Virus record (IMG/VR): IMGVR_UViG_3300020477_000990
Coordinates: 62,001 to 126,000 of that record
Length of the DNA: 64,000 nucleotides
Reading direction: 5' to 3' (one strand)
Shown: positions 1-64,000 of the stretch, piece by piece
How the letters are laid out: every line of letters starts with the position of its first letter
Position numbering within the stretch: position 1 is the stretch's first letter
Program-made: the position numbers and the translations under genes
Notes under the pieces: model-generated
What the model was told of the DNA's origin: nothing
The model's database searches: none
What the model saw: only the letters and a program-made list of their open reading frames with translations

Positions 1-22
1 GACAGCAATTGCAATTCCTTTA

Positions 23-418
23 ATGGCGATGTTTATTGCAGATTTAGTTATAGGGTTTCATCCATATATGTTATGGGTCTATGGTGCAATAGGTTTATCA
101 ACTTTAATTAGTAAATGGTCAATGCAATTTAATAAAAAGTATATTCAATTAGGAGCAATGACAATAGTATCTTCTGTATTATTTTTTATAATAACAAATT
201 TTGCAGTATGGACTATGTGGGATTACTATCCAAAAACATTAGATGGTTTAATAATGTGTTATACAATGGCAATACCATTTTTTCAAAATACATTATTAGG
301 AACTATAATATATACAGCTCTAATGGCATCTTTAACTGTAGCATTAACTCGACCTTTTGAAAATACCTATGTACTGGTAATAAGCAAAGGAAGAGATTAT
401 GTTAACAAACATTTTTAA
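23..418 (+). CDS. DUF6580-like membrane protein (putative cobalamin-uptake component), probably 5'-truncated by the window edge
   Basis: Hydrophobic; SSVLFFIITNFAVW...YPKTLDGLIMCYTMAIPFF motif as I recall it for DUF6580; reading frame stays open to position 2; directly upstream of the TonB-dependent receptor. Confidence 0.65.
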   Translation: MAMFIADLVIGFHPYMLWVYGAIGLSTLISKWSMQFNKKYIQLGAMTIVSSVLFFIITNFAVWTMWDYYPKTLDGLIMCYTMAIPFFQNTLLGTIIYTALMASLTVALTRPFENTYVLVISKGRDYVNKHF

Positions 419-2213
419 GTTAATAATAATATTTTTTATTTTTTTAGGAACAGCAAAAGCAAACGAATGCTATTGGGAAGAAATGAAAGACGAAACAATC
501 GTTTGTGATTCGTTAGTTATTAATATACCAATATTTTTTACACAAACACCTTCACATAGAAGTAATGAAATACATAATAACGAATACATATTTCCAGACA
601 ACGAAAGTATTCTAACAGATGCATTAAATGATGTAGCAAATTTTAATGCAGTACGTTCTGGATCAAAAGGACAACAAACATCGTTGTTTACTAGAGGAAC
701 AAATTCAAATCATACATTAGTAACAATAAACGGATCAGCAATTACAGATCACTCAACAACTAATGGAGCAACAGATCTTAACAATGTAAATATAAATTTT
801 GCAGATGGTATACATTTGTATACAGGTCCTATGAGTACTATATATGGACCTAATGCAATAGGTGGTGTAGTTGATATTAAAACAAGTGATGTTAAAGAAA
901 ATGAAGTAGTAGTTACTTATGGATCTAACAATACCAAACAAACACATATTACAATTAGTGAAGGACTTACAAACTTTGGAATAAATTTTGAAGAATCAGA
1001 TGGTATATCAGTTTATCCAAAAGGTGATGAAAAAGATGGATACAACATACTTGGATTTAACTTTGGGCATTTAACAAAAATTGATAATACAGAAATTAAA
1101 ATAACAGGAATAACAAATAATACAGAATCAGATTTAGATGCCTCGGGTGCAGATGATTTAGACTATACAGCAGATACTAAATTCCATTTTGGACAAATAC
1201 AAACGTCTACAGAATTTGATGATGGAATTCTTAAATCAGTTTTAGATGCTACCTATTGGGATAGAGAATATGTAAATGGAACTGAACTTGATGAATATGA
1301 TTCTTCAGCTATACATTCAGCAACTGATTGGATAACACACACAGACAAAGTATCAACTAAAACTGGAATAGATACTGTTTGGTATAGTGCAGAATTTAAC
1401 AACAGAGGATCTTATAATTCTTCTGTAGATAAAGAAGCAAATACAACTGGAATATATCATAACTTTGATTATGTAACTGATTTAGATATAGTAGTGTCAG
1501 GTGGTTTACGTTATGATTATAATTCAATAGTAGAAGGGCAATCAACATACAGGGTTGGTACAGCATACAAAGGACTTTACTTTAGTAGGTCAACAGGGTA
1601 TAGAGCACCAACACTATATGAATTATATGGTGCAGACAATTACGGGTATAGTGGTAATGAAAATTTAAAAGCAGAAACTTCTGTAACAAATGAAGTAGGA
1701 TATAAATTTGGTAACCAAACGGTAAATGGTAATATTAGTGTTTACTCTACAAAAATAGAAGATATGATTACATACGGAAATTCTACTTATAGTAATGACA
1801 GTAATGGTACGTCAACAATGAAAGGTGGAGATATAAAACTTAACTACTACAAAGGAAATTATGGTTTTCATAATAGTATAGCATTTACGTCAGCACAAGA
1901 CTCAACTGATAATTGGTTAAAAAGAAGACCACATACGATTATCAATTCATCAGTTAGTTATTATAAAGATGATTTTTATATTTCTCCAAGTATAAATTAT
2001 TTTGGAAAACACAAAGATACACATTCGGTTGATTATTCAACGATAACTGTTGGGTCTGAAATTACAGCAGATATTAAAACTGGGTATCATTTAAATGACA
2101 ATTCTAAATTGGAATTAAGCATTAATAATATATTAGATAATGATTATGAAAGGCCACATGGTTATAATCAGGACGGAAGATCAATAAATCTTACAGTAAA
2201 ATGGAAATTTTAG
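399..2213 (+). CDS. btuB: TonB-dependent outer-membrane receptor, BtuB-like
   Basis: Signal peptide; plug motif QQTSLFTRGTNSNHTLVTINGS; GPMSTIYGPNAIGGVV; NILDNDYE...GYNQDGRS; C-terminal aromatic residue (..VKWKF). Confidence 0.8.
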   Translation: MLTNIFKLIIIFFIFLGTAKANECYWEEMKDETIVCDSLVINIPIFFTQTPSHRSNEIHNNEYIFPDNESILTDALNDVANFNAVRSGSKGQQTSLFTRGTNSNHTLVTINGSAITDHSTTNGATDLNNVNINFADGIHLYTGPMSTIYGPNAIGGVVDIKTSDVKENEVVVTYGSNNTKQTHITISEGLTNFGINFEESDGISVYPKGDEKDGYNILGFNFGHLTKIDNTEIKITGITNNTESDLDASGADDLDYTADTKFHFGQIQTSTEFDDGILKSVLDATYWDREYVNGTELDEYDSSAIHSATDWITHTDKVSTKTGIDTVWYSAEFNNRGSYNSSVDKEANTTGIYHNFDYVTDLDIVVSGGLRYDYNSIVEGQSTYRVGTAYKGLYFSRSTGYRAPTLYELYGADNYGYSGNENLKAETSVTNEVGYKFGNQTVNGNISVYSTKIEDMITYGNSTYSNDSNGTSTMKGGDIKLNYYKGNYGFHNSIAFTSAQDSTDNWLKRRPHTIINSSVSYYKDDFYISPSINYFGKHKDTHSVDYSTITVGSEITADIKTGYHLNDNSKLELSINNILDNDYERPHGYNQDGRSINLTVKWKF

Positions 2214-2227
2214 GAGTTGCTATGTCC

Positions 2228-2245
2228 GATAAATACTGCTATAAT
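2228..2245 (+). promoter_or_regulatory. Promoter: ATAAATA box followed by extended -10 TGCTATAAT
   Basis: TGCTATAAT at 2237-2245 in the short gap before the desaturase-sufB operon. Confidence 0.45.
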
Positions 2246-2275
2246 AAGCTAAAGTAATTTAATAAAGTGGAAAAG

Positions 2276-3022
2276 ATGGCAAAAAAAACATTACATCCTT
2301 GGTACTTATTTTTCGCACAGGTAATAGCTCACTTGTCTATTATACCTATGATTCTATATGGCTCATGGTATCATTGGCTATTAGGTTTTGGAGTTTATTT
2401 CATAACAGGTTGTTTTGGAATGACAATGACATATCATAGATTGCTATCACATAATAGTTGGAATGCACCAAAGTGGTATGAGTATTTTGGATCATTATGT
2501 GGAACTTATGGACTAACAGGATCAACAATTGGATGGGTAGCAATACATAAAGAACATCATCATTTTACTGATCAAGAAAAAGATCCGCACTCTCCGGAAC
2601 ATCAAGGATTTTTTAGAGTGCAATGGTTAAGTATGTTTGAAGACCCTAATCCTCGATATGTTGTAAGACTAATTAGAGATCCAATTCATTTCTTTTTACA
2701 TAAATGGTATTTTGCTATTCATATTGTAATTGCAATAATTTGGTATCTTATTGATCCAATGTTATTAGTTGCCGCATATCTATTTCCAGCAATGATATTA
2801 TGGAATGCAGGATCGTTTATTAATACATTAACACATATGACAGGATATAGAAATTGGGAAACTAAAGACAATTCAACTAACATACCATTATTAGGAATTT
2901 TAATGTGGGGTGAAGGTTGGCATAATAATCATCATCATGATCCACAAAATAAATCATTCCAACATCATTGGTGGGAATTTGATATTGGTGGATATTTTAT
3001 TAGATTACTGGAACGCAAATGA
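2276..3022 (+). CDS. Membrane fatty-acid desaturase (delta-9/DesC-like)
   Basis: Three His boxes HRLLSH, HKEHH, HNNHH; GEGWHNNHH motif; ATG at 2276 preferred over GTG at 2267. Confidence 0.9.
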
Positions 3023-4485
3023 CAGATGTAAAAGATTCAATATCAAAAGAAACTATTAGTACAGTTAACAAATTGTCCGAGTATAAGCATGGCTGGGCAA
3101 CTGATATAGATAGTGATAAAATTCCAAAAGGTTTAAATGAAGATACTATTAAGTTAATATCATTTAAAAAGAAAGAGCCACAATGGATGTTACAATGGAG
3201 GCTTGATGCATACAAAGTTTGGAAAACATTAAAAGAACCTAAATGGGCAAAAGTAGATTTACCAAAAATAGATTATCAAGATTTATATTATTATTCAGCA
3301 CCAAAAGGTTTTGAAAATAAACCTAAGTCTTTAGATGAGCTAGATCCAAAACTTTTAGAAACATATGAAAAGTTAGGGATACCATTGTCAGAACAAAAAG
3401 CATTAAATGGCATAGCCGTAGATGCCGTATTTGATAGTGTATCTGTTGCTACTACATTTAAAGAAGAATTAAAAAAAGCTGGAGTAATATTTTGTCCTAT
3501 ATCAGAAGCAATAAAAGAACATCCTGAGTTAGTTAGAAAATATTTAGGTACAGTAATACCAATATCAGATCATTTTTATTCAGCATTAAATTCAGCAGTA
3601 TTTACAGATGGGTCTTTTGTTTATATTCCACCAGGAGTTAAATGTCCAATGGAGTTATCCACATATTTTAGAATTAATGAAGCAAAGACTGGGCAGTTTG
3701 AACGTACTTTAATTATAGCTGACAAAGGTAGCTATGTAAGTTATTTAGAAGGATGTACAGCACCAATGCGTGATGAAAACCAATTACACGCCGCTAACGT
3801 AGAACTTATTGCTTTAGATGATGCAGAAATAAAATATTCCACAGTACAAAATTGGTATCCAGGAGATGAAAATGGAAAAGGTGGAATTTATAATTTAGTA
3901 ACTAAACGTGGTAAGTGTAAAGGAAAGAATTCAAAAATATCTTGGACGCAAGTAGAGACAGGGTCAGCAGTAACTTGGAAGTATCCAAGCTGTATATTAC
4001 AAGGAGATAATTCTAAAGGAGAGTTTTATTCTGTAGCAGTAACTAATAATTATCAACAAGCAGATACAGGAACTAAAATGATTCACATAGGTAAGAATAC
4101 AACAAGTAGAATTATTTCAAAAGGTATATCATTAGGTAAATCACAAAATACATATAGAGGACTAGTAAATGTATTAAAAAATTCTCGTAAGTCAAGAAAC
4201 TATACGCAATGTGATTCATTGTTAATAGGAGATGAATGTGGGGCTCATACTGTTCCATTTATTAGAAATAGAAATAAAACTTCTGTAGTTGAGCATGAAG
4301 CATCAACATCTAAGATTAGTGATGATCAATTATTTTATTTAATGCAACGAGGAATAAGTCAAGAAGAAGCAGTAAGTTTAATTGTCAATGGTTTCTGTAA
4401 AGAAGTTTTACAACAACTGCCAATGGAATTTGCAGTTGAGGCACAAAAGTTAGTTAGCATTAGTTTAGAAGGTAGTGTAGGGTAA
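3019..4485 (+). CDS. sufB: Fe-S cluster assembly scaffold SufB
   Basis: [72 protein letters not shown]. Confidence 0.97.
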
Positions 4486-5087
4486 TGAAAATTGCAATCA
4501 CAGGGCATACGTCAGGAGTTGGAAAGTCTTTGTATGATAAGTTAGTAGGGCTTGGACATACGGTATTTGGATATAGTAGATCAAATGGATTTGATTTATC
4601 TAATAAAGATCAAGTTGCAAAGATAGTAAAGAAGATAGTTTATCGTGAGAATATAAATTACACTAAAGGTGGAATTAAATTTCAAGATGATGATGTAGAT
4701 GTTTTTATAAACAATGCTTATTACAATTGGTCACAAGTGGATTTATTATATAAAGTATATGAACCTTGGAAAGATAAAGATAAAATAATTATTAATATAG
4801 GTTCAGTTACAGGTGATAGTTCTAAAAAATATATGCATGAATACCAAGTGCATAAAGTTGCATTAGACAATGCCTGTAAACAATTACAACCTTTAGGTAT
4901 ATGTAAAGTAATAAATGTTCGTCCCGGGTGGGTTGATACTAATTTTAATCCTAAAAAAACTATTCCTAAAGATATTGAAATTTTAAAACCAGATCAAGTT
5001 GCAGATATTGTATTATACATTTTAAATCAACCTAAAGAAATATGTATAAAAACTATTTCTGTGGAACCATGGTATAAGGATGAGTAA
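4485..5087 (+). CDS. Short-chain dehydrogenase/reductase (SDR)
   Basis: TGHTSGVG Rossmann motif, FINNA, IINIGS, YxxxK (YQVHK). Confidence 0.85.
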   Translation: MKIAITGHTSGVGKSLYDKLVGLGHTVFGYSRSNGFDLSNKDQVAKIVKKIVYRENINYTKGGIKFQDDDVDVFINNAYYNWSQVDLLYKVYEPWKDKDKIIINIGSVTGDSSKKYMHEYQVHKVALDNACKQLQPLGICKVINVRPGWVDTNFNPKKTIPKDIEILKPDQVADIVLYILNQPKEICIKTISVEPWYKDE

Positions 5088-5692
5088 TGAAAAAACGTGT
5101 AGCAATTACTGGGCATACAGATGGTATTGGTAAAAATATATATAATACATTAAAAAAAAGTAAACAATATCTTGTTTCTGGATATTCATTAGATAATGAT
5201 TATAATATAGAAGATAGCCAAAAAATAATTAATGCTTGTATTGATGATGACATTTTTATAAACAATGCATTTGATGGATGGTCACAAGTTGACCTTCTTT
5301 ATAAATTATATACTAAATGGCAAGATCAAAATAAAACTATTATTAATATAGGTTCAGTTACTAGTGATACAAAAAATCCTGTAATAGAAAGATATCAAAT
5401 TCAAAAGAAGGCACTTGAAAATGCTTGTAAGCAATTACAGCCGTTAGGTAAATGTAAAGTAACTAATATTAAATTAGGATGGGTTGATTCTCCAATGATG
5501 GATCCATGGCTTAAAAAAGCAGACTTACCAAAAGATTTTAAAATTTTAAAGCCAAAGAATGTATCAGAAATAATATTATATATTTTAAATCAACCAAAGA
5601 ATATCTGTATAAAAGAAATTGCAATAGAACCTTGGCCATCAAGAGTATTGTTTAATCAATATAATCCAACAGCAAAAGGATGGCTAGAATAA
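5087..5692 (+). CDS. SDR, tandem paralog of 4485..5087
   Basis: TGHTDGIG, FINNA, IINIGS, YQIQK; shared NACKQLQPLG and ILNQPK.ICIK segments. Confidence 0.85.
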   Translation: MKKRVAITGHTDGIGKNIYNTLKKSKQYLVSGYSLDNDYNIEDSQKIINACIDDDIFINNAFDGWSQVDLLYKLYTKWQDQNKTIINIGSVTSDTKNPVIERYQIQKKALENACKQLQPLGKCKVTNIKLGWVDSPMMDPWLKKADLPKDFKILKPKNVSEIILYILNQPKNICIKEIAIEPWPSRVLFNQYNPTAKGWLE

Positions 5693-6297
5693 TGTCTGAA
5701 AAAATTATACAGTATAACTCATCATATAGAGTTCTTGTTGAAGAATTTTTAGAAAAAGCAAAAGAAGAAGGTAGTGCTGGAACATATACTCAAGATAAAT
5801 TTAATATAGATAATTTAGATGAGCATAGTAGTTTATGGATAGCATTAGTTGATAATAAAGTTGCTAGTATTAGCTATGCTGAAAGAAGTTTTATAACAGG
5901 TACACCTGAGTCAATTAGAAAATGTAGATACCATATACTTAAAAAACATAGGCACGGTAGATATGGATTTAAAATGATGAAACATCAAATTGCTTGGGCA
6001 AAAGAAAACGGGTTTAAACATTATTATTGGACACACGATGTCAATGATAAAGCAATTAATAAATTGTTTCAACACAAAAGAACTTACATTGTAGGTGACA
6101 ATAGTTGGTTTGAAGATGAAGATTATAAAAAACTTACTTTAGAAACTGATTTAGTATTCCACGATTCGCCAAAGTCAGATATGATACAATTTGTTTATAG
6201 TTATTATATAGATCCTAATTATAAGTGGGAACCAATTAGAGCTGTTATATGGCATAAACATAATGGAATTATAGATAATGTTGCAGAGGTATTATGA
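5692..6297 (+). CDS. Putative GNAT-like acetyltransferase
   Basis: YHILKKHRHGRYGFKMM resembles GNAT motif A (RxxGxG); ATG overlaps the upstream TAA. Confidence 0.45.
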   Translation: MSEKIIQYNSSYRVLVEEFLEKAKEEGSAGTYTQDKFNIDNLDEHSSLWIALVDNKVASISYAERSFITGTPESIRKCRYHILKKHRHGRYGFKMMKHQIAWAKENGFKHYYWTHDVNDKAINKLFQHKRTYIVGDNSWFEDEDYKKLTLETDLVFHDSPKSDMIQFVYSYYIDPNYKWEPIRAVIWHKHNGIIDNVAEVL

Positions 6298-8075
6298 AAA
6301 CAGTTCAGTTAGGTACAGTATCAGTAATTCATGAAACATGGTTGCCATATGCCGCGGCCTGTTTAATAAGTTATTGTAATAAAATACCAGAAATTAAATC
6401 AAATTATAAATTTAATAATCCAATATACAAATATAAACCTGTAGAAGAATATACAGAACAGTTTAAAAACATTGATGTATTTGGGCTAACTTGTTATGTT
6501 TGGAATCAAGCATACAACGATCAATTAATGAGTCATTATAAAGATGTTAACCCAAACGGTATCACAATGTATGGTGGTCCTAATGTGCCTGAAGATCCTA
6601 AACTTGCAGAGCAGTTTGCAAAAGAACATCCTTATATAGATATATTTTGGGTAGGTCCAGGAGAAAAATTAGTTAGTAAGTTTTTATTAAATATTGACGC
6701 TCCTATGAGTACACATGATGGAAGTTTTGGATTAACGTGGAATAATGTAGAAGTAGGACGTAAGTTATATCAAATTGGAACAGATGAAATGCCTACACCT
6801 TATATTGACGGAGTATTTGATTCAATATTAAAAGAAGAAAAAAGAGTTAAAGCATCATTTGAAACTAATCGTGGTTGTCCTTTTAAATGTGCGTTTTGTG
6901 ATTGGGGCGGACAAGCAAGATCAAAAGTTACAAAGTTTGATATGGATCCTGTGTATGAGCAGTTAGACTTTTTATATAAACATACAAACATAGCAGAAGT
7001 AGAAATACTTGATGCTAACTTTGGTATGCTACCTAGAGATTTAGATGTTGTTAAACAAATGAAAGCAAACAAAGAAGCAACAGGTAATAATCCAAAAATA
7101 TCTTATAGTGGACTTGCAAAAAATGGAAGTAAGTGGTTGCCAGAGATTATAGACATTATACATAATAATTTAGATGCAGATCAACGTAACCTTAAAGTAA
7201 GTTTTCAAACACACGCCAAAGAAACATTAAAAGTAATTAATAGAGCAAATATTAACAATGATAAACTTACACCACTTGTAAATAGTTTTAAAGCAAAAGG
7301 ATTGCCTGTTACAAGTGAAATGATTATTGCATTACCAGGTGAAACAGCAGACAGTTGGTTATATAGTTTAAACAGAGATTATGAAATTGGTATTGACTTT
7401 ATGCGAACTTACTTTTTAAATTTAGTACCTAATACAGAGTTATATACAGAAAAGTTTCAAAAAGAACATAAAGTTAAATCTAAAATACTTGCGTTTCCAT
7501 ATTCATTTTCAGGATTAGGATATAAACAATTACATAATCATCCTGAGTATAGAGATGAACGTAGTACATATGAGTTTGAAGAAATAGAAATTATGCACAG
7601 ATGTTTTTCATATAATGAAGATGAAATTGTTCGTATGTTTGACTATTGGTGGTTCTATCATAACTTTCATAATTCAAGAGCATTAAGTTATACTATGAAA
7701 GATTTATATGATACAGGTCATGACATACAATTTCAAGCTAAATGGTTTTACAAACATTTATATCAAATGCCTTTTATAGAATCATTAGTAGAAAAGAATA
7801 GACAAATTATTAGAAACATATTTAAAGATGAACCAAGAACAGAAGTTAAAGATTTAGCAACGTATTTGTATTTTTCAAGATGTTTACGTGCAGATGAGAT
7901 TTATCAATTTTGGCATAATAAAGATAAATTCCAAGAAGACTTATCAAAAGTGTATCCAGAAAAATTGGTTAAATACGATATAGCACAATGGAAAAAAGAA
8001 TTTGATATGAGTATGTATGGTACAGATGCTCGTATAAAACCAACAGATATAATTGCAGTAGGGAGCGAAAGATAA
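6294..8075 (+). CDS. Cobalamin-binding radical SAM protein (class B methyltransferase-like)
   Basis: N-terminal LPYAAACL..GLTCYVWN..YGGPNV B12-binding-type domain; ETNRGCPFKCAFC; ILDANFG; IIALPGET. Confidence 0.85.
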   Translation: MKTVQLGTVSVIHETWLPYAAACLISYCNKIPEIKSNYKFNNPIYKYKPVEEYTEQFKNIDVFGLTCYVWNQAYNDQLMSHYKDVNPNGITMYGGPNVPEDPKLAEQFAKEHPYIDIFWVGPGEKLVSKFLLNIDAPMSTHDGSFGLTWNNVEVGRKLYQIGTDEMPTPYIDGVFDSILKEEKRVKASFETNRGCPFKCAFCDWGGQARSKVTKFDMDPVYEQLDFLYKHTNIAEVEILDANFGMLPRDLDVVKQMKANKEATGNNPKISYSGLAKNGSKWLPEIIDIIHNNLDADQRNLKVSFQTHAKETLKVINRANINNDKLTPLVNSFKAKGLPVTSEMIIALPGETADSWLYSLNRDYEIGIDFMRTYFLNLVPNTELYTEKFQKEHKVKSKILAFPYSFSGLGYKQLHNHPEYRDERSTYEFEEIEIMHRCFSYNEDEIVRMFDYWWFYHNFHNSRALSYTMKDLYDTGHDIQFQAKWFYKHLYQMPFIESLVEKNRQIIRNIFKDEPRTEVKDLATYLYFSRCLRADEIYQFWHNKDKFQEDLSKVYPEKLVKYDIAQWKKEFDMSMYGTDARIKPTDIIAVGSER

Positions 8076-8839
8076 TGTGGAAAGAAATAGTTAAAAATGA
8101 AATATGGGAATATGATAACTTTCTTGATGATGCAACAATAAAAGAAATTAAAGATGATATGACTATGGCTGGTAAAACAGAACTTCAGCCTGGTGAAGCA
8201 ATATTACCTAATTTTAGAAACTCAGGAGTAAATGCTACTACTTACAATTATACAGTTCATAGAACTGATATGCATAAAAATCAAAAGTATATTGACATTT
8301 ATATGAATAAAGTAAATGAATTATTAGAGCCATTAACAAATACAAAAGTACCAACAACTAATTTAGAAGGATTGCAATTGTTTACAAAAAGTTTTAGTAA
8401 GCGAGGTTGGTATGATTTACACGTAGAGCCAATTAACAAATACGGATTGTATGCATTTCAACATTTTTTATCTACAGAAGATGGTGGCGAATTAATTTTT
8501 CCTAATAAGCAAAGTATTGAAAAATTTTTAGAAGAACACTCAGGACAAAAGGATCGTTGGCCAGAAAATGTTAGTTTAGTGGAGTCAAAGGGGTATCCGG
8601 TAAGATATTTGGATGACATTTCCATAAAACCCGTGTATAATAAGTGTGTGGTGTTTGCTATAGGTTCTGCCCATTACGTTACACCATTAAAAGGGGAAGT
8701 GTCAGAAGTATCAAGGCAAGTTGTTACAGGTTGGCCATATGCTACTAAAGATTTAATAGATAGCTTAGATAAAAATTGCAACTTTAATCACTACTTTGAT
8801 TCTGAAGAATATAAAAAACCAGTAGAACAATGTCACTAG
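8075..8839 (+). CDS. Fe(II)/2OG oxygenase (prolyl-hydroxylase-like)
   Basis: H-V-E triad start, DGGELIFP, distal H (SAHYV), RQVVTGWP. Confidence 0.7.
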   Translation: MWKEIVKNEIWEYDNFLDDATIKEIKDDMTMAGKTELQPGEAILPNFRNSGVNATTYNYTVHRTDMHKNQKYIDIYMNKVNELLEPLTNTKVPTTNLEGLQLFTKSFSKRGWYDLHVEPINKYGLYAFQHFLSTEDGGELIFPNKQSIEKFLEEHSGQKDRWPENVSLVESKGYPVRYLDDISIKPVYNKCVVFAIGSAHYVTPLKGEVSEVSRQVVTGWPYATKDLIDSLDKNCNFNHYFDSEEYKKPVEQCH

Positions 8840-8846
8840 TGAAAAA

Positions 8847-9530
8847 ATGTTAGAGATAAAAAACTTAGAAGTTACAGTACAAGATACTAAAATCATTAAT
8901 GGTCTTAGCCTTACAGTTAATAAGGGTGAGGTTCATGCGATTATAGGTCCTAATGGTTGTGGCAAAAGTACTTTAGCAAATGCAATAGTTGGTAAAAATG
9001 ATTATGAAGCAAATGGTATAGTAAAGATAAATGGAGATGATGTTTTTAAAATGGATGTTACTGAAAGGGCAAAAGCAGGATTGTTTATGAGTTTTCAATC
9101 TCCACCAAGTATTTCTGGGCTTACAAATTACAAAATAGTGCAACATCGTACATCTGATGTAAAAAAATATAAGCAAGATATTAAAAGTTTAAATTTATTA
9201 GACGATTGGGCAACTAGAGAGTTTAATGAAGGAGCTTCTGGTGGTGAACGTAAAAAAAATGAGTTATTACAATTATTACAATCTAATCCACAAATAGTTA
9301 TACTTGATGAAGTTGATACAGGACTAGATGTTGATGCATTAAAATTAGTTACAAAAATAGTAAATGAATATAAAAACAAATATGGTTGGATAGTTATTAG
9401 CCATAATACAAAAGTATTAAAAGATTTAAATCCAACGTATGTGCATATAGTAAACAATGGTACTATAGTTGAAACTGGTAGTGTTGCTGTGTTGGATAAA
9501 GTAGATAAACAAGGATTTGCAAATGAATAA
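8847..9530 (+). CDS. sufC: Fe-S assembly ATPase SufC (shortened)
   Basis: GEVHAIIGPNGCGKST, GLFMSFQSP, SGGERKKNE, LDEVDTGLDVDAL. Confidence 0.93.
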   Translation: MLEIKNLEVTVQDTKIINGLSLTVNKGEVHAIIGPNGCGKSTLANAIVGKNDYEANGIVKINGDDVFKMDVTERAKAGLFMSFQSPPSISGLTNYKIVQHRTSDVKKYKQDIKSLNLLDDWATREFNEGASGGERKKNELLQLLQSNPQIVILDEVDTGLDVDALKLVTKIVNEYKNKYGWIVISHNTKVLKDLNPTYVHIVNNGTIVETGSVAVLDKVDKQGFANE

Positions 9531-10095
9531 TCATTATGTTGTAAGTGATAAGTTAGATTGTAAAATCAATCTTAATGAAAAAGATGCAGTAACTATAAAC
9601 GTAAAAGAAAATGCCAAAGCCTGTTTATTTTTTAAAAATTCAAAAGGAACAAAATCTACAATTGATGTTACATTACAAGAAAATGCAATATGTGAAATGT
9701 TTGGATTTTTTAAAAATAAAAGTTTCGATACAGACATTAAAACAACTGTAGTTCATAAAGGTAAAAAGTCAAAATGTAATCAAGATTTTAGATTTGTCAA
9801 TAAAAAAAGCAATACATCTTTTGAAGGAAAGATAGTAATACCAAAACATATAAGTGGTTGCGAAAGTCATATGCTAAACAAAAATATTTTATTAGATAAT
9901 CAATCAGATGCATTTTCAAAACCAGAATTAGAAATACTTAATGATGATACAATTTGTACTCATGGTTGTACTATTGGAGCATTGGATGAGGAACAGTTAT
10001 TTTATTTACAACATAGAGGATTAACATATGATGAAGCTGTTGAAGTATTAGTTGAAAGTTTTACTCATGGCAGAGTAAGGAGGTTTTACGTATAA
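9523..10095 (+). CDS. sufD: Reduced SufD-like protein (about 190 aa)
   Basis: FEGKIVI, NILLDNQSDAFSKPELEILNDDTICTHGCTIG..EEQLFYLQHRGL; lacks much of the N-terminal beta-helix. Confidence 0.85.
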   Translation: MNNHYVVSDKLDCKINLNEKDAVTINVKENAKACLFFKNSKGTKSTIDVTLQENAICEMFGFFKNKSFDTDIKTTVVHKGKKSKCNQDFRFVNKKSNTSFEGKIVIPKHISGCESHMLNKNILLDNQSDAFSKPELEILNDDTICTHGCTIGALDEEQLFYLQHRGLTYDEAVEVLVESFTHGRVRRFYV

Positions 10096-10805
10096 TGTGG
10101 AAAGAAGTAGTTCAAGATCAAGTATGGTATACAGAAAACTTTATAGATGAAAGTTTAGTTGATCAAACATTAGAAAAAATACGTAGTGCAGAAACTAAAG
10201 TGTTAGATGCAGATGAACAGCCACATATTATAAGTAAATCACATTATAATTATAATCATGTAAAATATAACATACGTGAAGATAAAATAGTATTAGCTGA
10301 AACTATTTTAAAATTAAACGAATTGTTTGATAAAATCCATAGACCTATTCTTATACAAGATATAGATAATAAAAATGTATTACAATTTACTACTAAAACA
10401 TTTAGTAAGAAAAGTACCTACCATGTACATACTGAAAGGCGTGATATGTATGGTGACTTTGTTTTTATACATTATCTAACTACTGAAAAAGGTGGAGAGT
10501 TAATATTACCAGATCAAGATATATTGTCCGAACATTTTAGATTAAATCCAGATGGGCAAGCCAATTGGGAACGATTTAGACATGATTTAAAAATGGCAGG
10601 ACAACGAGTATACCTAGCTGGTCCATTAACTATTAAACCAATAAGAAATACCTGTGTTGTAATGAGAGTTGGTATAGCACATTTTGTTAATCCAGTTATT
10701 AATGCTACAGAAAATTGTCGTGCTGTTATTACAGGATGGCCATTTGCTAATAATGAATGGCGTGAAGCTCAACGAAAAAATTTAAAACAAGAAATAGTAA
10801 ATTAG
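10095..10805 (+). CDS. Fe(II)/2OG oxygenase, paralog of 8075..8839
   Basis: Shared MWKE start, H-T-E, KGGELILP, IAHFV, RAVITGWP. Confidence 0.7.
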   Translation: MWKEVVQDQVWYTENFIDESLVDQTLEKIRSAETKVLDADEQPHIISKSHYNYNHVKYNIREDKIVLAETILKLNELFDKIHRPILIQDIDNKNVLQFTTKTFSKKSTYHVHTERRDMYGDFVFIHYLTTEKGGELILPDQDILSEHFRLNPDGQANWERFRHDLKMAGQRVYLAGPLTIKPIRNTCVVMRVGIAHFVNPVINATENCRAVITGWPFANNEWREAQRKNLKQEIVN

Positions 10806-10892
10806 AAATAATATTACTAGTATTGCTGGTACTTGTTGAATTAGCAACCATTCGATCCATTTTTTTATTTTATAGCTTAAAGGATCTTTCAT
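10782..10892 (-). CDS. 36-aa membrane peptide not in the ORF track (MKDPLSYKIKKWIEWLLIQQVPAILVILFLIYYFLF)
   Basis: ATG overlaps the SET-gene stop (TAATG coupling); hydrophobic C-terminus. Confidence 0.45.
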   Translation of the reverse strand: MKDPLSYKIKKWIEWLLIQQVPAILVILFLIYYFLF

Positions 10893-11239
10893 TAGAATAA
10901 AAACTTTTGCCCTCTCGCAAATTCTTCATAGTTCATTGTAAGTTCCACACCTTTTTTAATCTTCTTTGTAGACACAAATGTTTTTTCAACAGTTATAGTA
11001 ACCTTGGTACCTATTAATTTAAGATTAGCATCTTCACTATGATTTATATACGTATCTTCGCAATTCATGTTGTGAGTGTCATTAACTGGCATTTTTCTTG
11101 GTGCTTGTTCTTTTGGTAAAGCAGGACCTTCTAATGTTACAACAGTTTTGCCTTTAGGAATATCTTCCATAGCAAACCTACCATGTCCGTGTATATCTGA
11201 ATCTTTTATTTCTGTTTTAAACAGCCACTGGTTGGGCAT
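10892..11239 (-). CDS. SET-domain protein (lysine methyltransferase-like)
   Basis: IHGHGRFA..DIPKG, YINHS.DAN, IKKGVELTMNY. Confidence 0.85.
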   Translation of the reverse strand: MPNQWLFKTEIKDSDIHGHGRFAMEDIPKGKTVVTLEGPALPKEQAPRKMPVNDTHNMNCEDTYINHSEDANLKLIGTKVTITVEKTFVSTKKIKKGVELTMNYEEFARGQKFLF

Positions 11240-12032
11240 CTGCTATAGCCTTATGTTCTTTATAATCATTGTTAATACGCAATGAACCCATATTGTTAGT
11301 TTCGTTCCAATCAGAATCATTAATTTCTTGTAAGTCTGATTGATCTTTTAAACTAAACATTAAGCTGATTCTAGGTGTTTTACCTGAATTAACTACAGTA
11401 TGTCTAAAGCCAATATTTAAAAAGTATGCTGATCCATCTGGTTCTAAATGATATGATTCTTCTTTACCTTTACGCCAAAAATAGTTTGTAGCTTCTTGTT
11501 CTGCAAATATAGGAACAATAACTCTTACGGCATACGTTGGATCGTAATCAATATGTGGAGTAAGTGTTTTGCCTGGATCAAGTCTAACAAGTCTTACTCT
11601 AATAGCATCTGCATTAAACGATTCAACTACTTCTTGAAAATAAGAACCTATGTATTTTTCTGTTGGAGTATTGTAATTGTGTTCATTAAGTCCAGGAGCA
11701 AGTCCTTTACCTAATCTAGATTTTAATTTATACTTTGCAATTTTACTAATTGCTTCATCACCAGTACCTGCTGTTTTACCCATTACTTCACAGCTTTCAA
11801 CTGTTGGTGCTTCTGCATTAGGATCAAATTCAGTAAGATTGATTTGCTTAAAATGTTTATATACACTCATAACTAATTCGTGATTGTTTGAACACAATGC
11901 CTTATTAGTTTCCATTACGTCACCATAATCATTGGCCAACTTTAAAGCTTCTTCACGAAGTCTTTCAATATCAAATTTTTTATTTTGAAACTTCCACATT
12001 GTTGGAAGTTGATACTTTTTACGAATTAACAT
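11217..12032 (-). CDS. Asp/Asn beta-hydroxylase-like Fe/2OG oxygenase
   Basis: RVRLVRLDPG..LTPHID, LNIGFRHTVVNSG..PRISL. Confidence 0.8.
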   Translation of the reverse strand: MLIRKKYQLPTMWKFQNKKFDIERLREEALKLANDYGDVMETNKALCSNNHELVMSVYKHFKQINLTEFDPNAEAPTVESCEVMGKTAGTGDEAISKIAKYKLKSRLGKGLAPGLNEHNYNTPTEKYIGSYFQEVVESFNADAIRVRLVRLDPGKTLTPHIDYDPTYAVRVIVPIFAEQEATNYFWRKGKEESYHLEPDGSAYFLNIGFRHTVVNSGKTPRISLMFSLKDQSDLQEINDSDWNETNNMGSLRINNDYKEHKAIADAQPVAV

Positions 12033-12125
12033 AGATTTCTTTCCTTATAACTTTACTACTTGTATTTATTATAAATTATCATGAGGTCAAAATCAACCAA
12101 TAAATATGTAATATAAGCATATAAC

Positions 12126-12154
12126 TTGTGATTTATAGAAAGCTAGTGTATAAT
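12126..12154 (+). promoter_or_regulatory. Sigma70-type promoter TTGTGA-N17-TATAAT
   Basis: Boxes at 12126-31 and 12149-54, at the head of the radical SAM operon. Confidence 0.55.
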
Positions 12155-12158
12155 AGTA

Positions 12159-13502
12159 ATGATAGACCCAGAAAAAAATAAAGCAATTTGTCCATATCTT
12201 TTTAAAGGGGCATTGTTGGAGCATAGTCAAGGAAACATAAGACCATGCTGTAGATGGGAAACAGATGATGTTAGAGGCGACAATGTTTGGCCAAAGAAAA
12301 ATTTTTTAATTAATAAAGATGAAAAATATAATTCATATTTTACAGAAGCTAGGCAACAGATGATAGATGGTAAACCAGTTTATGAGTGTAGAGGATGTAT
12401 TACACAAGAAAAGCATGGAATTGAAAGTATGCGTACAAATGCGTTGAAAAATTTTGTAAACGACAATGAGAGCTTAATTAAAATAGAAGATTTATATAGA
12501 AAGCCTACAGGGTTGTTAAAAGAAATAACTGTACCAAAGTTAGAATATTTAGAAATAGAAAGTGGAAGATATTGTAATTTAAAATGTAGATCATGCGGTC
12601 CTGAATTATCCACAAGTTGGGATGAGGATTTAAAATTAAGTAAAGATCTTCAAAATCATTTTTTTGGTAATGAGCCAATAAAATGGAAGAACTTATTAGA
12701 TGAAAAGTCAATAAATCAATATCTTGAAAGTATTGAATATGATACTATTAAAGATCTTAAAACAGTTAAAATAACTGGTGGTGAACCTTTTTTAAGTGAT
12801 TCAGTTTTAAAATTTTTAAATAATTTAGTTGATTTTGATATTGCTAAAAACATTATTCTGGAAGTGTTTACAAATTGTAGTTTCTTTCCAAAAGAAAAGT
12901 ACAGAGAAATTCTTCCAAAATTTAAGAGAGTTCATATTATTTTAAGTTTAGATGGTGTAGGTGAACACATGGAATTTCTTAGAAAAAAATCAAAATGGAA
13001 AGTAGTAGAAAAAGTATCTAAGTATTGGGAAGGGTTATCATTAAGCAACAAAAATATATATTTAGAAATAAATCATACAATAACTCTTTACAATGTTTTA
13101 TATATTGGAGAATTTTTGTTTTGGATATTTAAGCATTTTAGTAGAGAATTATTAGAAAAGCATAGACCAGAATTAGGAGGATTTATTAAATCAACAGAAG
13201 TATGGAATCCTAGTTACCTATGTGTGAATAATACAAGTGATATTATAAAAGAAAAAATGCTATCATCTATAAAGTCTGATCAAATCTTGCTAGAAGAAAA
13301 GCTATTAAAATTAGGATACGATGAAGAATTTTTACTACGGTTTCATATAAAAACGGTGTTCATTGAATTGTATGATTTTATTAACGGTGCAGGAAAAGAT
13401 AAAGTTAAAACGTTTATTGAGAAAGCTAATATGTTTGATTCAGTAAGAAAAGAAAATTGGAAAGAAACATTTCCAAAATTAGTAAAGATATTAAATGATT
13501 GA
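12159..13502 (+). CDS. Radical SAM protein with N-terminal twitch domain
   Basis: CPY...RPCC...CRGC N-terminal cysteines; CNLKCRSC; ITGGEPF. Confidence 0.85.
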   Translation: MIDPEKNKAICPYLFKGALLEHSQGNIRPCCRWETDDVRGDNVWPKKNFLINKDEKYNSYFTEARQQMIDGKPVYECRGCITQEKHGIESMRTNALKNFVNDNESLIKIEDLYRKPTGLLKEITVPKLEYLEIESGRYCNLKCRSCGPELSTSWDEDLKLSKDLQNHFFGNEPIKWKNLLDEKSINQYLESIEYDTIKDLKTVKITGGEPFLSDSVLKFLNNLVDFDIAKNIILEVFTNCSFFPKEKYREILPKFKRVHIILSLDGVGEHMEFLRKKSKWKVVEKVSKYWEGLSLSNKNIYLEINHTITLYNVLYIGEFLFWIFKHFSRELLEKHRPELGGFIKSTEVWNPSYLCVNNTSDIIKEKMLSSIKSDQILLEEKLLKLGYDEEFLLRFHIKTVFIELYDFINGAGKDKVKTFIEKANMFDSVRKENWKETFPKLVKILND

Positions 13503-14757
13503 TTATAAAAAACATAAAACATTTTGTCCATACCCTATAAAAGGAGCTGTGATTGAAGGATCAAATTCTATGATTAAACCTTGTTGTAGATGGGATACTA
13601 AAAATCATAAACTAGATACTGGTGTTCCTTTTAGTTATAATAATATTTGGAAAGATATTCGTACAAAAATGTTAAAAGGAGAATATGTTTCTGGTTGTGT
13701 TAAATGCTATAAGGAAGAAGCAGATGGAAATAGAAGTATGCGTACAAATGCCTTAAAGAATTTTGTTGATGATATTAAAGATGTTAATCATTCTATAAGA
13801 GGGCCATTTGGATATAAAGAAACTATTTTGAAAACAGAATTAGAATATTTAGAAATTGAATCAGGAAGATACTGTAATTTAAAATGTAGGTCATGTAGTC
13901 CTAATTTATCTACAAGTTGGGATGAAGATTTAAAAAATAACAAAGATGCTGAACAAAATTTTTATGGAGGGAATAAAGATATTCATCCAGAAATGTTAAG
14001 TAGGCCTAGCATTAATGAATCAATAGCAGAATTAACATATAATGATTGTAAACATTTAAAAGAAATAAAAGTTACTGGTGGTGAACCATTTTTAAGTGAT
14101 GCGTTTCTTAAATTTTTAGAAAATTTAGTTGAATGGGATATATCAAAAAATATTACATTAGATATATTTACAAATTGTAGTTTCTTTCCAAAAGAAAAGT
14201 ATAGAGTATTATTGCCAAAGTTTAAATGCTCGTATATAAATTTAAGTTTAGATGCAATTGGAAAACGTGCTGAATTTATAAGAAAGAAATGTAATTGGAG
14301 TATAGTAGAAAAAGTATCCCAATATTGGGAGCAAGAATCTTTAGAGCATGATAATATTAAATTACAAATTAATCATACTGTTAGTCTATTTAATGTTTTA
14401 TACCTTAATGAGTTTATAATGTGGTGTGTAACAAACTTTAATCAAGACACATTTAATGATATTTCTTTTCTAGATCTTACAATTGTATACGGACCTGATT
14501 ATTTGTGCCTAAATAATGTTAGTGAGGTATCTAAAAATAGAATAATAAGATCATTAGAATTACAAATAATAGAACTAAAACAAAAAGTAAATTTACAAAA
14601 TGCTAGTAAATTATATGATCAAGTATTAAATACTATAAAGGGAAAAGGAACAAACTTACAAAGTATTTTTATTCAAAAAACAGAAATGTTCGATACTATT
14701 AGAAAAGAAAATTGGAAAGAAACATTTCCTGAGTTAGCAGAGGTATTAAATGTCTAA
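13495..14757 (+). CDS. N-terminal-twitch radical SAM, close tandem paralog of 12159..13502
   Basis: Identical LEYLEIESGRYCNLKCRSC, FTNCSFFPKEKYR and RKENWKETFP segments. Confidence 0.85.
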   Translation: MIDYKKHKTFCPYPIKGAVIEGSNSMIKPCCRWDTKNHKLDTGVPFSYNNIWKDIRTKMLKGEYVSGCVKCYKEEADGNRSMRTNALKNFVDDIKDVNHSIRGPFGYKETILKTELEYLEIESGRYCNLKCRSCSPNLSTSWDEDLKNNKDAEQNFYGGNKDIHPEMLSRPSINESIAELTYNDCKHLKEIKVTGGEPFLSDAFLKFLENLVEWDISKNITLDIFTNCSFFPKEKYRVLLPKFKCSYINLSLDAIGKRAEFIRKKCNWSIVEKVSQYWEQESLEHDNIKLQINHTVSLFNVLYLNEFIMWCVTNFNQDTFNDISFLDLTIVYGPDYLCLNNVSEVSKNRIIRSLELQIIELKQKVNLQNASKLYDQVLNTIKGKGTNLQSIFIQKTEMFDTIRKENWKETFPELAEVLNV

Positions 14758-15970
14758 AACATTTTGCATAATGCCATTTATACATATGAACTTAAAGCCA
14801 AAAGGCTTTGTAAGTGCTTGTTGGCGTAATCATGATTCGTTAGGACATTATGGTGATAAAAAACTTAAAGAAATATGGAACAATGACAATTATAAAAATA
14901 TACGTAAAAATTTATTAAATGGAGTGCAACATGAAGGTTGTAAAAGTTGTTGGGATATGGAGAAAGCAAATATAACATCAACAAGGCAACAATGTAATGA
15001 AGATTATAAAAAATATATTCCTAAGGTAATGGAAGAAGTTGTTGATGGTGAATTGCCAATGAATGTAAAATCAATTGAATTGCGTTTTGGTAATGTGTGT
15101 GATTTAAGATGTAGACATTGCTCATCGATATATAGTTCAACTTGGGCAGTAGCAGTAAACAAACATGACGATGTCAAACGATTATTTGACAAATATCAAT
15201 TAACAGAAACAAGTACGTGGCGTGGAATTTCTAAATTACCAGTTGAAACATTTAATCAAGTAGTAAATGATATAGGACCAAGAGTAGAAGAAATAGTTAT
15301 AGCAGGTGGTGAACCTTTAATACAGCCACAGCATTATGATGCTTTAGAAAGGCTTTTACCATATGCATATCATATTACATTAGAGTATAACACTAACTTG
15401 AACAATATCATATTACAAGGTAGACACGTGAGTGATCTTTGGGTGCATTTTAAAAATGTAAATTGTCGTGTTAGTATAGATGGAGATAAAAAGATACATA
15501 GTTACTTAAGAACAGGAAGTGATTTAGAAGCAATTGAAAATAATATTAAAACATTAAAATCTGAATTGCCGGCCAATCAGTTTAATTTAACAACTACCTG
15601 TACGGTTTCTTTATATAACATTTCTAGATTTGATGATATAATTGATTATTATGTATCTTTAGATTGTCCGTTCCATTGTAGTTTAGTTCAATATCCAGAG
15701 GCCTTAAATATTCAATATATTCCAAAGAAAATGAAAGACATTATAACAAAAAGAGTTTATAATAAAATAGATAAGTTAGGAAACATTAAGGAGAATCGTT
15801 TGGCCAAGATAATTAAATGGTCAAACTATGTATTAGATTACATGAATAATACTAACATTAATAATAATATGTTGCCATCTTCAGCAAAAGAATATGTTGA
15901 AACTATGGATAGATTAAATGGAACAAACTTTTTAGAAGTGTATCCAGAGTTTAAGGAGTTTTGGCAATGA
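14750..15970 (+). CDS. N-terminal-twitch radical SAM protein
   Basis: CIMPF..SACW..CKSC; FGNVCDLRCRHC; AGGEP. Confidence 0.85.
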   Translation: MSKTFCIMPFIHMNLKPKGFVSACWRNHDSLGHYGDKKLKEIWNNDNYKNIRKNLLNGVQHEGCKSCWDMEKANITSTRQQCNEDYKKYIPKVMEEVVDGELPMNVKSIELRFGNVCDLRCRHCSSIYSSTWAVAVNKHDDVKRLFDKYQLTETSTWRGISKLPVETFNQVVNDIGPRVEEIVIAGGEPLIQPQHYDALERLLPYAYHITLEYNTNLNNIILQGRHVSDLWVHFKNVNCRVSIDGDKKIHSYLRTGSDLEAIENNIKTLKSELPANQFNLTTTCTVSLYNISRFDDIIDYYVSLDCPFHCSLVQYPEALNIQYIPKKMKDIITKRVYNKIDKLGNIKENRLAKIIKWSNYVLDYMNNTNINNNMLPSSAKEYVETMDRLNGTNFLEVYPEFKEFWQ

Positions 15971-17127
15971 ACGATTTAAAATGGAGTGAATATGATTTTA
16001 CAAAAATTCCGTACGATGATCTCGTTCGTGTGGGACAACGTACTATGCTGTATCGGGATCTTTTTACAGTCAGTTGGCTTCTTGGTAGGTTTTGTAACTA
16101 TAGGTGTAGCTACTGTTGGCCGTATGCTAGGAGTGACAGAAAAGATCATAGGCCTACTGAGTTATGTCTTGCCACCATTGATGAGATCAAAAGACAAGCG
16201 AGAGATAGAGGATTTAATTCTTTCCACTTCTCACTTTCTGGCGGCGAGCCTACATTTCATCCTGGTTATATTGATATTCTACAGCATCTCGCTGATGATA
16301 CGCCAAATACTAATTATACTTCTGTCCATATGACAAGTAATTGTTCTAGAAATATGAAATGGTTTGAAAAATATGTACAAGCAGTCGCACCGTTCCATAG
16401 AGCCAGTATCACGGCTTCTTACCACAGGGAACACGTTAACACACAAGAAAAAAGATCAGAGTTCGCAGACAAATTATGTTATGCACAAGAACACGATGTC
16501 CAAGTTACAATCAACCAAGTTATGGTACCAGAATGGTTTGATGAACTATATGAGGAATCATTATACTTCCACGATAGAGGTATTAACGTTACGCTCAAAC
16601 CTCAATCGGATCCAACAGCGTCAACGGTTGTTGAAGGCTACACGGATGAAATGCTTCAAAAGTTATACAATGGTATGCCACAACGAGGATTTACAGAGGA
16701 AAAAAATAAACACGTAGAAAGACCAAAACCTACATTTAAAATAGATGATGATAGAACATTGCAAAAGCAAACATATTCAGAAGGTGTGCCACAGCATTTT
16801 CAAGTAGAGTTTAAAGACAAAGATAACAAAGCATGGTTTATGGATCAAGCAGAAAGATTTAATGCGTTTAATTTTAATAAGTTTAGCGGATGGGAATGCT
16901 CATCTGGATATAGATCAATTATTATTAGAGAACCAGATGGCAGTATAAAAAGGAGTTATAGTTGCCATGATGAACCACTTGGAAATATTGAAACAGGATT
17001 TAAATTATTTGACAAGCCAGAAAAATGTATATCACCAAGTTGCGTATCAAGTGCTGATTCAAAGATACCAAAAAGAGCTAAAGGAACTAAATTACCTTTA
17101 TGGCCAGGAGATAAATCATACGCATGA
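15961..17127 (+). CDS. Radical SAM protein with C-terminal twitch-like cysteines
   Basis: CNYRCSYC; LSGGEPT; C-terminal CSSG...SC...CISPSCVSSAD. Confidence 0.85.
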   Translation: MAMNDLKWSEYDFTKIPYDDLVRVGQRTMLYRDLFTVSWLLGRFCNYRCSYCWPYARSDRKDHRPTELCLATIDEIKRQARDRGFNSFHFSLSGGEPTFHPGYIDILQHLADDTPNTNYTSVHMTSNCSRNMKWFEKYVQAVAPFHRASITASYHREHVNTQEKRSEFADKLCYAQEHDVQVTINQVMVPEWFDELYEESLYFHDRGINVTLKPQSDPTASTVVEGYTDEMLQKLYNGMPQRGFTEEKNKHVERPKPTFKIDDDRTLQKQTYSEGVPQHFQVEFKDKDNKAWFMDQAERFNAFNFNKFSGWECSSGYRSIIIREPDGSIKRSYSCHDEPLGNIETGFKLFDKPEKCISPSCVSSADSKIPKRAKGTKLPLWPGDKSYA

Positions 17128-17657
17128 GCGAATTAATAAAAAAGTTTGAAACAAATTTTGATTTGTATAAGATGATTGACTGTTTAGAAACTGTTGTATC
17201 TAAAACACCATGGCACTCTAAAGAAAATCAAATTGCCATTCAAGTTAGAAATGGTAGTACAGATTGGCATGATGGTTTAGGTAAAGCCGCAGTACAAACA
17301 GATAAAGGTTGGGAAGAATCTGTAAATGAGCAAGAGTATACACATATTCATCCTGAGCTTAAAGGATCATACTTTGAAGAAGTATTAAACAATTTACCTT
17401 TTAAACCTGTTAGAGCTAGGCTTATGCGTTTAATACCAAAACGTTGTTATTCAACACATTATGATTTTACTGGAAGATATCATTTAGCATTAATAACAAC
17501 TCATCATGCACATTTTGTTTTTGTAAAAGATCAGAAAGTAATTCATATACCATCAGATGGATGTTTATATTATGTAGATACAACTAAAATGCATACAGCA
17601 TTAAACGGTGCTACAGAAGATAGAATACATTTAGTAATAGGAGAAGCTAATGAGTAA
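17124..17657 (+). CDS. Asp/Asn beta-hydroxylase-like Fe/2OG oxygenase
   Basis: RARLMRL..YSTHYD..RYHL, HTALNG..DRIHL. Confidence 0.8.
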   Translation: MSELIKKFETNFDLYKMIDCLETVVSKTPWHSKENQIAIQVRNGSTDWHDGLGKAAVQTDKGWEESVNEQEYTHIHPELKGSYFEEVLNNLPFKPVRARLMRLIPKRCYSTHYDFTGRYHLALITTHHAHFVFVKDQKVIHIPSDGCLYYVDTTKMHTALNGATEDRIHLVIGEANE

Positions 17658-18555
17658 TATTGTTGAAAAAGAAAAACTTAATATTACCAATGAAATGTTT
17701 GGAGAAAGTAAAGCAATTCATTCTCCAGTTGATTATAAAATTAAAAATAATTTAAAAACATCAGTTGGTACTTATGTTGAAAGCACAAATGAAAACGACA
17801 AAACGCCTTCTGTTAAAAGAAGAAAACGTTGGGAAAATTGTCAAGAACAAATTCGTACGTTTTTAAATCCAATAGTAGATTTAAGCAGTTTAAAATATGC
17901 TTATCCAACAAATGGTATACATGAAAGTATTGATTGGATGTGTAATAAAATTGGAGCATATCAAGTTTTTGAAGGTGAATATAGGTATTCAACGTTTATG
18001 AAAAAGCCAATTCGTGTAGCAAAAACAGTAGATGATATTATACCTGGAGTACCTTTGTATATGAGTAATCCTTTTAGTGCAACAGGAAATTTTGATAAAA
18101 GGTATGATGAAGTTTGTGAAACTTATAAAGATGTTCCTGTTTACTTAGACATGGCTTTTATTGGAACAACAGGTCCACATATAGTTAAAATATATCCAAA
18201 TGTTGAACAAGTATTTTGGAGTGTTTCTAAACCATGGGGGCTTGGGTTGTTAAGAGCAGGAGTAAGGTTTTCACGTGAGGTGGAAGTAATACAAAGAGAG
18301 TTACAAGGTGTTGGGTATTTTAACCATGCTAACATTGATGTATTTAGAGAAGTTATATTATCAAGTTCTGTATTTGCTAAAAAAGAACAATATGGAAATT
18401 TACAAAAGCAAATATGTGAACAATTTAATTTAATTCCTAGTGATAGTTATTTACTGGGAACTACAAAAGATGAAGAATGGAGTAGATTTAAAAGAGAGGA
18501 CGGAACTAATAGAGTTTGTTTAACACCAGCATATGAAAAGGTAATGAATGATTAA
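17650..18555 (+). CDS. PLP-dependent enzyme (fold type I-like)
   Basis: MSNP, YLDMAF, SVSKPWGLGLLRAG (candidate Schiff-base Lys). Confidence 0.55.
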   Translation: MSNIVEKEKLNITNEMFGESKAIHSPVDYKIKNNLKTSVGTYVESTNENDKTPSVKRRKRWENCQEQIRTFLNPIVDLSSLKYAYPTNGIHESIDWMCNKIGAYQVFEGEYRYSTFMKKPIRVAKTVDDIIPGVPLYMSNPFSATGNFDKRYDEVCETYKDVPVYLDMAFIGTTGPHIVKIYPNVEQVFWSVSKPWGLGLLRAGVRFSREVEVIQRELQGVGYFNHANIDVFREVILSSSVFAKKEQYGNLQKQICEQFNLIPSDSYLLGTTKDEEWSRFKREDGTNRVCLTPAYEKVMND

Positions 18556-18823
18556 AGTTTTCTTTATAGCAAAAATAAAAAATTTTGATGAAGAATATTA
18601 TGATTATAGTAAAAGAGTTAGAGAAAAAGCAGAGACTATGCCCGGGTTCATAAATATTATATCAGAAGAAAAAGATGATGTTGAAATTACAATTAGCTCA
18701 TGGAAAACAAAAGAAGATGTAGAAGCTTGGAGGAAAGATCCATTGCACATGGAAGCAAAAGCAAAAGCAAAAGAATGGTATCATTGGGTTAAAGGAATTC
18801 ACGTAGAGGCAGTAGATGAGTAA
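18548..18823 (+). CDS. Antibiotic-biosynthesis monooxygenase (ABM) family protein
   Basis: MPGF..ITISSWK...VEAWRKDPLHMEA...WY. Confidence 0.75.
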   Translation: MIKVFFIAKIKNFDEEYYDYSKRVREKAETMPGFINIISEEKDDVEITISSWKTKEDVEAWRKDPLHMEAKAKAKEWYHWVKGIHVEAVDE

Positions 18824-19343
18824 ACGTATAGCAATAACAGGAAATACTAAAAGAATAGGTAAAGCAATATACGAAGCATTTCCAAATTCAGTTGGATGTG
18901 GCAGAGGCGATGGCGGTGATATTACAACTATAGAAGGAAGAACAATGATACTTCATCAAGCAATGAGGTGTGATGTGTTTATTAATAATGCTCATGATGG
19001 TTTTAGTCAAGTTGAAATGTTGAATATGATGTTTACTGCTTGGAAAGATAAAGAAGATAAACATATTATTAATATTGGTACTGATGCTGTACCTTATACA
19101 GATTGGCAAGTTGTTCATAGGCAATATCCTATTGAAAAAATGGCTCTTCATGCTCAAGCTGAAATGTTACAAAGTCAAGAACGTAAATGTAAGATAACAA
19201 CTTTAGCATTAGGTCATGTAGATACAGAATTTAATAAAGAATATAATGGTCCTAAATTGTCGTACAATAGTATTGTAGATACAATTAAATGGGTTATAGA
19301 TCAGCCAACAGAAATAAAATTTATAGTAGTGAGTGCAAAATGA
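18816..19343 (+). CDS. Short SDR-like oxidoreductase
   Basis: TGNTKRIG, FINNA, IINIG, YPIEK. Confidence 0.75.
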   Translation: MSKRIAITGNTKRIGKAIYEAFPNSVGCGRGDGGDITTIEGRTMILHQAMRCDVFINNAHDGFSQVEMLNMMFTAWKDKEDKHIINIGTDAVPYTDWQVVHRQYPIEKMALHAQAEMLQSQERKCKITTLALGHVDTEFNKEYNGPKLSYNSIVDTIKWVIDQPTEIKFIVVSAK

Positions 19344-20185
19344 TAAATTGGCTAATTAAAAAACCAAGTTATACAATATTGTGTAATGAGATATTTTATA
19401 ATAAAGATAAATCAATCTCTTGTGAAATAATAATTCCTGAGGTAGTTAATAATGCTAAAGTTAAAACTATAGGGATTTGGCATTCAGGAGGAATAGATTC
19501 AACAATGTTGTTGTATTTGTTAGCTAAAATAATAAAAGATAATAAGTTAGATATAAACATTCAACCAGCAACTGTCGGAATAGATTCAAGTAATAAATCT
19601 AATCTTTTAAAATATTTAAAACAATGGCATACAGCTCTTATAGAAAATCAAGATGTATCTAAAATAATAGCAAATCTTGAAGGACATAATTTATCAAATT
19701 ATATAACAGGTCCAATGCATTCAAAAGCTACAATTGATAAGATTAGTAAGTTATTAGATATTGATTTTATATTACCACAAATAGTATCGTTTGCAGACCT
19801 AACACTTAAAAGTGTTTGGAATGGTTATTTTGATACAGAAAAAGAAAATATAAAAAACGGAGTATGGAATATTTTGTATACAGGAAGAAATGCAGTTCCA
19901 CCAGATGAATTATTTGATAGAAGTCCATTTCATGAGATGATTCCATTTTGGGAATCTAGAGAGCCTGGAGTTGTACACGAAACAATTTCAGATGATGGAT
20001 CAGAATCAAAACCTTTTAGCAATGTAGATAAAAAATTTATAGCTGAATTATACGAGCAGTATAATTTATTAGATGAATTGTTTCCATTAACAAAATCGTG
20101 TTTTGATCCTTATGTTAATGGAACAAAAGGTTGTGGTAAATGTTTTCATTGTTTTGAAAAGCAATATGGATTTGGAGAATATTAA
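19340..20185 (+). CDS. QueC-like PP-loop ATPase with C-terminal Cys4 site
   Basis: HSGGIDS; SC-x10-CGKCFHC; PFSNVDK..IA. Confidence 0.75.
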   Translation: MINWLIKKPSYTILCNEIFYNKDKSISCEIIIPEVVNNAKVKTIGIWHSGGIDSTMLLYLLAKIIKDNKLDINIQPATVGIDSSNKSNLLKYLKQWHTALIENQDVSKIIANLEGHNLSNYITGPMHSKATIDKISKLLDIDFILPQIVSFADLTLKSVWNGYFDTEKENIKNGVWNILYTGRNAVPPDELFDRSPFHEMIPFWESREPGVVHETISDDGSESKPFSNVDKKFIAELYEQYNLLDELFPLTKSCFDPYVNGTKGCGKCFHCFEKQYGFGEY

Positions 20186-21666
20186 TGAGTAAAACATATT
20201 GGGGTATATGTGGGTTAGGACATGATGGTGCTCTGTCTGTTGTTAAAGATGGTGAAATACTTTTTGCTGGGCATACTGAAAGATATACAAGGCAAAAGAA
20301 TGATCCAGATTTATGTCCAGAAATTATTAATGAAGCATTAGAATATGGTGAACCAGATAAAGTTATTTGGCATGAAAGACCATGGCAAAAAAAACGTAGA
20401 CAATTATATTCAGGACAATTTAATGAAGCATTTAGTCTAAGTAACTTGCCATCACAATATATGAAAACAGTTTTTAAAACTAAATTAAGTTATGTTGGCC
20501 ATCATAAATCACACGCGGCGGCAGGAGCATTTACATCTCCATATGAATCTGCCTGTGTTATAGTAGCAGATGCAATAGGTGAGTTTGATACAATTTCAAT
20601 ATGGGATTATGTTGCTCCAGGTAAATTAACAAAATTAAAAACGTATCAATATCCAAATAGTTTAGGATTATTATATTCAGCATTTACACAAAGAGTCGGG
20701 CTAACACCAAATGAAGAAGAATATATTCTAATGGGTATGGCGGCGTATGGTGAGCCAAAGTATGCTGAAGATATTGAAAGAACATATTTTAGTAAACAAG
20801 ATCCATTTAAATTAATGCAAAATGTTCATGCAGGAGTGCAAGATTGGATGCCTCATATACCAATGATCGATGATCAATTTAAGTATGATACTGCCGCATC
20901 AATACAAATGGTAATTGAAAAGAAAGTATTAGAATTATTTAATATGGCAAAAACATTAAGTTCAAAAAAGAATTTAGTATGGATGGGAGGTGTTGCATTA
21001 AATTGTGTAGCAAACTCTTTATTGTTGAGGAAGAATCAAAATATATGGGTTATGCCTAATCCAGGTGATGCTGGTAATTCATTAGGCGCCGCGGCACTAG
21101 GGTATGGTGGTAAAGTAAATTGGCAAGGACCTTTCTTAGGTACAAACATTGAAGGAGACTATCCTGTTGATTCTGCCTGTGAAGCATTAATGAAAGGAAA
21201 TATTATTGGTGTAGCAAGTGGTAGAGCAGAGTTTGGTCCTAGAGCATTAGGTAATAGATCATTACTTGCTGATCCACGTGGTAGTAAAATTAAAGATAGA
21301 GTAAATGAAATTAAGAAGAGACAAAAGTTTAGACCGTTTGCCCCTGCTATACTTGAAGAACACGTACATGATTATTTTACAATGCCTGGTGGTATTACGT
21401 CATCACCATATATGCAGGCAGTTGCAATATGTAGAAAACCACAAGAGTTTCCAGCAATTATTCATGCTGACGGAACTTCTCGTGTACAAACAGTTACACA
21501 AAAAGAAGCTCCAGGATTTTATAATTTAATTAAAAAGTTTTACGATCAAACTGGCTGTCCAATGCTTTTGAATACATCTTTAAACATTAAAGGTGAACCT
21601 TTGGTAAATACTAGAGCACACGCAGATGCGTTTGAAACAGAACATAATGTGAGGGTTTATTCATGA
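20185..21666 (+). CDS. Carbamoyltransferase (NodU/CmcH/TobZ family)
   Basis: HDGA, ERYTRQK, HHKSHAA, LMGMAAYG, GGVALNCVAN, EFGPRALGNRS, RVQTV, LNTSLNIKGEP. Confidence 0.95.
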   Translation: MSKTYWGICGLGHDGALSVVKDGEILFAGHTERYTRQKNDPDLCPEIINEALEYGEPDKVIWHERPWQKKRRQLYSGQFNEAFSLSNLPSQYMKTVFKTKLSYVGHHKSHAAAGAFTSPYESACVIVADAIGEFDTISIWDYVAPGKLTKLKTYQYPNSLGLLYSAFTQRVGLTPNEEEYILMGMAAYGEPKYAEDIERTYFSKQDPFKLMQNVHAGVQDWMPHIPMIDDQFKYDTAASIQMVIEKKVLELFNMAKTLSSKKNLVWMGGVALNCVANSLLLRKNQNIWVMPNPGDAGNSLGAAALGYGGKVNWQGPFLGTNIEGDYPVDSACEALMKGNIIGVASGRAEFGPRALGNRSLLADPRGSKIKDRVNEIKKRQKFRPFAPAILEEHVHDYFTMPGGITSSPYMQAVAICRKPQEFPAIIHADGTSRVQTVTQKEAPGFYNLIKKFYDQTGCPMLLNTSLNIKGEPLVNTRAHADAFETEHNVRVYS

Positions 21667-22877
21667 AAAATACAAAAATAAAAGTAGCAATGATTGGTTG
21701 CGGTAAGCTAGGTCAAGATTGTGCAGAAGTTATGGCTGAGAATTATTTTGTTGAAGGGTTTGATATTGAGCCAAGACAACCAGAAAATTTTAAAATGCAA
21801 TCAACTATTAAAGAAGCAGTTAAAGAAAAAGATATAGTTTTTATTGCGGCACCAACACCACATGATCCAAGGTATGATGGTTCAACACCAACTGCACATT
21901 TGGAACCAAAAGATTTTGATTATACAATTGTAAAAAATATTTTAAGTGAAGTAAATCAATTTGTTAATAAAAAGCAATTAGTAGTTTTAATATCAACAGT
22001 ATTACCTGGCACTACAAGACGTGAACTTGAACCTTTAATTACAAATGCAAGATTTGTTTATAATCCTTATTTAATAGCAATGGGATCTGTTAAATGGGAT
22101 ATGGTTAATCCAGAAATGGTTATGATTGGTACAGAAGATGGATCTAAAACAGGTGATGCAAAAGAATTAATAGATTTTTATAAACCAATGATGCAAAATA
22201 AACCAAGGTACATAGTAGGAACTTGGGATGAATGTGAATCAATAAAAATATTTTATAACACATTTATATCAGCAAAGATTGGGTTAGTTAATATGATTCA
22301 AGACGTAGCAGAAAAGCAAGGTAATATTAATGTTGATGTAGTAACATCTGCACTTGCATATTCTGATATGCGTATTATGGGTCCTAGATATATGACAGCA
22401 GGTATGGGCGATGGAGGTGCTTGTCACCCTAGAGATAACATTGCTTTACGTTGGATGGCAGATAATTTAGGATTAGGATATGATTTATTTGATGCTATAA
22501 TGGGAGCAAGAGAAGTTCAAGCAGAAAATTTAGCAAAGAAATGTATGGAATATAATTTACCAATTGTTATAGTTGGTAAAGCATATAAGCCACAGGTTCC
22601 ATATACAAATGGATCATATAGTTTATTAATTGGACATTACATTGAAAAAGCAGGGAGAACTTTGTACTACCAAGATGAGCATACAGGTGATAAGCCACCA
22701 AAAGATTTAGGAAGGGCAGTTTATCTATTAGCACATAATCCAAAAGTTACATACGGAACAGATGATACAGCAAAGTATGATTTTCCAAAAGGTTCTATAA
22801 TACTTGATCCATGGAGACAATGTCCACAGATAGAAGGATGTCGAGTTGTCGAGTATGGAAACACAAGAAACATATAA
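21663..22877 (+). CDS. UDP-glucose/GDP-mannose 6-dehydrogenase family protein
   Basis: IGCGKLG, AAPTP, STVLPGT, YNPYL, GGACHPRD. Confidence 0.9.
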   Translation: MKNTKIKVAMIGCGKLGQDCAEVMAENYFVEGFDIEPRQPENFKMQSTIKEAVKEKDIVFIAAPTPHDPRYDGSTPTAHLEPKDFDYTIVKNILSEVNQFVNKKQLVVLISTVLPGTTRRELEPLITNARFVYNPYLIAMGSVKWDMVNPEMVMIGTEDGSKTGDAKELIDFYKPMMQNKPRYIVGTWDECESIKIFYNTFISAKIGLVNMIQDVAEKQGNINVDVVTSALAYSDMRIMGPRYMTAGMGDGGACHPRDNIALRWMADNLGLGYDLFDAIMGAREVQAENLAKKCMEYNLPIVIVGKAYKPQVPYTNGSYSLLIGHYIEKAGRTLYYQDEHTGDKPPKDLGRAVYLLAHNPKVTYGTDDTAKYDFPKGSIILDPWRQCPQIEGCRVVEYGNTRNI

Positions 22878-24228
22878 TAAATTTTTAGAAATTGCTAAAA
22901 AATATAAACATTTTTGTCCTTTGGTATATAATCATGTACATATAGGAACAACGAATGCTAAATCATATTGTTGTGTAGCCAAGGGTAATGAGATAACTAG
23001 GAACAAAAAACTTACAGACTATTGGAACTCAGAAATTGTTAATAAAGATAGAGCCGATATGTTATCTAATAGTCCTAAAGGTAAATTAAAAGAATGCACG
23101 ATTTGTTGGGACGAAGAGGAGATAGGTGCAAAGTCATATAGACATTTAGCTATTGAGAGATATGATCTTAATGAAAACGATAGCACAAAAGACGAAGTAT
23201 TAAAATTGATAGAAAACGTAGAGGCAGTTGAACAAGGCAATGAAGTACCTCATATGCCAACTAGTTATGATATAAAGTTTGGTAACTTATGCAATTTAAA
23301 ATGTCCCTCTTGCAATCCAGATAATAGTTCACAGATATATAAAGAAATAAAAGAAAATAAAAAAATATTTAATGAAATTGATAATGAACATTATTATTTA
23401 ACAACTGAAAATGATTTCAAATGGATAGAAAATAAAGAATGGTGGAAAGTTTTTGAAGAAGCAACAGCAACGCCAACGAAATTGTACAGATTTAAATCAA
23501 CAGGTGGAGAACCATTACTTAATAAATCACTTATAACTTATTTAAAAAAATTAATAACTGATGGAAAAGCAAAAGATATAAAATTAAATCTTGTAACAAA
23601 TGGAATTAAAATCTCAAAAGACCTTCTTGTAAATGTTTTAAATAAATTCAAGAGATGTAGTTTAACAATTAGTATTGATGGAACTAATAAGGAATATGAA
23701 TATTTGAGATTTCCAGGTAAATGGAAAGTATTAGATGGTAATGTAAAACAAGGTTATAAACTTGATATTAAAAATGTAAAATTTATGATTCATCCTACAT
23801 TATCAGCTATGAATATTTTATCTATTCTTCAAGTTTATGAGTATGCTTTAGGTGTTGGTACTTTGAAAGATCCGAATGTTGGCAATAGAGAATTTTCTAA
23901 GATAAGTTCATTTGCTATGGCATGGGATCCAGAGCATATTTGTATAACTAATTTATTAAATGATAATATGAAAACAAAAGTAATAGATTATTATAATAAT
24001 TATATCGATAGGTTTGAAAAATCTTATCCTTTTGCTAAAAAACGTGTTAAGGAAGAGTATATTTCACAATTTAAAGATATAATTAAATTAGTTAAACGTG
24101 CAAAAGCAGATCCAGTTTATATTCAAAAATTTGTAAAGTATATTAAAATAATCGATAGTATAAGAAATATTAGTTTTGAAAAAAGCTGTCCTAAAGAGTA
24201 TCACTTATTTAAAGAATATTTTGAGTGA
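22846..24228 (+). CDS. N-terminal-twitch radical SAM protein
   Basis: CPLV..SYCC..CTIC; KFGNLCNLKCPSC; TGGEP; SIDG. Confidence 0.85.
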   Translation: MSSMETQETYNKFLEIAKKYKHFCPLVYNHVHIGTTNAKSYCCVAKGNEITRNKKLTDYWNSEIVNKDRADMLSNSPKGKLKECTICWDEEEIGAKSYRHLAIERYDLNENDSTKDEVLKLIENVEAVEQGNEVPHMPTSYDIKFGNLCNLKCPSCNPDNSSQIYKEIKENKKIFNEIDNEHYYLTTENDFKWIENKEWWKVFEEATATPTKLYRFKSTGGEPLLNKSLITYLKKLITDGKAKDIKLNLVTNGIKISKDLLVNVLNKFKRCSLTISIDGTNKEYEYLRFPGKWKVLDGNVKQGYKLDIKNVKFMIHPTLSAMNILSILQVYEYALGVGTLKDPNVGNREFSKISSFAMAWDPEHICITNLLNDNMKTKVIDYYNNYIDRFEKSYPFAKKRVKEEYISQFKDIIKLVKRAKADPVYIQKFVKYIKIIDSIRNISFEKSCPKEYHLFKEYFE

Positions 24229-24253
24229 CATTCGTTATTAAATAGTATATAAT
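24225..24253 (+). promoter_or_regulatory. Sigma70-type promoter GTGACA-N17-TATAAT
   Basis: Boxes at 24225-30 and 24248-53, upstream of fpr. Confidence 0.5.
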
Positions 24254-24275
24254 ATGCAGTAATAAAGAGGAATTA

Positions 24276-25034
24276 ATGATTAATAAAGAAAAAGTAACAC
24301 ATATAAAGCATTGGAATGATAAAACATTTTCATTTAAAACTACAAGGAATTTTCCAAATAAGTTTAATAATGGAGAATTTGCTATGATAGGCATAGAGCA
24401 TGAAGGTAAAAAATTATTTAGGGCTTATTCATTTGCTTCAGCTAATCATGAAGACTATTTAGAATTTTTATCGATTAAGATACAAGATGGTCCGCTAACA
24501 TCAAAGTTACAGCATATTAAAGAAGGTGATGAAATATTAATTAATAGTAAAGCAACAGGCACACTTGTAATTGATTATTTGCTACCTGGACGTAATTTAT
24601 ATTTAATTGCAACTGGTACAGGACTTGCACCTTTCTTAGGAATAATAAAAGACCCAGAAACATATAATAGGTTTGAAAAAGTTATACTTACACATACAGT
24701 TCAGTATGAAAATGAATTAGCATATCATGAACCACTTAATTGGTTTAATGAAGAATGGAAAACACTTACACAAGGAAACTTTAAATACTTTAATACATTA
24801 ACTCAACAAGAATGGCCACGTAAAGGACGAATTACAAAATGGATTAAGAATAATGCGTTATATACACAAACAACTGGTGAAGCATTAGATGTAGAAAAAG
24901 ATAGATTTATGATATGTGGCTCGCAAGGTCTTAATAAAGATTTAATAGAGCATTTTGAATCATTAGGTATGCAGGAAGGTAATACATCTACACCTGCACA
25001 ATTTGTAGTAGAGAAGGCATTTGTACAAAGATGA
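24276..25034 (+). CDS. fpr: Ferredoxin/flavodoxin-NADP+ reductase
   Basis: RAYSFAS, DGPLTSKL, TGTLVID.L.PGRNLYL..TGTGLAPF, ICGS, FVVEKAF. Confidence 0.95.
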   Translation: MINKEKVTHIKHWNDKTFSFKTTRNFPNKFNNGEFAMIGIEHEGKKLFRAYSFASANHEDYLEFLSIKIQDGPLTSKLQHIKEGDEILINSKATGTLVIDYLLPGRNLYLIATGTGLAPFLGIIKDPETYNRFEKVILTHTVQYENELAYHEPLNWFNEEWKTLTQGNFKYFNTLTQQEWPRKGRITKWIKNNALYTQTTGEALDVEKDRFMICGSQGLNKDLIEHFESLGMQEGNTSTPAQFVVEKAFVQR

Positions 25035-25696
25035 TAGTATTCACACCATTAGATATACCACCAATTCCAAACAAACAATCAATACTAGATAATTTTATCG
25101 GTAATGAAAAATTTGCATGGTGGAAAGAAGAAACATTATTAGGAATTAAAGATTTATCAAAACCTTTTGGTGAACCTAAAGAATGGACAAGTAATGCAAA
25201 AGAAAAATATCCACAGTTAGTAGAATGGATAGATACATATTTTCCTTTTGAGTATAAATTTTATGTAAGGATAGCAAGGTCAACAGGAAACGTTGATCCA
25301 CACGTAGATGGAAATTATGTTAAAGCACCACACCCACATCACATGACAATTACTCAAGAAATGTTTGATCATCAAAGAGCAAATGAGCCAATAGGTTATA
25401 GATTTGTTGTAAGTGGGTCTAGAAATACTTTGTATATGTGCAATGATTATAATTACAGTAAGGATATGAGTAATCAACCTAAGCATTTTTGTACAATACC
25501 AAATGAAACAGATGCATTTTTAATTAATAATTGTACACAACCACATGGAGTTGACGTTAAACCAAATATAGATGATGATCGCATAGTAGGATTTATACTT
25601 GGTAAAGTAGTGCCAGAAGCACACCAAAAACTTATTGAAAGAAGCCAAAATAAATATAGTAAACAGGTTGTAAAAAAAGATGAGTTACGAATATAA
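25031..25696 (+). CDS. Fe/2OG oxygenase (cupin fold)
   Basis: PHVD..., distal PHGV, DRIV. Confidence 0.6.
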   Translation: MIVFTPLDIPPIPNKQSILDNFIGNEKFAWWKEETLLGIKDLSKPFGEPKEWTSNAKEKYPQLVEWIDTYFPFEYKFYVRIARSTGNVDPHVDGNYVKAPHPHHMTITQEMFDHQRANEPIGYRFVVSGSRNTLYMCNDYNYSKDMSNQPKHFCTIPNETDAFLINNCTQPHGVDVKPNIDDDRIVGFILGKVVPEAHQKLIERSQNKYSKQVVKKDELRI

Positions 25697-26411
25697 ATTA
25701 AAATTAATATTATTAGCAAATCATATATTATTAGCAATAGGCTTGATCTATGCTGATTTAAGTTGGTTATGGTTATCTCTAGTAGGGTGGATTATGTTTG
25801 GTAAAGTTGGTGGAGAAATTGCTTTACATAGATACCTATCACATAGAAGTTTTGAAACTTCCTATTGGAAGTCAAGAATGCTAATAGTATTGAGTATGTT
25901 TAATTGCTTTGGGTCACCTATTGCTTGGTGTGGAATACATAGAAAGCATCATGCAGTTCCAGAAACAAAAGAAGATCCACATGGTGGTCAAGCAATGTGG
26001 AAAGTATGGACAACTTTCTGGGAACCATTTACTATTGAAAGAAAGTTCGTAGTTGATTTAATTAAAGATAAATGGATTACATTTATACATAAACATTATC
26101 TTAAGTTATTAATAGGAATATATGGTGCTATCGCTTTAATAGACTGGCGTATAGCAGTATTTTTAATATCTATACCAGCAGTAGTAACGTTTCATAGTGC
26201 AGGAATGGTTAATACAATATGTCATAAATGGGGGTATAGATTGTTTAATACACCCGATAAAAGTACAAATAATACTTGGGTTAACTTATTAACACTAGGT
26301 AGTGGATTGCATAATACACATCATGAAAAACCAGCAAGTTGGAATAATAAAGAAAAATGGTGGGAAATAGATTTTCCTGCTTGGGTTATTAAAACCTTTT
26401 TAAAGGCATAA
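25680..26411 (+). CDS. Second membrane fatty-acid desaturase
   Basis: HRYLSH, HRKHH, HNTHH His boxes. Confidence 0.88.
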   Translation: MSYEYKLKLILLANHILLAIGLIYADLSWLWLSLVGWIMFGKVGGEIALHRYLSHRSFETSYWKSRMLIVLSMFNCFGSPIAWCGIHRKHHAVPETKEDPHGGQAMWKVWTTFWEPFTIERKFVVDLIKDKWITFIHKHYLKLLIGIYGAIALIDWRIAVFLISIPAVVTFHSAGMVNTICHKWGYRLFNTPDKSTNNTWVNLLTLGSGLHNTHHEKPASWNNKEKWWEIDFPAWVIKTFLKA

Positions 26412-26414
26412 GTT

Positions 26415-27032
26415 ATGGAAGAACAAATAAAAAATGGGTATTTAGAAATACCAAATTTTAAATTTGATCAAAATGAATTAATTGATATTGTTAAGGATAT
26501 AGATGAAAACGATGCATGGATTTATAGTGGGCTAGTTGGTGACTATGTACAAGAAAAAATACCTAGCAGTATAAGAGAAAACTTTCAGTCATTAATACAT
26601 ACATGGATGGGGTTTGTTAAATGTAAAAAAGGAAGTTCAGTTTTGCCACATAAAGATTCTCAATATAAAAAGTATTCAAAGTTTTTTGGTGACTATGCTC
26701 TTGAAGAATCATATAGTAGATTAGATAACCGTTTACATGAATTAAAAATACAAAGGAACGGATTTCGTGAATGTGCTTTATTTTTTCCTGTGTATGGAGA
26801 TTATAATGAATCACCAACAATATTGTATAGAGAAAAAGATCTTAAAGAAATTGCTAGACTGTCATTACAGTATCCTACATTAGTTGAGTTATCTGGTGGA
26901 ACTACTCTACATGGAGTTGCAGAAGTTTTTAAAGACAGAGTTACATTTCAAATGAGTTTTTATACTCCATTAAGTTTTAAAGTTGTATCTAATTTATTAT
27001 TAACAGGAAAAATATTAAATGAAGCATATTAA
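26415..27032 (+). CDS. Fe/2OG oxygenase, first of a tandem triplet
   Basis: PHKD, RECALFFPVYGD, LHGV, RVTFQ. Confidence 0.65.
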   Translation: MEEQIKNGYLEIPNFKFDQNELIDIVKDIDENDAWIYSGLVGDYVQEKIPSSIRENFQSLIHTWMGFVKCKKGSSVLPHKDSQYKKYSKFFGDYALEESYSRLDNRLHELKIQRNGFRECALFFPVYGDYNESPTILYREKDLKEIARLSLQYPTLVELSGGTTLHGVAEVFKDRVTFQMSFYTPLSFKVVSNLLLTGKILNEAY

Positions 27033-27831
27033 TATTAGTTTAGATACAGTAGTTTCAAAAATTACAAATGTATTAGATCTTAGAAGTAATAATAATTTAA
27101 CAGAAGAAAAAGATATAGTAGCATTAGAAGAGTATATGAGTATTGATACAATTAAACTTGAAGAAGATTTAAAATTTTATAAGCAATTACAACAAGGCTA
27201 TTTAGAGCTACCTCAATTAAAATGGAATAAACAAGAACTGTTAGATATAGTTGTACAGCTCGACTACGAAAATAAATGGGAAATTCATAAACCTTATCCA
27301 CACACGTTTCATAGAGGAAATAATTTTGCTACAGCGACAGTTAATTCTGTTCCAGAGGCAATTAAAAATCAATTTGCTATGCAAGTTTTTGATTCATCAG
27401 GGTTTGCAAACATTTATCCAAAGAGTGAAACACCACCACATATTGATGAAGGTTATGATAAGTCACTTAATAAAACTAAATCATTTATTGAAGATGGTAG
27501 GGAATGTGCTATATTTTTTCCTGTATATGGAGATTTTAAATTAGCACCAACAGAGCTATATAAAGTTATGGAAGATGATAAGAAAGAAATTGGAATTGAT
27601 GGTTTGAAACCTAGAGATTGGAGTGATGTACATTTATCAAATTTTTCAAAATATAAAATATCTACAATTACATTTGAACATCCAACATTAATAAGAACAA
27701 AAGGTAACATATGGCATGGAGTAAATAATGTAAGTGATTCAATGCGTATAACATATCAGATAAGTTTTAAATCTCCATATACTTTTGAGTCCATAGCACA
27801 GATGATTAGAATGGGATTAATAAATGGATAA
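27019..27831 (+). CDS. Fe/2OG oxygenase, second of the triplet
   Basis: PHID, RECAIFFPVYGD, WHGV, RITYQ. Confidence 0.65.
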   Translation: MKHINISLDTVVSKITNVLDLRSNNNLTEEKDIVALEEYMSIDTIKLEEDLKFYKQLQQGYLELPQLKWNKQELLDIVVQLDYENKWEIHKPYPHTFHRGNNFATATVNSVPEAIKNQFAMQVFDSSGFANIYPKSETPPHIDEGYDKSLNKTKSFIEDGRECAIFFPVYGDFKLAPTELYKVMEDDKKEIGIDGLKPRDWSDVHLSNFSKYKISTITFEHPTLIRTKGNIWHGVNNVSDSMRITYQISFKSPYTFESIAQMIRMGLING

Positions 27832-28333
27832 TTTATTATATAAAAAATTAAATAACTTTAAATTTGATGTAGCTCAAATTGAAGAAGCATATAATAATGC
27901 AGAGTTTGAATCAACAGGTGAAAATGAATATAGAGAAGTACAAGGTTATGCTAAAGTACCTTGCCCAAATTTTGTAAAGGAACAGTTAAAATTGCCTATT
28001 TGGAAGTCAACTGGTTTCTTAAGAGCCATGCCAAACAAAACAGTTCCAGCTCATGCAGATATGGGTAGAGTATGTGCAATTTTAATTCCATTTAAAGGAG
28101 AGCAACAAAAAAATCCATTACGTTTTTGGAAATATGATGACGAATTAGATAAAGATATTTTGATAGCCGAAACATATATTAATGAACCAACTTTAATTGA
28201 TACAACAGTTTTGCATTCAGTTGATGATAGTTCCGATGTAGAAAGAACTAACTTTACTATTTGTTTTGATTATCCATTTAGTTTTGAAGTTATGTCTGAT
28301 CTGTTATCAGAGAAAGGATTATTGTATGCATAG
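27824..28333 (+). CDS. Fe/2OG oxygenase, third of the triplet
   Basis: AHAD, RVCAILIP, LHSV, RTNF. Confidence 0.65.
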   Translation: MDNLLYKKLNNFKFDVAQIEEAYNNAEFESTGENEYREVQGYAKVPCPNFVKEQLKLPIWKSTGFLRAMPNKTVPAHADMGRVCAILIPFKGEQQKNPLRFWKYDDELDKDILIAETYINEPTLIDTTVLHSVDDSSDVERTNFTICFDYPFSFEVMSDLLSEKGLLYA

Positions 28334-29144
28334 TATTTTATATAAGAGTAAGTATACAAATCAAGATGTTGTATGGATTAAAGATGTATTAACTAAAGAA
28401 GAAATACAAGCAATGAGTGAGTATTTTGATAGTAAGTTAGATTTAATGCATGATGCATATGGTACAAAAGATTTACATAAAATATTGCCAATAGGCCCAA
28501 ATTTAAATTTAGATCGTGATATAAAATTAATATGTGATAGAGTTCATTTACCAATAGAAAATTTAATTGGCGACAATTGGTTTTTAACTGGACACCCATA
28601 TGGACCTCATGCTGATGCACCTGAAGGTGATATTGCACAATACTTGCATTGCGTAGTTCCAATTAGAAAAAGTTTTGCAGAAGAATGTTCTATGATTGTT
28701 TTTGATCAAGTATCAAAAGTAGGAACACTTACAATAAGTGGAGATTCAACGGTTGACTATGAAGAAGCAAATGAATATGCTGGTCAAGATATTGATGTAG
28801 ACCATCCTAGATTTTCTGATTGTAAAACTATTGGTTTGGGTAGTTCCAAATACTTGCATTATCTTACAGATCAAAATATAGGTGATGACTTATATAATGA
28901 ATTAGATAATACTGCGAGTCATCATACACGTGAAAGATTTTTTGGATTTACTGGAAAATCTTATAATTGGGTGCCTGGTGACATTATATTTTTTAATAGT
29001 TCACAAATGCATTGCTCAGGGAAAATGCCAAAAGATACAAATAAACTAGGAATAACAATGCTATTTAAATTTGATACTGTAGAAGAATGTCAAAGTTATA
29101 AAACAAATTCAAAGTTAAATTTTAAGGAAACTTACGATGTATAA
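28326..29144 (+). CDS. Fe/2OG oxygenase
   Basis: PHAD, WVPGDIIFFNSSQMHCS, K; ATG at 28326 preferred. Confidence 0.6.
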   Translation: MHSILYKSKYTNQDVVWIKDVLTKEEIQAMSEYFDSKLDLMHDAYGTKDLHKILPIGPNLNLDRDIKLICDRVHLPIENLIGDNWFLTGHPYGPHADAPEGDIAQYLHCVVPIRKSFAEECSMIVFDQVSKVGTLTISGDSTVDYEEANEYAGQDIDVDHPRFSDCKTIGLGSSKYLHYLTDQNIGDDLYNELDNTASHHTRERFFGFTGKSYNWVPGDIIFFNSSQMHCSGKMPKDTNKLGITMLFKFDTVEECQSYKTNSKLNFKETYDV

Positions 29145-30138
29145 AATAGAAGGTACAAATATAACGTTTGAAGATGTTGGAGCATTAAAATTAAAAGGTC
29201 TTAATGCATATGGTATAGAAGTAACCAATTTATCTTATCCATTTGAAGAAAGAGAAATAGAATTAATTAAATATTTAATTGCAGATCAATTATTAGTTGT
29301 TTTGCCAAAGTGCAATTTATCTGTAGATCAATTTTATAACTTATGTGATCAATTAGGAGTAGTTAGTACGTATGGACAATATCGTAGTCGTAAACTTCTT
29401 GATAATACAAAATTTTATTCCTATTTAGATAAAGATGATTGTCCAATATATCCTGGATTAGTAAGAGTTACAGGTGAAAAAGATAGTAAAGGAAATTTTT
29501 TAGGAATAGCACCTGGGCATAGTACGTTATTAAATTGGCATAATGATCAAGCTGGACGTGATGCTGTAAAAGTTAAAAGAAATGATAAAATAAAAGGTAT
29601 ATGGTCATACGAAAGACCACTTCCAGAAGTTATTGCTTTACAAGGAGTAAAAGGAACTAAAGGTAGTATTACTGAAATATGTCAACTAGTTGATTCTTAT
29701 AATGCTGAAGATTTAAGCATTAAAAACTGGTTTAAAAATGTTCGATTAGAATGGGGATATGTAGATGGAGAAGATAAAATATATGATTCTGATGTAGTAC
29801 ATAAGGAAGATAAAATAAAAAGAATACTTCCAATTGTAACTAAAGCAATAAATGGTAAAGAAGGGTTACATTTTTCTCCAAGCCAAACAGTAGCTATCGA
29901 TGGTAAATCAGAAAAAGAATATAATGAATTAAAAGAATATATAATGAAAAATTATGTAAATCAAAATTACATATATAGACACTATTGGAATGATGGTGAT
30001 ATTATTTTTACTGATCAAAAAACGTCAATTCATAGACGTGTTGGAACTCATAAAGAAACAATTCCTATGCAAAAATTAAGTAAAAGATTATTGCACCATG
30101 TTGAAATACATATTCATAATTTGAATAATGCCTCCTAA
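29137..30138 (+). CDS. TauD/TfdA-like dioxygenase (canonical HxD)
   Basis: WHND, HYWNDGDIIFTDQ..SIHRR. Confidence 0.8.
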   Translation: MYKIEGTNITFEDVGALKLKGLNAYGIEVTNLSYPFEEREIELIKYLIADQLLVVLPKCNLSVDQFYNLCDQLGVVSTYGQYRSRKLLDNTKFYSYLDKDDCPIYPGLVRVTGEKDSKGNFLGIAPGHSTLLNWHNDQAGRDAVKVKRNDKIKGIWSYERPLPEVIALQGVKGTKGSITEICQLVDSYNAEDLSIKNWFKNVRLEWGYVDGEDKIYDSDVVHKEDKIKRILPIVTKAINGKEGLHFSPSQTVAIDGKSEKEYNELKEYIMKNYVNQNYIYRHYWNDGDIIFTDQKTSIHRRVGTHKETIPMQKLSKRLLHHVEIHIHNLNNAS

Positions 30139-30148
30139 GAGGCATTAT
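30125..30148. terminator. Hairpin between convergent genes
   Basis: ATAATGCCTC-CTAA-GAGGCATTAT, perfect 10-bp stem. Confidence 0.75.
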
Positions 30149-30168
30149 CCTACTATTTAAAATTTTAA

Positions 30169-30447
30169 TTAGAATGATAAGTGATCAGAAGTCTCTACTA
30201 ATGGTAAAGTTTGTCCATCATATTGAGCTTTGTCACAAGGTGTAATATCTAGAGCATCGTATGCCGCTCTGTCAATGTTCCATTCTTCTGTGATAACTAG
30301 ATCAGCGCCAACCATTTCATATTTAAAGTTAACTCTTCCGTTGTTTGTAGCAAAAGTTCCATAATCAGCATCGCTGTAACCAACTAACCAATTTTGAACT
30401 GTATCTACTGCACCATCTCCGCCATTTGTTTTCCAAGATATAAACAT
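30169..30447 (-). CDS. 92-aa protein of unknown function, likely highly expressed
   Basis: Good RBS (AGGAGA); upstream ATAAATA box; C-ending codons (TTC/AAC/TAC) like the structural genes. Confidence 0.75.
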   Translation of the reverse strand: MFISWKTNGGDGAVDTVQNWLVGYSDADYGTFATNNGRVNFKYEMVGADLVITEEWNIDRAAYDALDITPCDKAQYDGQTLPLVETSDHLSF

Positions 30448-30491
30448 ATTGAGATCTCCTATAATATAGTGTATACAACTATATTTATTGA

Positions 30492-30537
30492 AAACTGGCC
30501 AGAATATAGTAGTATTTTTATTAAACTGGCCAGAATA
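30492..30537. repeat. Two copies of AAACTGGCCAGAATA, 31 bp apart
   Basis: Exact 15-bp direct repeat (30492-506, 30523-537) containing the palindrome CTGGCCAG. Confidence 0.85.
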
Positions 30538-30565
30538 ATAGTGGTATAGATAGGCATCTTTTCGC

Positions 30566-30593
30566 TTGACAGATATCTATAATATGCTATACT
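30566..30593 (+). promoter_or_regulatory. Sigma70 early-type promoter TTGACA-N16-TATACT with extended TG
   Basis: Heads the cluster of small ORFs. Confidence 0.7.
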
Positions 30594-30632
30594 ATAGAAT
30601 AATATGTTTAAATTAAAGGTGAAATAAAAAAT

Positions 30633-30905
30633 ATGAATAAAAATATAGATAATAAAATGCCTAGTCAAAACACTATTCAAATTGGAAAAAGAATATTTAA
30701 AGTTGAATTAGTGCAAGACCCTAAGACTAAACAGGCAACTTATATATTAGAAGGCAATAGGCAATCAAAATACGGATTGATTAGGAACACACATCAACCT
30801 GATTTATTGTTTGCTTATAATTTAAAAGGGTTAGATAAACAAGCCAAGGTGGCAGGATATACTTGGTTTACAGATAAAAATGGCAAATTAGAACCTGTGG
30901 GGTAG
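30633..30905 (+). CDS. Hypothetical phage early protein
   Basis: ORF with RBS-like AAGGTG after a strong promoter. Confidence 0.6.
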   Translation: MNKNIDNKMPSQNTIQIGKRIFKVELVQDPKTKQATYILEGNRQSKYGLIRNTHQPDLLFAYNLKGLDKQAKVAGYTWFTDKNGKLEPVG

Positions 30906-30908
30906 TAA

Positions 30909-31166
30909 ATGACTGAACTTACACGAGGAATATTTCAAGTAGGTAAGGGCTTTTATGAAAGTAATAAAGGTTCAATTCTTAGAACAATAGTATATACAAT
31001 AGGCCACTTTGCAATAGCAATAATATGTTTAATGCTAATTGCAGATGTATCTTTTGGAATTGCATTAACTGATGCAATTGTTGAACCACTTGCTAATTCA
31101 GTTTGGTATTTTGTATTAGATAAATGGTGGGCGTCAAAAGTAACAAAGGAGGACAATGATAGATAG
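30909..31166 (+). CDS. Small membrane protein, DUF2061-like
   Basis: SILRTIVYTIGH, ALTDAIVEP, WYFVLDKWW. Confidence 0.55.
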   Translation: MTELTRGIFQVGKGFYESNKGSILRTIVYTIGHFAIAIICLMLIADVSFGIALTDAIVEPLANSVWYFVLDKWWASKVTKEDNDR

Positions 31167-31353
31167 TCACGAACAAGACAAGACATATGAAAATGAAGGT
31201 AGTACAGTTACTATTCCTTTAAAAGAATATGATAAACTCAGAGAAAAGCAAAAGTATATTACCGATAGTGATTTAATTAATTGTATAGATAAGATTGAAG
31301 AACTAGTACGAGCATTAAGAAAGCATATAGTAAGGAGCAATTTTAATGAGTAG
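31156..31353 (+). CDS. Hypothetical protein
   Basis: AGGAGG RBS; coupled ORF chain. Confidence 0.65.
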   Translation: MIDSHEQDKTYENEGSTVTIPLKEYDKLREKQKYITDSDLINCIDKIEELVRALRKHIVRSNFNE

Positions 31354-31531
31354 GAAAAGTAAAAAAACTTTGTGGAACAAAATTTATGCAAAAGCAGATA
31401 GAATAGATAAACTATCTAAAGATATAATGCATCTATCAGATGAGATTAAAGATTTAGTTTATGAAAGCGAAGAAGCAAAAGATGATGATAGTTTTGGTAG
31501 GCATTATGGTTCATGGAAAGGCAATTTGTAA
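31346..31531 (+). CDS. Hypothetical coiled-coil protein
   Basis: AGGAG RBS; overlapping start/stop. Confidence 0.6.
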   Translation: MSRKSKKTLWNKIYAKADRIDKLSKDIMHLSDEIKDLVYESEEAKDDDSFGRHYGSWKGNL

Positions 31532-31626
31532 TGTGGTATTGGATTAAAGAATTAATAGTTGATATGGCACCATGGTTGATATCTATAGTGCTTATATTAA
31601 TTATAATAGGGATGGTATTTGCTTAA
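31531..31626 (+). CDS. 31-aa membrane peptide not in the track (MWYWIKELIVDMAPWLISIVLILIIIGMVFA)
   Basis: TAATG coupling at both ends. Confidence 0.55.
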   Translation: MWYWIKELIVDMAPWLISIVLILIIIGMVFA

Positions 31627-31898
31627 TGAAAAATATTAAAAAAAATCATTATGTTCAAAAGTTAATAAAAACATTGTGGGCATCAGATAAGAAAAAAGCA
31701 AAACATAAGGTTATTAATATAAACAACTATGAAAGATATTGGGAAGATTCTACACCAACAGGACATCAAATTAGAATTGCTTGTCAAGATGGTTCAACAC
31801 TACATTTGAATTTAAATTGGCCTAAAGGATATAACCCAAGAAATCAAAATGTTGATGCAAAGAGATGGAGGATACACAATGAAAACCAAAGTAGATAA
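31626..31898 (+). CDS. Hypothetical protein
   Basis: ATG at 31626 coupled to the upstream stop. Confidence 0.55.
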   Translation: MKNIKKNHYVQKLIKTLWASDKKKAKHKVININNYERYWEDSTPTGHQIRIACQDGSTLHLNLNWPKGYNPRNQNVDAKRWRIHNENQSR

Positions 31899-32034
31899 TA
31901 ACATATCAGTATATAGTGATTTAGCATACGAGCAAGGCAAGTTAAATGCAGTAATGCAGGCTATAATAGATTTAATGAAAAAGCAAAAAGCATTAGAAGT
32001 TAAAATTGAAAAACTAAAGAAAAAATTAAAATGA
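31879..32034 (+). CDS. Small coiled-coil hypothetical protein
   Basis: GGAGG RBS before ATG 31879. Confidence 0.55.
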   Translation: MKTKVDNNISVYSDLAYEQGKLNAVMQAIIDLMKKQKALEVKIEKLKKKLK

Positions 32035-32237
32035 CAGAATATAGTTCACACGATTGGAGAAAAAATACAGACGATGCAATAGTCGTAGATACTCAATCAA
32101 AAAATGAAATGAAAGTTAATGAAAGTAAAGTTATTTTTAAGCATCCAAAGAGTCTTCAAATAGAAGAAGTTGATGTTTCAAGATTAATTAGAGTATTTGT
32201 AAACAATCAAGAAAGTCATAAGCGGAGTGTCAAGTAA
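32031..32237 (+). CDS. Hypothetical protein
   Basis: ATGA overlap with the previous gene. Confidence 0.6.
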   Translation: MTEYSSHDWRKNTDDAIVVDTQSKNEMKVNESKVIFKHPKSLQIEEVDVSRLIRVFVNNQESHKRSVK

Positions 32238-32368
32238 TGGCAAGGCATAAAAGAAATTGGTTAGAAAGAAAACTAGATGAGTATAACCATACTATGGAAT
32301 TAGTTAGAACAATATTACCATTAATAATTTTGGTAATACAAGTGATAATATTATTAAAGGTATTGTAA
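32237..32368 (+). CDS. 43-aa membrane peptide not in the track (MARHKRNWLERK...ILLKVL)
   Basis: TAATG coupling at both ends; GGAG RBS. Confidence 0.55.
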   Translation: MARHKRNWLERKLDEYNHTMELVRTILPLIILVIQVIILLKVL

Positions 32369-32658
32369 TGCATAAAAAACAAAACTATAAAAAAATTAAA
32401 TTAGATCCACCAGTAGTTAAACACTCTGTGGCATCAGAACATGATCCTAAAGTTTGGCATCTAGAAGAACTTGAAGGAGAAATCCTTGAGTTTGCCAAAT
32501 ACATAAAAAATCATTACAACATAAAGTTTAATGATACAGCAATGGCACACCTAAATAGAATAGGTAAGTCAACAGGTAATCTAAGAATTACATCTGCTTT
32601 AGCAATGGGCAATCTTGAAGACCTTCACAAGTACGATAAAAAGTACGACAATTACTAA
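32368..32658 (+). CDS. Hypothetical protein
   Basis: Coupled ORF. Confidence 0.55.
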   Translation: MHKKQNYKKIKLDPPVVKHSVASEHDPKVWHLEELEGEILEFAKYIKNHYNIKFNDTAMAHLNRIGKSTGNLRITSALAMGNLEDLHKYDKKYDNY

Positions 32659-32659
32659 A

Positions 32660-32956
32660 ATGATAGGCGATAACTATAACAAGGTATTAGCTAATCATAT
32701 CTTCAATAGATTAGAAGAAATACAAACAGATGAGCATAGGATTCTAAATCAACCTAAATTATGGGCATCAGGCTTTCTTTTTACGGTAAATGACATTGAA
32801 AATATCATACAAGAAGTAAATAGTGCTAGTTTTGACGAAAGGGCATTATGGCACGACAAAATAAAACCCACAGAGGGCGACGTAAAGTCGGAAGTAAAAA
32901 AAGAAGAAACAGACGTAGACAAAGAAAGAAAAGAAGATAGTTCATATCTTGACTAA
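32660..32956 (+). CDS. Hypothetical protein
   Basis: ATG 32660 right after the upstream stop. Confidence 0.55.
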   Translation: MIGDNYNKVLANHIFNRLEEIQTDEHRILNQPKLWASGFLFTVNDIENIIQEVNSASFDERALWHDKIKPTEGDVKSEVKKEETDVDKERKEDSSYLD

Positions 32957-32977
32957 TCATATATTTTAAAGTATAAT
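32949..32977 (+). promoter_or_regulatory. Sigma70 promoter of the tmRNA gene, TTGACT-N17-TATAAT
   Basis: Near-consensus boxes. Confidence 0.8.
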
Positions 32978-32983
32978 TACTAT

Positions 32984-33228
32984 TGTAACGTTGAAGTTAT
33001 TGGAATAGATTATACGGACGTCGGGGCAGTACCGACCACCTCCACCAAAATTATACAAGTTTCGGGGGTGAACTAGGATCGACGGTAATTCGAAAGAATA
33101 ATGGAGTTGCCCGGATGTAAGCTCGGTTAACGCGAACACATTTACAAATGCAGATGAAAATCTAGCACTTGCGGCCTAGTTAATAGGCTAACGGGGTTGG
33201 CAAGTACCTGGCAACAGAAACTTGCCGT
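32984..33228 (+). ncRNA. ssrA: Circularly permuted two-piece tmRNA (alphaproteobacterial type), tag ADENLALAA
   Basis: Acceptor piece with T-arm GTCGG-GGCAGTA-CCGAC and CACCTCC-A-CCA (ends 33047); 16-nt intervening segment; coding piece starts GGGGGTGAACTAGGATCGAC (33064); G3.U70 pair; tag ORF 33150-33179; outer ends approximate. Confidence 0.92.
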
Positions 33229-33231
33229 TTA

Positions 33232-34584
33232 ATGTCAAATAAATATATGTATATGGAAACTAAAATAAAAAATAGTAATGTCAGCAGTTTGACTCATTTA
33301 AAAGATATTAGTAAAATTTCAAAAACTTTTTGCGTATATCCATTTACCGTAATGTTTGTTGGATCAGGTGGAACACCTGTTCCTTGTTGTATTAGTGAAC
33401 ATCATAAACATCCAGTAAAAGGAGAAGGATCTACTGAAAAAGGTGAGTTTATTCTTCCTCATAATTCATTAAAAGACTATTGGAATTCAGAAGCAATAAA
33501 CAGATTAAGACAACGATTACTTGAAGGTAAAAAAGATCCAGGGTGTAAACGTTGTTGGGTTGATGAAGCACAAGGGCAATCATCAAAACGTATTAAAGAT
33601 GCAACAAAGATACCTGGAGCAAATTTAGATGAGTTAACTTTAGAGCAATTTAAAGAGCAAGTAATTAAAAGGCCAAAAGTATTATGGATTGATTTACAAA
33701 TGGCAAACTTATGTAATATGGCCTGCCGTATGTGTAATCCATGGAACAGTTCTGAAATTGAAAGAGAATCAGAAAAGCATAAAGAATTAATATCACAAAA
33801 TAAAACATTTAAAGAACTTTGGGTAGAACCTTTACCAGAAGTAAAAAAAACAAAAGATTATTGGAGAGATCCTAAATTTACAAAAGAATTAGAAGAGTTA
33901 ATTCCTACTTTAGAATGTTTAACTGTAAGTGGTGGTGAACCAACAGTCAACAAATACTTTAATGATATTATTGATTTTTGTATTAGAGAAGGCCATGCTA
34001 AAAATTTAATACTTAAATTTAATACTAACGGACAACAAATTAATAGAAAGTATATGGATAAACTAGAGCCATTTAAGTATATTGAAATGAAAGTTAGTAT
34101 TGATGGAACTGGAACAGTTTTTGATTATATACGTCATCTAGGCAAATGGGAAACAGTATCTAAGAATAGAATTATGTTTGAAGAATATAGATCAGAACGA
34201 TTCGATGTTAATAGTGATCCAACATATCAAGTTTTAAATATATTAAATTTACCAGAACTATTACAATGGCATTTAGATAATGATTTAAAAGTTACAAATT
34301 TAAATCCAGTTCATGTTCCAGAATTTTATAATATATCTTGCTTACCAAATCAAATTCGTGAAGTTGCTTATAATAAATTGCATAAATTTCTTACAGACGA
34401 TTTGCATACTACTTTAAAAGAAAGTATTGAAAATGTTTTATTGCATTTACAGGCAGAGGATATTACTTTTCAAAATAGATGGTACCCTAAATTTTTCCAA
34501 CATACTGAAATGCTGGATAAAATGAGAGGCCAATCATTTGAAAAAATGGTTCCAGAATTATATAATTTAACCAAGAATAAATAA
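33232..34584 (+). CDS. N-terminal-twitch radical SAM protein
   Basis: FCVYPF..PCC..CKRC; ANLCNMACRMC; SGGEP; SIDG. Confidence 0.85.
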   Translation: MSNKYMYMETKIKNSNVSSLTHLKDISKISKTFCVYPFTVMFVGSGGTPVPCCISEHHKHPVKGEGSTEKGEFILPHNSLKDYWNSEAINRLRQRLLEGKKDPGCKRCWVDEAQGQSSKRIKDATKIPGANLDELTLEQFKEQVIKRPKVLWIDLQMANLCNMACRMCNPWNSSEIERESEKHKELISQNKTFKELWVEPLPEVKKTKDYWRDPKFTKELEELIPTLECLTVSGGEPTVNKYFNDIIDFCIREGHAKNLILKFNTNGQQINRKYMDKLEPFKYIEMKVSIDGTGTVFDYIRHLGKWETVSKNRIMFEEYRSERFDVNSDPTYQVLNILNLPELLQWHLDNDLKVTNLNPVHVPEFYNISCLPNQIREVAYNKLHKFLTDDLHTTLKESIENVLLHLQAEDITFQNRWYPKFFQHTEMLDKMRGQSFEKMVPELYNLTKNK

Positions 34585-34595
34585 CATTAACCCAA

Positions 34596-34624
34596 TTGAC
34601 AAAAACAGAATAATATGGTACAAT
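34596..34624 (+). promoter_or_regulatory. Sigma70 promoter TTGACA-N17-TACAAT with extended TG
   Basis: Upstream of the lipoprotein gene. Confidence 0.65.
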
Positions 34625-34650
34625 AATAGCATAAAGAAGGATAAAAACAA

Positions 34651-34854
34651 ATGAAAACATTATTAGTTACATTAGCATTGATATTTGCTTTAACTGGTTG
34701 TTCAAGTATTCCTGAAAACCCAAAAATGGCGTTTGGAAAAAAATGTGAAGTTACTCCAGATGGTACAGTAGTTACAAGCCATGTTTGGATATACAATAAA
34801 GAAACAGGACTTACAGCAAATAAAGATGATTGCGAACAATTAGAAAAGAAATAA
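34651..34854 (+). CDS. Small lipoprotein
   Basis: Lipobox LTGC; AAGGA RBS. Confidence 0.75.
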   Translation: MKTLLVTLALIFALTGCSSIPENPKMAFGKKCEVTPDGTVVTSHVWIYNKETGLTANKDDCEQLEKK

Positions 34855-34855
34855 A

Positions 34856-35071
34856 ATGTCGTATGAGTTTGAAGACTATCGCCCTCAAAAGCCAAAACCA
34901 ACTTGGTTACAATGGACACCAAATAGTCCTAGGCGATATCTTCTTATTCAACTTGCATTAAATTTCTTTATTCCTGGGTTTATGGGGGTATCATTAACAA
35001 CACTTGGCCTACTATGTAATGTAATATTAATAGATTGGTTATTATTTGTTCGTGATACAAGTAGAGCTTGA
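34856..35071 (+). CDS. Small membrane protein
   Basis: Two hydrophobic segments. Confidence 0.55.
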   Translation: MSYEFEDYRPQKPKPTWLQWTPNSPRRYLLIQLALNFFIPGFMGVSLTTLGLLCNVILIDWLLFVRDTSRA

Positions 35072-35096
35072 CTCATAATAGGATATATATTATAAT
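35068..35096 (+). promoter_or_regulatory. Sigma70 promoter TTGACT-N17-TATAAT
   Basis: Directly upstream of the DsbA/GapR-like gene. Confidence 0.7.
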
Positions 35097-35114
35097 AAAG
35101 AAAAAGGAGTAAAA

Positions 35115-35372
35115 ATGGCATTAACAATTGGACCAGAAGAAAAGGCAAAGTTAGTGAAGTTGCTCGATGAAGGTACGCAAGTACTACAAGAAGCAGACGA
35201 TTTAAGAGCTGGCTTAAGAGATACAGTAAAACATATTGCACAAGAGCTTGACGTTAAACCAAATGTTTTGAGCAAAGCAATTAAAATAGCACATAAAAGA
35301 AGCTTATCTGAAGAACGTGATATGTTTGAAGATATAGAAGCGATTTTAGATACAGTTAAAAGAGGAAGTTAG
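35115..35372 (+). CDS. dsDNA-binding protein, T4 DsbA/GapR-like
   Basis: Helical pattern LRDTVKHIAQELDVKPNVLSKAIKIAHK..EEERDMFEDIEAI typical of this family; AGGAG RBS. Confidence 0.65.
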   Translation: MALTIGPEEKAKLVKLLDEGTQVLQEADDLRAGLRDTVKHIAQELDVKPNVLSKAIKIAHKRSLSEERDMFEDIEAILDTVKRGS

Positions 35373-35373
35373 T

Positions 35374-35526
35374 ATGTGGAGTCCTTGGCAAGTCCCAACA
35401 GAGCTATCTGAAGAAGAAAGAAAAAAATGGGAAGCTATACCAGTTAAGAAGTTTTGGACTATTATGGCAATCATAATAGTTACTATGGCTTTACTTGGTA
35501 TAGTACTAGGATTTTTTATTGCATGA
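35374..35526 (+). CDS. 50-aa membrane peptide not in the track (MWSPWQVPTELSEEERKKWEAIPVKKFWTIMAIIIV...)
   Basis: Fills the gap; ATGA overlap with the next gene. Confidence 0.55.
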   Translation: MWSPWQVPTELSEEERKKWEAIPVKKFWTIMAIIIVTMALLGIVLGFFIA

Positions 35527-35834
35527 TATACATAATTGACATTGATGGAACTATTTGTAAAGAAGTATTTTTACCAAATGGTAAAAAGGATTATAAAAAT
35601 CATGAACCTATGAAAGACAGAATAGAAAAAGTAAATAAAATGTTTGACGAAGGCCATGAAATACATTATTGGACAGCACGTGGTGCCGTTAGTGGTGTAG
35701 ACTATACAGAGTTAACTACAAAACAATTAGACAGTTGGGGATGTAAATATACAAGTGTAAGAGTTGGCGGCAAACCACACTATGATATATGGGTAGATGA
35801 TAAAGCTCATAACTCAGAGGAGTTTTTTAAGTAA
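35523..35834 (+). CDS. Small HAD-family phosphatase
   Basis: DIDGTIC, YWTARG, GGKPHYDIWVDDK; ATG 35523 preferred. Confidence 0.8.
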   Translation: MIYIIDIDGTICKEVFLPNGKKDYKNHEPMKDRIEKVNKMFDEGHEIHYWTARGAVSGVDYTELTTKQLDSWGCKYTSVRVGGKPHYDIWVDDKAHNSEEFFK

Positions 35835-36412
35835 TGGATACAAATTTTTATAAAGACCCTGATATTAAATTTGATATTGCTAAATTACAATCAGCATTGA
35901 AAGAAGTTGACTCAAGAGTAGCAAGACAATCTCCACTGGGTGAAAGAGATATTAATGCAATTTGCTTAACACAAATACCAGGAGATCCTAATTCAATAAC
36001 AGGTGGTAATGTTAGAGGATTATTTTGGACTAAACCAGATAGTACTTATGAAGAAGTTCAAAGAGAAGCCCCAATCGATGAATCACAATATTCAGAATTT
36101 GTAAAACTATTTGAAGATACTTATTTTAAAGATGTGTATGATGCATTAACAAAAAAATATACATTAGGAAGAATTAGATTGCTTTGGAAATTGCCACGTA
36201 CTACATTAAGTTGGCATAGAGATCCAGAGCCAAGACTACACATACCTATAATTACAAACTATGGTGCTCGTATGTGTATTGATACAGAAGTACGTCATAT
36301 GCCAGCAGATGGATCTGTTTGGATAACTGACAATACAAAATACCATAATGCATTCAATGGTGGAGAAGAAGATAGAGTTCATTTAGTAGCAACGGTAATT
36401 AATCAACAATAG
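35834..36412 (+). CDS. Asp/Asn beta-hydroxylase-like Fe/2OG oxygenase
   Basis: LSWHRDPEPRLHIPI, HNAFNGG..DRVHLV. Confidence 0.8.
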   Translation: MDTNFYKDPDIKFDIAKLQSALKEVDSRVARQSPLGERDINAICLTQIPGDPNSITGGNVRGLFWTKPDSTYEEVQREAPIDESQYSEFVKLFEDTYFKDVYDALTKKYTLGRIRLLWKLPRTTLSWHRDPEPRLHIPIITNYGARMCIDTEVRHMPADGSVWITDNTKYHNAFNGGEEDRVHLVATVINQQ

Positions 36413-36422
36413 GAAATTTTTT

Positions 36423-36911
36423 ATGAAAGATTGGTTGTTAAGGCAATTTGAATGGCTGAAGAAAGTTGAACTTATCGAACTAGATCATATAGATCCTTCT
36501 GAAGATCCAGTTAGACCAGAATTAGATAATTGGTTTAGACAGCAATACGGTAGAAAAATTTATGGCCTTAAAGATGGCGATGAAATAGTAGCCGTAATGT
36601 GCTTTGCATTTACAAATGAAGTACCAGCAGATATAAAAGAATTAGACGACTTTAGTAAAGATGCTTTTACCCAAGCTATACACAGAGCAGGGCAACAAGG
36701 ATCTATAGCTATTGCTTATACCGTTTGGTCTAAGAAAAAAGGCGGTGGCAAAAAAATTGTACATGAAGTTTATAAAATGATTAAAAAATCTAATCACTTA
36801 CATCGACTAGTTACCTTATCACCTATGACTGATATGGCTAGGAAGTTCCATTTAAAAAATGGAGCAAAAGAATTAAGAGTCAATAAAACGACTATTAATT
36901 ACGAGTACTAA
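36423..36911 (+). CDS. GNAT-like hypothetical protein
   Basis: AYTVWSKKKGGGKK..., VTLSPMT..A..FH.KNG. Confidence 0.45.
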   Translation: MKDWLLRQFEWLKKVELIELDHIDPSEDPVRPELDNWFRQQYGRKIYGLKDGDEIVAVMCFAFTNEVPADIKELDDFSKDAFTQAIHRAGQQGSIAIAYTVWSKKKGGGKKIVHEVYKMIKKSNHLHRLVTLSPMTDMARKFHLKNGAKELRVNKTTINYEY

Positions 36912-36914
36912 TAT

Positions 36915-36991
36915 GGCAGAGTAGCTCAGTTGGTTAGAGCGCCGGACTCATAAGCCGGAGGTCGCTGGTTCGATCCCAGCCTCTGCTACCA
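36915..36991 (+). tRNA. tRNA-Met(CAT), probably elongator
   Basis: Full cloverleaf, loop CTCATAA, encoded CCA; G1 paired, so not fMet; Ile2 not excluded. Confidence 0.9.
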
Positions 36992-37006
36992 AAAATAAAT
37001 AACAGT

Positions 37007-38062
37007 ATGATACATATTATCGGTGGCGGTATTATCGGTTTAAGTACGGCTTATCAATTAAGTAAGCATTGTGACGTCACGGTTTACGAAAAGGATAATA
37101 GTTTCAGTTTAAGTAGTTTTGCTAGAAGTTGTGGCGGCTTTAGAAGTCAGTTTTATACACCTACAAATATTGATATGAGTAGATATAGTATAGATTTTAT
37201 AAAGAATCATACTGACGTAGAGTTTACAAGCAATGGTTATTTAATGTTGTTTGGTAATAATCAAAAAGAAGATCATGATGCTAGTATTGAAACACAAAAG
37301 GCACACGGTGCTACGACTATAAGTTTAACGCCTAGTCAAATTAAAGATAAGTTTCCACAAATATATGTAGATGATTTATACAGAGGTTGTATTACTACTG
37401 ATGATTCTGAAGGATGGCTTGACCCTGTAACTTTACACAAATGGTTTAAAGATCAAGCACAGGCAAATGGTGTTAAAATTATATACAAAGATGGATTAGA
37501 AGTTGATCATAGTTCAGCAGATAAAATTATTATAACCTGTGGGTGTTGGACTAATGATGTAGCTAAACATTTTAATATAAATGTTCCTGTTAAAGGACAT
37601 AAGCATACAGTCTTTAATGTATCTACACAAATAGAGCAAATAAAACATTTACCATTAGTTGCAGATTTAATAACCGGAATTTATATACGTCCAGAAGGTA
37701 ATGATTATATTGTTGGGTATGATGGTAATGCAGAATGGGATAGTGATAATTTAGATCCTAATTATAATAGTTGGGACAAAGTATGGGAGTACTTATATCA
37801 TAGATTTCCAACTGTATTTGATGCCGCGAAAATGGAAGGTGCGTGGGCTGGATATTATGATACATCAACTATTGATAATAATGCAATTATAGATAATGTG
37901 GATAACATTTATTTTGCTACAGGATTTACAGGTAGAGGCCTTATGCATAGTCCAGCAGTTGGATTAACTCTAACAGAAATGATACTTGATAAGCAATTGA
38001 CTTTTGACGTAGAATCTTATAAACTACAACGTAACCCAAACATTGAAAAATATGTTATTTAA
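37007..38062 (+). CDS. FAD-dependent oxidoreductase (DAO/sarcosine-oxidase-beta-like)
   Basis: IIGGGIIGLS, WAGYYD, ATGFTGRGLMHSPAVG. Confidence 0.88.
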   Translation: MIHIIGGGIIGLSTAYQLSKHCDVTVYEKDNSFSLSSFARSCGGFRSQFYTPTNIDMSRYSIDFIKNHTDVEFTSNGYLMLFGNNQKEDHDASIETQKAHGATTISLTPSQIKDKFPQIYVDDLYRGCITTDDSEGWLDPVTLHKWFKDQAQANGVKIIYKDGLEVDHSSADKIIITCGCWTNDVAKHFNINVPVKGHKHTVFNVSTQIEQIKHLPLVADLITGIYIRPEGNDYIVGYDGNAEWDSDNLDPNYNSWDKVWEYLYHRFPTVFDAAKMEGAWAGYYDTSTIDNNAIIDNVDNIYFATGFTGRGLMHSPAVGLTLTEMILDKQLTFDVESYKLQRNPNIEKYVI

Positions 38063-38064
38063 TT

Positions 38065-38141
38065 CTGCCCGTAGCTCAGTTGGATAGAGCGTCAGTTTGC
38101 GGAACTGAAGGTCGGAAGTTCGACTCTTCCCGGGCAGGCCA
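38065..38141 (+). tRNA. tRNA-Arg(GCG)
   Basis: CTGCCCG/CGGGCAG acceptor; TCAGT-TTGCGGA-ACTGA anticodon arm; A20; encoded CCA. Confidence 0.88.
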
Positions 38142-38142
38142 T

Positions 38143-38216
38143 TGGAGCATAGCCAAGCGGTAAGGCATCGGTTTTTGGTACCGACATCCTAGGTTCGAAT
38201 CCTAGTGCTCCAGCCA
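38143..38216 (+). tRNA. tRNA-Gln(TTG)
   Basis: TGGAGCA/TGCTCCA acceptor; loop TTTTGGT; AGCCAAGCGGTAAGGC D-arm; CCA. Confidence 0.92.
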
Positions 38217-38321
38217 ATATCATAAGTTGTAAAAATTTAATATTTCTGTAACATTTCTTCTTGATTTTTTTCATAAGTATCTATATAATAAAAACTTAAC
38301 TAACACAGAGAGTGAATTAAT

Positions 38322-39290
38322 ATGTTTGAAACTTTTACGTTATGGATGTTCTTAGGTTTCATGTTTGCGGCGTATTCAGTTGTTGCAAATGATAGTGTGC
38401 AAACCCTCGGCACATGGATGGCATCTAATCAAAATAAATTTAAATGGTATTACCTATGGGCGGCCGCAACAATTGTGTTATGGTTTACTATATGGTGGGG
38501 GTGGAATATTAATGATGGCGATATTACTTATGGACGATTAAATAAAATCCCATTTCAAGAAATACAATGGTATCATGCCTGTGCTCCATTAATATTATTG
38601 TTATTAACTAGAGTAGGTATTCCTGTATCTACAAGTTTTTTAGTTTTATCAGCATTCGCTAGTACGTTTGTATTAGAAAAGATGCTTGTTAAATCTATTA
38701 TAGGTTATGCACTTGCGGCAATAGTTGCTTATGCGGCATGGAATATAATAGAAAGAATAATAGACGAAAAGAAAAATAAAATATCAGACCAAAGAGTTGC
38801 AAGACGTTGGCGAATAGCTCAATGGTGTAGTACTGCCTTCTTATGGTATACTTGGCTATCACATGATATGGCAAACATCGCAGTCTTCTTACCAAGAAGT
38901 GTTCCTATGGAATGGATGTTTATTATATCAATTGTGTTTGCCTCTTTCTTAGGATATACATTTTATGAACGAGGTGGTAAGATACAAAAGATTGTAATAG
39001 AGAAAACAGGTACAAGGTTTGTTAGATCTGCTACACTAATTGATTTGGTTTATGCTTTTATACTATTGTTCTTTAAACAATACAATGATATACCAATGAG
39101 TACAACGTGGGTGTTTGTAGGATTGTTATGTGGTAGAGAACTTGCAATATCAACACTAATGAAAGATTATAAATTTAAGTATGTCTTTCCGATTATTGCT
39201 AAAGACTTCTTAAAGATGTTATTAGGATTAACTGTATCAGTAGGTATTGTACTAGCTATTCATTATGTAATAGTACCAAACGGGTTTTAG
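38322..39290 (+). CDS. Multi-pass membrane protein, distantly PiT-permease-like
   Basis: ANDSVQTLGT, GIPVSTS, HDMANIA, IPMSTTWVFVG resemble the two PiT signature repeats. Confidence 0.55.
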   Translation: MFETFTLWMFLGFMFAAYSVVANDSVQTLGTWMASNQNKFKWYYLWAAATIVLWFTIWWGWNINDGDITYGRLNKIPFQEIQWYHACAPLILLLLTRVGIPVSTSFLVLSAFASTFVLEKMLVKSIIGYALAAIVAYAAWNIIERIIDEKKNKISDQRVARRWRIAQWCSTAFLWYTWLSHDMANIAVFLPRSVPMEWMFIISIVFASFLGYTFYERGGKIQKIVIEKTGTRFVRSATLIDLVYAFILLFFKQYNDIPMSTTWVFVGLLCGRELAISTLMKDYKFKYVFPIIAKDFLKMLLGLTVSVGIVLAIHYVIVPNGF

Positions 39291-39294
39291 TTGG

Positions 39295-39332
39295 TTGACA
39301 AATAACTAAAATATGCTATAATTGTATAAATA
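39295..39332 (+). promoter_or_regulatory. Composite promoter: TTGACA-N16-TATAAT (extended TG) plus TATAAATA late box
   Basis: Boxes at 39295-300, 39317-22 and 39325-32. Confidence 0.65.
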
Positions 39333-39340
39333 AAAGAAAG

Positions 39341-39369
39341 TTTTGCTCTTAGGTGAGCAAAATTTTTTT
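39341..39369 (+). terminator. Intrinsic-terminator-like hairpin in a gene leader
   Basis: TTTTGCTC-TTAGGT-GAGCAAAA followed by T7. Confidence 0.6.
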
Positions 39370-39400
39370 GACTGATGGAAAAAAGAAAAGAGGATATAAT

Positions 39401-40225
39401 ATGACACAATTAATAAATCCAAGTAAATTTACAGATGTTTCGGGCCGTTTACGGTCCTTTTTTTTGGCTAAAGGTTTTCAAGAAGTTCATACACAGAATA
39501 GATTAAGTATATTGGCGGCTTGTGAAGACCCTGGTACGGTATCAACCTATAACTATGCCGGGCAAGTCTGGCCCTTACCACAAACGGGCCAAATGTGGCT
39601 CGAATATGAATTACTTACAAAGCCAGCTACGCCTGGCTTTTTTTGTGTCTCCACTTCCTATAGGCAAGAACCAAATCCTATAGATGGTAGACATGATTTA
39701 ATATTTCCAATGTTTGAGTTTGAGTTCCCTGGAACAATTAAAGACTTAGAAGTAATGGAAAAGGAATTAGTAGAATATATGGGGTATTGTAAACAAGAAG
39801 ATGTAGTTGCTAAAGATTACATTGATTGGGCTAAAGAGTTTAATACAAATGAATTAGGACATGATCACGAAGAACAAATGTGTGAAGGCAATAAAATATG
39901 TATGATACAAAACTTTCCAAATTATACATCACCGTTTTGGAATATGAAACAAAATGGAGATGGAACAGCGGCTAAAATAGATGTTATTATAGCAGGTCAA
40001 GAAACAATAGGTTCAGCTGAAAGATCAACTGATAAAGCAGAGATGAGAGATATGTTTAATACAATTAGTGAAGGAATGTATGCTGATTTATTGTTTGGTA
40101 AGTTTGGTAAAGATAGAGTAAACAAAGAACTAGATGAATTTTTAAGTTATGACTTTATGCCTAGAGTAGGTGGCGGAATAGGATTAACTAGATTAATTCG
40201 TGCTGATAGTATAATTAATGGTTGA
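39401..40225 (+). CDS. Class II (Asp/Asn/Lys) aminoacyl-tRNA-synthetase catalytic-domain paralog
   Basis: SYRQE..RH..FPMFEFE (motif 2), ETIGSAER, GGGIGLTRL (motif 3); no anticodon-binding domain. Confidence 0.8.
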   Translation: MTQLINPSKFTDVSGRLRSFFLAKGFQEVHTQNRLSILAACEDPGTVSTYNYAGQVWPLPQTGQMWLEYELLTKPATPGFFCVSTSYRQEPNPIDGRHDLIFPMFEFEFPGTIKDLEVMEKELVEYMGYCKQEDVVAKDYIDWAKEFNTNELGHDHEEQMCEGNKICMIQNFPNYTSPFWNMKQNGDGTAAKIDVIIAGQETIGSAERSTDKAEMRDMFNTISEGMYADLLFGKFGKDRVNKELDEFLSYDFMPRVGGGIGLTRLIRADSIING

Positions 40226-40257
40226 CAGGAAAGTTGACCTATATTATTATAATAGGT

Positions 40258-40344
40258 GCGGTCTTGGTGGAATTGGTAGACACGTTAGATTTAAAATTTA
40301 ATGTCCATTAGGACTTGGGGGTTCAAGTCCCTCAGACCGTACCA
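40258..40344 (+). tRNA. tRNA-Leu(TAA)
   Basis: GGTGGAATTGGTAGACAC D-arm, loop TTTAAAA, long variable arm, A73, CCA; TTGACA-N17-TATTAT upstream. Confidence 0.9.
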
Positions 40345-40408
40345 TAAGGGGTTAATTTAGGAAGGGTGGTGCCTAAACACCGCCCGCCCCTACATCATAA
40401 ATACTTGT

Positions 40409-41131
40409 ATGAAACCAACAGCAAGTGATATAGAAACTCATAAAAAATTAATAGAAGATACTTACGATACTAAAGTAACGTTTATTGAAACTCAACAATT
40501 GAATACAGGTTGGATAGTATATTCTGATAATGATTATGTCTATAAAACTTGGTATTATGAGAATACTATTGGGCATTCCTTAAACGAAGTTCATAAAGAA
40601 TTTTATGCATATCATAAAAGTAAAATGTTAGTAGACTATAGAACATTTAAACCTTATGGTTGTATTATGAAGCTAATTAAAATACCAGGAGTTCCATTAA
40701 GATATGTAGATTATAAAACTCGTATTAAAATAAATTTAGATAATTTTATAGAGTGGTGGGTAAAAGAAACAGTTCATATACATGAAGTTGGCTTAAAATT
40801 ATCTAGTGTAAGTGAAAGGTTTCAAATTCCAAAGTATTCAACTACAAAATCATTAATGTTTACTAATTGGCCCGAACACATCGGGTATGTTTTTTGCTTT
40901 GCTGATTTAAATGATGAAAATATAATGTATGATGAAAAGTCTGATACATTTAATTTTATTGACTTTGAACCAATTGGATGGATGCCACGCGATATGTATT
41001 GGTGTCTTAATGATGCATATTTAATACTTTTGCTTGAAAATACTTTTGACTGTAAGACTCAGGGAGTTAAAGCTTCAAAATATTTAGACACCGTATCATC
41101 AGAATTAAAAAGAAGATTAGAACTAGTCTAG
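40409..41131 (+). CDS. Protein-kinase-like/phosphotransferase-fold protein
   Basis: VYK, ADLNDENIM catalytic-loop-like segment, FIDFE. Confidence 0.5.
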   Translation: MKPTASDIETHKKLIEDTYDTKVTFIETQQLNTGWIVYSDNDYVYKTWYYENTIGHSLNEVHKEFYAYHKSKMLVDYRTFKPYGCIMKLIKIPGVPLRYVDYKTRIKINLDNFIEWWVKETVHIHEVGLKLSSVSERFQIPKYSTTKSLMFTNWPEHIGYVFCFADLNDENIMYDEKSDTFNFIDFEPIGWMPRDMYWCLNDAYLILLLENTFDCKTQGVKASKYLDTVSSELKRRLELV

Positions 41132-41143
41132 TTCGCTAGTCAT

Positions 41144-41179
41144 AAAAAAAGGAAGGAGTGTTTTTAGTACACCCCTTCC
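41144..41179 (-). terminator. Intrinsic terminator of the acidic-protein gene
   Basis: GGAAGG...CCTTCC stem with A7 on the + strand (U-tract on -). Confidence 0.7.
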
Positions 41180-41203
41180 ATCCATTCACGTGGGTATTTA
41201 AAT

Positions 41204-41569
41204 CTATTTTTTGTCGTCCTCGTCTTCGTAATCACCATCAATAACATCGTCATCATCTTCTTCAAAGTCATCATCTTCGTCATCATAACGATAATCTTCG
41301 TCATCATCAAAGTCATCATCTTCGTCATCTGAATCATCTTCGTCATCATCAAAGTCATTATCACAAGCACAAGGTGCCTCATAACAATCGTCACAAACTT
41401 CATCAGCATCATAGTCATCATCTGAATCATCTTCGTGATCGTCATCATAGTCATAGTCATCATCATAATCATGTACTGAATCTAAATTTAAATGATCAAA
41501 AAGCTCTTCTAATTTGTTTTTGATAACATCTAATTCGTTTTCAATTTGTTCAATTCTGTCTTTGTCCAT
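41204..41569 (-). CDS. Asp-rich polyanionic protein with a CxxC-x4-CxC motif
   Basis: N-terminal coiled coil, long D/E tract, CDDCYEAPCAC; AGGAG RBS; own terminator. Confidence 0.8.
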   Translation of the reverse strand: MDKDRIEQIENELDVIKNKLEELFDHLNLDSVHDYDDDYDYDDDHEDDSDDDYDADEVCDDCYEAPCACDNDFDDDEDDSDDEDDDFDDDEDYRYDDEDDDFEEDDDDVIDGDYEDEDDKK

Positions 41570-41710
41570 GTCTACACTCCTACCAGTATCAATTTATTAC
41601 TAATGTATTTAGGTATCTTTACTGTATGATTAAGTATTTGTATAACGCAATAACTTATGTTATAATGTAAAATAAATATAGTAATAGCTATAGATAAAGA
41701 AGGTAAAACA

Positions 41711-42361
41711 ATGCCATATTTTTTAAAAACATACAACAAAACTTTAGTGTATCATTTATGTCCAAAGAATGCTTGTACAACAATTGCTCATATGTTAATT
41801 CAAGCTGATGGTAATGGATATGTTAATGACACACATAAAGATTATTATATAGTGCATAGTTTATCTAATCCAAATAATAATTATGAGTATTGGACTAATT
41901 GTGATGCAGAAATTAAGTTAGCAGTTAAACGTGATCCAGTTAAACGTTTTGTTAGTGCATATAAAAATAGAATTGTGTATCATGATGATTTAAGTAAAGA
42001 TGAATATTTTGATAAAGCATTAGAAAAAGATTTTAAACCTTGGCCAATTTATAATAGATCATCAGATAAAACTATAAATGAGTTTATACAAAATTTTGAC
42101 AAGTATTGGGAAAATCCGTGGGTGCAAGGGCATTTTAAATCACAAACAACTTTCTTAGGAAAGCAAGATTATTATACACATATATTTGATATGTCTGAGT
42201 TAGATAAAGTACGAGACTTAATTGCTGAAGTATCTGGTAAAGAAATAGTATTACCTTGCTTACAAACAGGTGGAAATGATATTAGTGTAGACTTATCAGA
42301 AGATAGTATAAAATGGATTAATGATAGGTATGCTGAAGATTATGAAAACGGATGGTATTAA
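41711..42361 (+). CDS. Sulfotransferase family 2-like protein
   Basis: PKNACTT, RDPVKRFVSAY, HFKSQT. Confidence 0.8.
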   Translation: MPYFLKTYNKTLVYHLCPKNACTTIAHMLIQADGNGYVNDTHKDYYIVHSLSNPNNNYEYWTNCDAEIKLAVKRDPVKRFVSAYKNRIVYHDDLSKDEYFDKALEKDFKPWPIYNRSSDKTINEFIQNFDKYWENPWVQGHFKSQTTFLGKQDYYTHIFDMSELDKVRDLIAEVSGKEIVLPCLQTGGNDISVDLSEDSIKWINDRYAEDYENGWY

Positions 42362-43746
42362 ATACAAGTATGGAAAACATTAAAATAAATTTAGTTTGGG
42401 ATAACTGGTCTGATAAAGGACCTTTACCAAATGGGCTACATCCAAAATATATAAATGAATGGGAAACTAAATGGAAGGACAGATATGATATTAATGTTCT
42501 TACACGTTTTATTCCGTTAGATAGATATAATTTAGGATTTTTTCCTTTGCTATGCGATCAAGCTGGAATAGATATAACACATATAAAGCCAGAAGAAATA
42601 GGAGCAAATATTTCTAGTACACCTGATTGGTATGTAATGGAACCAAATCATATGGATCTATCATTGCTAACAGAAAATATGTTTGGTAATATAAATGAGC
42701 ATACTTTAAAAATGTTACGTGAAGGACAAACAAAACTAATATTGTATTATGCATATGAAGCCTTTCCAGTAAATCAAGTGAACTGGATTAATGTTATTGA
42801 AAGAAGTTTAGGCTGGCTTAAAATACCAAAAGAAAACTTTATATTAATATTTGGTGATCAAAAGTTTGATGAAAATTATCAAAAATATCTAGCATCTGGG
42901 CAAGGTCCTTTTTATGCTTATTACTTACAAAATGTTTTTGTGTATGATCATTTTGCTTGGGAGTTTTCAGATTATATTAAAAGTATGGTAATAGGAACTG
43001 AAAGAGAATCAAAAGAACTTGTTCCTATTGATGGTGATACAATGTATAAGCCAAGACCTAAAAAATTTTTATGTTTAAATGGTGGAGGTCGTCCACATAG
43101 AAAATGGCTAATGACAGAGTTAAAAAGAAATAATCTATTAGATCATGGAATAGTTAGTTATCTAAATAAATTTGATATACCATATGATCCAGCTGACTTT
43201 GTTTTTGTTCCAAGTGAAAAAGGTACTGGTGATACAGCATTGTTAGAAGCAGTTCGGTATCATCATGAGCATGGAAATGATATAAAAGAAATACAATTAG
43301 ATGTTGATCCTGTGCATGATGCTTGGCATAATAGAGGAATGACAGTACAACATTATAAAGATACATACTTTAATGTTACAACAGAAACATGGCCAGCTGA
43401 ACCTAGTTTCTTTGTTACTGAAAAATTATTTAAACCAATTATTAATATGCAACCTTTTATACTAGTAGGGCACCCTGGCTTATTAAAATATTTACATGAA
43501 GAAGGTTATGAAACATTTGATCAAATTTGGTTTGATGAGCATTATGATTCTATTCCTAACCATAAAGAACGTTTTTATCATGTAATGGAAAATATTAAAA
43601 ATGTTTGTGCATTAGATCAATCAGAGTTACAAAATATGTATGTTAAAGTATGGGATAAATTAAGACACAATCGAGAATTATTTTTAAAGAAAAATCATAC
43701 TAACTATTGGATTGAACTTATAAAAACAATGATAGAGATAAAATGA
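42352..43746 (+). CDS. Putative glycosyltransferase (C-terminus resembles GT10/GT-B)
   Basis: YFNVTTET...FVTEKLFKPI..QPFILVG motif. Confidence 0.45.
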   Translation: MVLNTSMENIKINLVWDNWSDKGPLPNGLHPKYINEWETKWKDRYDINVLTRFIPLDRYNLGFFPLLCDQAGIDITHIKPEEIGANISSTPDWYVMEPNHMDLSLLTENMFGNINEHTLKMLREGQTKLILYYAYEAFPVNQVNWINVIERSLGWLKIPKENFILIFGDQKFDENYQKYLASGQGPFYAYYLQNVFVYDHFAWEFSDYIKSMVIGTERESKELVPIDGDTMYKPRPKKFLCLNGGGRPHRKWLMTELKRNNLLDHGIVSYLNKFDIPYDPADFVFVPSEKGTGDTALLEAVRYHHEHGNDIKEIQLDVDPVHDAWHNRGMTVQHYKDTYFNVTTETWPAEPSFFVTEKLFKPIINMQPFILVGHPGLLKYLHEEGYETFDQIWFDEHYDSIPNHKERFYHVMENIKNVCALDQSELQNMYVKVWDKLRHNRELFLKKNHTNYWIELIKTMIEIK

Positions 43747-45014
43747 GTAACTATAAAGAAACTATAGATAAACTTGATAAAGATTTTGGTAAAACTTTTT
43801 GTATAAAACCTTTTACTGAAATATCAACGTCATCAGTTGGGCATATGAAATTATGTTGCTTTTCACAAAGCATTGGTAGTAATAATATGGCATATTATCA
43901 AGATAAATTTGAAAATGTTTTTCAAAATAATAATGATTTAATAACAATTAGAAAAGCAATGCTTGAAGGAAAAGCAATTAAAGAATGTCGTAATTGTTAT
44001 GTTGAAGAAAAAAATGGAAAAATATCTCAACGACAAGAAGAAAACTTTATAATGTATAATGAAAACAAAGAATTATTTAATAATATAATAAACAAAGGAA
44101 CAGCAATAGTAAAAAGTATTGATTTAAAGTTTGGTAACAAATGTAATTATGCCTGTATAATGTGTGATACAGGATCAAGCTCTTTACATTCAAAAGAAAT
44201 AGAAGCTAATCCACATCCTGATGATGTTAGAAAAGTAATAAATTTTGAACCATACTATTTTAATTTTCCTGATGAAAAAATGGATGATCTTTTATCAATA
44301 TCATCTAACTTGGGACGTGTTAAAAGTACAGGTGGAGAGCCATTTCTTTTAGATGGCTTTAAAGATTATATTAAAAAATTAGTTGACAACGGCTATGCTA
44401 AAAATATTGATTTTACAACGGTGTCAAATGGCACAGTTGATTGTACTGATCTTTTACCATATATGAATCAATTTAAATCATTTAGATTAAGATGGTCAAT
44501 TGATGGAACTGATAAAGTTTATAATTTTATTAGATACCCTGGTAGTTTTGATAGAATGAGTAGAGTACATAAAAAAATATCTGAAAGCATTATTAGTAAT
44601 AACTATACTAATGTTGAAGTTCAATTAGATCCTACAATACAATTGTTTAATGTGCATAACATAGTTGAGTTATTAAAATATGCAGAGTCTTTAAAAATAA
44701 TTAGTAGAGTAGAAATGGGGTACATTTATAAAGAACCTAGGTATTTAGATACATCATTAATGCCTATAGACATTTTACGCAATATATTTGATAGTGCTGA
44801 CAACGAAATTAAAAATATTAATGTAGTAAGCAATTATAATGATATTAAAGAACTTGCTTTTAAAAAGCATAATGAATATACAGAAAGTCAAAAGAAAGAT
44901 ATTTTTAATTTAACAAAAAGTATGGTTGCTTATTGGAAAAGAGTAAGAAAGTTAGAAGCTAAAGAGCATATTTCAACTTATGATAAACTAATAGAACATT
45001 ATTCTAAGATGTAA
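43743..45014 (+). CDS. N-terminal-twitch radical SAM protein
   Basis: FCIKPF..KLCC..CRNC; KFGNKCNYACIMC; TGGEPF; WSIDG. Confidence 0.85.
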   Translation: MSNYKETIDKLDKDFGKTFCIKPFTEISTSSVGHMKLCCFSQSIGSNNMAYYQDKFENVFQNNNDLITIRKAMLEGKAIKECRNCYVEEKNGKISQRQEENFIMYNENKELFNNIINKGTAIVKSIDLKFGNKCNYACIMCDTGSSSLHSKEIEANPHPDDVRKVINFEPYYFNFPDEKMDDLLSISSNLGRVKSTGGEPFLLDGFKDYIKKLVDNGYAKNIDFTTVSNGTVDCTDLLPYMNQFKSFRLRWSIDGTDKVYNFIRYPGSFDRMSRVHKKISESIISNNYTNVEVQLDPTIQLFNVHNIVELLKYAESLKIISRVEMGYIYKEPRYLDTSLMPIDILRNIFDSADNEIKNINVVSNYNDIKELAFKKHNEYTESQKKDIFNLTKSMVAYWKRVRKLEAKEHISTYDKLIEHYSKM

Positions 45015-45222
45015 TAAATCTTTTTGGTATTTTTTTATATTTCTTTTTAAATGCTTCTTCAAATCCTACTTCAGATTCTTCCGTTTCGTTATTGCCCCAT
45101 AATCTACCAAAGCATCTATCAGCCATAGACTCTATTTCTTCGTCAGTCCAATGTAATGGAATTAAATGTCCTTTGTCAATCCAAAGTAGCCTATTAGCTT
45201 CTTTAAATTGTTTCCAAGTCAT
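45004..45222 (-). CDS. Hypothetical protein
   Basis: 72-aa ORF, ATGA-coupled to the upstream peptide. Confidence 0.55.
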   Translation of the reverse strand: MTWKQFKEANRLLWIDKGHLIPLHWTDEEIESMADRCFGRLWGNNETEESEVGFEEAFKKKYKKIPKRFITS

Positions 45223-45353
45223 GATAATGGAGGCCAGTTATTGTATTCTGGATATTTTGATTTTCTTTTGTTAATTGCTTTAGTAGGTTTTGCTTTTTTA
45301 TTTCGTCCACCTGCCGTACGGTCAATTCTTCTAGGAGTCCTATTAGTAGACAT
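45219..45353 (-). CDS. 44-aa Lys/Arg-rich peptide not in the track (MSTNRTPRRIDRTAGGRNKKAKPTKAINKRKSKYPEYNNWPPLS)
   Basis: Upstream CTAAATA box on the - strand; ATGA overlap with the next gene. Confidence 0.55.
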   Translation of the reverse strand: MSTNRTPRRIDRTAGGRNKKAKPTKAINKRKSKYPEYNNWPPLS

Positions 45354-45419
45354 ATTCTTTTTAGAAGTCATATATTGTATTTAGTTTGGCCGGGAAAAAC
45401 CCCTGTATATTGTATTTTA

Positions 45420-45900
45420 TTTGTATGTGCGGTCAAATTTTTAGGAAGTCCTATTTTAATGTAAAACTCACTATCAAATCACTTCGTGATTTTCATATTC
45501 GTTTTCCCATTACAGTATGCCACCGTTCTTGACGCTGTTTCAGATAGCAAGTGGGGGTGCAAGAACAGATTCTCACTGGCTCTACTGCGACTTATCTTGT
45601 AGAGATATGATAGATGGCGAGTGGATGGATGTTGGGGCCTAATAGAACATATCTAAAGAGTAGAGACGTACTTGAGAATATTCTGACTCGATGGATGTAA
45701 TAAACTAATCTGAATTAAGCGGTTCTGACGGTAGTTTATGAAGTCCTAGAGTTGAATTGATGTGTCCCCTATAAAAATGAATATGAGTTAGAGCTGTTCT
45801 ATACGATCTTATATTGAAATACGATACGTCTACTACTTCTAGATAGCCGCCGAGGGGTAAAAATACCCCTGCGTTATGCGTAACTGGCGTTCCGCATACT
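45420..45900 (+). ncRNA. Candidate large structured RNA of unknown class
   Basis: ORF-free; about 41% GC over 45511-45900 by hand count; many nested and long-range complementarities; G.U pairs favour the + strand; boundaries uncertain. Confidence 0.5.
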
Positions 45901-46698
45901 TTATATGTATCTGTTAAATCCCCAGAATCGTTCGCGACACCACCAACACTCTTTGCAATGGAATTCCATGTTAGGGTCTTTCATGTATTCGACATCTCCA
46001 CCATTTTCACAACTTCTAGTAATAGGAAATAGCTCGTCTAGTATACCTTGACTTTTATATAATTCTGCTATAGATCTTTTATTAAAGTTTCTAAATGGTT
46101 GTTGCCAACACCAACCTTCTGCTTCTTCTAATTCTTCTGTAGTAGATCCTGTTTCGTATGTAACATCTGGATCTCTTTCATATAGATATGCCGCTTGATC
46201 CATTCTCATGTGTTTAATGCCATCATGATAATCTTCATATAATTCTCTTAGATCTTTAGGAGGATTAGCTGTCATACCATTAAAGAATATAACTCCGCGG
46301 CCTTCTGGATTGTTTTCTTGTGCTAAAATATTAGCTTCGTTTTCTTTTTGAGCTTTGTCATAGTTACTTAATCTAACTTGTTCATCTGAATCACTACCTA
46401 AATATGTTACTTCGTCAACTTTCATTTGGTTTTGACGTCTATCAGACATATCAATACCTGTAAGTTCTTGTATTTTATCACAGACTTTATTAGTATATCT
46501 AATGTGCCAATCTTTTGGAGGATATCCATTTGTTGTTGCTATAATTATTTTAAGATCTGGTCTTTCTTCTTTTTTATACTTTGCAATACAATATGCCATC
46601 ATAGCACTATCGGCACCACCTGACATTTTAAGTATGGCTGTATGATGATTGCTAGGTATATCTAAATTCCAATTTCCTTGTGGGGTAGTAAAAATCAT
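45901..46698 (-). CDS. QueC-like PP-loop ATPase (second paralog)
   Basis: MSGGADS; SC...CKECWWC; PFRNFNK..IA. Confidence 0.75.
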   Translation of the reverse strand: MIFTTPQGNWNLDIPSNHHTAILKMSGGADSAMMAYCIAKYKKEERPDLKIIIATTNGYPPKDWHIRYTNKVCDKIQELTGIDMSDRRQNQMKVDEVTYLGSDSDEQVRLSNYDKAQKENEANILAQENNPEGRGVIFFNGMTANPPKDLRELYEDYHDGIKHMRMDQAAYLYERDPDVTYETGSTTEELEEAEGWCWQQPFRNFNKRSIAELYKSQGILDELFPITRSCENGGDVEYMKDPNMEFHCKECWWCRERFWGFNRYI

Positions 46699-46701
46699 TT
46701 A

Positions 46702-47721
46702 TTATCCTAATATTTTCTTTACTCTTAATTCGTCTTGATCAGTAACTACATGAAATTCTATTCTATGTAGTAATCTTCTTTCTAATTTTTTCATTGTAAG
46801 TCCTGCAACGTCACCTTTAACATCAGTACGTCTATGGATACAGTTAACTTGGTCCATATATAATATATCGCCATCGTCCCATATATGATCATATATGTAA
46901 TCTTCTTGTACATAATTGTCCATAAAGTAATTTTTAAAATCAATGAACTCACTAGTAGACGCACCTATAATTTCTGTTACTTGTGATGGAGAAAAGTGTA
47001 CACCTTCTTTACCATTAGTACAAATTGCTACTAAAGGTTTAACTTTATTCATAAGGTGGTCTCCACCATGACCAAATTCTATATTTCTATAACTTTCATC
47101 TACGTCTGGGATAATACCTTCTTCACCATCAACAAAGCCCCAACGTACTTGAGTGTTACGCATCCAAAATTTATGTTCAGCACTTTCTTTTTCAAACCTA
47201 TCAATAGTTTGACATACTTGAGTAACTGAACCTGTAGTTCCTTCTACACCTTGTAAGCCAACAAACTCTGGTAATGGTCTTTCAATGTAACCTTTAATTG
47301 ATTTATTACCTGGTAAGTAAAAAGGAATTTTATCACGTAATGATTCTGCATTGTGCCAATTTAATCTTTTACTAAAGCCTGCGGCAACACCTTCATATGA
47401 TGTACCTTTTTTATTAGACCATTTTTTCTTTGCTGTTACTTTGTCAAGTCCAGGATATATCGGACAACCGTCTTCATCATAGTAACCAGTAAGGTGTTTA
47501 GTTGGAACATCTTTCTTTTGTCCATGAGTTGCTACTGTACCTAATAAACCTGATAGTTCATAAAATTGTTCTACATTAAAATTAACTTTTTTAAGAGCTA
47601 CAACTAATTCTTGTTTTAGTAAGTGTGCAAGGTCATGTACGTCTTGATAGTTGAAAGGATATTTTAATCCTGTAACTTTAACACCATATTTTCCAAATAG
47701 TTTTTTCTTTTGTACTTTCAT
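46702..47721 (-). CDS. TauD-like Fe/2OG enzyme with HxA motif
   Basis: WHNAES in place of WHND; HIWDDGDILYMDQVNCIHRR. Confidence 0.78.
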   Translation of the reverse strand: MKVQKKKLFGKYGVKVTGLKYPFNYQDVHDLAHLLKQELVVALKKVNFNVEQFYELSGLLGTVATHGQKKDVPTKHLTGYYDEDGCPIYPGLDKVTAKKKWSNKKGTSYEGVAAGFSKRLNWHNAESLRDKIPFYLPGNKSIKGYIERPLPEFVGLQGVEGTTGSVTQVCQTIDRFEKESAEHKFWMRNTQVRWGFVDGEEGIIPDVDESYRNIEFGHGGDHLMNKVKPLVAICTNGKEGVHFSPSQVTEIIGASTSEFIDFKNYFMDNYVQEDYIYDHIWDDGDILYMDQVNCIHRRTDVKGDVAGLTMKKLERRLLHRIEFHVVTDQDELRVKKILG

Positions 47722-48755
47722 TAAACCATAACCTCTAATCTATTTAATAAACGTTCTTCTAACGCAGTCATATCTAAACCATCAACAGCATAATTCATAT
47801 CTGTTCTTCTATGCATACAAGTAATTTGATCCATATAAAATATATCACCATCTTGCCATACATGATCATAGATATATTCTGGAGTAACATACTCATCCAT
47901 AATTCTTTGTTTAAGTTCTTTCCATTGATTTGATGCTACATAATCTTCAGCTAATATTTTTTTATGTTCATCATCGTATAATATTTTAGTAGTACCATCA
48001 GCAATTTCATTTGATATATCAACAACTTGACTAGGAGTAAATCTTAAACCTTCTTTACCATTTGGAGCAACTTGTACTAATGGTTGTTGTTTAATGTTTA
48101 ATTTAATAGCATCTTTATATTTGTCCATATCTTCTTTAGTTGACATTTCATCAGTACCATGAATATCATCATAACCTTCTTCACCTGGTTTAGGTAAGTC
48201 TGGCATAATACCTTCATCACCTGGAACTACACCCCAAAGTACATTTAATTTTTTTAATAGTTCTTTGTTTTCTTGAGGTTCTTTTTCAAATCTATCTATC
48301 ATTTGGCATACTTGAGTAATACTACCTGTTGTTCCTTTAACTCCTTGTAGTCCTACAAAGTTTGCCGCAGGATTAGTACTATCAGTTTCATTGTTATGCC
48401 AATTTAATCTTTTAGAAATACCAGTAGGCATTCCAGCATATCTTCCTTCTTTTGTTTTCTTTGCTGTTACTTTCCACATACCAGGAAGTATAGTTTTACC
48501 TTCATCATCTAAATAGCCAGTCCAACCAGTTGGTTCTGGGATACCTGCTTGTAATCCAAATGTGCTAATTTTACCTAGGCGTCCTGTAAGCTCATAATAC
48601 TGCTTTGCTGTATAGTTAATTTTAGGTAACACTACAACTAGTTCGTTAGTTAGCAATTTTTTAAGCTCAGCTATTTCGCCCCATTTAAATGGATATGAAA
48701 GCTCTGTTACAGATGCCCCCATATTTCCAAATCCTTTGAGTGGTGATACTTTCAT
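47721..48755 (-). CDS. TauD-like Fe/2OG enzyme with HxN motif
   Basis: WHNNETD; HVWQDGDIFYMDQITCMHRR. Confidence 0.78.
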   Translation of the reverse strand: MKVSPLKGFGNMGASVTELSYPFKWGEIAELKKLLTNELVVVLPKINYTAKQYYELTGRLGKISTFGLQAGIPEPTGWTGYLDDEGKTILPGMWKVTAKKTKEGRYAGMPTGISKRLNWHNNETDSTNPAANFVGLQGVKGTTGSITQVCQMIDRFEKEPQENKELLKKLNVLWGVVPGDEGIMPDLPKPGEEGYDDIHGTDEMSTKEDMDKYKDAIKLNIKQQPLVQVAPNGKEGLRFTPSQVVDISNEIADGTTKILYDDEHKKILAEDYVASNQWKELKQRIMDEYVTPEYIYDHVWQDGDIFYMDQITCMHRRTDMNYAVDGLDMTALEERLLNRLEVMV

Positions 48756-48931
48756 GGCTATTTTCTCCTGCTTTTATTTTATTTATCGAGAAATATATAA
48801 TTATATAATCACTTATTTTTAGCTTAAAATGGTTAAATATAACTGAGCAGGGAGACGCGACTCGGCTCGGAATCTATAATAACATATAAACAAAGTATAT
48901 GTATAATATATCGATATAGGAGCAAATTAAA

Positions 48932-50284
48932 ATGGCAAGTTATGCAATTCAAAGACGTAGAGGAACAGCAGTAGAACACGGTTCTTTTACAGGTTTAGCA
49001 GGCGAGTTGACAGTTAACACTACGAGAAATTCAGTTCACGTACATGACGGTTCAGCGGCAGGCGGTCACGAATTAGCGAAAATCGACTTATCGAACGTAG
49101 CTTCAACTTCAATCGGTGCTCACTTACTTCCTTCAGCAAACGTAACTTACAACTTAGGTTCATCTTCAAAAATGTGGGGTGATATCTACGTAGGTCCTTC
49201 AACACTTTATATTAATGGTGTTGCGGCAATGGGTGTTGACTCAGGTGACGTTACTTTATCTGGTGATACAGATGAAAACGTTGTTGTAAAAGCACTTGGT
49301 TCAGGTGATGTTGAATTAACTCCAGCAACTGGTTCAGTTCAGTTAAAAGGTAACATTCAAGTTGCAGATGGAAAAGCATTTTCATCAGCAGGTTCGGAAA
49401 TCGACTTCAATTCTGACATTCAATTAAATTCAAACGATATCTTAGGCGTTGGTACAGGTAACATAGGCGCAAGTTCGGCTATGCCTAGATCATATGCTGA
49501 TACTAGATATGCAATGTTAACTGGCGCACAAAACATCGCTGGTAACAAAACATTCGATAATAACGTAATTGTTTCTGGAGACTTAACAGTTTCTGGTACA
49601 ACTACAACAGTTAATACAGAAACTATCAAATTAGCTGACAACTTAATTGAGTTAAACTCAAACGAAACTGGTGCACCATCAGACAACGCAGGTATTGAAA
49701 TTAACAGAGGTACTTCTGCAAACGTTCAATTCAGATGGAATGAAACTTCAGATATTTGGGAATTAACTTTAGACGGTACTACATTCTACCAAACGTATTC
49801 TACTAATGATGCGGCTACGGCTAATACAGCTAGTAAACTAGTTCTTAGAGATGGTTCAGGTAACTTTGCGGCAGGTACTATAACTGCTACAGCAACTTCG
49901 GCGCAATACGCGGATTTGGCTGAGAGATATGGTTCTGATGCACAATACGATGCAGGTACAGTTGTTGTATTTGGCGGCGATAAAGAAATTACTATGTCTT
50001 CAGCGGCATATGATCATAAAGTAGCAGGTGTTATTTCTTCAGCACCAGCGTACATGATGAACGCAGAAGCAGGTGATGACGCTACTCACCCATTTGTTGC
50101 ACTTACAGGAAGAGTTCCTTGTAAAGTAACAGGTACAGTTAGAAAAGGTGATTTACTTTGCACTTCAGACGTGGCAGGTCATGCTATGGCTGGCGAAGCA
50201 AAATGTGGTCACATGATTGGTAAAGCATTGGAAGATTTCGATGGCGAAACAGGTGTTATCGAAGTATTAATTAACTTAATGTAA
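48932..50284 (+). CDS. Tail fibre/structural protein with Mtd-like N-terminus and C-terminal chaperone-like domain
   Basis: IQRRRGT..FTGLAGELTV..VHDG; IKLADNLIELN..AGIEINRG; YADLAERY...IGKALE. Confidence 0.8.
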   Translation: MASYAIQRRRGTAVEHGSFTGLAGELTVNTTRNSVHVHDGSAAGGHELAKIDLSNVASTSIGAHLLPSANVTYNLGSSSKMWGDIYVGPSTLYINGVAAMGVDSGDVTLSGDTDENVVVKALGSGDVELTPATGSVQLKGNIQVADGKAFSSAGSEIDFNSDIQLNSNDILGVGTGNIGASSAMPRSYADTRYAMLTGAQNIAGNKTFDNNVIVSGDLTVSGTTTTVNTETIKLADNLIELNSNETGAPSDNAGIEINRGTSANVQFRWNETSDIWELTLDGTTFYQTYSTNDAATANTASKLVLRDGSGNFAAGTITATATSAQYADLAERYGSDAQYDAGTVVVFGGDKEITMSSAAYDHKVAGVISSAPAYMMNAEAGDDATHPFVALTGRVPCKVTGTVRKGDLLCTSDVAGHAMAGEAKCGHMIGKALEDFDGETGVIEVLINLM

Positions 50285-50306
50285 TTTAAAGGATAGGAGA
50301 TTCAAA

Positions 50307-50564
50307 ATGGCAAACATTAGATATTTTAACCTTAAAGCATTTAACAATGTTAGAGTTAAGAACTTGGAAATTAAAACTAACGTAAGAAAAGTTTTTGATC
50401 CAGGTAACGGCTTCACTAACTATGGTGATTTAAATGCGGCTACTAGTTTACCACACCGTTATAAAGGTGCTGGTGTACAAGGTACTCCATTATCAACTGG
50501 TTTTGATATGGGAAGCATTGCAAAATCTTCAGTTGACACAATCGACTGGGGTTCGATCGCTTAA
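50307..50564 (+). CDS. Small probable virion protein
   Basis: AGGAG RBS; C-terminal DMGSI/DWGSI repeats; structural-gene codon usage. Confidence 0.55.
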   Translation: MANIRYFNLKAFNNVRVKNLEIKTNVRKVFDPGNGFTNYGDLNAATSLPHRYKGAGVQGTPLSTGFDMGSIAKSSVDTIDWGSIA

Positions 50565-50578
50565 TAATTAAAATATTT

Positions 50579-50611
50579 GAGAAGGGCTTACAGAAATGTA
50601 GGCCCTTTCTC
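50579..50611 (+). terminator. Intrinsic terminator
   Basis: GAGAAGGGCTTAC-AGAAAT-GTAGGCCCTTTCTC. Confidence 0.75.
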
Positions 50612-50663
50612 TTGGTATATAAACTTATACGTTAATATACAATGATAATCATAGCTAATATGC

Positions 50664-50671
50664 TATAAATA
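50664..50671 (+). promoter_or_regulatory. T4-type late promoter TATAAATA
   Basis: Exact box in the gap upstream of the 1028-aa fibre gene; short motif in an AT-rich genome. Confidence 0.6.
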
Positions 50672-50794
50672 ACTTTACAACCACCCCGAACGAAGGTGGA
50701 TAATAGAATAACAACGAGGCAGACCCTCCCGAAACTTTAATTTAATTTAATCGAGGAATAAACAAAATGTTTATTCACAAGGGAGAAATATACT

Positions 50795-53700
50795 ATGGCT
50801 AATGTTAAAAACTTTGGGCTATCAGGTATCGGTTCTGACGTACAATTTGGTAAAAGTGGCGGTCGTTTAATTTACGATTCAGCTTCTTCTTTCTTCAAAT
50901 TTACTACAGACGGTTCAACACTTGCACAGATTAGAGTTGCTACGACTCCATCTAACGCAAATGATGTTGCTTCTAAATCGTATGTTGATGCTACTAAATC
51001 AGGTCTTGATGTAAAAGATTCTGTTAGAGTGGCTACAACTGCGGCTGGTACTTTAGCTTCTAGCTTTGAAAACGGCGATGCTATCGACGGCATAACACTT
51101 GCGACTGACGATAGAATCTTAATTAAAAACCAGGCTGACGGTTCTGAAAATGGTGTTTACACAGTAAACGCATCAGGGGCTCCAACTAGAGCAACTGACT
51201 ACGACGCGAACTCTGAAGTTTCTGGTGGTGCTTTCTGTTTTGTAGAAGAAGGTACAACTAACGCAGATACTGGTTGGGTATTATCAAATGATGGTGCTAT
51301 CACAGTTGGTACAACTGCATTGACTTACACTCAGTTCTCTGGTGCAGGCTTAATTACAGCTGGCGCTGGTATGACTAAATCAGGTAACACTTTATCAGTT
51401 AACGTTGATGATACTACATTAGAAGTTAACGGTTCAGACAACCTGCAAATTAAATCAGACTGGACAGGTCAAAATACAATTACTACACTAGGTTCAATTG
51501 CTACTGGAACTTGGGCGGCAACTGATGTTGCTGTAGCACACGGTGGTACAGGTGCTTCTACGGCTTCTGGTGCAAGAACTAATTTAGGTGTTGCAATCGG
51601 ATCAGACGTACAGGCATACGATGCTCAATTGGCAGATGTTGCCGGTTTAGCGGTAACTGACGGTGGTATCATCGTTGGTGACGGTTCTAACTTCGTGTTA
51701 GAAACTGGTAATACAGCAAGAACATCACTAGGCTTAGGTACTGGTGATACTCCGACTTTCAACGGTGCGGCAATGGGTTCAGCGGCTATTACAGGCGTTG
51801 CAGATCCTTCAAACGCACAAGATGCCGCTACTAAGGCATACGTTGACGCGGCTACGGCTGGTCAAGATACACTTGCTGAAATGTCTGACACTAACATCAC
51901 AACTCCAGCTGATGGTTCTATGTTATTATATGACACAGGAAACTCAAAATGGATTGACAATGTAATGTCAGGTGATGCTACTATGACTGATGGTGGTGTT
52001 ATTACTTTAACAGACGGAAACTCTACAAGAACTAATTTAGGTCTTGCTATTGGTTCTGATGTACAGGCATATGACGCTCAATTGGCTGACGTGGCTGGCT
52101 TGGCTGTTACTGATGGTGGTTTCATTGTTGGTAATGGTTCTAACTTCGTATTAGAAACAGGCGCAACTGTTAGAACATCTTTAGGTTTAGGTTCAATTGC
52201 AACTCAAGCCGCTGATGCAGTAGCAGTAACAGGTGGTTCAATTACTGGAATCACTACATTTACTACAGGTACTTTAGGTTCTACAGCTACTTTCACTGGC
52301 GACGGTGAATTTACTGGTAACTTAACAGTTGGTGGTAACTTAACAGTTTCAGGTTCTAAAATTACTTTAGACGTTGGAACTGTGTCTTCAGAAGACAAAT
52401 ACATCCAAGTTAACTCTGGTGCAACTTCGCAAGAAACAGGTTTAGCAGGTGGTTTAGAAGTTAAAAGATCTTCTACTGCTGACACTAACCAATTTGCTTT
52501 CATTTCATTTGATGATTCAATTGACACATGGGCATTTAAAACTGGTTCGGCTAACCAAGCATCTACATCAGACGCAACTGTACGTTTTGGTACAGTTTCA
52601 GCTGGTACTTGGAATGGTACTGCAATTAGCAGAACATACGGTGGATTCGGCGCTTCAACTGCCGGTCACGGTAACAACTCACTTGTTGAAGCAGACGGTG
52701 GCGAGATCACTGTAGGCTCTTCAGGTCAATACTTAAGATCAGACGGTACTAACTATGCGGCATCTGCCTTACAGGCAAGTGACTTAAACGGTACTGTAGC
52801 TGTTAACCAAGGTGGTACTGGTATTACTGCTTTAGGATCAGCGAACAAATTCTTAGGTTCAACTGGTTCAGCTAACCAATATGACTACATCGGCGCTATC
52901 AGAGATACATCTGGTGTTGTTGGTTTAGAAATTAATGGTGCTTTAACAGATAATATCAAATTAAGATTGTCAAATACTTCATCTAACGTAACACTTCAAG
53001 CTATCGACCCTGATAACGGTTCAGCTGACATCGACCTAGTTCTTAAAGGACAAGGCGACGGTGTTGTTGTAATTTCTGAATCAGCTGGTGGTAACTCACT
53101 TGTTATGGCGGACGACAATATGGACTTAACTATCTCAGGTGGTGCGGCGAGCGGTGCTCATGCTGGTGACTCTGTTATCAAAGGTGGTAACGGTACTGGT
53201 GCGTACAATTCAGGTGACGTTAAAATCCAAGGTGGTACTGGTGGTGCGGCTGAAGGTAAAGTTAAAATTTTAGACTCATCTTCAAACGAAGTTGCATTGT
53301 TCGAAAGAACTGCTTCTGCTGTTAATGAATTATCATTCACTAACGCGGCGGCTTCAGGTGCTCCAACTATTTCATCAACTGGTGATGACACTCATATTAA
53401 CATCGCATTATCTCCAAAAGGTAATGGTGTTGTTACAGTTCCAGCGAACTATGAGTCATTAACTATTACTGATGACACTCTTGTTACTAAAGCATGGGTG
53501 AATGCTAACGTAGTTACTTCAACTGATGACCTGACTCTTAGAGCGGCTATCACTACAGGTGCAACTACAGGTGCAATTGGTACAATGCCAAATGCAGGTT
53601 CAACAACTTATTACGTATCTAAAGTAATCGTATACGTTTCAACTGCTTTCTCAGGAAACTCAGTTGATCACGTTACTTTATCAGATGGTACTACAACTTG

Positions 53701-53881
53701 GGTAGCTGATGCTGACGCTGATGTTTCTACAGCTGGTACTTACGTAATTGATGTTCCTTTTGCTACAGCAACGGCTGGCGGCGCTACTTTCACTTTATCT
53801 TACAGAGATGCAAGTGCAAATTTAGTTGCTCCAACAGGTGGTGCTGGTATTGTTACTGTTGAATACAAAGCATTAACTTAA
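50795..53881 (+). CDS. Long tail-fibre/virion structural protein (1028 aa)
   Basis: Gly/Ala/Thr/Ser-rich; DVASKSYVD and DAATKAYVD knob repeats; LDVKDSVRVATT..DRILIKNQ..ENGVY fibre module; internal duplication. Confidence 0.85.
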   Translation: MANVKNFGLSGIGSDVQFGKSGGRLIYDSASSFFKFTTDGSTLAQIRVATTPSNANDVASKSYVDATKSGLDVKDSVRVATTAAGTLASSFENGDAIDGITLATDDRILIKNQADGSENGVYTVNASGAPTRATDYDANSEVSGGAFCFVEEGTTNADTGWVLSNDGAITVGTTALTYTQFSGAGLITAGAGMTKSGNTLSVNVDDTTLEVNGSDNLQIKSDWTGQNTITTLGSIATGTWAATDVAVAHGGTGASTASGARTNLGVAIGSDVQAYDAQLADVAGLAVTDGGIIVGDGSNFVLETGNTARTSLGLGTGDTPTFNGAAMGSAAITGVADPSNAQDAATKAYVDAATAGQDTLAEMSDTNITTPADGSMLLYDTGNSKWIDNVMSGDATMTDGGVITLTDGNSTRTNLGLAIGSDVQAYDAQLADVAGLAVTDGGFIVGNGSNFVLETGATVRTSLGLGSIATQAADAVAVTGGSITGITTFTTGTLGSTATFTGDGEFTGNLTVGGNLTVSGSKITLDVGTVSSEDKYIQVNSGATSQETGLAGGLEVKRSSTADTNQFAFISFDDSIDTWAFKTGSANQASTSDATVRFGTVSAGTWNGTAISRTYGGFGASTAGHGNNSLVEADGGEITVGSSGQYLRSDGTNYAASALQASDLNGTVAVNQGGTGITALGSANKFLGSTGSANQYDYIGAIRDTSGVVGLEINGALTDNIKLRLSNTSSNVTLQAIDPDNGSADIDLVLKGQGDGVVVISESAGGNSLVMADDNMDLTISGGAASGAHAGDSVIKGGNGTGAYNSGDVKIQGGTGGAAEGKVKILDSSSNEVALFERTASAVNELSFTNAAASGAPTISSTGDDTHINIALSPKGNGVVTVPANYESLTITDDTLVTKAWVNANVVTSTDDLTLRAAITTGATTGAIGTMPNAGSTTYYVSKVIVYVSTAFSGNSVDHVTLSDGTTTWVADADADVSTAGTYVIDVPFATATAGGATFTLSYRDASANLVAPTGGAGIVTVEYKALT

Positions 53882-53931
53882 TAGGTTAGTATAGAGCTAA
53901 CTTGTTAAGCTCAAACACTAATTAATAATTG

Positions 53932-53963
53932 AACCCGGGTCTAGAAATAGGCCCGGGTTTTTT
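53932..53963 (+). terminator. Intrinsic terminator
   Basis: AACCCGGGTCT-AGAAAT-AGGCCCGGGTT followed by T-run. Confidence 0.85.
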
Positions 53964-53968
53964 GTTGA

Positions 53969-54196
53969 TTATTTTTTATCTACGAATGAATATAATTCAT
54001 TAGCACAATCAAGTATTTCTTTAGTACTAGGAAATACTGGAGCATCTTTTGTTGAAAGTATAACTCCTGTTTCAGGATGTCGTGTTACAGACATTTCCCA
54101 AGTTTGATATGCTCTATTATATTTTTCTTGAAGTAATCCCTGAGCTTGACCTAAGATGTCAGCACGGATTTCGTATGCGTTTTTATTTGTAGACAT
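53969..54196 (-). CDS. Small hypothetical protein of a type common in T4-like marine phages
   Basis: NAYEIRADIL..A..LL, P...EIL..A.ELY.FV pattern; AGGAGG RBS. Confidence 0.65.
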   Translation of the reverse strand: MSTNKNAYEIRADILGQAQGLLQEKYNRAYQTWEMSVTRHPETGVILSTKDAPVFPSTKEILDCANELYSFVDKK

Positions 54197-54328
54197 AATA
54201 TCCTCCTTTGTGTATGTTTGTGTGTATCTAATCTACAGTTCATTATAGCATTTATAGTTTTAAAAGTCTATATTTAATATAGAATTCTATAGTTTTAACA
54301 TAGGTGCCTATACCTGTAAATAATAGTA

Positions 54329-54402
54329 GGCTCTATAGTTCAATGGTAGAACGCAACTTTCAGGTGGTTGAAATTCGGGTTCAATCCCCGGTAGAGCTAC
54401 CA
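54329..54402 (+). tRNA. tRNA with CAG anticodon (Leu by anticodon) but a short 4-nt variable loop
   Basis: GGCTCTA/TAGAGCT acceptor, A73, CCA; CAACT-TTCAGGT-GGTTG anticodon arm; TCGGG-TTCAATC-CCCGG T-arm. Confidence 0.8.
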
Positions 54403-54528
54403 AACATTCATTTAGTTTTAATGTTTGTATAGAGTTCTATAAATAATGCACACAAGGGAAAACACGACTCGCGTCAGATAGTTTTCCGATTCCAATAAAT
54501 GGTCTAAACATTATTTTACTCATATTGC

Positions 54529-54562
54529 AAAAAGACAAGAGGGGCTTTGCCCCCTTGTCTTT
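54529..54562. terminator. Bidirectional intrinsic terminator
   Basis: AAAGACAAGAGGGG-CTTTG-CCCCCTTGTCTTT. Confidence 0.75.
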
Positions 54563-54645
54563 AGTTTAAATGCGTCTGTAATGGTGTCTTAATCCGCTTT
54601 TAAGCCGTCTGTGTCCGCTTTTTTATCGTTTATAGTGTCAAAGTG

Positions 54646-55881
54646 CTACTGTGAAATTCGCCCTAATATTGAACACATTTTTTCAGCTGAATACCCACGT
54701 GCTTTATCATAATAGGCCAATAAATCTTGGGTGTTTTTGTAGGTGTACGTTGTTTTACGTTTTTTAATTAGTTCTATAAAGTCAGATACAAAACTATATT
54801 TTGTAGCTTCAAAAGGCGATCCTGCTGATCTAATTAATAAAAGAACTTCATTAATAACTTCTTCTTTTATATCATCTGGAAGTATAGCCAAGTCTAATGG
54901 TTTAGGCCACATTACTAATACAGGAATAAATTCATCAAAGTTATTTTCTTCTGTGTATCTAATTAAATCAGGAAGTTGATCTAAATTTAATAATTGTATT
55001 GCTGATGTTAATACTGAACTAATATTATTAAAACCTTTTTCTTTAATTAATCTGTTAAACTTATATTGATTATTAAAAACTTTATTCCAAGTTGCAGGCC
55101 ATCTAATATATTCAAATGTACTACCCATTCCATCTGTAGACCAATGCACTTCAAATTTTTGAAACTTATTCATTATGTCTATCATCTTTGTTAAGTCAGT
55201 TGTACCATTTGTTACCATCATTATAGAAATGTTTCTTGCATATTTTGTTTCAGATAATCTTTTAATAAATTCTCTAAAGCCTTCTAATAATGTAGGCTCA
55301 CCTCCTGTAAATTTTATTTTTTGTATAGTATGAGCTGTACCTAATAATTCATTTAATTGCTTTTCATGGAAGTTAGTATTATGAGCATCATCTGGAATAT
55401 GTTTTTTTAAATGTAAAGGAACTTTATGTTGCTCTTTTTCTTTAACGTGTAAAGATGAACTATGTCCATCACACATAATACAAGCAAGATTACATTTGTT
55501 ACCAAACTTTATATCTAATGTTCTTAATTCTAAATGTTTATCTTTTTTAATTTTATTTAAAAAATCTGGATCAATATCTTCATAACGTTTTGTAATAGAA
55601 TATCTTTTACTCATATTGTATGCACCAGACTGTTCATATTGATAACATCTAGTACAAGACTTAACTGGTTTATTATCTAACATTTTTTGTCTAATGTCAT
55701 TTAATACTTTACTGTTTTTCCAATTATTAATAAATGAATCTTTATATAAATCTGCTTCAACAGTTTCTGAATAACAACATAACATTGAATGGCCTTGTGC
55801 TGAATTGGCTATTTCAGTAAATGGTAAAGCACAAAAATACTTGCCATGATCATTTAAAAACTTTTCATATTCTCTACTCAT
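54646..55881 (-). CDS. N-terminal-twitch radical SAM protein (similar to 43743..45014)
   Basis: FCALPF..LCC..CTRC; KFGNKCNLACIMC; TGGEP. Confidence 0.85.
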   Translation of the reverse strand: MSREYEKFLNDHGKYFCALPFTEIANSAQGHSMLCCYSETVEADLYKDSFINNWKNSKVLNDIRQKMLDNKPVKSCTRCYQYEQSGAYNMSKRYSITKRYEDIDPDFLNKIKKDKHLELRTLDIKFGNKCNLACIMCDGHSSSLHVKEKEQHKVPLHLKKHIPDDAHNTNFHEKQLNELLGTAHTIQKIKFTGGEPTLLEGFREFIKRLSETKYARNISIMMVTNGTTDLTKMIDIMNKFQKFEVHWSTDGMGSTFEYIRWPATWNKVFNNQYKFNRLIKEKGFNNISSVLTSAIQLLNLDQLPDLIRYTEENNFDEFIPVLVMWPKPLDLAILPDDIKEEVINEVLLLIRSAGSPFEATKYSFVSDFIELIKKRKTTYTYKNTQDLLAYYDKARGYSAEKMCSILGRISQ

Positions 55882-57130
55882 TTAGTTCTGCCCCAATGAC
55901 AGGTGTTAATCCTTTTACTGCTTTATTAAACATAGCTTCTGTCATATCGTTATGTTTTGATTTTTGTACACATAATCCACAGCCACATATTTTATTTGGA
56001 CAAGTTATTACAGGCATTTTACCTGTTGCTAATTGTTTTTCTAATCTTAATAATACTTTTTCACTTTCTGATATCTTACCAATAGGCCCACGTTTACCAC
56101 CAAAATTTGCACGACAAGTTTGATGGTGTAGTATATTATCATATTCTTGTTCAATATGTAACCAATTCCAATTAATTAAGCAAGACCAATCTTTGTATTC
56201 TGTTGAACACGCAAACACACTTGGATTCCATTTATCAGTATCAAGTTCTTTATTATTGTTATTATAATGATCATCAGTTAATGTATAAAATGTTCTTTGC
56301 CCACAGCAAGGTCTTCCTAAACTTTTTCTACCTTCATCTTTTTTAGGTTCAACTTTTGCTTTTTGTTTTTGTACTTTTTCTTGATCATCTTTATATTCAT
56401 ATTCAGCATCATTGTTTTCATCTATTTTTTTAGGTTGCTTTTGATTATTTTCTTTTTTATTTCTAATTGCCCAAAACTCTCTAAACCATTTATGTTGTTC
56501 TGGAGTATATCTATGATTGTACTTGTCATTTTCATAGCTCTCTCCAATAATTCTTGGTACAAATTTTACATTATCTCTTGTAAACTTTCCAACTAAATCA
56601 ATACATTCATTAAAGTATTCTTCTTTAGCATGAAACATTAAATTAACTTTGTGTCTAACATTTGAATCTTTTAATTGATAAATTCTATCTATTACTTTAT
56701 TTTTTATTTTTTGATCTGCTTCACAATGATAACTTACTGTTACACTATCAACATTATCAATTAATTTTGTACAATATTTTTCTGACATGGCACCATTAGT
56801 TGTTACATCAACTATTACATCATCATCATTTTGATTGTGTATGTATTCACACATATCTAAAAAGTTTGGATTGTTAGTTGGCTCACCGCCTGTAAAACCA
56901 ATGTTCCACTTACGTTTGTAAGTCATATATGATTGTAAAAGTTTTTTATAATCAAAAACAAACTTACTTGTTTTAATTAATGTTTCTAAACTTGCGTGAG
57001 GTGAAGTATTATTATGTCTATGTGAAGGACAATATGTACAATCAAAATTACATCTTAAACCTAAATCCCAAGTTACTTCAAATGAGTAAGGATTTTTTAT
57101 ATTATTATCTATTGCAATTATCTCTGACAT
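55874..57130 (-). CDS. Radical SAM protein with C-terminal twitch-like cysteines (same type as 15961..17127)
   Basis: WDLGLRCNFDCTYC; FTGGEPT; C-terminal C...CPNKICGCGLC. Confidence 0.85.
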   Translation of the reverse strand: MSEIIAIDNNIKNPYSFEVTWDLGLRCNFDCTYCPSHRHNNTSPHASLETLIKTSKFVFDYKKLLQSYMTYKRKWNIGFTGGEPTNNPNFLDMCEYIHNQNDDDVIVDVTTNGAMSEKYCTKLIDNVDSVTVSYHCEADQKIKNKVIDRIYQLKDSNVRHKVNLMFHAKEEYFNECIDLVGKFTRDNVKFVPRIIGESYENDKYNHRYTPEQHKWFREFWAIRNKKENNQKQPKKIDENNDAEYEYKDDQEKVQKQKAKVEPKKDEGRKSLGRPCCGQRTFYTLTDDHYNNNNKELDTDKWNPSVFACSTEYKDWSCLINWNWLHIEQEYDNILHHQTCRANFGGKRGPIGKISESEKVLLRLEKQLATGKMPVITCPNKICGCGLCVQKSKHNDMTEAMFNKAVKGLTPVIGAELNE

Positions 57131-57846
57131 TAATATCTATTAAACGCCCAATATCTTTCATGACACCACCAACAATCTTCACAAGGTGTAAGGTAACCAT
57201 TTGTTTGTTCAAATGTTCCTTCACATGACCAAGTCAACGGAAATAAATTGCTCATTAAGTTTTCTTGTTTGTAAATGTCAGCAATAAATTTTTTATCTGT
57301 ATTAAAAAAAGGTCTATGAGAAGAACCATCACTAGTAACTAGTTCATGATTAACTTTTGGATCTCGTCTATTTTTTTGATCAGTATCATAAGGCATTTCC
57401 CCTTTCGGTGGGTTAGATGTTATACCATCATATAAGACATCCCACACGCCTGTTTCTTCATTTTGTTTATTTCTATCTTGAAACTCTTTCCATTCAGTTT
57501 GATTTACATCTTTTAAATCTGGATAATAAACTAAATGAGGTAACATATTTCTAAAATTAAGTATTTCAGTAATTTTATTAATAACATGGGTTGCTTTTAT
57601 AGGATTCCATGGACGTTGTCTTCTAACTGACATTGGTTGTATCTTTACATCTAAATTATTTCTTATTACTTCTTTACAAAGTAAGTAAAGTAAAGCACTA
57701 GAGTCTGCTCCACCAGAACACCATATTCCTAGAGTCTTAACCTTGCGTCCATTATTGACAACACTTGGAATTATGATTTCAACTGATTCTGTTTTATCAA
57801 TATTATAATATTTTGCCGATACTTCTGTTAGTATTTCAAATGTCAT
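57130..57846 (-). CDS. QueC-like PP-loop ATPase (third paralog)
   Basis: CSGGADS; SC...CEDCWWC; N-terminus like 19340..20185 (EIIIP.VVNN). Confidence 0.75.
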   Translation of the reverse strand: MTFEILTEVSAKYYNIDKTESVEIIIPSVVNNGRKVKTLGIWCSGGADSSALLYLLCKEVIRNNLDVKIQPMSVRRQRPWNPIKATHVINKITEILNFRNMLPHLVYYPDLKDVNQTEWKEFQDRNKQNEETGVWDVLYDGITSNPPKGEMPYDTDQKNRRDPKVNHELVTSDGSSHRPFFNTDKKFIADIYKQENLMSNLFPLTWSCEGTFEQTNGYLTPCEDCWWCHERYWAFNRY

Positions 57847-57870
57847 ATTATTACCCTGTTATATGTATAT

Positions 57871-58620
57871 TTATTTGTAGTTTTTAATTACATTTTCTGA
57901 GTAGTCATTCAATGCACTTCTATCGTATCCACCGTCAACATTTGTATCAATTAATGAATGCATTATGAAGTCTGCCATTATATTATGTTTTTCTTGTGTG
58001 TTAAAATGATTTTCACATGACTCAATGTCTTCTATAGAGCACCCGTCCATAGTTGCAATGCTCATACAACTTGGTCTTATTTCTAAACCATTTTCCCAAG
58101 TATGCAAATATTTTATATTATCAGGATGATAGTCAGTAACATTATGCCCATAAGACCATAAGTGAATTATTTTTCTGTCGGTTGGAATTTTACTCAAAAC
58201 AGTTTGATCAAACCAAAACAAACAAGATTGATATTCAGCTATTTCTTTTTTATCATCTTGAATATATTTAAAATATTTTTCACTTGCATCTACATATTCA
58301 TCTTTAACTTTACCTTTTTTCCACCATACTTTTTTTGGATCAGGGTTTAAATGAATACCATCTTTGTTATAAATTCTAGCACTAGAAGTCCAGCAAAATA
58401 TTAATATATCTGGAACATTAATAATACCTTCTTCGTTTGGTTTTAATGTAAATTGATTTAATGGAATATCCCAATATGATGTTCCACCTTGCCCAGAATG
58501 AACAATGTCTAGATTAAATTTTTCTGCAACAATGTGAGGCCAAGTTTTGAGATCACCTTTTTTTTCTTTCCAAACTTCTACAAAGCTATCTCCGTATAGG
58601 CCAATTTTAATATGACTCAT
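57871..58620 (-). CDS. SGNH/GDSL-like hydrolase or acyltransferase
   Basis: YGDSF block I, WP..V, GQGG, NHF near the C-terminus. Confidence 0.55.
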   Translation of the reverse strand: MSHIKIGLYGDSFVEVWKEKKGDLKTWPHIVAEKFNLDIVHSGQGGTSYWDIPLNQFTLKPNEEGIINVPDILIFCWTSSARIYNKDGIHLNPDPKKVWWKKGKVKDEYVDASEKYFKYIQDDKKEIAEYQSCLFWFDQTVLSKIPTDRKIIHLWSYGHNVTDYHPDNIKYLHTWENGLEIRPSCMSIATMDGCSIEDIESCENHFNTQEKHNIMADFIMHSLIDTNVDGGYDRSALNDYSENVIKNYK

Positions 58621-58633
58621 ACTTATATTTATT

Positions 58634-59224
58634 TTAAGTTTTGTATACTTCGTGAACGTAATTGTAGATGTCTTCCCAATTGTTAACTTTTTTAACTTTT
58701 GGATTTGAATATTGTACGTTGTACGGATGGTTCATTAATATAGGATGAAGATTTTGCTTTAATGCTGTTTCAATATTAATGATTCTATCATCAATGAAAA
58801 GTAAATTATTATTTTTAAACTCTTCTAATGCTTCAGATTTATCAGCACCTGCTGGTAAACATTTAACATCAATAAAAGTTTCCACATCAAAATAATCTTC
58901 AAGGTTTAAGTAGCGATAGTATTGTGCAATAGGTTTATCACTTAAAGAAGTAATAGCAATAAATTTAAAGCCTTCTTCTTTAAGTTTAGGAATCCATATC
59001 TCTGCTTCACGTAAAGGTTCTAAAATTGAACACGCCATTGACGAATTAAATTCTTCTCTCTTTATCATTCCTTCTTGAAATGCTATTCCAAACTCGTTAT
59101 GTATCTCTGCATCATGATGTATTACACCTGTTGATGAATAGCCTTGAAGTTCCATCCATTTAACAAATGCTGTATGCCAATCAAATACAACGCCGTCAAT
59201 GTCAGTTAAGATAATTTTTTCCAC
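58634..59224 (-). CDS. HAD-family nucleotidase-like phosphatase
   Basis: LTDIDGVV, AITS, FIDDR..N, HPYN; GTG start with AGAGG RBS. Confidence 0.8.
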   Translation of the reverse strand: MEKIILTDIDGVVFDWHTAFVKWMELQGYSSTGVIHHDAEIHNEFGIAFQEGMIKREEFNSSMACSILEPLREAEIWIPKLKEEGFKFIAITSLSDKPIAQYYRYLNLEDYFDVETFIDVKCLPAGADKSEALEEFKNNNLLFIDDRIINIETALKQNLHPILMNHPYNVQYSNPKVKKVNNWEDIYNYVHEVYKT

Positions 59225-59564
59225 GATATAATACCTCTCTCTGTATAATATTTAATGTGAATGAGATGTATATTATCTGCAGGATAATTGAAATTAAAAA
59301 TATCTTTCTTTAAGTATTAAGAAAACCATTTATAACATATTTTTATGGAGGTCTGTGTGGGATAATTACATACACCTACTAGGCAAAAAGAGTTCATTAA
59401 ATTGAAGCTCATATATAGTTAGGTTTATTATTAGTAAGTTAGCTACGATAATCGTTTAAAAATGCTTATAAATTTACTTACATTATAAACAATAATAACC
59501 TATAATGTTAGAGGCTAGACGACTTATAATAGTTTAAAAATGTCTTTTATAATGCCTCATTAGA

Positions 59565-59655
59565 GAGAACCTTAGATGTTCTCATTTTAGGAAGCCACAG
59601 TTTGCTTCCATTTAGGAAGACTTAGATTCTTCCATTTCGTAGACATTTGGTCTAC
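59565..59655. repeat. Array of four 6-bp hairpins at 24-25-nt spacing
   Basis: GAGAAC-CTTAGAT-GTTCTC; GGAAGC-CACAGTTT-GCTTCC; GGAAGA-CTTAGAT-TCTTCC; GTAGAC-ATTTG-GTCTAC; ATTT linkers. Confidence 0.85.
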
Positions 59656-59701
59656 ACCGAAGGTGTACTAAAGTACTTAAAATGGCCTTCTTGCAGTTAT
59701 A

Positions 59702-59735
59702 CCTCGGCCGTCGATGACATAAGCCCGAGGTTTTT
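59702..59735 (+). terminator. Terminator-like hairpin closing the non-coding region
   Basis: CCTCGG...CCGAGG followed by T5. Confidence 0.55.
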
Positions 59736-59795
59736 GCATATAATACGCAACAATTTAACAAATATGGTTAAATAACTTTAAGGAACCTAAATAAT

Positions 59796-60056
59796 ATGGC
59801 TCGTAAAAAGCAAACCTACACTATCGGTGACATTCCTAAAGCAAAAGAAGTGAAGAAAGTAACTCACACTATTCCTTCAACGCCTAAAAAATCATCTAAG
59901 CCAAAGAAAACAACTAAAATTAATAAGAAGATATCTAAAAGAGAAAAATTTCACGATTACCAGCAGGAAGAATCTAAAGGCATTGTAATGAACAATGCGT
60001 TTGCAGAAGCCTTTGCAAAAGCTGGGATAACAAAAGAAAGTTTTAATAAAAAGTAA
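59796..60056 (+). CDS. Lys-rich small basic protein
   Basis: AGGA RBS; TAAATA boxes upstream; PKK/KK-rich tract. Confidence 0.6.
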   Translation: MARKKQTYTIGDIPKAKEVKKVTHTIPSTPKKSSKPKKTTKINKKISKREKFHDYQQEESKGIVMNNAFAEAFAKAGITKESFNKK

Positions 60057-60245
60057 TTACTTTTTAGGTTTAAACTGAGTAAGTTTAGTTACTTTACCTT
60101 TTGCAACATCAACTGATCTACTAACTTTACTACCAACACCTTTAACACCGTCTACTGCTTTAGACGTAATGCCTTTAGCACCGTCAGTAATTTTAGATCC
60201 CGCTTTCTTAATAGGGTCTGTAATTTTTTTAAATAAGTTTTTCAT
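60057..60245 (-). CDS. Basic peptide with 11-residue amphipathic repeats
   Basis: KKAGSKITDGA/KGITSKAVDGV/KGVGSKVSRSV/DVAKGKVTKLT. Confidence 0.6.
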   Translation of the reverse strand: MKNLFKKITDPIKKAGSKITDGAKGITSKAVDGVKGVGSKVSRSVDVAKGKVTKLTQFKPKK

Positions 60246-60251
60246 AATGTA

Positions 60252-60473
60252 CTATTTATCTAGATTTTCTACTATTACAGGTAGTACAGGATAATTATCT
60301 TCTACTGTACGTTCTTCTTCAGTAGTTATTGCCTTAGGCATAACAAATGTCTTTTGAATGCTTATATCTGGCATATCATTGAAGCTATTGCCCGAAATAC
60401 TTACTTTAGTACCACTACAAGCTGTTAATAACAGCAATACTAATATAATTATAACTAACCAAAATACTCTCAT
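60252..60473 (-). CDS. Small lipoprotein
   Basis: Hydrophobic leader and lipobox LTAC. Confidence 0.65.
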   Translation of the reverse strand: MRVFWLVIIILVLLLLTACSGTKVSISGNSFNDMPDISIQKTFVMPKAITTEEERTVEDNYPVLPVIVENLDK

Positions 60474-60658
60474 GTAGAAGTTTTACCGCTAAATCCTTTA
60501 GCTACTTTACCCTTATTAGGACCTTTTTTGATAACATAACTTTGTGTACCATGCCCACCAATTTCAACTTCTTTACGTAAAGTCCTATGAAGTACTTTTT
60601 CTTTATTCTTTTTTTGAAGATTCTTACTATGTGCTTCTAATCCTTTAGTATCTCTCAT
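60470..60658 (-). CDS. Small basic hypothetical protein
   Basis: Coupled ORF in the minus-strand operon. Confidence 0.55.
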   Translation of the reverse strand: MRDTKGLEAHSKNLQKKNKEKVLHRTLRKEVEIGGHGTQSYVIKKGPNKGKVAKGFSGKTST

Positions 60659-60660
60659 AA

Positions 60661-60894
60661 CTAATCCTTTTTAGAAAATATATCGCCGTACTTGGATCTA
60701 AAAGATGCAACACGACCTTTTTCTTTAACACGTTTTGCTTTGCCTGGATTCCATGCTGGATGATCTGTTGGATCGGTTTCTAGTTTCATTACATCACCTT
60801 CTTTACCCCATGTTGATTTTGTTTTAAAGGTAGTACCATCAGTTCGTTGAACGATGATCATATGGTAGTCAGGATGTGTACCGTCTTTTTTCAT
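60661..60894 (-). CDS. rpmE: Ribosomal protein bL31, Cys-free alphaproteobacterial type
   Basis: [34 protein letters not shown]....GRV..F..KY. Confidence 0.9.
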
Positions 60895-60895
60895 A

Positions 60896-61108
60896 TTACT
60901 CCAATATCAATTTATTAATGGACCATGATCCATCAATGTTTTGCTCTAGCTCTGCTTTAGATCTGATACATTTATATTGTATCTGATTTTTGGCTTGTCT
61001 TTCGGCTACTCTCTTGCCTTTTAAACATTCGGACATAGAGTCTTGTATTCTATGTTCCTTAATCTCATGATTAACAAACATTAAAAGAGCTATAACTGTT
61101 TCGATCAT
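60896..61108 (-). CDS. Small hypothetical protein (two Cys, hydrophobic N-terminus)
   Basis: [25 protein letters not shown]; GGAG RBS. Confidence 0.6.
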
Positions 61109-61515
61109 TTATTATCTCCATTAGCAAAATCTCTCTGCTTATCTTTTAACTTCTCAATATCTGTTGCCATCTTTTCAACTTGTTTAGTTAAGAAGTCAAT
61201 GTTAACTTTGTTAGTCATATTTGATTCTAGAATCTTTTCCATTTTTTCCACAGATTTATATAAGTCTTCAACTAACATAAAAAGTTCTGCTTCACCAGAT
61301 GATTTACCTAACTCACCACGTGGATATTTGATTCTAAATTCTGTATTTTGTTCTAAATCTTTTTCAATTAAAGTTAATTTTGTGCTATGCTGATTAAGTT
61401 GTTCAGTAACACCAAAGTAAGCCCAAACTCCAATACATACGGCACCAATTATGGCAATCATATTACGGATTGGCATACTAATAGAAGTGTTATCTGATAC
61501 ATCTAATCGTTTCAT
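61105..61515 (-). CDS. Membrane-anchored coiled-coil protein
   Basis: One TM helix (MIAIIGAVCIGVWAYFGV) then heptads. Confidence 0.65.
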   Translation of the reverse strand: MKRLDVSDNTSISMPIRNMIAIIGAVCIGVWAYFGVTEQLNQHSTKLTLIEKDLEQNTEFRIKYPRGELGKSSGEAELFMLVEDLYKSVEKMEKILESNMTNKVNIDFLTKQVEKMATDIEKLKDKQRDFANGDNK

Positions 61516-61538
61516 AGCGATTAGTATTTATTTGATTG

Positions 61539-61697
61539 CTACATGAATAAAGGTGAGAAGAAAAACAGGTCATACAACCAATATGCTAGTATTCCGTATA
61601 CTAGACCTTTTATGAAAGAAACCCAAGCTAATCCATACCAGCTCATACCAGTTATTTTCATGAATTTCTCACACATCTTTTTATGCCAGTTAATCAT
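61539..61697 (-). CDS. Small membrane protein
   Basis: ATG 61697 (MINWHKK...) preferred over the track start. Confidence 0.5.
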   Translation of the reverse strand: MINWHKKMCEKFMKITGMSWYGLAWVSFIKGLVYGILAYWLYDLFFFSPLFM

Positions 61698-61726
61698 ACT
61701 AATATTTATTTGATAAGTATACGTAT

Positions 61727-62431
61727 ATGTTAGAAGATTATCGTAAATTATGGGAAAGTCAAATAGATGAATTAAATAAATCTGAGTCTCCCATTCCAAG
61801 ATTATTAGCAAATAGATTTACTAGTAAAAGATTTGATACAACACCTGTACCTGAAAAGCATATGAAAGAAATAATGGATTCCATACAATGGACACCATGC
61901 AAAGGGGCTGTTCAAACATTTAAAGTTTGGGCAATAACAGATAGTTCTGAGGGCAAAGATCTTAAGCAAACAATATATAAAGAAGTTGCTACAACGTCAC
62001 CATTAAAAGCAAAAGAACTATTAGGCGAAGTAACTAATCCACAAGTACTTGCTCCGTTAGTATTAGTATTTTGGTCATATAGATATGGTGAAGAAGATGG
62101 TTATACAGGTTATGATATAGAGCAAAAAGAAATAATTGAAGGTCAACTAAACAGCAATTATGATGGACATAATACTGATCCAATTGCAATGGCGGCAATG
62201 AATGCTATACTAACTGCTGAATCATTAGGGCTTAATACTGCTTATTGTAAATGCTTTAATGAGCATGGATCAAAAAAGTTATTAGCTGGTAATAAAGATA
62301 AAAACTATAAACAATTAGAACTAATGGTAGGTATTGGTTACAACAGTATAGAAACTGCACAAAATAGAAAATGTTTTAATATTGGTAATGCTAATGCAAA
62401 AACAAGAACAGATTTATTTACTATAGTGTAA
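61727..62431 (+). CDS. Nitroreductase-family flavoprotein
   Basis: RFTSKRFD..PV, TP, AAMNAILTAESLGLNTAY, VGIGY. Confidence 0.75.
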   Translation: MLEDYRKLWESQIDELNKSESPIPRLLANRFTSKRFDTTPVPEKHMKEIMDSIQWTPCKGAVQTFKVWAITDSSEGKDLKQTIYKEVATTSPLKAKELLGEVTNPQVLAPLVLVFWSYRYGEEDGYTGYDIEQKEIIEGQLNSNYDGHNTDPIAMAAMNAILTAESLGLNTAYCKCFNEHGSKKLLAGNKDKNYKQLELMVGIGYNSIETAQNRKCFNIGNANAKTRTDLFTIV

Positions 62432-62750
62432 CGCCAGGCGCTTCAGCAATATTTTGATAATCAACTAAATCATAAAACTCATCTTTAGTTAATAAAACAC
62501 CCATTTCTTTTAATTCTTCCCAATTGTCATTTAAATGACTTAATAAATGATCACGTTGTTCATGAACACCTTGCTCTACATCTTGATCCCATTCATTTAT
62601 TTCATAGATAGAATCTAGTCGCTCATCTATTTCAAGTATTTTTGCTACAATCAAATGACTTTGGTTAATTAATTCCCGGTATTTTTTATGATCCAGTTTT
62701 AGTTTTATTATTAATTCATCATATTTTCTTTTCATAAAAGTATTTAGCAT
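62421..62750 (-). CDS. Hypothetical helical protein
   Basis: 109-aa ORF with an upstream CTAAATA box. Confidence 0.55.
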   Translation of the reverse strand: MLNTFMKRKYDELIIKLKLDHKKYRELINQSHLIVAKILEIDERLDSIYEINEWDQDVEQGVHEQRDHLLSHLNDNWEELKEMGVLLTKDEFYDLVDYQNIAEAPGVTL

Positions 62751-62771
62751 AGAAAATGACGTATTTTCTCA

Positions 62772-62800
62772 TTGACATCGTCCAATAATTCAGCTATTAT
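62772..62800 (+). promoter_or_regulatory. Sigma70 promoter TTGACA-N17-TATTAT
   Basis: Upstream of 62807..63043. Confidence 0.55.
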
Positions 62801-62806
62801 TTTATT

Positions 62807-63043
62807 ATGTTTATAGATAATGAAAAAGAAAATACTGAATTAATTTATGATGAATACATGACCTTCACATTTAATTTAATTAAAGAAGGAACTGATCCTC
62901 TACAATGTGCTGGAGTAATGATGGCTCAAGCATTAATGCATTATAAATCAGCATTAAGCCATGATGAGTATAATAAAATGGTTGAATTAATGTATGACTC
63001 TAAAGATTCTGTAAAGCAATTTCCAAAGCCAAAGTTGAATTAA
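62807..63043 (+). CDS. Hypothetical protein
   Basis: ORF directly after a promoter. Confidence 0.6.
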   Translation: MFIDNEKENTELIYDEYMTFTFNLIKEGTDPLQCAGVMMAQALMHYKSALSHDEYNKMVELMYDSKDSVKQFPKPKLN

Positions 63044-63900
63044 AAGTTAAATAATTTACGATTAACTGAATTATTGTTAATAATTAAATTATTTTTATTA
63101 TATTTTAGTTCATTATTTTTATCTAAGTTAAATGTTTTAGATATAAGATCCCAATCTTCCCAAAATAATTTTTTATTTTTAATTAATTTTATCTTTTCGT
63201 CAGTTGAATTAAACATTTTTCTTGCAGTACCTTTACCAGGAACAATAGGGTTGTCTCCACCTCCTTGATAATATTGATCCCCTAGTAATATTTTTGCATC
63301 AGATTGACTATAATCTCCTTTTAAATCTTCATAAAATGCAATATGATTTATTGTTAAAGGATAAAAATGTAATAATGAATAATCAATTGTTAATTCTTTA
63401 ATAAAATCAATAGCCATTTTGTGATTATAATCTATTTCACCTGTTTTTAATAAGTCTTTTATTATTTCTTTATTCAAATCACACAAAATACCTCTACTAA
63501 TACTTTTCTTATCTTTTCCTTTTCCTAGTATATCCCAATGCTTTCCACCTTCTGGTAGCAATATTTGAGTATGCACTAAAAAGGATAAAAATACTTCAAA
63601 TATATTCTTTCTAATTAATAATATAGTATGATAATACTCTTTTTTTAATTTTCTATCTAGATATGGTAATGCTTTGTAAAAATCAACAGCCATTTGCGGA
63701 CTACTTATAATAACATTATGCTCATCTTTTATTTTAGCTTTTTCATATAGGTTATAATTCGTCAATTTTGATCTATAATAATTTCTCATATTAATAGGCT
63801 TATATCCTCGCGGTGCTTTATATTCAGCTATTAAATCACTACCGTAGGTACTCCCATTGTGACTTAACCCTATAAAAATGATATCTTTATCTTTGCTCAT
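63040..63900 (-). CDS. Possible sulfotransferase-like (Stf0/P-loop) protein
   Basis: GLSHNGSTY resembles the 5'-PSB loop; LLIRKNIFEVFLS resembles the 3'-PB segment; FYEDL. Confidence 0.4.
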   Translation of the reverse strand: MSKDKDIIFIGLSHNGSTYGSDLIAEYKAPRGYKPINMRNYYRSKLTNYNLYEKAKIKDEHNVIISSPQMAVDFYKALPYLDRKLKKEYYHTILLIRKNIFEVFLSFLVHTQILLPEGGKHWDILGKGKDKKSISRGILCDLNKEIIKDLLKTGEIDYNHKMAIDFIKELTIDYSLLHFYPLTINHIAFYEDLKGDYSQSDAKILLGDQYYQGGGDNPIVPGKGTARKMFNSTDEKIKLIKNKKLFWEDWDLISKTFNLDKNNELKYNKNNLIINNNSVNRKLFNF

Positions 63901-63931
63901 TGTATATGTATTTAACTACCATTGAATTAAC

Positions 63932-63962
63932 TTGACTTTTCCGCAGAAAACTGCTATAAATA
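63932..63962 (+). promoter_or_regulatory. Composite promoter: TTGACT-N17 with TGC-TATAAATA
   Basis: -35 at 63932-37; TATAAATA at 63955-62; ATG at 63969 of a gene running out of the window. Confidence 0.6.
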
Positions 63963-64000
63963 TAGAGTATGGAAAAGAAAATAAAGAAATTATTATCAAA

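What the first reader, a model, noticed from the sequence alone, without database searches (positions are those of the whole stretch)
41204..41569. Asp-rich polyanion with an embedded CxxC-x4-CxC motif: candidate substrate, metal store or DNA mimic
Seen: a 121-aa stand-alone gene with RBS and terminator. It has an N-terminal coiled coil, then a D/E/Y tract interrupted by CDDCYEAPCAC. The window holds several Asp/Asn beta-hydroxylase-like and TauD-like enzymes and many radical SAMs. Known: beta-hydroxyaspartate is an Fe(III) ligand in marine siderophores; Cys-rich cores are typical radical SAM RiPP substrates; acidic phage proteins such as Ocr mimic DNA. Inference: it may be a ribosomally made metal chelator, a precursor for the cluster, or an anti-defence mimic.
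Basis: partly seen in the sequence, partly recalled or inferred. Interest (0 to 1): 0.62.

Follow-up and report, generated by a model that had tools for sequence, protein, structure and literature searches.

The report
Hyperacidic cysteine-knuckle protein of marine jumbo phages
This is a real, conserved small gene found only in a group of radical-SAM-rich marine jumbo phages; it encodes a short coiled-coil helix followed by a disordered, extremely negatively charged tail with one invariant four-cysteine motif, most likely a polyanionic decoy for basic nucleic-acid-binding proteins, though its function is untested.

Summary
Window 41204-41569 (-) is a 121-aa gene with an AGGAG ribosome-binding site and a strong terminator hairpin. 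It is 56% Asp+Glu, has net charge -61, and is by far the most acidic ORF in a 328-kb marine jumbo phage.

It matches no Pfam, PHROG or NCBIfam family, but it is not an orphan. I found 14 members (82-154 aa), all on marine viral contigs or mis-binned MAG contigs.

Across 12 aligned members, D14, L27 and C-x2-C-Y-x2-P-C-x-C are invariant. The six motif residues show only synonymous codon changes, while the acidic tracts vary freely in length. AlphaFold gives one confident N-terminal helix (heptad pattern) and disorder elsewhere.

Neighbouring genes differ from locus to locus, and the gene usually lies on the opposite strand with its own terminator. This argues against a dedicated precursor-maturase pair. 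Radical SAM genes are so dense in this lineage (22 in this genome) that proximity to one says little.

Best reading (about 0.35): an oligomeric, flexible polyanion that mimics nucleic acid, with a small metal-thiolate knuckle. The nearest functional analogue is SPO1 Gp44.

Main rival (about 0.22): a metal or Fe-S carrier serving the phage's radical SAM enzymes. Neither reading has been tested biochemically.

The parts
41204..41569 (-). Coding sequence of the 121-aa hyperacidic protein (stop codon at 41204-41206)
   Evidence: 14 homologues found
41480..41566 (-). N-terminal amphipathic helix, residues 2-30. Hydrophobic residues at 6, 9, 13, 16, 20, 23, 27 give a 3-4 heptad spacing, so a predicted coiled coil.
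   Evidence: AF2 pLDDT 83-92; heptad pattern; D14 and L27 invariant
41396..41479 (-). First acidic/aromatic disordered tract, residues 31-58; length varies between homologues
41363..41395 (-). Invariant four-cysteine motif C-x2-C-Y-x2-P-C-x-C, residues 59-69
   Evidence: Invariant in 12 of 12 aligned members; only synonymous codon changes at C, C, Y, P, C, C
41207..41362 (-). Second acidic/aromatic disordered tract, residues 70-121, ending in Lys-Lys. It shows in-frame length polymorphism in natural populations.
   Evidence: a 3-nt insertion after 41249 in DNA run X6
41577..41581 (-). Ribosome-binding site AGGAG, 7 nt before the ATG
   Evidence: sequence; GGAG-type sites at the same place in homologues
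41605..41613 (-). Conserved upstream element CCTAAATAC, 44 nt before the ATG. It differs by one base from the genome's NATAAATA late-promoter-like motif. Its role is unproven.
   Evidence: present in 9 of 12 loci at the same distance and nowhere else in those loci; NATAAATA statistics
41141..41179 (-). Intrinsic terminator: 11-bp GC-rich stem plus a T7 run
   Evidence: every homologue carries a hairpin here, and three different stem sequences preserve the structure

Best explanation
The gene encodes a stand-alone, probably abundantly made phage protein with three parts. The first is a roughly 30-residue N-terminal coiled-coil helix that oligomerises it. The second is a long disordered tail of 53-66% Asp/Glu with aromatic residues embedded between acidic ones. 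The third is one tiny fixed element in the middle of the tail, C-x2-C-Y-x2-P-C-x-C, read here as a metal-thiolate (most simply Zn) knuckle. I propose it acts as a flexible polyanion that competes with nucleic acid for the basic surface of a DNA- or RNA-binding protein. The target could be a host protein (nuclease or defence protein, RNA polymerase, nucleoid protein, RNase) or one of the phage's own very basic proteins. Oligomerisation would add avidity, and the knuckle plus flanking aromatics would add specificity. Shown: the gene is real, and the architecture, charge, motif invariance and independence from neighbours are all established. Inferred: oligomerisation, metal binding, the decoy mechanism and any target.
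For: Composition is extreme and conserved. Members are 47-60% Asp+Glu with net charge -35 to -89. Tail aromatic content is a steady 9-14%, and aromatics are almost always flanked by Asp or Glu. AF2 predicts a single confident helix with the rest disordered, using either a 2- or a 12-sequence alignment. The heptad pattern is clear, and the best (non-significant) PDB profile matches are GCN4-type coiled coils. The evolutionary pattern is that of a disordered protein with short fixed motifs: tract lengths vary from 26 to 93 residues after the motif, and there is an in-frame codon indel in a natural population, while the motif has zero replacements. It is a monocistronic unit with a strong RBS and its own terminator in every homologue, usually antisense to its neighbours, inside a mosaic accessory region. 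That arrangement is typical of phage host-interaction genes. A documented precedent exists: SPO1 Gp44 has a folded N-terminal anchor followed by a disordered 57% Asp/Glu region with no basic residues, which behaves like single-stranded DNA and binds RNA polymerase beta and beta' (PMC8208478).
Against: No binding partner is known or testable here, and the oligomer test (complex prediction) could not be run. Mimicry does not require the invariant four-Cys motif. Thiolate metal sites are unusual in such an acidic setting. The conserved upstream element resembles the genome's late-type motif rather than a sigma-70 early promoter, which would be odd for an anti-defence gene needed early. No homology to any known mimic was found. 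Base rates from cultured phages may not carry over to this lineage.
Confidence: 0.35

Rival explanations
1. It is a metal or Fe-S protein. A coiled-coil dimer would use CxxC plus PCxC to hold Zn, Fe or a bridging Fe-S cluster, and the carboxylate tracts would gather Fe or other cations. In this way it would store iron, deliver clusters or shuttle electrons for the phage's many radical SAM enzymes in iron-poor seawater.
For: The only invariant tail residues are four Cys, a Tyr and a Pro within 11 positions. CxxC and CxC are classical thiolate ligand pairs, and dimeric Fe-S carriers commonly bridge clusters between subunits (established knowledge, not tested here). The genome has 22 radical SAM hits, 14 of them N-terminal-twitch paralogues, plus an A-type Fe-S carrier at G000 8366-8671. 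Every larger contig carrying the family is also radical-SAM-rich: 23 in 242 kb, 9 in 71 kb, 6 in 36 kb, 5 in 24 kb. T4-like marine phages combining Fe-S assembly genes with a dozen radical SAM genes have been described (PMC5332604).
Against: There is no similarity to any Fe-S, frataxin-like, metallothionein or rubredoxin family. Four Cys in 11 residues is too compact for one chain to ligate a cubane. The dense negative charge around the thiolates disfavours anionic metal-thiolate centres. The conserved aromatic content and the variable tract length are left unexplained. All members belong to one phage lineage, so co-occurrence with radical SAM genes cannot be separated from shared descent.
Confidence: 0.22
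2. It is a substrate of post-translational modification by enzymes of the accessory island. Candidate modifications are radical SAM/SPASM thioether or other cross-links at the Cys motif (ranthipeptide-like Cys-Asp chemistry), Asp beta-hydroxylation by the PF05118 or TauD-like oxygenases, Tyr O-sulfation by the adjacent sulfotransferase, and Ser phosphorylation by the kinase-like neighbour.
For: A radical SAM/SPASM gene lies next to the acidic gene in L007, L012 and L023, and one gene away in L017. The window gene is divergent from a Sulfotransfer_2 gene, and Tyr residues sit in Asp-Tyr contexts. PF05118 genes lie within 1.4-6.5 kb in 5 loci. The helix followed by a Cys motif loosely recalls a leader-plus-core layout.
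Against: No enzyme is a constant neighbour. The gene is mostly on the opposite strand with its own terminator. G000 has no close orthologue of the adjacent SPASM enzymes (30% identity or less, more than 100 kb away). L031 and L035 have no radical SAM within 7-8 kb. The lineage carries roughly one radical SAM gene per 4-30 kb, about one per 6 kb in this island, so adjacency comes cheaply. The EGF Asx-hydroxylation consensus is not met in any member. Tyr and Phe interchange between homologues, which argues against obligatory sulfation. No protease or exporter was seen in the flanks.
Confidence: 0.13
3. It is a virion or assembly component. One version is an acidic protein packaged with the DNA or balancing internal basic proteins. 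Another is a coiled-coil-anchored surface decoration that makes the particle more negative.
For: The conserved upstream CTAAATA element differs by one base from the NATAAATA motif found upstream of the portal, head-module and many other genes. Tail-fibre genes lie 7-9 kb away in the window and closer in L002. T4-type heads are known to contain acidic internal peptides (established knowledge, not tested here).
Against: The gene is not in the head or tail modules; the head module is at G000 199-208 kb. It lies among metabolic accessory genes. CTAAATA is not enriched upstream of genes in this genome. No virion proteome is available.
Confidence: 0.08
4. It is not a functional gene but an open frame created by a GAT/GAC-rich low-complexity stretch.
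For: The repeat also opens a 102-aa frame in another phase (41164-41472 -). Blastn hits to Erwinia and Xanthomonas jumbo phages over this stretch are low-complexity matches inside an unrelated 690-aa gene.
Against: There are 14 homologues with a conserved helix, an invariant motif under purifying selection, an RBS and a terminator. A metatranscriptome library holds a 167-nt contig identical to 41279-41440, although DNA carry-over cannot be excluded.
Confidence: 0.01

Closest known systems
SPO1 Gp44 (flexible DNA-mimic inhibitor of bacterial RNA polymerase; PMC8208478)
   Same: A structured N-terminal module is followed by an intrinsically disordered region of about 57% Asp/Glu with almost no basic residues. 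It is phage-encoded and lineage-restricted.
   Different: No sequence similarity. Gp44's N-terminal domain binds DNA, whereas here it is a coiled-coil helix. Gp44 has no Cys motif and carries a further C-terminal domain. Its host and phage type also differ.
Rigid DNA-mimic anti-restriction proteins (T7 Ocr, ArdA, T4 Arn)
   Same: Small, very acidic phage or plasmid proteins, dimeric in the known cases, that act by occupying DNA-binding sites (established knowledge).
   Different: Those are folded proteins that display charges at B-DNA spacing. This protein is predicted disordered beyond residue 30, is about twice as acidic, and shows no homology.
Disordered polyanions of eukaryotes (prothymosin alpha, DSS1)
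   Same: Roughly 50% acidic, disordered, with embedded aromatics in the case of DSS1. They bind basic or OB-fold nucleic-acid-binding proteins without folding (established knowledge).
   Different: Unrelated organisms and sequences; neither has a coiled coil or a Cys motif.
Radical SAM/SPASM peptide substrates with Cys-Asp/Glu thioethers (ranthipeptides such as the PapB substrate; QhpC)
   Same: Cys residues next to Asp/Glu, an N-terminal helix-like leader, and SPASM radical SAM genes nearby in 4 of 14 loci.
   Different: There is no fixed, co-oriented maturase. The protein is far larger and more acidic than known precursors, has a single motif rather than repeated Cx3D units, and has no protease or exporter nearby.
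Dimeric Fe-S carriers with bridging clusters (A-type carriers with a CxC-type motif, Nfu CxxC, Mrp/Nbp35 CPxC)
   Same: Short Cys pairs, predicted oligomerisation, and a genome rich in Fe-S enzymes that already encodes an A-type carrier.
   Different: No Pfam or NCBIfam match to any of them. All four Cys fall within 11 residues of a disordered polyanion.
EGF-domain Asp/Asn beta-hydroxylation sites
   Same: C-x-D ... aromatic ... C-x-C looks similar at first sight, and PF05118 genes are present in the window.
   Different: The consensus C-x-[DN]-x4-[FY]-x-C-x-C is one residue longer and is matched by no member. There are only four Cys, and the protein is cytoplasmic.

Membership tests
Any curated protein family (Pfam-A, PHROGs v4, NCBIfam) | Significant profile match | tested here: not met
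   Zero families at E <= 0.01-0.1
Rigid DNA-mimic proteins (Ocr/ArdA type) | Strong net negative charge | tested here: met
   Net charge -61; 56% Asp+Glu
Rigid DNA-mimic proteins (Ocr/ArdA type) | Folded scaffold presenting carboxylates at DNA-phosphate spacing | tested here: not met
   AF2 pLDDT below 60 and no secondary structure beyond residue 30, with 2- and 12-sequence alignments
Rigid DNA-mimic proteins (Ocr/ArdA type) | Binds and blocks a DNA-binding enzyme | not testable with these tools
   Needs biochemistry; the host is uncultured
Flexible DNA mimics (SPO1 Gp44-like) | Structured N-terminal module plus a disordered region of at least 50% Asp/Glu nearly free of basic residues | tested here: met
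   Helix 2-30; tail 53-66% Asp/Glu with 1.7% Lys+Arg across the family; Gp44 features from PMC8208478
Flexible DNA mimics (SPO1 Gp44-like) | Sequence homology to Gp44 | tested here: not met
   tblastn of P0001 against 50,697 phage records gave no match
Radical SAM/SPASM-matured peptides (sacti-/ranthipeptide type) | Precursor gene adjacent to and co-transcribed with a dedicated maturase, conserved across genomes | tested here: not met
   Neighbours vary, the gene is mostly antisense with its own terminator, and two loci lack any radical SAM in 7-8 kb
Radical SAM/SPASM-matured peptides (sacti-/ranthipeptide type) | Conserved Cys-containing core | tested here: met
   C-x2-C-Y-x2-P-C-x-C invariant
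Radical SAM/SPASM-matured peptides (sacti-/ranthipeptide type) | Covalent cross-link after maturation | not testable with these tools
   Needs co-expression and mass spectrometry
EGF-type Asx beta-hydroxylation substrates | Consensus C-x-[DN]-x4-[FY]-x-C-x-C | tested here: not met
   Regex matched 0 of 13 members
Fe-S carriers/scaffolds (PF01521, PF01592) | Profile match to the carrier fold | tested here: not met
   No Pfam hit for P0001. The genome's only PF01521 hit is a different gene, and there is no PF01592 hit.
Zinc-knuckle / metal-thiolate mini-motifs | Four invariant ligand residues in a short span | tested here: met
   Four Cys invariant within 11 residues
Zinc-knuckle / metal-thiolate mini-motifs | Bound metal | not testable with these tools
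   AF2 leaves the motif unstructured; complex prediction with Zn could not be run
Coiled-coil oligomers | a/d heptad hydrophobic pattern over at least 3 heptads | tested here: met
   Hydrophobic residues at 6, 9, 13, 16, 20, 23, 27 in three subfamilies; confident helix
Coiled-coil oligomers | Self-association | not tested
   Complex prediction was unreachable in six tries

The most novel reading that the evidence does not exclude
The family is a new kind of phage auxiliary protein. It would be a ribosomally made, coiled-coil-dimerised polyanion whose four-Cys knuckle and carboxylate tracts capture iron or hold a bridging Fe-S or rubredoxin-like centre. It would thereby feed or reduce the 20-plus radical SAM enzymes that this lineage of marine jumbo phages brings into an iron-starved host.
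Probability: 0.18. Interest if true: 0.8.

Novelty: new variant of a known kind. Interest (0 to 1): 0.45.

Why it matters
If the decoy reading is right, this would be a second, independently evolved case of a flexible (disordered) nucleic-acid mimic in phages. It would also be the first from an uncultured marine jumbo-phage lineage that probably infects alphaproteobacteria, and it carries an unexplained invariant Cys motif that could serve as a handle for finding its target. If the metal reading is right, it would tie a phage-made polyanion to Fe-S supply for an extraordinary expansion of viral radical SAM genes, which bears on iron economy in the surface ocean. Either way, the family is small, sharply defined and cheap to test by expression, metal analysis and pull-downs.

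Tried and rejected
1. Word-based protein search found only one homologue cluster, because low-complexity words saturated the 8000-candidate limit. Back-translated peptide scans of IMG/VR found none, and an exact-motif DNA scan found none. A looser motif scan succeeded.

2. Blastn hits over the acidic stretch to Erwinia and Xanthomonas jumbo phages are low-complexity matches inside a 690-aa gene, not homologues.

3. Two motif hits in non-acidic small ORFs (L018, L024) are treated as chance. Seven junk-frame hits in 596 Gb of genomes calibrate the background, and the L018 ORF has no relatives.

4. Promoter class could not be settled. NATAAATA is strongly intergenic in this genome (63 of 102 ATAAATA sites). 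The gene's conserved CCTAAATAY is not a general motif (3 of 23 intergenic), and no sigma-70-like pair fits.

6. Complex prediction (homodimer of residues 1-72 with Zn) was unreachable six times, so there is no verdict.

7. The Atlas feature search returned only a viral cluster without annotation, at score 0.83. The PDB profile search returned nothing significant.

8. Tyr-sulfation and CK2-like Ser-phosphorylation ideas rest only on local sequence context and a neighbouring gene, and Tyr/Phe interchange argues against the former.

I re-ran it reading the same protein from locus L031.

I repeated it with four full-length members.

Full report
**The observation**

Window 41204-41569 on the minus strand is an open frame of 121 codons plus stop.
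- AGGAG lies 7 nt before the ATG (41577-41581).
- Downstream there is an 11-bp GC-rich hairpin followed by seven T (41179-41141). It folds at -22.2 kcal/mol, z = -4.6 against dinucleotide shuffles.
- The product has 52 Asp, 16 Glu, 8 Tyr, 4 Phe and 4 Cys, with net charge about -61.
- It is the most acidic of 698 ORFs of at least 60 aa in the genome; the runner-up is 35% acidic.
- The four Cys form CDDCYEAPCAC at residues 59-69.
- The other frame opened by the GAT/GAC repeat (41164-41472) is an artefact.

**The genome**

- The window is bases 62001-126000 of a 328,149-bp IMG/VR virus record with terminal repeats and about 32% GC.
- Its head module is T4-like in order. The major capsid protein is 68.6% identical to that of Pseudomonas jumbo phage PA5oct.
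- An alphaproteobacterial permuted tmRNA (Rfam RF01849, 131.6 bits) and five tRNAs lie in the window. With the low GC, this points to a marine alphaproteobacterial host.
- The stretch is held by marine metagenome runs from about ten studies.
- The genome has 22 radical SAM hits. Fourteen score above the cut-off for the N-terminal-twitch family NF033640. It also has one A-type Fe-S carrier and no IscU.
- T4-like marine viral genomes with Fe-S assembly genes and a dozen radical SAM genes have been noted before (PMC5332604).

**The family**

- No Pfam, PHROG or NCBIfam model matches. Nothing matches in 50,697 phage records or among PDB sequences.
- The word-based search gave one Tara Oceans homologue at 46% identity. 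The exhaustive profile search of 1.84 billion representatives gave six, mostly fragments.
- A degenerate DNA pattern for C-[DE]-[DE]-C-Y-x2-P-C-x-C found nine more members on IMG/VR contigs and two on short contigs binned into unrelated MAGs. One further member came from a JGI metagenome.
- Seven junk-frame matches in 596 Gb calibrate chance.
- In total there are 14 distinct members of 82-154 aa, all marine and all viral or viral-looking.

**Conservation**

- In a 12-sequence alignment the invariant positions are D14, L27, C59, C62, Y63, P66, C67 and C69.
- Each of the six motif residues shows synonymous codon variation and no replacement.
- The acidic tracts change freely in length (26-93 residues after the motif), and a natural population carries a one-codon insertion.
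- Composition stays fixed: 47-60% Asp+Glu overall, 9-14% aromatic residues in the tail, and aromatics almost always flanked by Asp or Glu.
- Most members end with a single Lys or Arg just after the polyanion.

**Structure**

- AlphaFold2, with either a 2- or a 12-sequence alignment, gives one confident helix (residues 2-30, pLDDT 83-92) and no structure elsewhere, pLDDT below 60.
- Hydrophobic residues fall at 6, 9, 13, 16, 20, 23 and 27, a canonical a/d heptad.
- I could not test self-association because complex prediction was unreachable in six tries.

**Transcription unit**

- Every homologue is followed by a GC-rich hairpin with a T-run. Three different stem sequences occupy the same place, so the structure rather than the sequence is kept.
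- Nine of twelve have CTAAATAY (often followed by TATTGAC) 44-45 nt before the ATG, and this occurs nowhere else in those loci.
- The genome's own NATAAATA motif is strongly intergenic. It lies upstream of the portal and other head-module genes and of the divergent sulfotransferase.
- The acidic gene's element differs from it at one position that is consistently C. I leave its role open.
- A marine metatranscriptome library contains a 167-nt contig identical to 41279-41440, but DNA carry-over cannot be excluded.

**Context across loci**

| Locus | Immediate neighbours of the acidic gene |
|---|---|
| Window | kinase-like; sulfotransferase, then a 464-aa protein, then an N-twitch radical SAM |
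| L007 | kinase-like; radical SAM/SPASM |
| L002 | the 457-aa homologue; a small secreted protein |
| G001 (L012) and L023 | radical SAM/SPASM; a SET-domain gene |
| L017 | SET-domain gene; a PHO4-like membrane protein |
| L020 | PHO4-like membrane protein; N-twitch radical SAM |
| L013 and L021 | two cupin-like genes |
| L019 | a fatty-acid desaturase |
| L031 and L035 | an 88-aa gene and PhoH, with no radical SAM in the 7-8 kb held |

- G000 has no close orthologue of the adjacent SPASM enzymes.
- The gene is usually antisense to its neighbours.
- All larger contigs with the family are radical-SAM-rich. This lineage therefore carries one radical SAM gene per 4-30 kb, and adjacency has little weight.

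**Interpretation**

- The data describe an independently transcribed, lineage-restricted protein: an oligomerising helix, a disordered polyanion with embedded aromatics, and one small invariant Cys motif.
- The closest documented mechanism is the flexible DNA mimic of SPO1 Gp44. There a folded N-terminal module carries a disordered 57% Asp/Glu segment that behaves like single-stranded DNA and binds RNA polymerase.
- I therefore favour an electrostatic decoy for a basic nucleic-acid-binding surface, with the motif as a metal-stabilised recognition knot (confidence about 0.35).
- The main rival is a metal or Fe-S carrier or redox role serving the radical SAM enzymes (about 0.22). It explains the Cys motif and the genomic setting, but it has no homology support and faces an electrostatic objection.
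- A role as a modification substrate (about 0.13) is weakened by the variable, antisense neighbourhood and by failure of the EGF hydroxylation consensus.
- A virion or assembly role (about 0.08) rests only on the late-like upstream element.
- A spurious ORF is excluded for practical purposes.

**Novelty and limits**

- The family is undescribed and matches no curated model. Its kind (a hyperacidic phage protein) is known, but the architecture is not.
- All members come from one phage lineage, so every co-occurrence is confounded by descent.
- No function was tested. Oligomerisation, metal binding and the target are all inferences.

Noticed in passing
whole genome G000; in the window e.g. 12159-17127, 20185-24228, 33232-34584, 43743-45014, 54646-57130: Radical SAM genes are hugely expanded in this phage: 22 PF04055 hits in 328 kb, 14 of them above the cut-off for the N-terminal-twitch family NF033640. 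Related contigs are equally rich (23 in 242 kb, 9 in 71 kb). What these enzymes act on is unknown.
   Followed up: partly
window 32937-33228 (+): The phage encodes an alphaproteobacterial-type permuted tmRNA (Rfam RF01849, 131.6 bits; ARAGORN tag ADENLALAA). It points to an alphaproteobacterial host with SAR11-like GC content.
   Followed up: partly
G000 8366-8671 (outside the window): There is an A-type Fe-S carrier gene (PF01521, 64.9 bits) and no IscU. This fits the Fe-S-related auxiliary genes reported for T4-like marine viral genomes (PMC5332604).
   Followed up: partly
window 39353-40225 (+): A 290-aa class II aminoacyl-tRNA-synthetase catalytic core without an anticodon domain (PF00152). 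It is 66% identical at the nucleotide level to the 'tRNA ligase' of Prochlorococcus phages P-SSM2, P-SSM5 and P-SSM7.
   Followed up: no
window 41605-41613 (-) and the same place in L002, L007, L012, L016, L017, L020, L023, L026: A conserved element CCTAAATAY, often followed by TATTGAC, sits 44-45 nt before the start codon. It is unique to this gene in every locus and is a one-base variant of the genome's NATAAATA motif.
   Followed up: partly
window about 41185-41195 (-); L002 and L007 at the same place: A conserved CACGTG palindrome lies between the stop codon and the terminator hairpin in three homologues.
   Followed up: no
window 42352-43746 (+); L002 8528-9901; L007 34-1428; L012 17387-18766: A conserved 457-464-aa protein with no Pfam, PHROG or NCBIfam match is 71-85% identical between relatives. 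It often lies beside a sulfotransferase or an N-twitch radical SAM.
   Followed up: no
L012 9813-10124, L017 1026-1337, L023 813-1127; G000 143454-143759: A 103-aa SET-domain protein (PF00856) lies divergent from the acidic gene in three relatives but 40 kb away in this genome.
   Followed up: partly
window 46702-48755 (-) and 45901-46698 (-): Two tandem TauD-family dioxygenase paralogues lie next to a weak QueC-like ATP-pyrophosphatase-type gene.
   Followed up: no
window 45219-45371 (-); G000 121796-122056 (+): These are very basic small ORFs rich in Lys and Arg. They could be partners for a polyanion if they are real genes.
   Followed up: no
L031 (contig CAYYMP010000094.1) and L035 (contig NZLM01000038.1): Short contigs carrying family members and other genes of this phage lineage are binned into a Dehalococcoidales MAG and a Methanobacteriota MAG. 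This is most likely mis-binning of viral DNA.
   Followed up: partly

What the first reader, a model, noticed from the sequence alone, without database searches (positions are those of the whole stretch)
45420..45900. About 480-nt GC-rich, ORF-free, multi-stem region: candidate new large ncRNA
Seen: about 41% GC (hand count, 45511-45900), far above other intergenic DNA here. Pairings: AGTATGC 45514-20/GCATACT 45894-900; GTTCTTG 45525-31/CAAGAAC 45560-66; CTCTAC 45580-85/GTAGAG 45599-604; GACGTA 45665-70/TACGTC 45825-30; ATAGAACA 45642-49/TGTTCTAT 45795-802 (crosses the previous pair, so a pseudoknot or alternative fold); ATAAACTA 45700-07/TAGTTTAT 45732-39; AGGGGTA-AAAA-TACCCCT 45853-70. G.U closures favour the + strand. 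It does not match RNase P, SRP, tmRNA or intron consensus by eye. A compact phage genome rarely keeps 0.5 kb non-coding without function.
Basis: partly seen in the sequence, partly recalled or inferred. Interest (0 to 1): 0.75.

Follow-up and report, generated by a model that had tools for sequence, protein, structure and literature searches.

The report
Conserved non-coding element of marine jumbo phages
The flagged stretch is a real, roughly 510-base non-coding element kept almost unchanged across a family of uncultured marine jumbo phages. It is most likely a new phage RNA gene of unknown function, but the multi-stem fold proposed for it is mostly not supported.

Summary
The literal observation holds: 41.5% GC against 31% for the window, no conserved ORF, and all seven pairings present. 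The fold is weak. MFE z is -1.5 (+) and -3.1 (-), local z is about 0 on both strands in 10 homologues, and only 2 of the 7 pairings survive in homologues.

The conservation is what stands out. The block 45397-45906 recurs in about 40 marine metagenome and virome contigs at 76-100% nucleotide identity. The adjacent QueC-like protein is only 60% identical. The block sits between 4 different upstream and at least 9 different downstream gene families. It is absent from 185,579 bacterial and archaeal species genomes, from GenBank phages and from Rfam 15. Variable sites show no codon periodicity. A diverged clade (L062, L082) keeps only the two ends and the length. A few base pairs truly covary.

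Short contigs from marine metatranscriptomes fall on the element and not on its neighbours.

The 5' motif TATATTGTAT-N5-TTGTATGTGCGG recurs in this genome only as a five-copy array ahead of a second ORF-free 1-kb stretch.

Best reading: an independently transcribed phage ncRNA, probably on the + strand, with little structure. The strand and the function remain unresolved.

The parts
45397..45906 (.). Whole conserved non-coding element
   Evidence: Aligned at 76-100% identity in 26 distinct full-length copies. 257 of 516 positions are invariant in 22 sequences. The flanks diverge immediately outside this block.
45406..45432 (+). Head motif TATATTGTAT-TTTAT-TTGTATGTGCGG: two TTGTAT half-sites 11 bp apart; candidate promoter or operator
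   Evidence: Conserved in all clades, including the diverged clade C. TGTATKTGCG occurs in the 328-kb genome only here and five times in an array at about 140 kb.
45433..45516 (+). Near-invariant AT-rich block
   Evidence: Column identity is 0.94-1.00. It contains sigma-70-like sites that read on the - strand: 45465-45437 and 45436-45409.
45476..45492 (+). Hairpin AAATCAC-TTC-GTGATTT
   Evidence: Invariant stem; the loop varies in L030. Clade C has a different hairpin (AAGGGC-loop-GCCCTT) at the same place, and its loop differs between L062 and L082.
45522..45538 (+). Hairpin ACCGT...RCGGT after the conserved CCACCGT block
   Evidence: 5 bp in 'type 2' copies and weakened in 'type 1' copies. 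Clade C keeps CACCGT/ACGGTG with a longer loop.
45583..45623 (+). Helix TACTGC (45583-88) / GCGAGTG (45617-23) enclosing the small variable hairpin 45593-45607
   Evidence: RNAalifold pairs 190-195/225-231 show U.G, U-A and C-G at one pair and G-C or G.U at another. The inner hairpin differs in sequence between copies (TATCT/AGATA, TCCAT/ATGGA).
45658..45673 (+). Hairpin GAGTA-GAGACG-TACTT
   Evidence: 3 invariant pairs. The two end pairs switch between Watson-Crick and G.U on the + strand in several lineages (pairs 268/283 and 272/279).
45680..45757 (+). Central long irregular hairpin, including the invariant ATATTCTGACTCGATGGATG
   Evidence: Predicted on both strands. Compensatory changes occur at AAACT/AGTTT (L041: GAAT/ATTC) and at GAA/TTC to GGA/TCC (3 sequences).
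45766..45770 (+). CCCCT, 5' arm of a possible long-range helix with AGGGG at 45853-45857
   Evidence: The partner of the invariant AGGGG varies: CCCCT, CCTCT, CTTCT, AGGCCCCT (an 8-bp match in L013) and TTAGGC/GCCTAA in the L011 type.
45832..45847 (.). Hairpin H1 (ACTAC-TTCTAG-ATAGC), the best covarying helix
   Evidence: Pair types are GC 13, AU 8, UA 1 with no break. The next pair is UA 21, AU 1 (columns 453/462 and 452/463). This was the top mutual-information pair.
45846..45857 (.). Invariant GCCGCCGAGGGG
   Evidence: Identical in clades A and B. Clade C has GCCGCCGAGC / GCCGCCGAAC.
45853..45906 (+). Two terminal hairpins (45853-70 and 45875-98) followed by CTTTATAT; terminator-like on the + strand and overlapping the QueC-like stop codon
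   Evidence: Other clades carry unrelated hairpins here, each followed by a U-rich tract on the + strand only. A terminator-like site was called in L019 on that strand.
45901..46698 (-). Flanking QueC-like gene, convergent with a + strand RNA
   Evidence: Pfam QueC and PHROG QueC-like. It is 60% identical to the L004 homologue, while the element is 88% identical.
45219..45371 (-). Flanking 50-aa basic ORF, divergent from a + strand RNA
   Evidence: Its first 29 aa are 90% identical to sequence just beyond the element in L041.

Best explanation
The block 45397-45906 is a self-contained non-coding gene of a family of uncultured marine jumbo phages.

It is most likely transcribed on the + strand as an RNA of about 470-500 nt. 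Transcription would start at or just after the conserved head motif (45406-45432) and end at the hairpin and U-tract at 45853-45906, which abuts the stop codon of the convergent upstream gene.

The RNA is not a compact, ornate fold. It has an invariant AT-rich 5' part of about 110 nt, one long irregular central hairpin, several short hairpins whose sequences vary, and long conserved stretches that appear single-stranded.

I infer, without having shown it, that it acts in trans through those conserved sequences, as a binding platform or decoy for a phage or host factor. I also infer that the head motif is a dedicated promoter or operator, shared with a second non-coding unit at about 140 kb in the same genome.

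Shown: conservation, the non-coding nature, a few real base pairs, and presence in RNA libraries. Inferred: the strand, the transcript ends, trans action and the partner.
For: Conservation beyond the neighbours. The element is 88% identical to L004 over 496 nt, where the adjacent protein is 60% identical and the other flank is unrelated. It is 80% identical to L011 and 76% to L013. There are 33 further metagenome loci and 26 distinct full-length copies, with long invariant blocks.

Context. 4 upstream and at least 9 downstream gene families flank the element.

Not coding. Variable sites fall 89/83/87 by codon phase, there are stops in all frames, and no ORF is conserved.

Base pairing. H1 shows GC/AU/UA covariation. 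Compensatory changes occur in the central hairpin and in small hairpins. Clade C keeps hairpins at the same places with different sequences.

RNA libraries. 9 marine metatranscriptome runs hold part of the element. In 4 runs laid on 1.3 kb, all 5 contigs lie within 45397-45799 and none lies on the flanks.

Evidence for the + strand.
- Three or four unrelated hairpin and U-tract versions sit at the same end, on the + strand only.
- In L062 the upstream gene has its own terminator, a five-pair G-C stem followed by seven Ts, between the gene and the element.
- The + strand has G>C, like coding strands in this genome.
- The layout of motif, ORF-free stretch and hairpin is repeated at the 140-kb locus.
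Against: Structure. Folding energy is no better than shuffles. The alignment-shuffle z is only -1.7 (+) and -2.4 (-). The RNAalifold covariation term is about -2 kcal/mol on either strand. Watson-Crick covariation is not more frequent than control rules: 63 against 67, 62 and 56.

Wobble evidence that favours the - strand.
- H1 is flanked by G.U pairs only on the - strand, and clade C turns one of them into U-A.
- Clade C changes in the next hairpin and in a GCGG/CCGC closing helix keep pairing only on the - strand.

Transcript evidence. Two contigs include the motif itself, and one runs 129 nt past it, which a start after the motif does not explain. The contigs are short, have depth 2-4, carry no strand, and only about 2 independent ones come from this phage type.

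No partner protein is known. The genome encodes no reverse transcriptase and no Ro60.
Confidence: 0.45

Rival explanations
1. The RNA is made from the - strand. It would be co-directional with the gene that always precedes it, either as a long processed 3' UTR-derived RNA or as a leader and promoter region for the gene that follows.
For: In every locus with an upstream flank, the upstream gene points into the element and ends within about 18 nt of it. The MFE z is better on the - strand (-3.1 against -1.5; alignment z -2.4 against -1.7). Several pairs wobble as G.U only on the - strand, namely the H1 flanks, the outer pairs of the next hairpin in clade C, and a GCGG/CCGC closing helix. Sigma-70-like sites inside the invariant block read towards the downstream gene. 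One metatranscriptome contig runs from inside the element 129 nt into the downstream flank.
Against: In L062 a strong terminator separates the upstream gene from the element, with no room for a promoter after it. No U-tract follows the hairpins on the - strand. The downstream gene differs in family, and in about a third of loci it is on the opposite strand, so a leader role cannot be general. The - strand has C>G, unlike sense strands in this genome.
Confidence: 0.25
2. The element works mainly as DNA. It could be a replication origin or a regulatory or recombination module. In that case the motif is a protein-binding iteron, the AT-rich block is an unwinding region, and any transcript is a primer (as in T7, T4 and ColE1 origins) or a by-product.
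For: The head motif consists of two direct TTGTAT half-sites one helical turn apart. It recurs only as a five-copy tandem array followed by AT-rich DNA at about 140 kb. An AT-rich invariant block directly follows the motif, and the stretch after it is G-rich on the + strand. Sequence conservation is extreme while evidence for RNA structure is weak. Both loci lie where gene orientation switches. The shuffled flanks fit a recombination boundary.
Against: Real compensatory base-pair changes (H1, the central hairpin) are not expected of protein-binding DNA. 500 bp of near-identity is far more than known phage origins need. Genes converge on the element rather than diverge from it. Pieces of its interior appear in RNA libraries.
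Confidence: 0.2
3. The element is a recently spread selfish or mobile DNA segment, or a decayed gene, and has no function of its own.
For: It is found in many different gene neighbourhoods and is absent from relatives whose flanking genes are 58-63% identical. Copies such as L019 and L025 are recombinants, with a clade A body and a clade B 3' end.
Against: Invariant blocks alternate with saturated variable blocks, which is selection and not recent spread. Clade C has diverged almost completely inside yet keeps the ends, the length and the hairpin positions. There are no terminal inverted repeats, no target duplications and no transposase. There is no codon periodicity and no residual ORF.
Confidence: 0.05

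Closest known systems
GOLLD and ROOL (also OLE, raiA): large bacterial and phage-associated ncRNAs of unknown function (PMC5737381, PMC12286853)
   Same: They are several hundred nucleotides long, non-coding, often carried by phages or prophages, found by conservation in metagenomes, and of unknown function.
   Different: No covariance-model match was found. Those RNAs are 'ornate', with many covarying helices and pseudoknots. This element shows few covarying pairs, ordinary folding energy, and conservation mainly at the sequence level.
Protein-titrating RNAs such as 6S RNA or CsrB/RsmZ (from my own knowledge)
   Same: They are abundant trans-acting RNAs that work through repeated or conserved binding sites. 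Here, short motifs recur within the element: AAGTCCTA twice, CCTACTGC twice, and TAGAGTTGAA twice in clade B.
   Different: GGA motifs are not enriched: 5.8 per 450 nt, with only 2 conserved. There is no 6S-like open-promoter mimic and no Rfam match. No partner is known.
Transcript-primed origins: the tandem promoters plus AT-rich region of the phage T7 primary origin, the promoter plus unwinding element of T4 oriF/oriG, and ColE1 RNA II of about 550 nt (from my own knowledge)
   Same: A promoter-like motif, tandem at the second locus, is followed by AT-rich DNA and then by a transcript that is G-rich relative to C. The size is like that of RNA II.
   Different: No initiation has been mapped. 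Genes converge on the element. Nothing was found that plays the part of RNA I. The conservation extends over the whole 500 nt.
PeSL 'promoter-early stem-loop' cassettes of T4-type phages, which are mobile regulatory cassettes at the borders of shuffled genes (from my own knowledge)
   Same: A conserved non-coding cassette with promoter-like and stem-loop parts lies between accessory genes that are shuffled among related phages.
   Different: Those cassettes are tens of bases long and occur many times per genome. This element is about 510 nt and single-copy.

Membership tests
Any Rfam 15 family (including GOLLD, ROOL, HEARO, OLE, raiA, group I and II introns, RNase P, 6S, SRP, tmRNA, riboswitches) | Scores at or near the family covariance model's gathering threshold | tested here: not met
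   There was no match in 45000-46300 even at E<=10, and none within the element in the homologues L013, L041 and L004 at E<=5.
Ornate large structured ncRNA (GOLLD/ROOL-like kind) | Many helices supported by covariation | tested here: not met
   On the + strand 7 of 77 predicted pairs have two-sided changes, and on the - strand 4 of 78. The covariation term is about -2 kcal/mol. Watson-Crick covariation equals the control rules.
Ornate large structured ncRNA (GOLLD/ROOL-like kind) | Folding clearly more stable than shuffled sequence | tested here: not met
   z is -1.46 (+) and -3.13 (-) for the window copy. The local mean z is -0.28 and -0.21 over 10 homologues. Clade C copies give -1.3 to -2.6.
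Independent non-coding RNA gene | Transcribed as a discrete RNA | tested here: inconclusive
   Metatranscriptome contigs lie on the element and not on its flanks. They are few, short, shallow and carry no strand.
Independent non-coding RNA gene | Own promoter and terminator | tested here: inconclusive
   The head motif is conserved, and a hairpin plus U-tract sits at the other end in all clades. No consensus sigma-70 promoter was called on the + strand at the motif in the window.
Protein-coding gene | Conserved open frame and a three-base periodicity of substitutions | tested here: not met
   There are stops in all six frames. The small ORFs differ between copies. Variable sites fall 89/83/87 by phase, p=0.90.
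Group II intron | 5' GUGYG, domain V, an intron-encoded reverse transcriptase, and interruption of a host gene | tested here: not met
   GTGCG is present at 45427-45431, but there is no match to the Rfam intron models and no reverse transcriptase in the genome. The flanking genes are complete and differ between loci.
CsrB/RsmZ-type sponge RNA | Many GGA motifs, mostly in hairpin loops | tested here: not met
   GGA occurs 5.8 times per 450 nt, about the random expectation, and only 2 copies are conserved.
Transcript-primed or iteron-type replication origin | Repeated protein-binding sites or promoters next to an AT-rich unwinding region | tested here: inconclusive
   There is one motif copy here and five at about 140 kb, each followed by AT-rich DNA. 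No replication data exist.
Transposable or homing element | Terminal repeats, target-site duplication, or a linked mobility gene | tested here: not met
   No terminal inverted repeat was found. It is single-copy in the genome. The neighbours are metabolic genes, with no transposase or endonuclease.

The most novel reading that the evidence does not exclude
Marine jumbo phages carry a previously undescribed class of about 0.5-kb RNA that is conserved almost to the nucleotide yet only sparsely structured. It would be driven by a dedicated two-half-site promoter or operator that the same genome uses only once more, for a second non-coding unit of about 1 kb. Such a pair would point to a phage-specific RNA-based function that works by sequence recognition rather than by an ornate fold, for example titration of a host factor, counter-defence, or R-loop priming of replication.
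Probability: 0.35. Interest if true: 0.75.

Novelty: new member of a known kind. Interest (0 to 1): 0.55.

Why it matters
Jumbo phages are abundant in the ocean, and their non-coding genes are almost unstudied. This element is better conserved than the proteins around it. It keeps its place while its neighbours are shuffled, and it occurs in samples from many ocean surveys, so selection on it is strong.

If it is an RNA, it adds a family to the short list of large phage RNAs with unknown roles. It would be an unusual one, because sequence is conserved rather than fold. If it is an origin or regulatory module, it would give a first handle on replication or transcription control in this uncultured phage group.

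Either way, the conserved 20-30-nt blocks are ready-made probes and markers for this phage family in metagenomes and metatranscriptomes.

Tried and rejected
- Rfam at gathering and at permissive thresholds, on the window and on three homologues: no match to the element itself.
- ARAGORN: no tRNA or tmRNA here.
- GenBank phages, blastn with the element: no match.
- GTDB species genomes, two exact-pattern scans: no match.
- IMG/VR scans with gapped anchors: only chance hits in unrelated GC-rich phages.
- Literature search with sequence strings: no paper.
- Coding: rejected on stops, lack of conserved ORFs and lack of periodicity.
- CsrA-type sponge: rejected on GGA counts.
- Partner search in the genome: no reverse transcriptase and no Ro60.
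- Paralogue search with an nhmmer profile: only the motif recurs.
- Strand decision: none of the following separated the strands. I tried RNAalifold on both strands, averaged pair probabilities, helix clustering, mutual information, control pairing rules, and wobble counts around strand-neutral cores.
- A possible second motif copy in G001 turned out to lie in coding sequence, so it is a chance match.
- I did not run the count of structure pairs on the full alignment, because it would have required typing a 532-character structure string.

Full report
**Where the finding lies.** The window is positions 62001-126000 of a 328,149-bp virus record with direct terminal repeats and 31.8% GC. This is a jumbo phage. 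It also carries an alpha-type two-piece tmRNA and five tRNAs in the window.

The flagged stretch lies between two genes on the - strand. One is a QueC-like gene (45901-46698). The other is a 50-aa basic ORF (45219-45371), followed by a 72-aa ORF. Radical-SAM and TauD-type genes lie nearby.

**Check of the observation.**
- The GC content of 45511-45900 is 41.5%, against 31.2% for the window.
- All seven quoted pairings are exact.
- Every frame on both strands is broken by many stops.
- Short inverted repeats are somewhat enriched. Seven-mers number 13 against 4.5+-2.8 in dinucleotide shuffles. Eight-mers number 2 against 1.3.
- The minimum free energy is not remarkable: z is -1.46 on + and -3.13 on -.
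- Nothing in Rfam 15 matches, even at E<=10, and no tRNA or tmRNA is found.

**Homologues change the picture.** Relatives of the QueC-like protein led to contig L004. There the protein is 60% identical, yet the 496 nt after its stop codon are 88% identical to the window, and the far flank is unrelated. Other relatives of the same protein (L006-L009) have only a 73-nt spacer at that place.

Exact-word scans then found the element in three IMG/VR contigs and in 33 metagenome contigs. This gave 26 distinct full-length copies. Further copies came from contigs that encode relatives of a neighbouring radical-SAM gene.

The element is absent from GenBank phages and from one genome of each of 185,579 bacterial and archaeal species. 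The nearest cultured relatives of the linked PhoH gene are jumbo phages of the PA5oct and Atu_ph07 types, at 43-52% identity.

**Pattern of conservation.** In 22 aligned copies, 257 of 516 window positions are invariant. Blocks such as 45437-45516 and 45677-45696 are essentially unchanged, while other blocks are saturated with changes. Variable sites fall 89/83/87 over the three codon phases (p=0.90), and the small ORFs differ between copies. The element is therefore not coding.

The copies fall into three clades:
- clade A, the window type;
- clade B, the majority;
- clade C (L062 and L082), which shares only the head motif, the CCACCGT block, the 3' module and the overall length. Clade C has different hairpins at matching places.

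**Neighbours.** The gene before the element (read in the - direction) always points into it and ends within about 18 nt of it. That gene belongs to one of four families: PhoH, the QueC-like family, and two unknown families. The gene after the element belongs to at least nine families and lies on either strand. These include two radical-SAM types, a SET-domain protein, a folate-binding GCV_T-like protein and a DAO oxidoreductase. More distant relatives of the radical-SAM gene (59-63% identity) lack the element. The element is single-copy in its genome.

**Is it a structured RNA?** Only weakly.
- RNAalifold gives 77 pairs on + (-44.5 kcal/mol, covariation term -1.85) and 78 pairs on - (-39.0 kcal/mol, covariation term -2.09). 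Two-sided changes occur at 7 and 4 pairs respectively.
- Alignment-shuffle z-scores are -1.7 (+) and -2.4 (-).
- Local z-scores over ten homologues average about 0 on both strands.
- Perfect Watson-Crick covariation between variable columns (63 pairs) is no more common than under three control rules (67, 62, 56). Within clade B the counts are 4 against 1, 1 and 2.

Several helices are nonetheless convincing or plausible:
- Hairpin H1 (45832-45847) has pair types GC 13, AU 8 and UA 1, with no break.
- The central long hairpin (45680-45757) has compensatory changes at AAACT/AGTTT and at GAA/TTC.
- A small hairpin at 45593-45607 changes sequence but not shape.
- The terminal hairpins differ completely between clades.
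- The invariant AGGGG (45853-57) can pair with a partner that varies: CCCCT, CCTCT, CTTCT or AGGCCCCT.

**Transcription.** Nine marine metatranscriptome runs hold part of the element. Four of them were laid on 45000-46300. All five contigs lie between 45397 and 45799 and none lies on the flanks. Three of them match the window's variable part at 99-100%. Two come from relatives.

This fits an RNA that is more abundant than the neighbouring mRNAs, but the evidence is thin. The contigs are about 167-256 nt long, of depth 2-4, and carry no strand. Two of them come from one sample. Two contigs include the head motif, and one continues 129 nt beyond it.

**The head motif and a second locus.** The element starts on the + strand with TATATTGTAT-TTTAT-TTGTATGTGCGG (45406-45432), which holds two TTGTAT half-sites 11 bp apart. 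In the whole 328-kb genome the second half-site, TGTATKTGCG, occurs only here and five times in a tandem array at 139,970-140,160 on the - strand. Read in the motif's direction, that array is followed by:
- AT-rich DNA;
- about 1 kb without an ORF longer than 48 aa;
- a strong hairpin.

That stretch has no Rfam match, and traces of it appear in three metatranscriptome runs. Both loci therefore share one layout: divergent gene, motif, ORF-free stretch, hairpin, convergent gene. This suggests a dedicated promoter or operator, or alternatively an iteron.

**Which strand?** The evidence for + is as follows.
- At the end next to the upstream gene, clades A, B, C and L041 carry unrelated hairpins. 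Each is followed by a U-rich tract on the + strand only. The scan tool calls one of these in L019.
- In L062 the upstream gene has its own terminator, a five-pair G-C stem followed by seven Ts, before the element begins. Read-through from that gene is therefore unlikely.
- G exceeds C on the + strand, as on sense strands throughout this genome.
- The motif layout at the two loci points the same way.

The evidence for - is as follows.
- The fold statistics are slightly better on -.
- The H1 flanks are G.U only on -, and clade C turns one of them into U-A.
- Two further clade C changes, and a GCGG/CCGC closing helix, keep pairing only on -.
- One contig runs past the motif.

Wobble counts around strand-neutral helix cores do not decide the matter: 729 against 608. 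I put + at about 0.6.

**Verdict.** The finding is real and more interesting than a GC-rich gap, but not for the reason given. It is a strongly selected, non-coding, single-copy module of a family of marine jumbo phages. It is new to Rfam and, as far as my searches reach, to the literature.

The best-supported reading is a new phage RNA gene with modest structure, acting through conserved sequence. A - strand RNA and a DNA-level role (origin, operator or recombination boundary) remain live alternatives.

It is not a member of GOLLD, ROOL or any other described family. It also fails the 'ornate structured RNA' criteria that I tested.

Noticed in passing
Outside the window: G000:C1 about 138,980-140,160 (L002 about 350-1530, - strand): Five tandem copies of the element's head motif are followed by AT-rich DNA, about 1 kb with no ORF longer than 48 aa, and a strong hairpin (GGCCC-CGTA-GGGCC). 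There is no Rfam match. Three metatranscriptome runs hold 5-6% of its words. This may be a second non-coding unit, or an origin, under the same control.
   Followed up: partly
window 32937-33228; 36915-36988; 38065-38213; 40258-40341; 54329-54399: The phage carries an alphaproteobacterial-type two-piece (permuted) tmRNA gene and five tRNA genes. This hints at an alphaproteobacterial host.
   Followed up: no
window 45219-45371 (-) and L041 7404-7490: The first 29 residues of the 50-aa, very basic ORF next to the element are 90% identical to sequence at the start of a longer gene in the same position in L041. The window ORF may be a remnant, or a shared basic N-terminal tail.
   Followed up: partly
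L006 1408-1480 and L009 1938-2010: Relatives that lack the element have a 73-nt spacer after the QueC-like gene, with a perfect TTGACA-17-TATAAT promoter. These phages therefore use host-type promoters for at least some genes.
   Followed up: no
L019 and L025 (elements at about 3611-4129 and 2037-2554): These are recombinant copies. The body of the element is clade A, while the 3' hairpin module is that of clade B. A two-site polymorphism (GACGCTGT against AACGCGGT, window 45531-45538) is also spread across both clades, which points to exchange between copies.
   Followed up: partly
window 45442-45451 (metatranscriptome run X1, contig 1): One RNA-library contig from a more distant relative has five clustered changes in the otherwise invariant TAGGAAGTCCTA. 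They create a different small hairpin (GCC-GAA-GGC) about 1.5 nt away. More divergent family members therefore exist in the ocean than the exact-word scans recovered.
   Followed up: no
window 42352-48755: The element sits in a cluster of accessory metabolic genes: a SPASM-type radical-SAM gene (43743-45014), the QueC-like gene, and two tandem TauD-type dioxygenase paralogues (46702-47721 and 47721-48755). Related phages place PhoH, SET-domain, GCV_T-like and DAO genes at the same spot.
   Followed up: partly
window 45371-45380 (+): A second, partial copy of the first half of the motif (ATATATTGTAT) overlaps the start codon of the 50-aa ORF, 35 nt before the full motif.
   Followed up: no

What the first reader, a model, noticed from the sequence alone, without database searches (positions are those of the whole stretch)
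46702..47721. TauD-fold enzyme with HxA instead of HxD: candidate phage halogenase
Seen: three paralogs align at the iron-binding motif as WHND (29137..30138), WHNA (this gene; codons TGG CAC AAT GCA on the - strand) and WHNN (47721..48755). All keep the distal His (IHRR/MHRR). Known: Asp/Glu to Ala/Gly at this position is the hallmark of Fe/2OG halogenases (SyrB2, WelO5, BesD), because it frees a site for halide. Inference: a hydroxylase was duplicated and one copy became a chlorinase or brominase in a marine phage. The adjacent HxN copy may have further altered chemistry.
Basis: partly seen in the sequence, partly recalled or inferred. Interest (0 to 1): 0.75.

Follow-up and report, generated by a model that had tools for sequence, protein, structure and literature searches.

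The report
Phage TauD-like oxygenases lacking the iron-binding aspartate
A 328-kb marine phage carries three copies of a virus-specific iron/2-oxoglutarate oxygenase in which the usual iron-binding aspartate is Asp, Ala or Asn. The Ala copy is conserved and could be a halogenase, but an invariant neighbouring glutamate and the mostly Asn family make an unusual hydroxylase-type enzyme more likely.

Summary
Three TauD-family (PF02668) paralogs carry WH-N-D (29137..30138), WH-N-A (46702..47721) and WH-N-N (47721..48755). All three keep the distal His and the 2OG-binding Thr and Arg. The Ala is not a singleton: all 11 orthologs examined (about 45-73% identical) have Ala, encoded by GCA or GCT.

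- **Family norm.** The family is virus-specific. Among 144 representatives the "carboxylate" position is Asn in 90, Asp in 42 and Ala/Gly in only 7, so HxN is the norm, including in cultured phages P-HM2 and Mosig.
- **One carboxylate per dipeptide.** In the clade holding the three paralogs, positions 125-126 read D-Q, A-E or N-E. Each member has exactly one carboxylate there, so Glu126 may replace Asp directly or through a water.
- **Precedent against the motif.** Human AspH is a natural 2-His hydroxylase that does not halogenate.
- **Neighbours.** The nearest structures and sequences are all hydroxylases or desaturases.
- **Missing test.** No tool returned coordinates, so the Glu126-to-iron distance could not be measured.

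My estimates are about 0.5 for a non-canonical oxygenase and about 0.2 for a halogenase. The genes form a conserved array (TauD copies plus a PP-loop ATPase) beside a tail-fibre gene, within a roughly 60-kb iron-enzyme island.

The parts
46702..47721 (-). Paralog B, 339 aa. A TauD/TfdA-like Fe/2OG oxygenase with H123-x-A125, followed by E126.
   Evidence: ORF. Pfam PF02668, 36.3 bits. AF2 model with pLDDT 84 and pTM 0.85. Foldseek matches to TauD, RdpA and TfdA with TM 0.6-0.78.
47344..47358 (-). Codons TGG CAC AAT GCA GAA, encoding W122 H123 N124 A125 E126. H123 is the proximal iron ligand, A125 replaces the Asp ligand, and E126 is invariant.
   Evidence: Alignment to the WHTD of a solved TauD-family chain.
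46834..46836 (-). H296, the distal iron ligand. It is invariant in 146 of 146 aligned family members.
47221..47223 (-). T167, equivalent to TauD T126, which binds the 2OG C5 carboxylate. It is present in 145 of 146 members.
   Evidence: The equivalence to TauD T126 comes from the alignment and from general knowledge of TauD.
46774..46776 (-). R316 in the RLLHR motif, equivalent to TauD R266, which binds the 2OG C5 carboxylate. It is present wherever that column is aligned.
   Evidence: (the alignment to 3swt ends in RLLHR)
47721..48755 (-). Paralog C, 344 aa, with H120-x-N122 followed by E123. It is the first gene of the array, and its stop codon overlaps B's start codon (TAATG).
45901..46698 (-). 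A PP-loop ATP pyrophosphatase with an SGGADS motif and a QueC-like Cys-rich C-terminus. It starts 3 nt after B's stop and is conserved downstream of the array in related phages.
   Evidence: Pfam QueC 22.6 bits, C-terminal part only. 61% identical to the L006 homolog and 41% to the L010 homolog.
29137..30138 (+). Paralog A, 333 aa, with the canonical H135-x-D137 followed by Q138. It is the last gene of a roughly 30-kb operon of iron and radical-SAM enzymes.
48932..50284 (+). A tail-fibre-like gene with an Mtd_N domain, transcribed divergently from the TauD array. This arrangement is conserved in related phage contigs.
   Evidence: Pfam PF18454. The same arrangement appears in L006/L007 and L011.

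Best explanation
Gene B encodes an active Fe(II)/2-oxoglutarate oxygenase of a virus-specific branch of the TauD/TfdA family. This branch has largely given up the canonical Asp ligand.

Proposed mechanism:
- His123 and His296 hold the iron.
- 2OG chelates the iron, with its distal carboxylate held by Arg316 and Thr167.
- The third protein position (Ala125) is empty.
- The invariant Glu126 next to it supplies the missing carboxylate, either by binding iron directly (a shifted H-x-x-E triad) or by holding a water at that site, as the second-sphere Asp does in AspH.
- The enzyme then performs ordinary ferryl chemistry such as hydroxylation or a related oxidation, not halogenation.

B works in a translationally coupled operon with the Asn-type paralog C and a PP-loop ATPase, on a shared substrate that is still unknown. 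This module sits beside tail-fibre genes inside a large phage island of iron, Fe-S and radical-SAM enzymes.

Shown: the fold, the motif states, their conservation, the operon and its synteny. Inferred: iron and 2OG binding, the role of Glu126 and the reaction type.
For: - **Enzyme integrity.** W122, H123, T167, H296, R298 and R316 are invariant or nearly so across 146 aligned family members, whatever the state at position 125.
- **Family state.** At position 125 the 144 representatives show N 90, D 42, A 5, G 2, H 3, E 1 and S 1. The family tolerates loss of the carboxylate while keeping everything else. Cultured phages P-HM2 (WHSNE) and Mosig (WHSNG) show the same.
- **One carboxylate per dipeptide.** In the 17-row clade (SH-aLRT 99) plus the related loci, positions 125-126 read D-Q (winA, P0166), A-E (11 sequences) or N-E (8 sequences). 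Each has exactly one carboxylate, and Glu is never lost when position 125 is A or N.
- **Family-wide trend.** An acid at +1 is commoner when position 125 has no carboxylate: 34 of 63 against 3 of 20.
- **Position of the +1 residue.** In TauD the +1 residue (Val102) is part of the pocket next to the iron ligands (PMC9304159).
- **Precedent.** AspH is a 2-His enzyme with water at the carboxylate site that hydroxylates and does not halogenate (PMC13168262).
- **Neighbours.** All sequence and fold neighbours are hydroxylases, desaturases or decarboxylases.
- **Operon.** The stop and start codons overlap. Arrays of 2-4 copies plus the PP-loop gene are conserved in 4 other phage contig types.
Against: - No coordinates were available, so whether Glu126 can reach the iron or its water is untested.
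- The association between carboxylate loss at 125 and an acid at 126 is not significant once phylogeny is respected: 11 independent pairs, 2-4 going the opposite way, p about 0.25.
- Twenty-nine of 63 carboxylate-free members have no acid at +1 either. Glu126 therefore cannot be a general replacement and may be a substrate-binding residue instead.
- Some members keep both D and E (HSDE, HCDE).
- Ala is strictly maintained rather than drifting among small residues, and every array keeps both an A-type and an N-type copy. This suggests the two have different chemistry, which fits a halogenase/hydroxylase pair.
- An H-x-x-E triad has no precedent known to me in 2OG oxygenases.
Confidence: 0.5

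Rival explanations
1. B is an Fe/2OG radical halogenase. Ala125 frees a coordination site for chloride or bromide, a haloferryl species abstracts hydrogen, and the halogen rebounds. The Asn-type and Asp-type paralogs hydroxylate, or process the halogenated intermediate.
For: - The 2-His plus Ala/Gly motif is the marker of all known radical halogenases. Mining on it found new ones that were validated (PMC13489965).
- Ala125 is conserved in all 11 orthologs with synonymous codons.
- A-type and N-type copies are always kept side by side.
- A-type looks derived from a D-type ancestor by GAT to GCT.
- The habitat is seawater.
- A phage halogenase has one precedent, the flavin-dependent VirX1 (PMC8407142).
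- AlphaFold DB, the database mined in that study, holds no viral proteins. This family would therefore have been missed.
Against: - The invariant Glu126 adjoins the vacant site, and the published criterion requires that no other coordinating residue be near. This is untested here.
- Within the orthologous clade Ala and Asn have interchanged (P0009, HNNE, is nested among HCAE rows).
- The family background is HxN, not a loss from a strict HxD hydroxylase.
- AspH shows that a natural 2-His site need not halogenate.
- No halogenase appears among the neighbours.
- No substrate or halogenated product is known.
Confidence: 0.2
2. The vacant site is completed by the substrate. A carboxylate, phosphate or other donor of the substrate binds iron at the Ala125 position, as substrates do in IPNS or ACC oxidase. 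Glu126 binds a cationic part of the substrate. The reaction could be an oxidation other than hydroxylation, such as desaturation, decarboxylation or ring formation.
For: - The +1 residue is clade-specific across the family (E, Q, R, K, L, G), as expected of a specificity determinant. Its TauD equivalent lines the substrate pocket.
- Close fold neighbours include ScoE, PtlD, CarC and isonitrile desaturases, which do non-hydroxylating chemistry.
- The adjacent PP-loop ATPase activates carboxylates or carbonyls in known family members (general knowledge of the PP-loop family).
Against: There is no direct evidence and the substrate is unknown. It does not explain why the dipeptide 125-126 always keeps exactly one carboxylate in this clade.
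Confidence: 0.15
3. B is a catalytically dead or non-redox paralog, for example a binding or scaffolding subunit for the active copies.
For: Loss of a metal ligand is a common route to pseudoenzymes, and the copies occur in arrays.
Against: Both His residues, the 2OG-binding Thr and Arg, and about 25 other positions are invariant across orthologs down to 26% identity. The Ala itself is under selection. Sixty-two percent of the family would also have to be dead.
Confidence: 0.05

Closest known systems
TauD/TfdA-group Fe(II)/2OG dioxygenases (E. coli TauD, AtsK, RdpA/SdpA, TfdA; Pfam PF02668)
   Same: - The fold matches: Foldseek E 1e-14 to 1e-16, TM up to 0.78 by target.
- The motif N-W-H-x-[ligand] is shared.
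- The distal His sits after a D-[QN] turn.
- The Thr and the Arg-x-x-x-Arg strand that hold 2OG and the substrate are present.
   Different: - The Asp ligand is Ala in B and Asn in most of the viral family.
- There is an extra invariant Arg two residues after the distal His.
- Identity is only 13-17%.
- The branch is virus-specific.
Fe/2OG radical halogenases (SyrB2, WelO5, BesD, AspX, BtnX)
   Same: A 2-His site with Ala or Gly where the carboxylate should be, conserved among orthologs.
   Different: - They belong to different sub-families of the superfamily, and none is a detectable neighbour of B.
- B has a Glu immediately after the Ala.
- Halide binding and activity are untested.
Human aspartate/asparagine beta-hydroxylase AspH
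   Same: A natural 2-His iron site in a 2OG enzyme that still hydroxylates. A water fills the carboxylate site and depends on a second-sphere acid (PMC13168262).
   Different: It belongs to a different family (PF05118) and acts on a protein substrate (EGF domains). Whether B holds a water in this way is unknown.
'Taurine catabolism dioxygenase' genes of cultured marine phages (P-HM1/P-HM2 PHM2_004, MED4-213, Pelagibacter phage Mosig_00075)
   Same: They belong to the same viral family, are uncharacterised, and have Asn at the ligand position (WHSNE, WHSNG). In Mosig the gene lies in a similar cluster with a FA desaturase, an Asp_Arg_Hydrox gene and tail-fibre genes.
   Different: Identity is only 21-29%. 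They occur as single copies, not arrays, and none has Ala.

Membership tests
TauD/TfdA family Fe/2OG dioxygenase (PF02668) | TauD-type double-stranded beta-helix fold and a profile match above the curated cut-off | tested here: met
   36.3 bits against a cut-off of 27. The AF2 model matches TauD, RdpA and TfdA with probability 1.00.
TauD/TfdA family Fe/2OG dioxygenase (PF02668) | Proximal and distal His iron ligands | tested here: met
   H123 and H296 are invariant in the family.
TauD/TfdA family Fe/2OG dioxygenase (PF02668) | Asp or Glu ligand two residues after the proximal His (the facial triad) | tested here: not met
   Ala125, codon GCA at 47347..47349. It aligns to the D of WHTD.
TauD/TfdA family Fe/2OG dioxygenase (PF02668) | Residues that bind the 2OG C5 carboxylate (Thr and Arg) | tested here: met
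   T167 and R316 are conserved by alignment. Actual binding was not tested.
Fe/2OG radical halogenase | 2-His site with Ala or Gly at the carboxylate position, conserved in orthologs | tested here: met
   Eleven of 11 A-type orthologs have Ala, with codons GCA or GCT.
Fe/2OG radical halogenase | No other coordinating side chain within reach of the vacant site (criterion of PMC13489965) | not testable with these tools
   The tools return no model coordinates, and the protein plus Fe complex job was not folded. The invariant Glu126 at +1 makes this the critical open point.
Fe/2OG radical halogenase | Halide bound to iron, and halide-dependent C-H halogenation | not testable with these tools
   This needs biochemistry or crystallography.
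Fe/2OG radical halogenase | Relationship to a characterised halogenase lineage (supportive, not defining) | tested here: not met
   No halogenase appears among the 33 PDB sequence hits, the top 50 PDB fold hits or the top 30 Swiss-Prot fold hits.
AspH-like 2-His hydroxylase (functional analogy only) | Water at the carboxylate site, held by a second-sphere acid | not testable with these tools
   Glu126 is a candidate, but there are no coordinates. B is not a member of PF05118.

The most novel reading that the evidence does not exclude
The virus-specific TauD-like family is a lineage of Fe/2OG enzymes that works without a protein carboxylate: 2-His-1-Asn in most members and 2-His in the Ala/Gly members. 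Within it, the conserved Ala-type copies such as gene B would be radical halogenases. They would be the first of the TauD/TfdA fold and the first iron halogenases in a virus. They would act in tandem with Asn-type copies and a PP-loop ATPase to build a halogenated, or cryptically halogenated, product during infection of a marine bacterium.
Probability: 0.18. Interest if true: 0.85.

Novelty: new variant of a known kind. Interest (0 to 1): 0.6.

Why it matters
If Glu126 is a shifted ligand, or Asn is a ligand, this family adds a new primary coordination sphere to one of the best-studied enzyme superfamilies. It would also show that the facial triad is dispensable in nature on a large scale. These genes are widespread in marine phage metagenomes and have been annotated as "taurine catabolism dioxygenase", an auxiliary metabolic gene, since 2010. 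That annotation is almost certainly wrong.

If the Ala-type copies halogenate, they are a new and easily expressed halogenase scaffold. Structure-based mining could not have found them, because AlphaFold DB omits viral proteins. They would also point to halogenated metabolites made during phage infection in the sea.

Either way, the A, B and C trio is a natural Asp/Ala/Asn series in one genome. It is well suited to testing what the third ligand does.

Tried and rejected
- **Iron placement.** I submitted protein B plus Fe to complex prediction to see which residues surround the metal. The job was counted but not folded, so it gives no evidence either way.
- **Coordinates.** No tool returns model coordinates, so the Glu126-to-iron distance could not be measured.
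- **GenBank phages.** DNA and tblastn searches with B found nothing. Only more distant family members (query P0179, and paralog A) hit cultured phages.
- **Halogenase atlas.** The supplementary atlas of PMC13489965 is not held. I could not check whether any PF02668 cluster is in it.
- **Amide-ligand precedent.** Literature searches for an Asn or Gln third ligand found nothing usable. The methylphosphonate synthase 2-His-1-Gln precedent rests on my memory only.
- **PP-loop partner.** It has no PDB sequence match and no NCBIfam assignment.
- **Deazaguanine DNA modification.** I considered this link because of the QueC-like genes. The genome has no TGT/DpdA, so I dropped it.
- **Read mapping.** Laying reads showed only a strain about 98% identical, with no listed change at the motif, and one 346-nt metatranscriptome contig on paralog C. 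That is too weak to claim transcription.
- **Direction of change.** Parsimony could not resolve the ancestral state of the A/B/C clade, which comes out as {A, N, D}.
- **Pseudoenzyme.** I considered and rejected this reading on the conservation evidence.

Full report
**What is in the sequence.**
The window lies at 62001-126000 of a complete, terminally repeated virus record of 328,149 bp with 31.8% G+C. It holds exactly three TauD-family genes:
- A, at 29137..30138 on the plus strand, 333 aa.
- B, at 46702..47721 on the minus strand, 339 aa.
- C, at 47721..48755 on the minus strand, 344 aa.

All three pass Pfam's curated threshold for PF02668 and are 40-43% identical to each other. Ala125 of B therefore occupies the Asp-ligand position. 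The distal His (H296 in B), the Thr (T167) and the Arg (R316) that hold 2OG in TauD are all present. The AF2 model of B (pLDDT 84, pTM 0.85) matches TauD, AtsK, RdpA/SdpA, TfdA, PtlD, ScoE and CarC.

**Is the Ala a singleton?**
It is not. The closest homologs in 5.8 billion proteins all read W-H-C-A-E (P0002-P0008 and P0019; 46-72% identical). So do two further copies read from related contigs. That makes 11 A-type sequences in all, with Ala encoded by GCA or GCT. The Asn of C is equally fixed in its orthologs (70-87% identical), and the Asp-Gln of A recurs in P0166. Each state is therefore maintained by selection in its own orthologous group.

**The family context changes the picture.**
A profile search of 1.84 billion representative proteins gave 1,737 hits. 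I aligned the best 150 to the profile. Both His residues are invariant in all 144 that cover the motif. The "carboxylate" position is Asn in 90, Asp in 42, Ala in 5, His in 3, Gly in 2, and Glu and Ser in 1 each. The ESM Atlas clusters nearest to B are 96-100% viral. Cultured members are the "taurine catabolism dioxygenase" of Prochlorococcus phages P-HM1, P-HM2 and MED4-213 and of Pelagibacter phage Mosig. P-HM2 reads W-H-S-N-E and Mosig reads W-H-S-N-G.

HxN is thus the norm of a virus-specific branch, not a further oddity of one copy. Across all classes the other catalytic residues stay invariant: W122, H123, T167, D285, D/E290, H296, R298 and R316. These are therefore working enzymes. No other acidic column appears specifically in the carboxylate-free members.

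**Phylogeny.**
I built a maximum-likelihood tree of 83 members. A, B and C fall in one clade of 17 rows (SH-aLRT 99). In it, A plus P0166 (D-Q) is sister to 15 rows that are A-E (10) or N-E (5, plus P0009 nested among the A-E rows). Parsimony needs at least 16 changes of state over the tree, mostly Asn to Asp. It leaves the ancestor of the A/B/C clade ambiguous. At positions that distinguish the groups, A-type sequences agree with the D-type copy rather than with C-type. These positions are R129, the 129-149 loop, E147, Y265 and H319.

**The neighbouring Glu.**
Every A-type and N-type member of this clade, in the window and in four related contig types, has Glu at +1. The two D-type members have Gln there. 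The dipeptide 125-126 thus always carries exactly one carboxylate: D-Q, A-E or N-E. This is the pattern expected if the carboxylate has moved by one residue.

Family-wide, an acid at +1 is commoner when position 125 lacks a carboxylate: 34 of 63 against 3 of 20, Fisher p = 0.004. With phylogenetically independent pairs the trend is not significant (11 pairs, 2-4 opposite, 0-1 the same, p about 0.25). In addition, 29 of 63 carboxylate-free members have no acid at +1.

In TauD the +1 residue (Val102) belongs to the pocket beside the iron ligands. A Glu there could plausibly reach the metal or its water, but it could equally be a substrate-binding residue. I could not measure this. No tool returns coordinates, and the protein plus Fe job was not folded. 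The sequence evidence leans towards it.

**What the literature says about the inference.**
All known radical halogenases have the 2-His plus Ala/Gly site. Mining AlphaFold DB for 2-His sites with no further coordinating residue nearby gave 946 candidates out of 530,814 models, and two new halogenases were validated (PMC13489965). AlphaFold DB has no viral proteins, so this family was outside that search.

The motif is not sufficient, however. Human AspH binds iron with two His only, keeps a water at the carboxylate site with the help of a second-sphere Asp, hydroxylates, and does not halogenate even when offered pseudohalides (PMC13168262). The only characterised viral halogenase is the flavin enzyme VirX1 of cyanophage Syn10 (PMC8407142). 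From memory, not checked here: methylphosphonate synthase uses a 2-His-1-Gln site, which is a precedent for an amide ligand such as the Asn of C.

**Genomic setting.**
C, B and a PP-loop ATPase (45901..46698) form a tight operon. The C stop and B start codons overlap as TAATG, and there is a 3-nt gap before the PP-loop gene. The operon is transcribed divergently from a tail-fibre-like gene with an Mtd_N domain. The same module recurs in related marine phage contigs:
- L006/L007 have two copies (HNNE, HCAE).
- L008 has three copies (HNNE, HCNE, HCAE).
- L010/L011 have four copies (HNNE, HCAE, HCAE, HNNE).

A C-type copy always comes first. The PP-loop gene lies downstream of the array in L006/L007 and L010/L011 (61% and 41% identical to the window's copy), but no gene was called there in L008. 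The tail-fibre gene lies alongside in L006/L007 and L011.

Paralog A ends a roughly 30-kb operon (23..30138). That operon encodes a TonB-dependent receptor, SufB/C/D, two fatty-acid-desaturase-like proteins with a ferredoxin-reductase-like partner, and six radical-SAM enzymes. It also encodes two Asp/Arg-hydroxylase-family proteins, another 2OG oxygenase, a second PP-loop protein, a carbamoyltransferase and a UDP-glucose dehydrogenase. Contig L001 has the syntenic operon ending in two HCAE copies. The substrate cannot be named. The genome lacks TGT/DpdA, so a deazaguanine DNA modification is unlikely.

The locus is present in many marine metagenomes from several studies. One 346-nt metatranscriptome contig lies on C, which is weak evidence of expression.

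**Verdict.**
B is best described as a non-canonical Fe/2OG oxygenase of a viral TauD-like family. Most likely (about 0.5) Glu126 provides the carboxylate function, directly or through a water, and the chemistry is hydroxylase-like. A radical halogenase remains a real possibility (about 0.2). It is favoured by the strict conservation of Ala and by the co-retention of A-type and N-type copies. A substrate-completed iron site is a further possibility (about 0.15), and a dead paralog is unlikely (about 0.05).

The more general result is that about two thirds of this abundant phage family carry Asn where the textbook triad has Asp. That was not part of the original finding and, as far as I could find, has not been described.

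Noticed in passing
window 399..10095 (+): The phage encodes a TonB-dependent receptor (399..2213; Plug and beta-barrel domains) and a full SufB / SufC-like ABC ATPase / SufD-like set (3019..4485, 8847..9530, 9517..10095). They sit at the head of a 30-kb operon of iron enzymes. This looks like phage-supplied iron uptake and Fe-S assembly for its own radical-SAM enzymes.
   Followed up: partly
window 6294..8075, 12159..17127, 22846..24228, 33232..34584, 43743..45014, 54646..57130: The 64-kb window holds at least ten radical-SAM genes. Several have an N-terminal SPASM-like Cys cluster and one has a B12-binding domain. The pairing 'radical SAM(s) + QueC-like PP-loop protein' appears three times, with the PP-loop genes at 19289..20185, 45901..46698 and 57130..57846.
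   Followed up: partly
L004 1090..2148 (Prochlorococcus phage P-HM2, PHM2_004); L005 2803..3612 (Pelagibacter phage Mosig_00075): Genes annotated 'taurine catabolism dioxygenase' in cultured marine phages have Asn at the Asp-ligand position (WHSNE, WHSNG). The auxiliary-metabolic-gene label 'taurine catabolism' is probably wrong for the whole viral family.
   Followed up: partly
window 10095..10805, 11217..12032 (-), 17124..17657: There are three further 2OG-oxygenase-superfamily genes: one 2OG-FeII_Oxy_3 and two Asp_Arg_Hydrox (the AspH/LpxO family, which is itself naturally 2-His in AspH). I did not inspect their ligand motifs.
   Followed up: no
window 37007..38062, 39353..40225, 40409..41131, 41711..42361: Between the two TauD loci lie an FAD-dependent oxidoreductase (DAO family), a 290-aa class-II aminoacyl-tRNA-synthetase-like catalytic core (tRNA-synt_2), a choline/aminoglycoside-kinase-like protein and a sulfotransferase. 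The aaRS-like and sulfotransferase genes recur beside the arrays in L010 and L008.
   Followed up: no
window 27824..28333 and 28266..29144 (+): Two ORFs directly upstream of paralog A match no family in Pfam or PHROGs; the second also has no NCBIfam match (the first was not scanned there). In the syntenic L001 operon, unannotated genes of 207-218 aa occupy the same place.
   Followed up: no
window 48139..48465 (paralog C): A 346-nt contig from a polyA metatranscriptome (run X20) matches paralog C with 8 differences. This is possibly transcription in the field, but DNA carry-over is not excluded.
   Followed up: partly
genome G000:C1:269776-270147 (L012): A PTPS/QueD-like gene lies far from the window, while TGT/DpdA is absent from the complete genome. 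The three QueC-like PP-loop proteins are therefore unlikely to make deazaguanine-modified DNA.
   Followed up: partly
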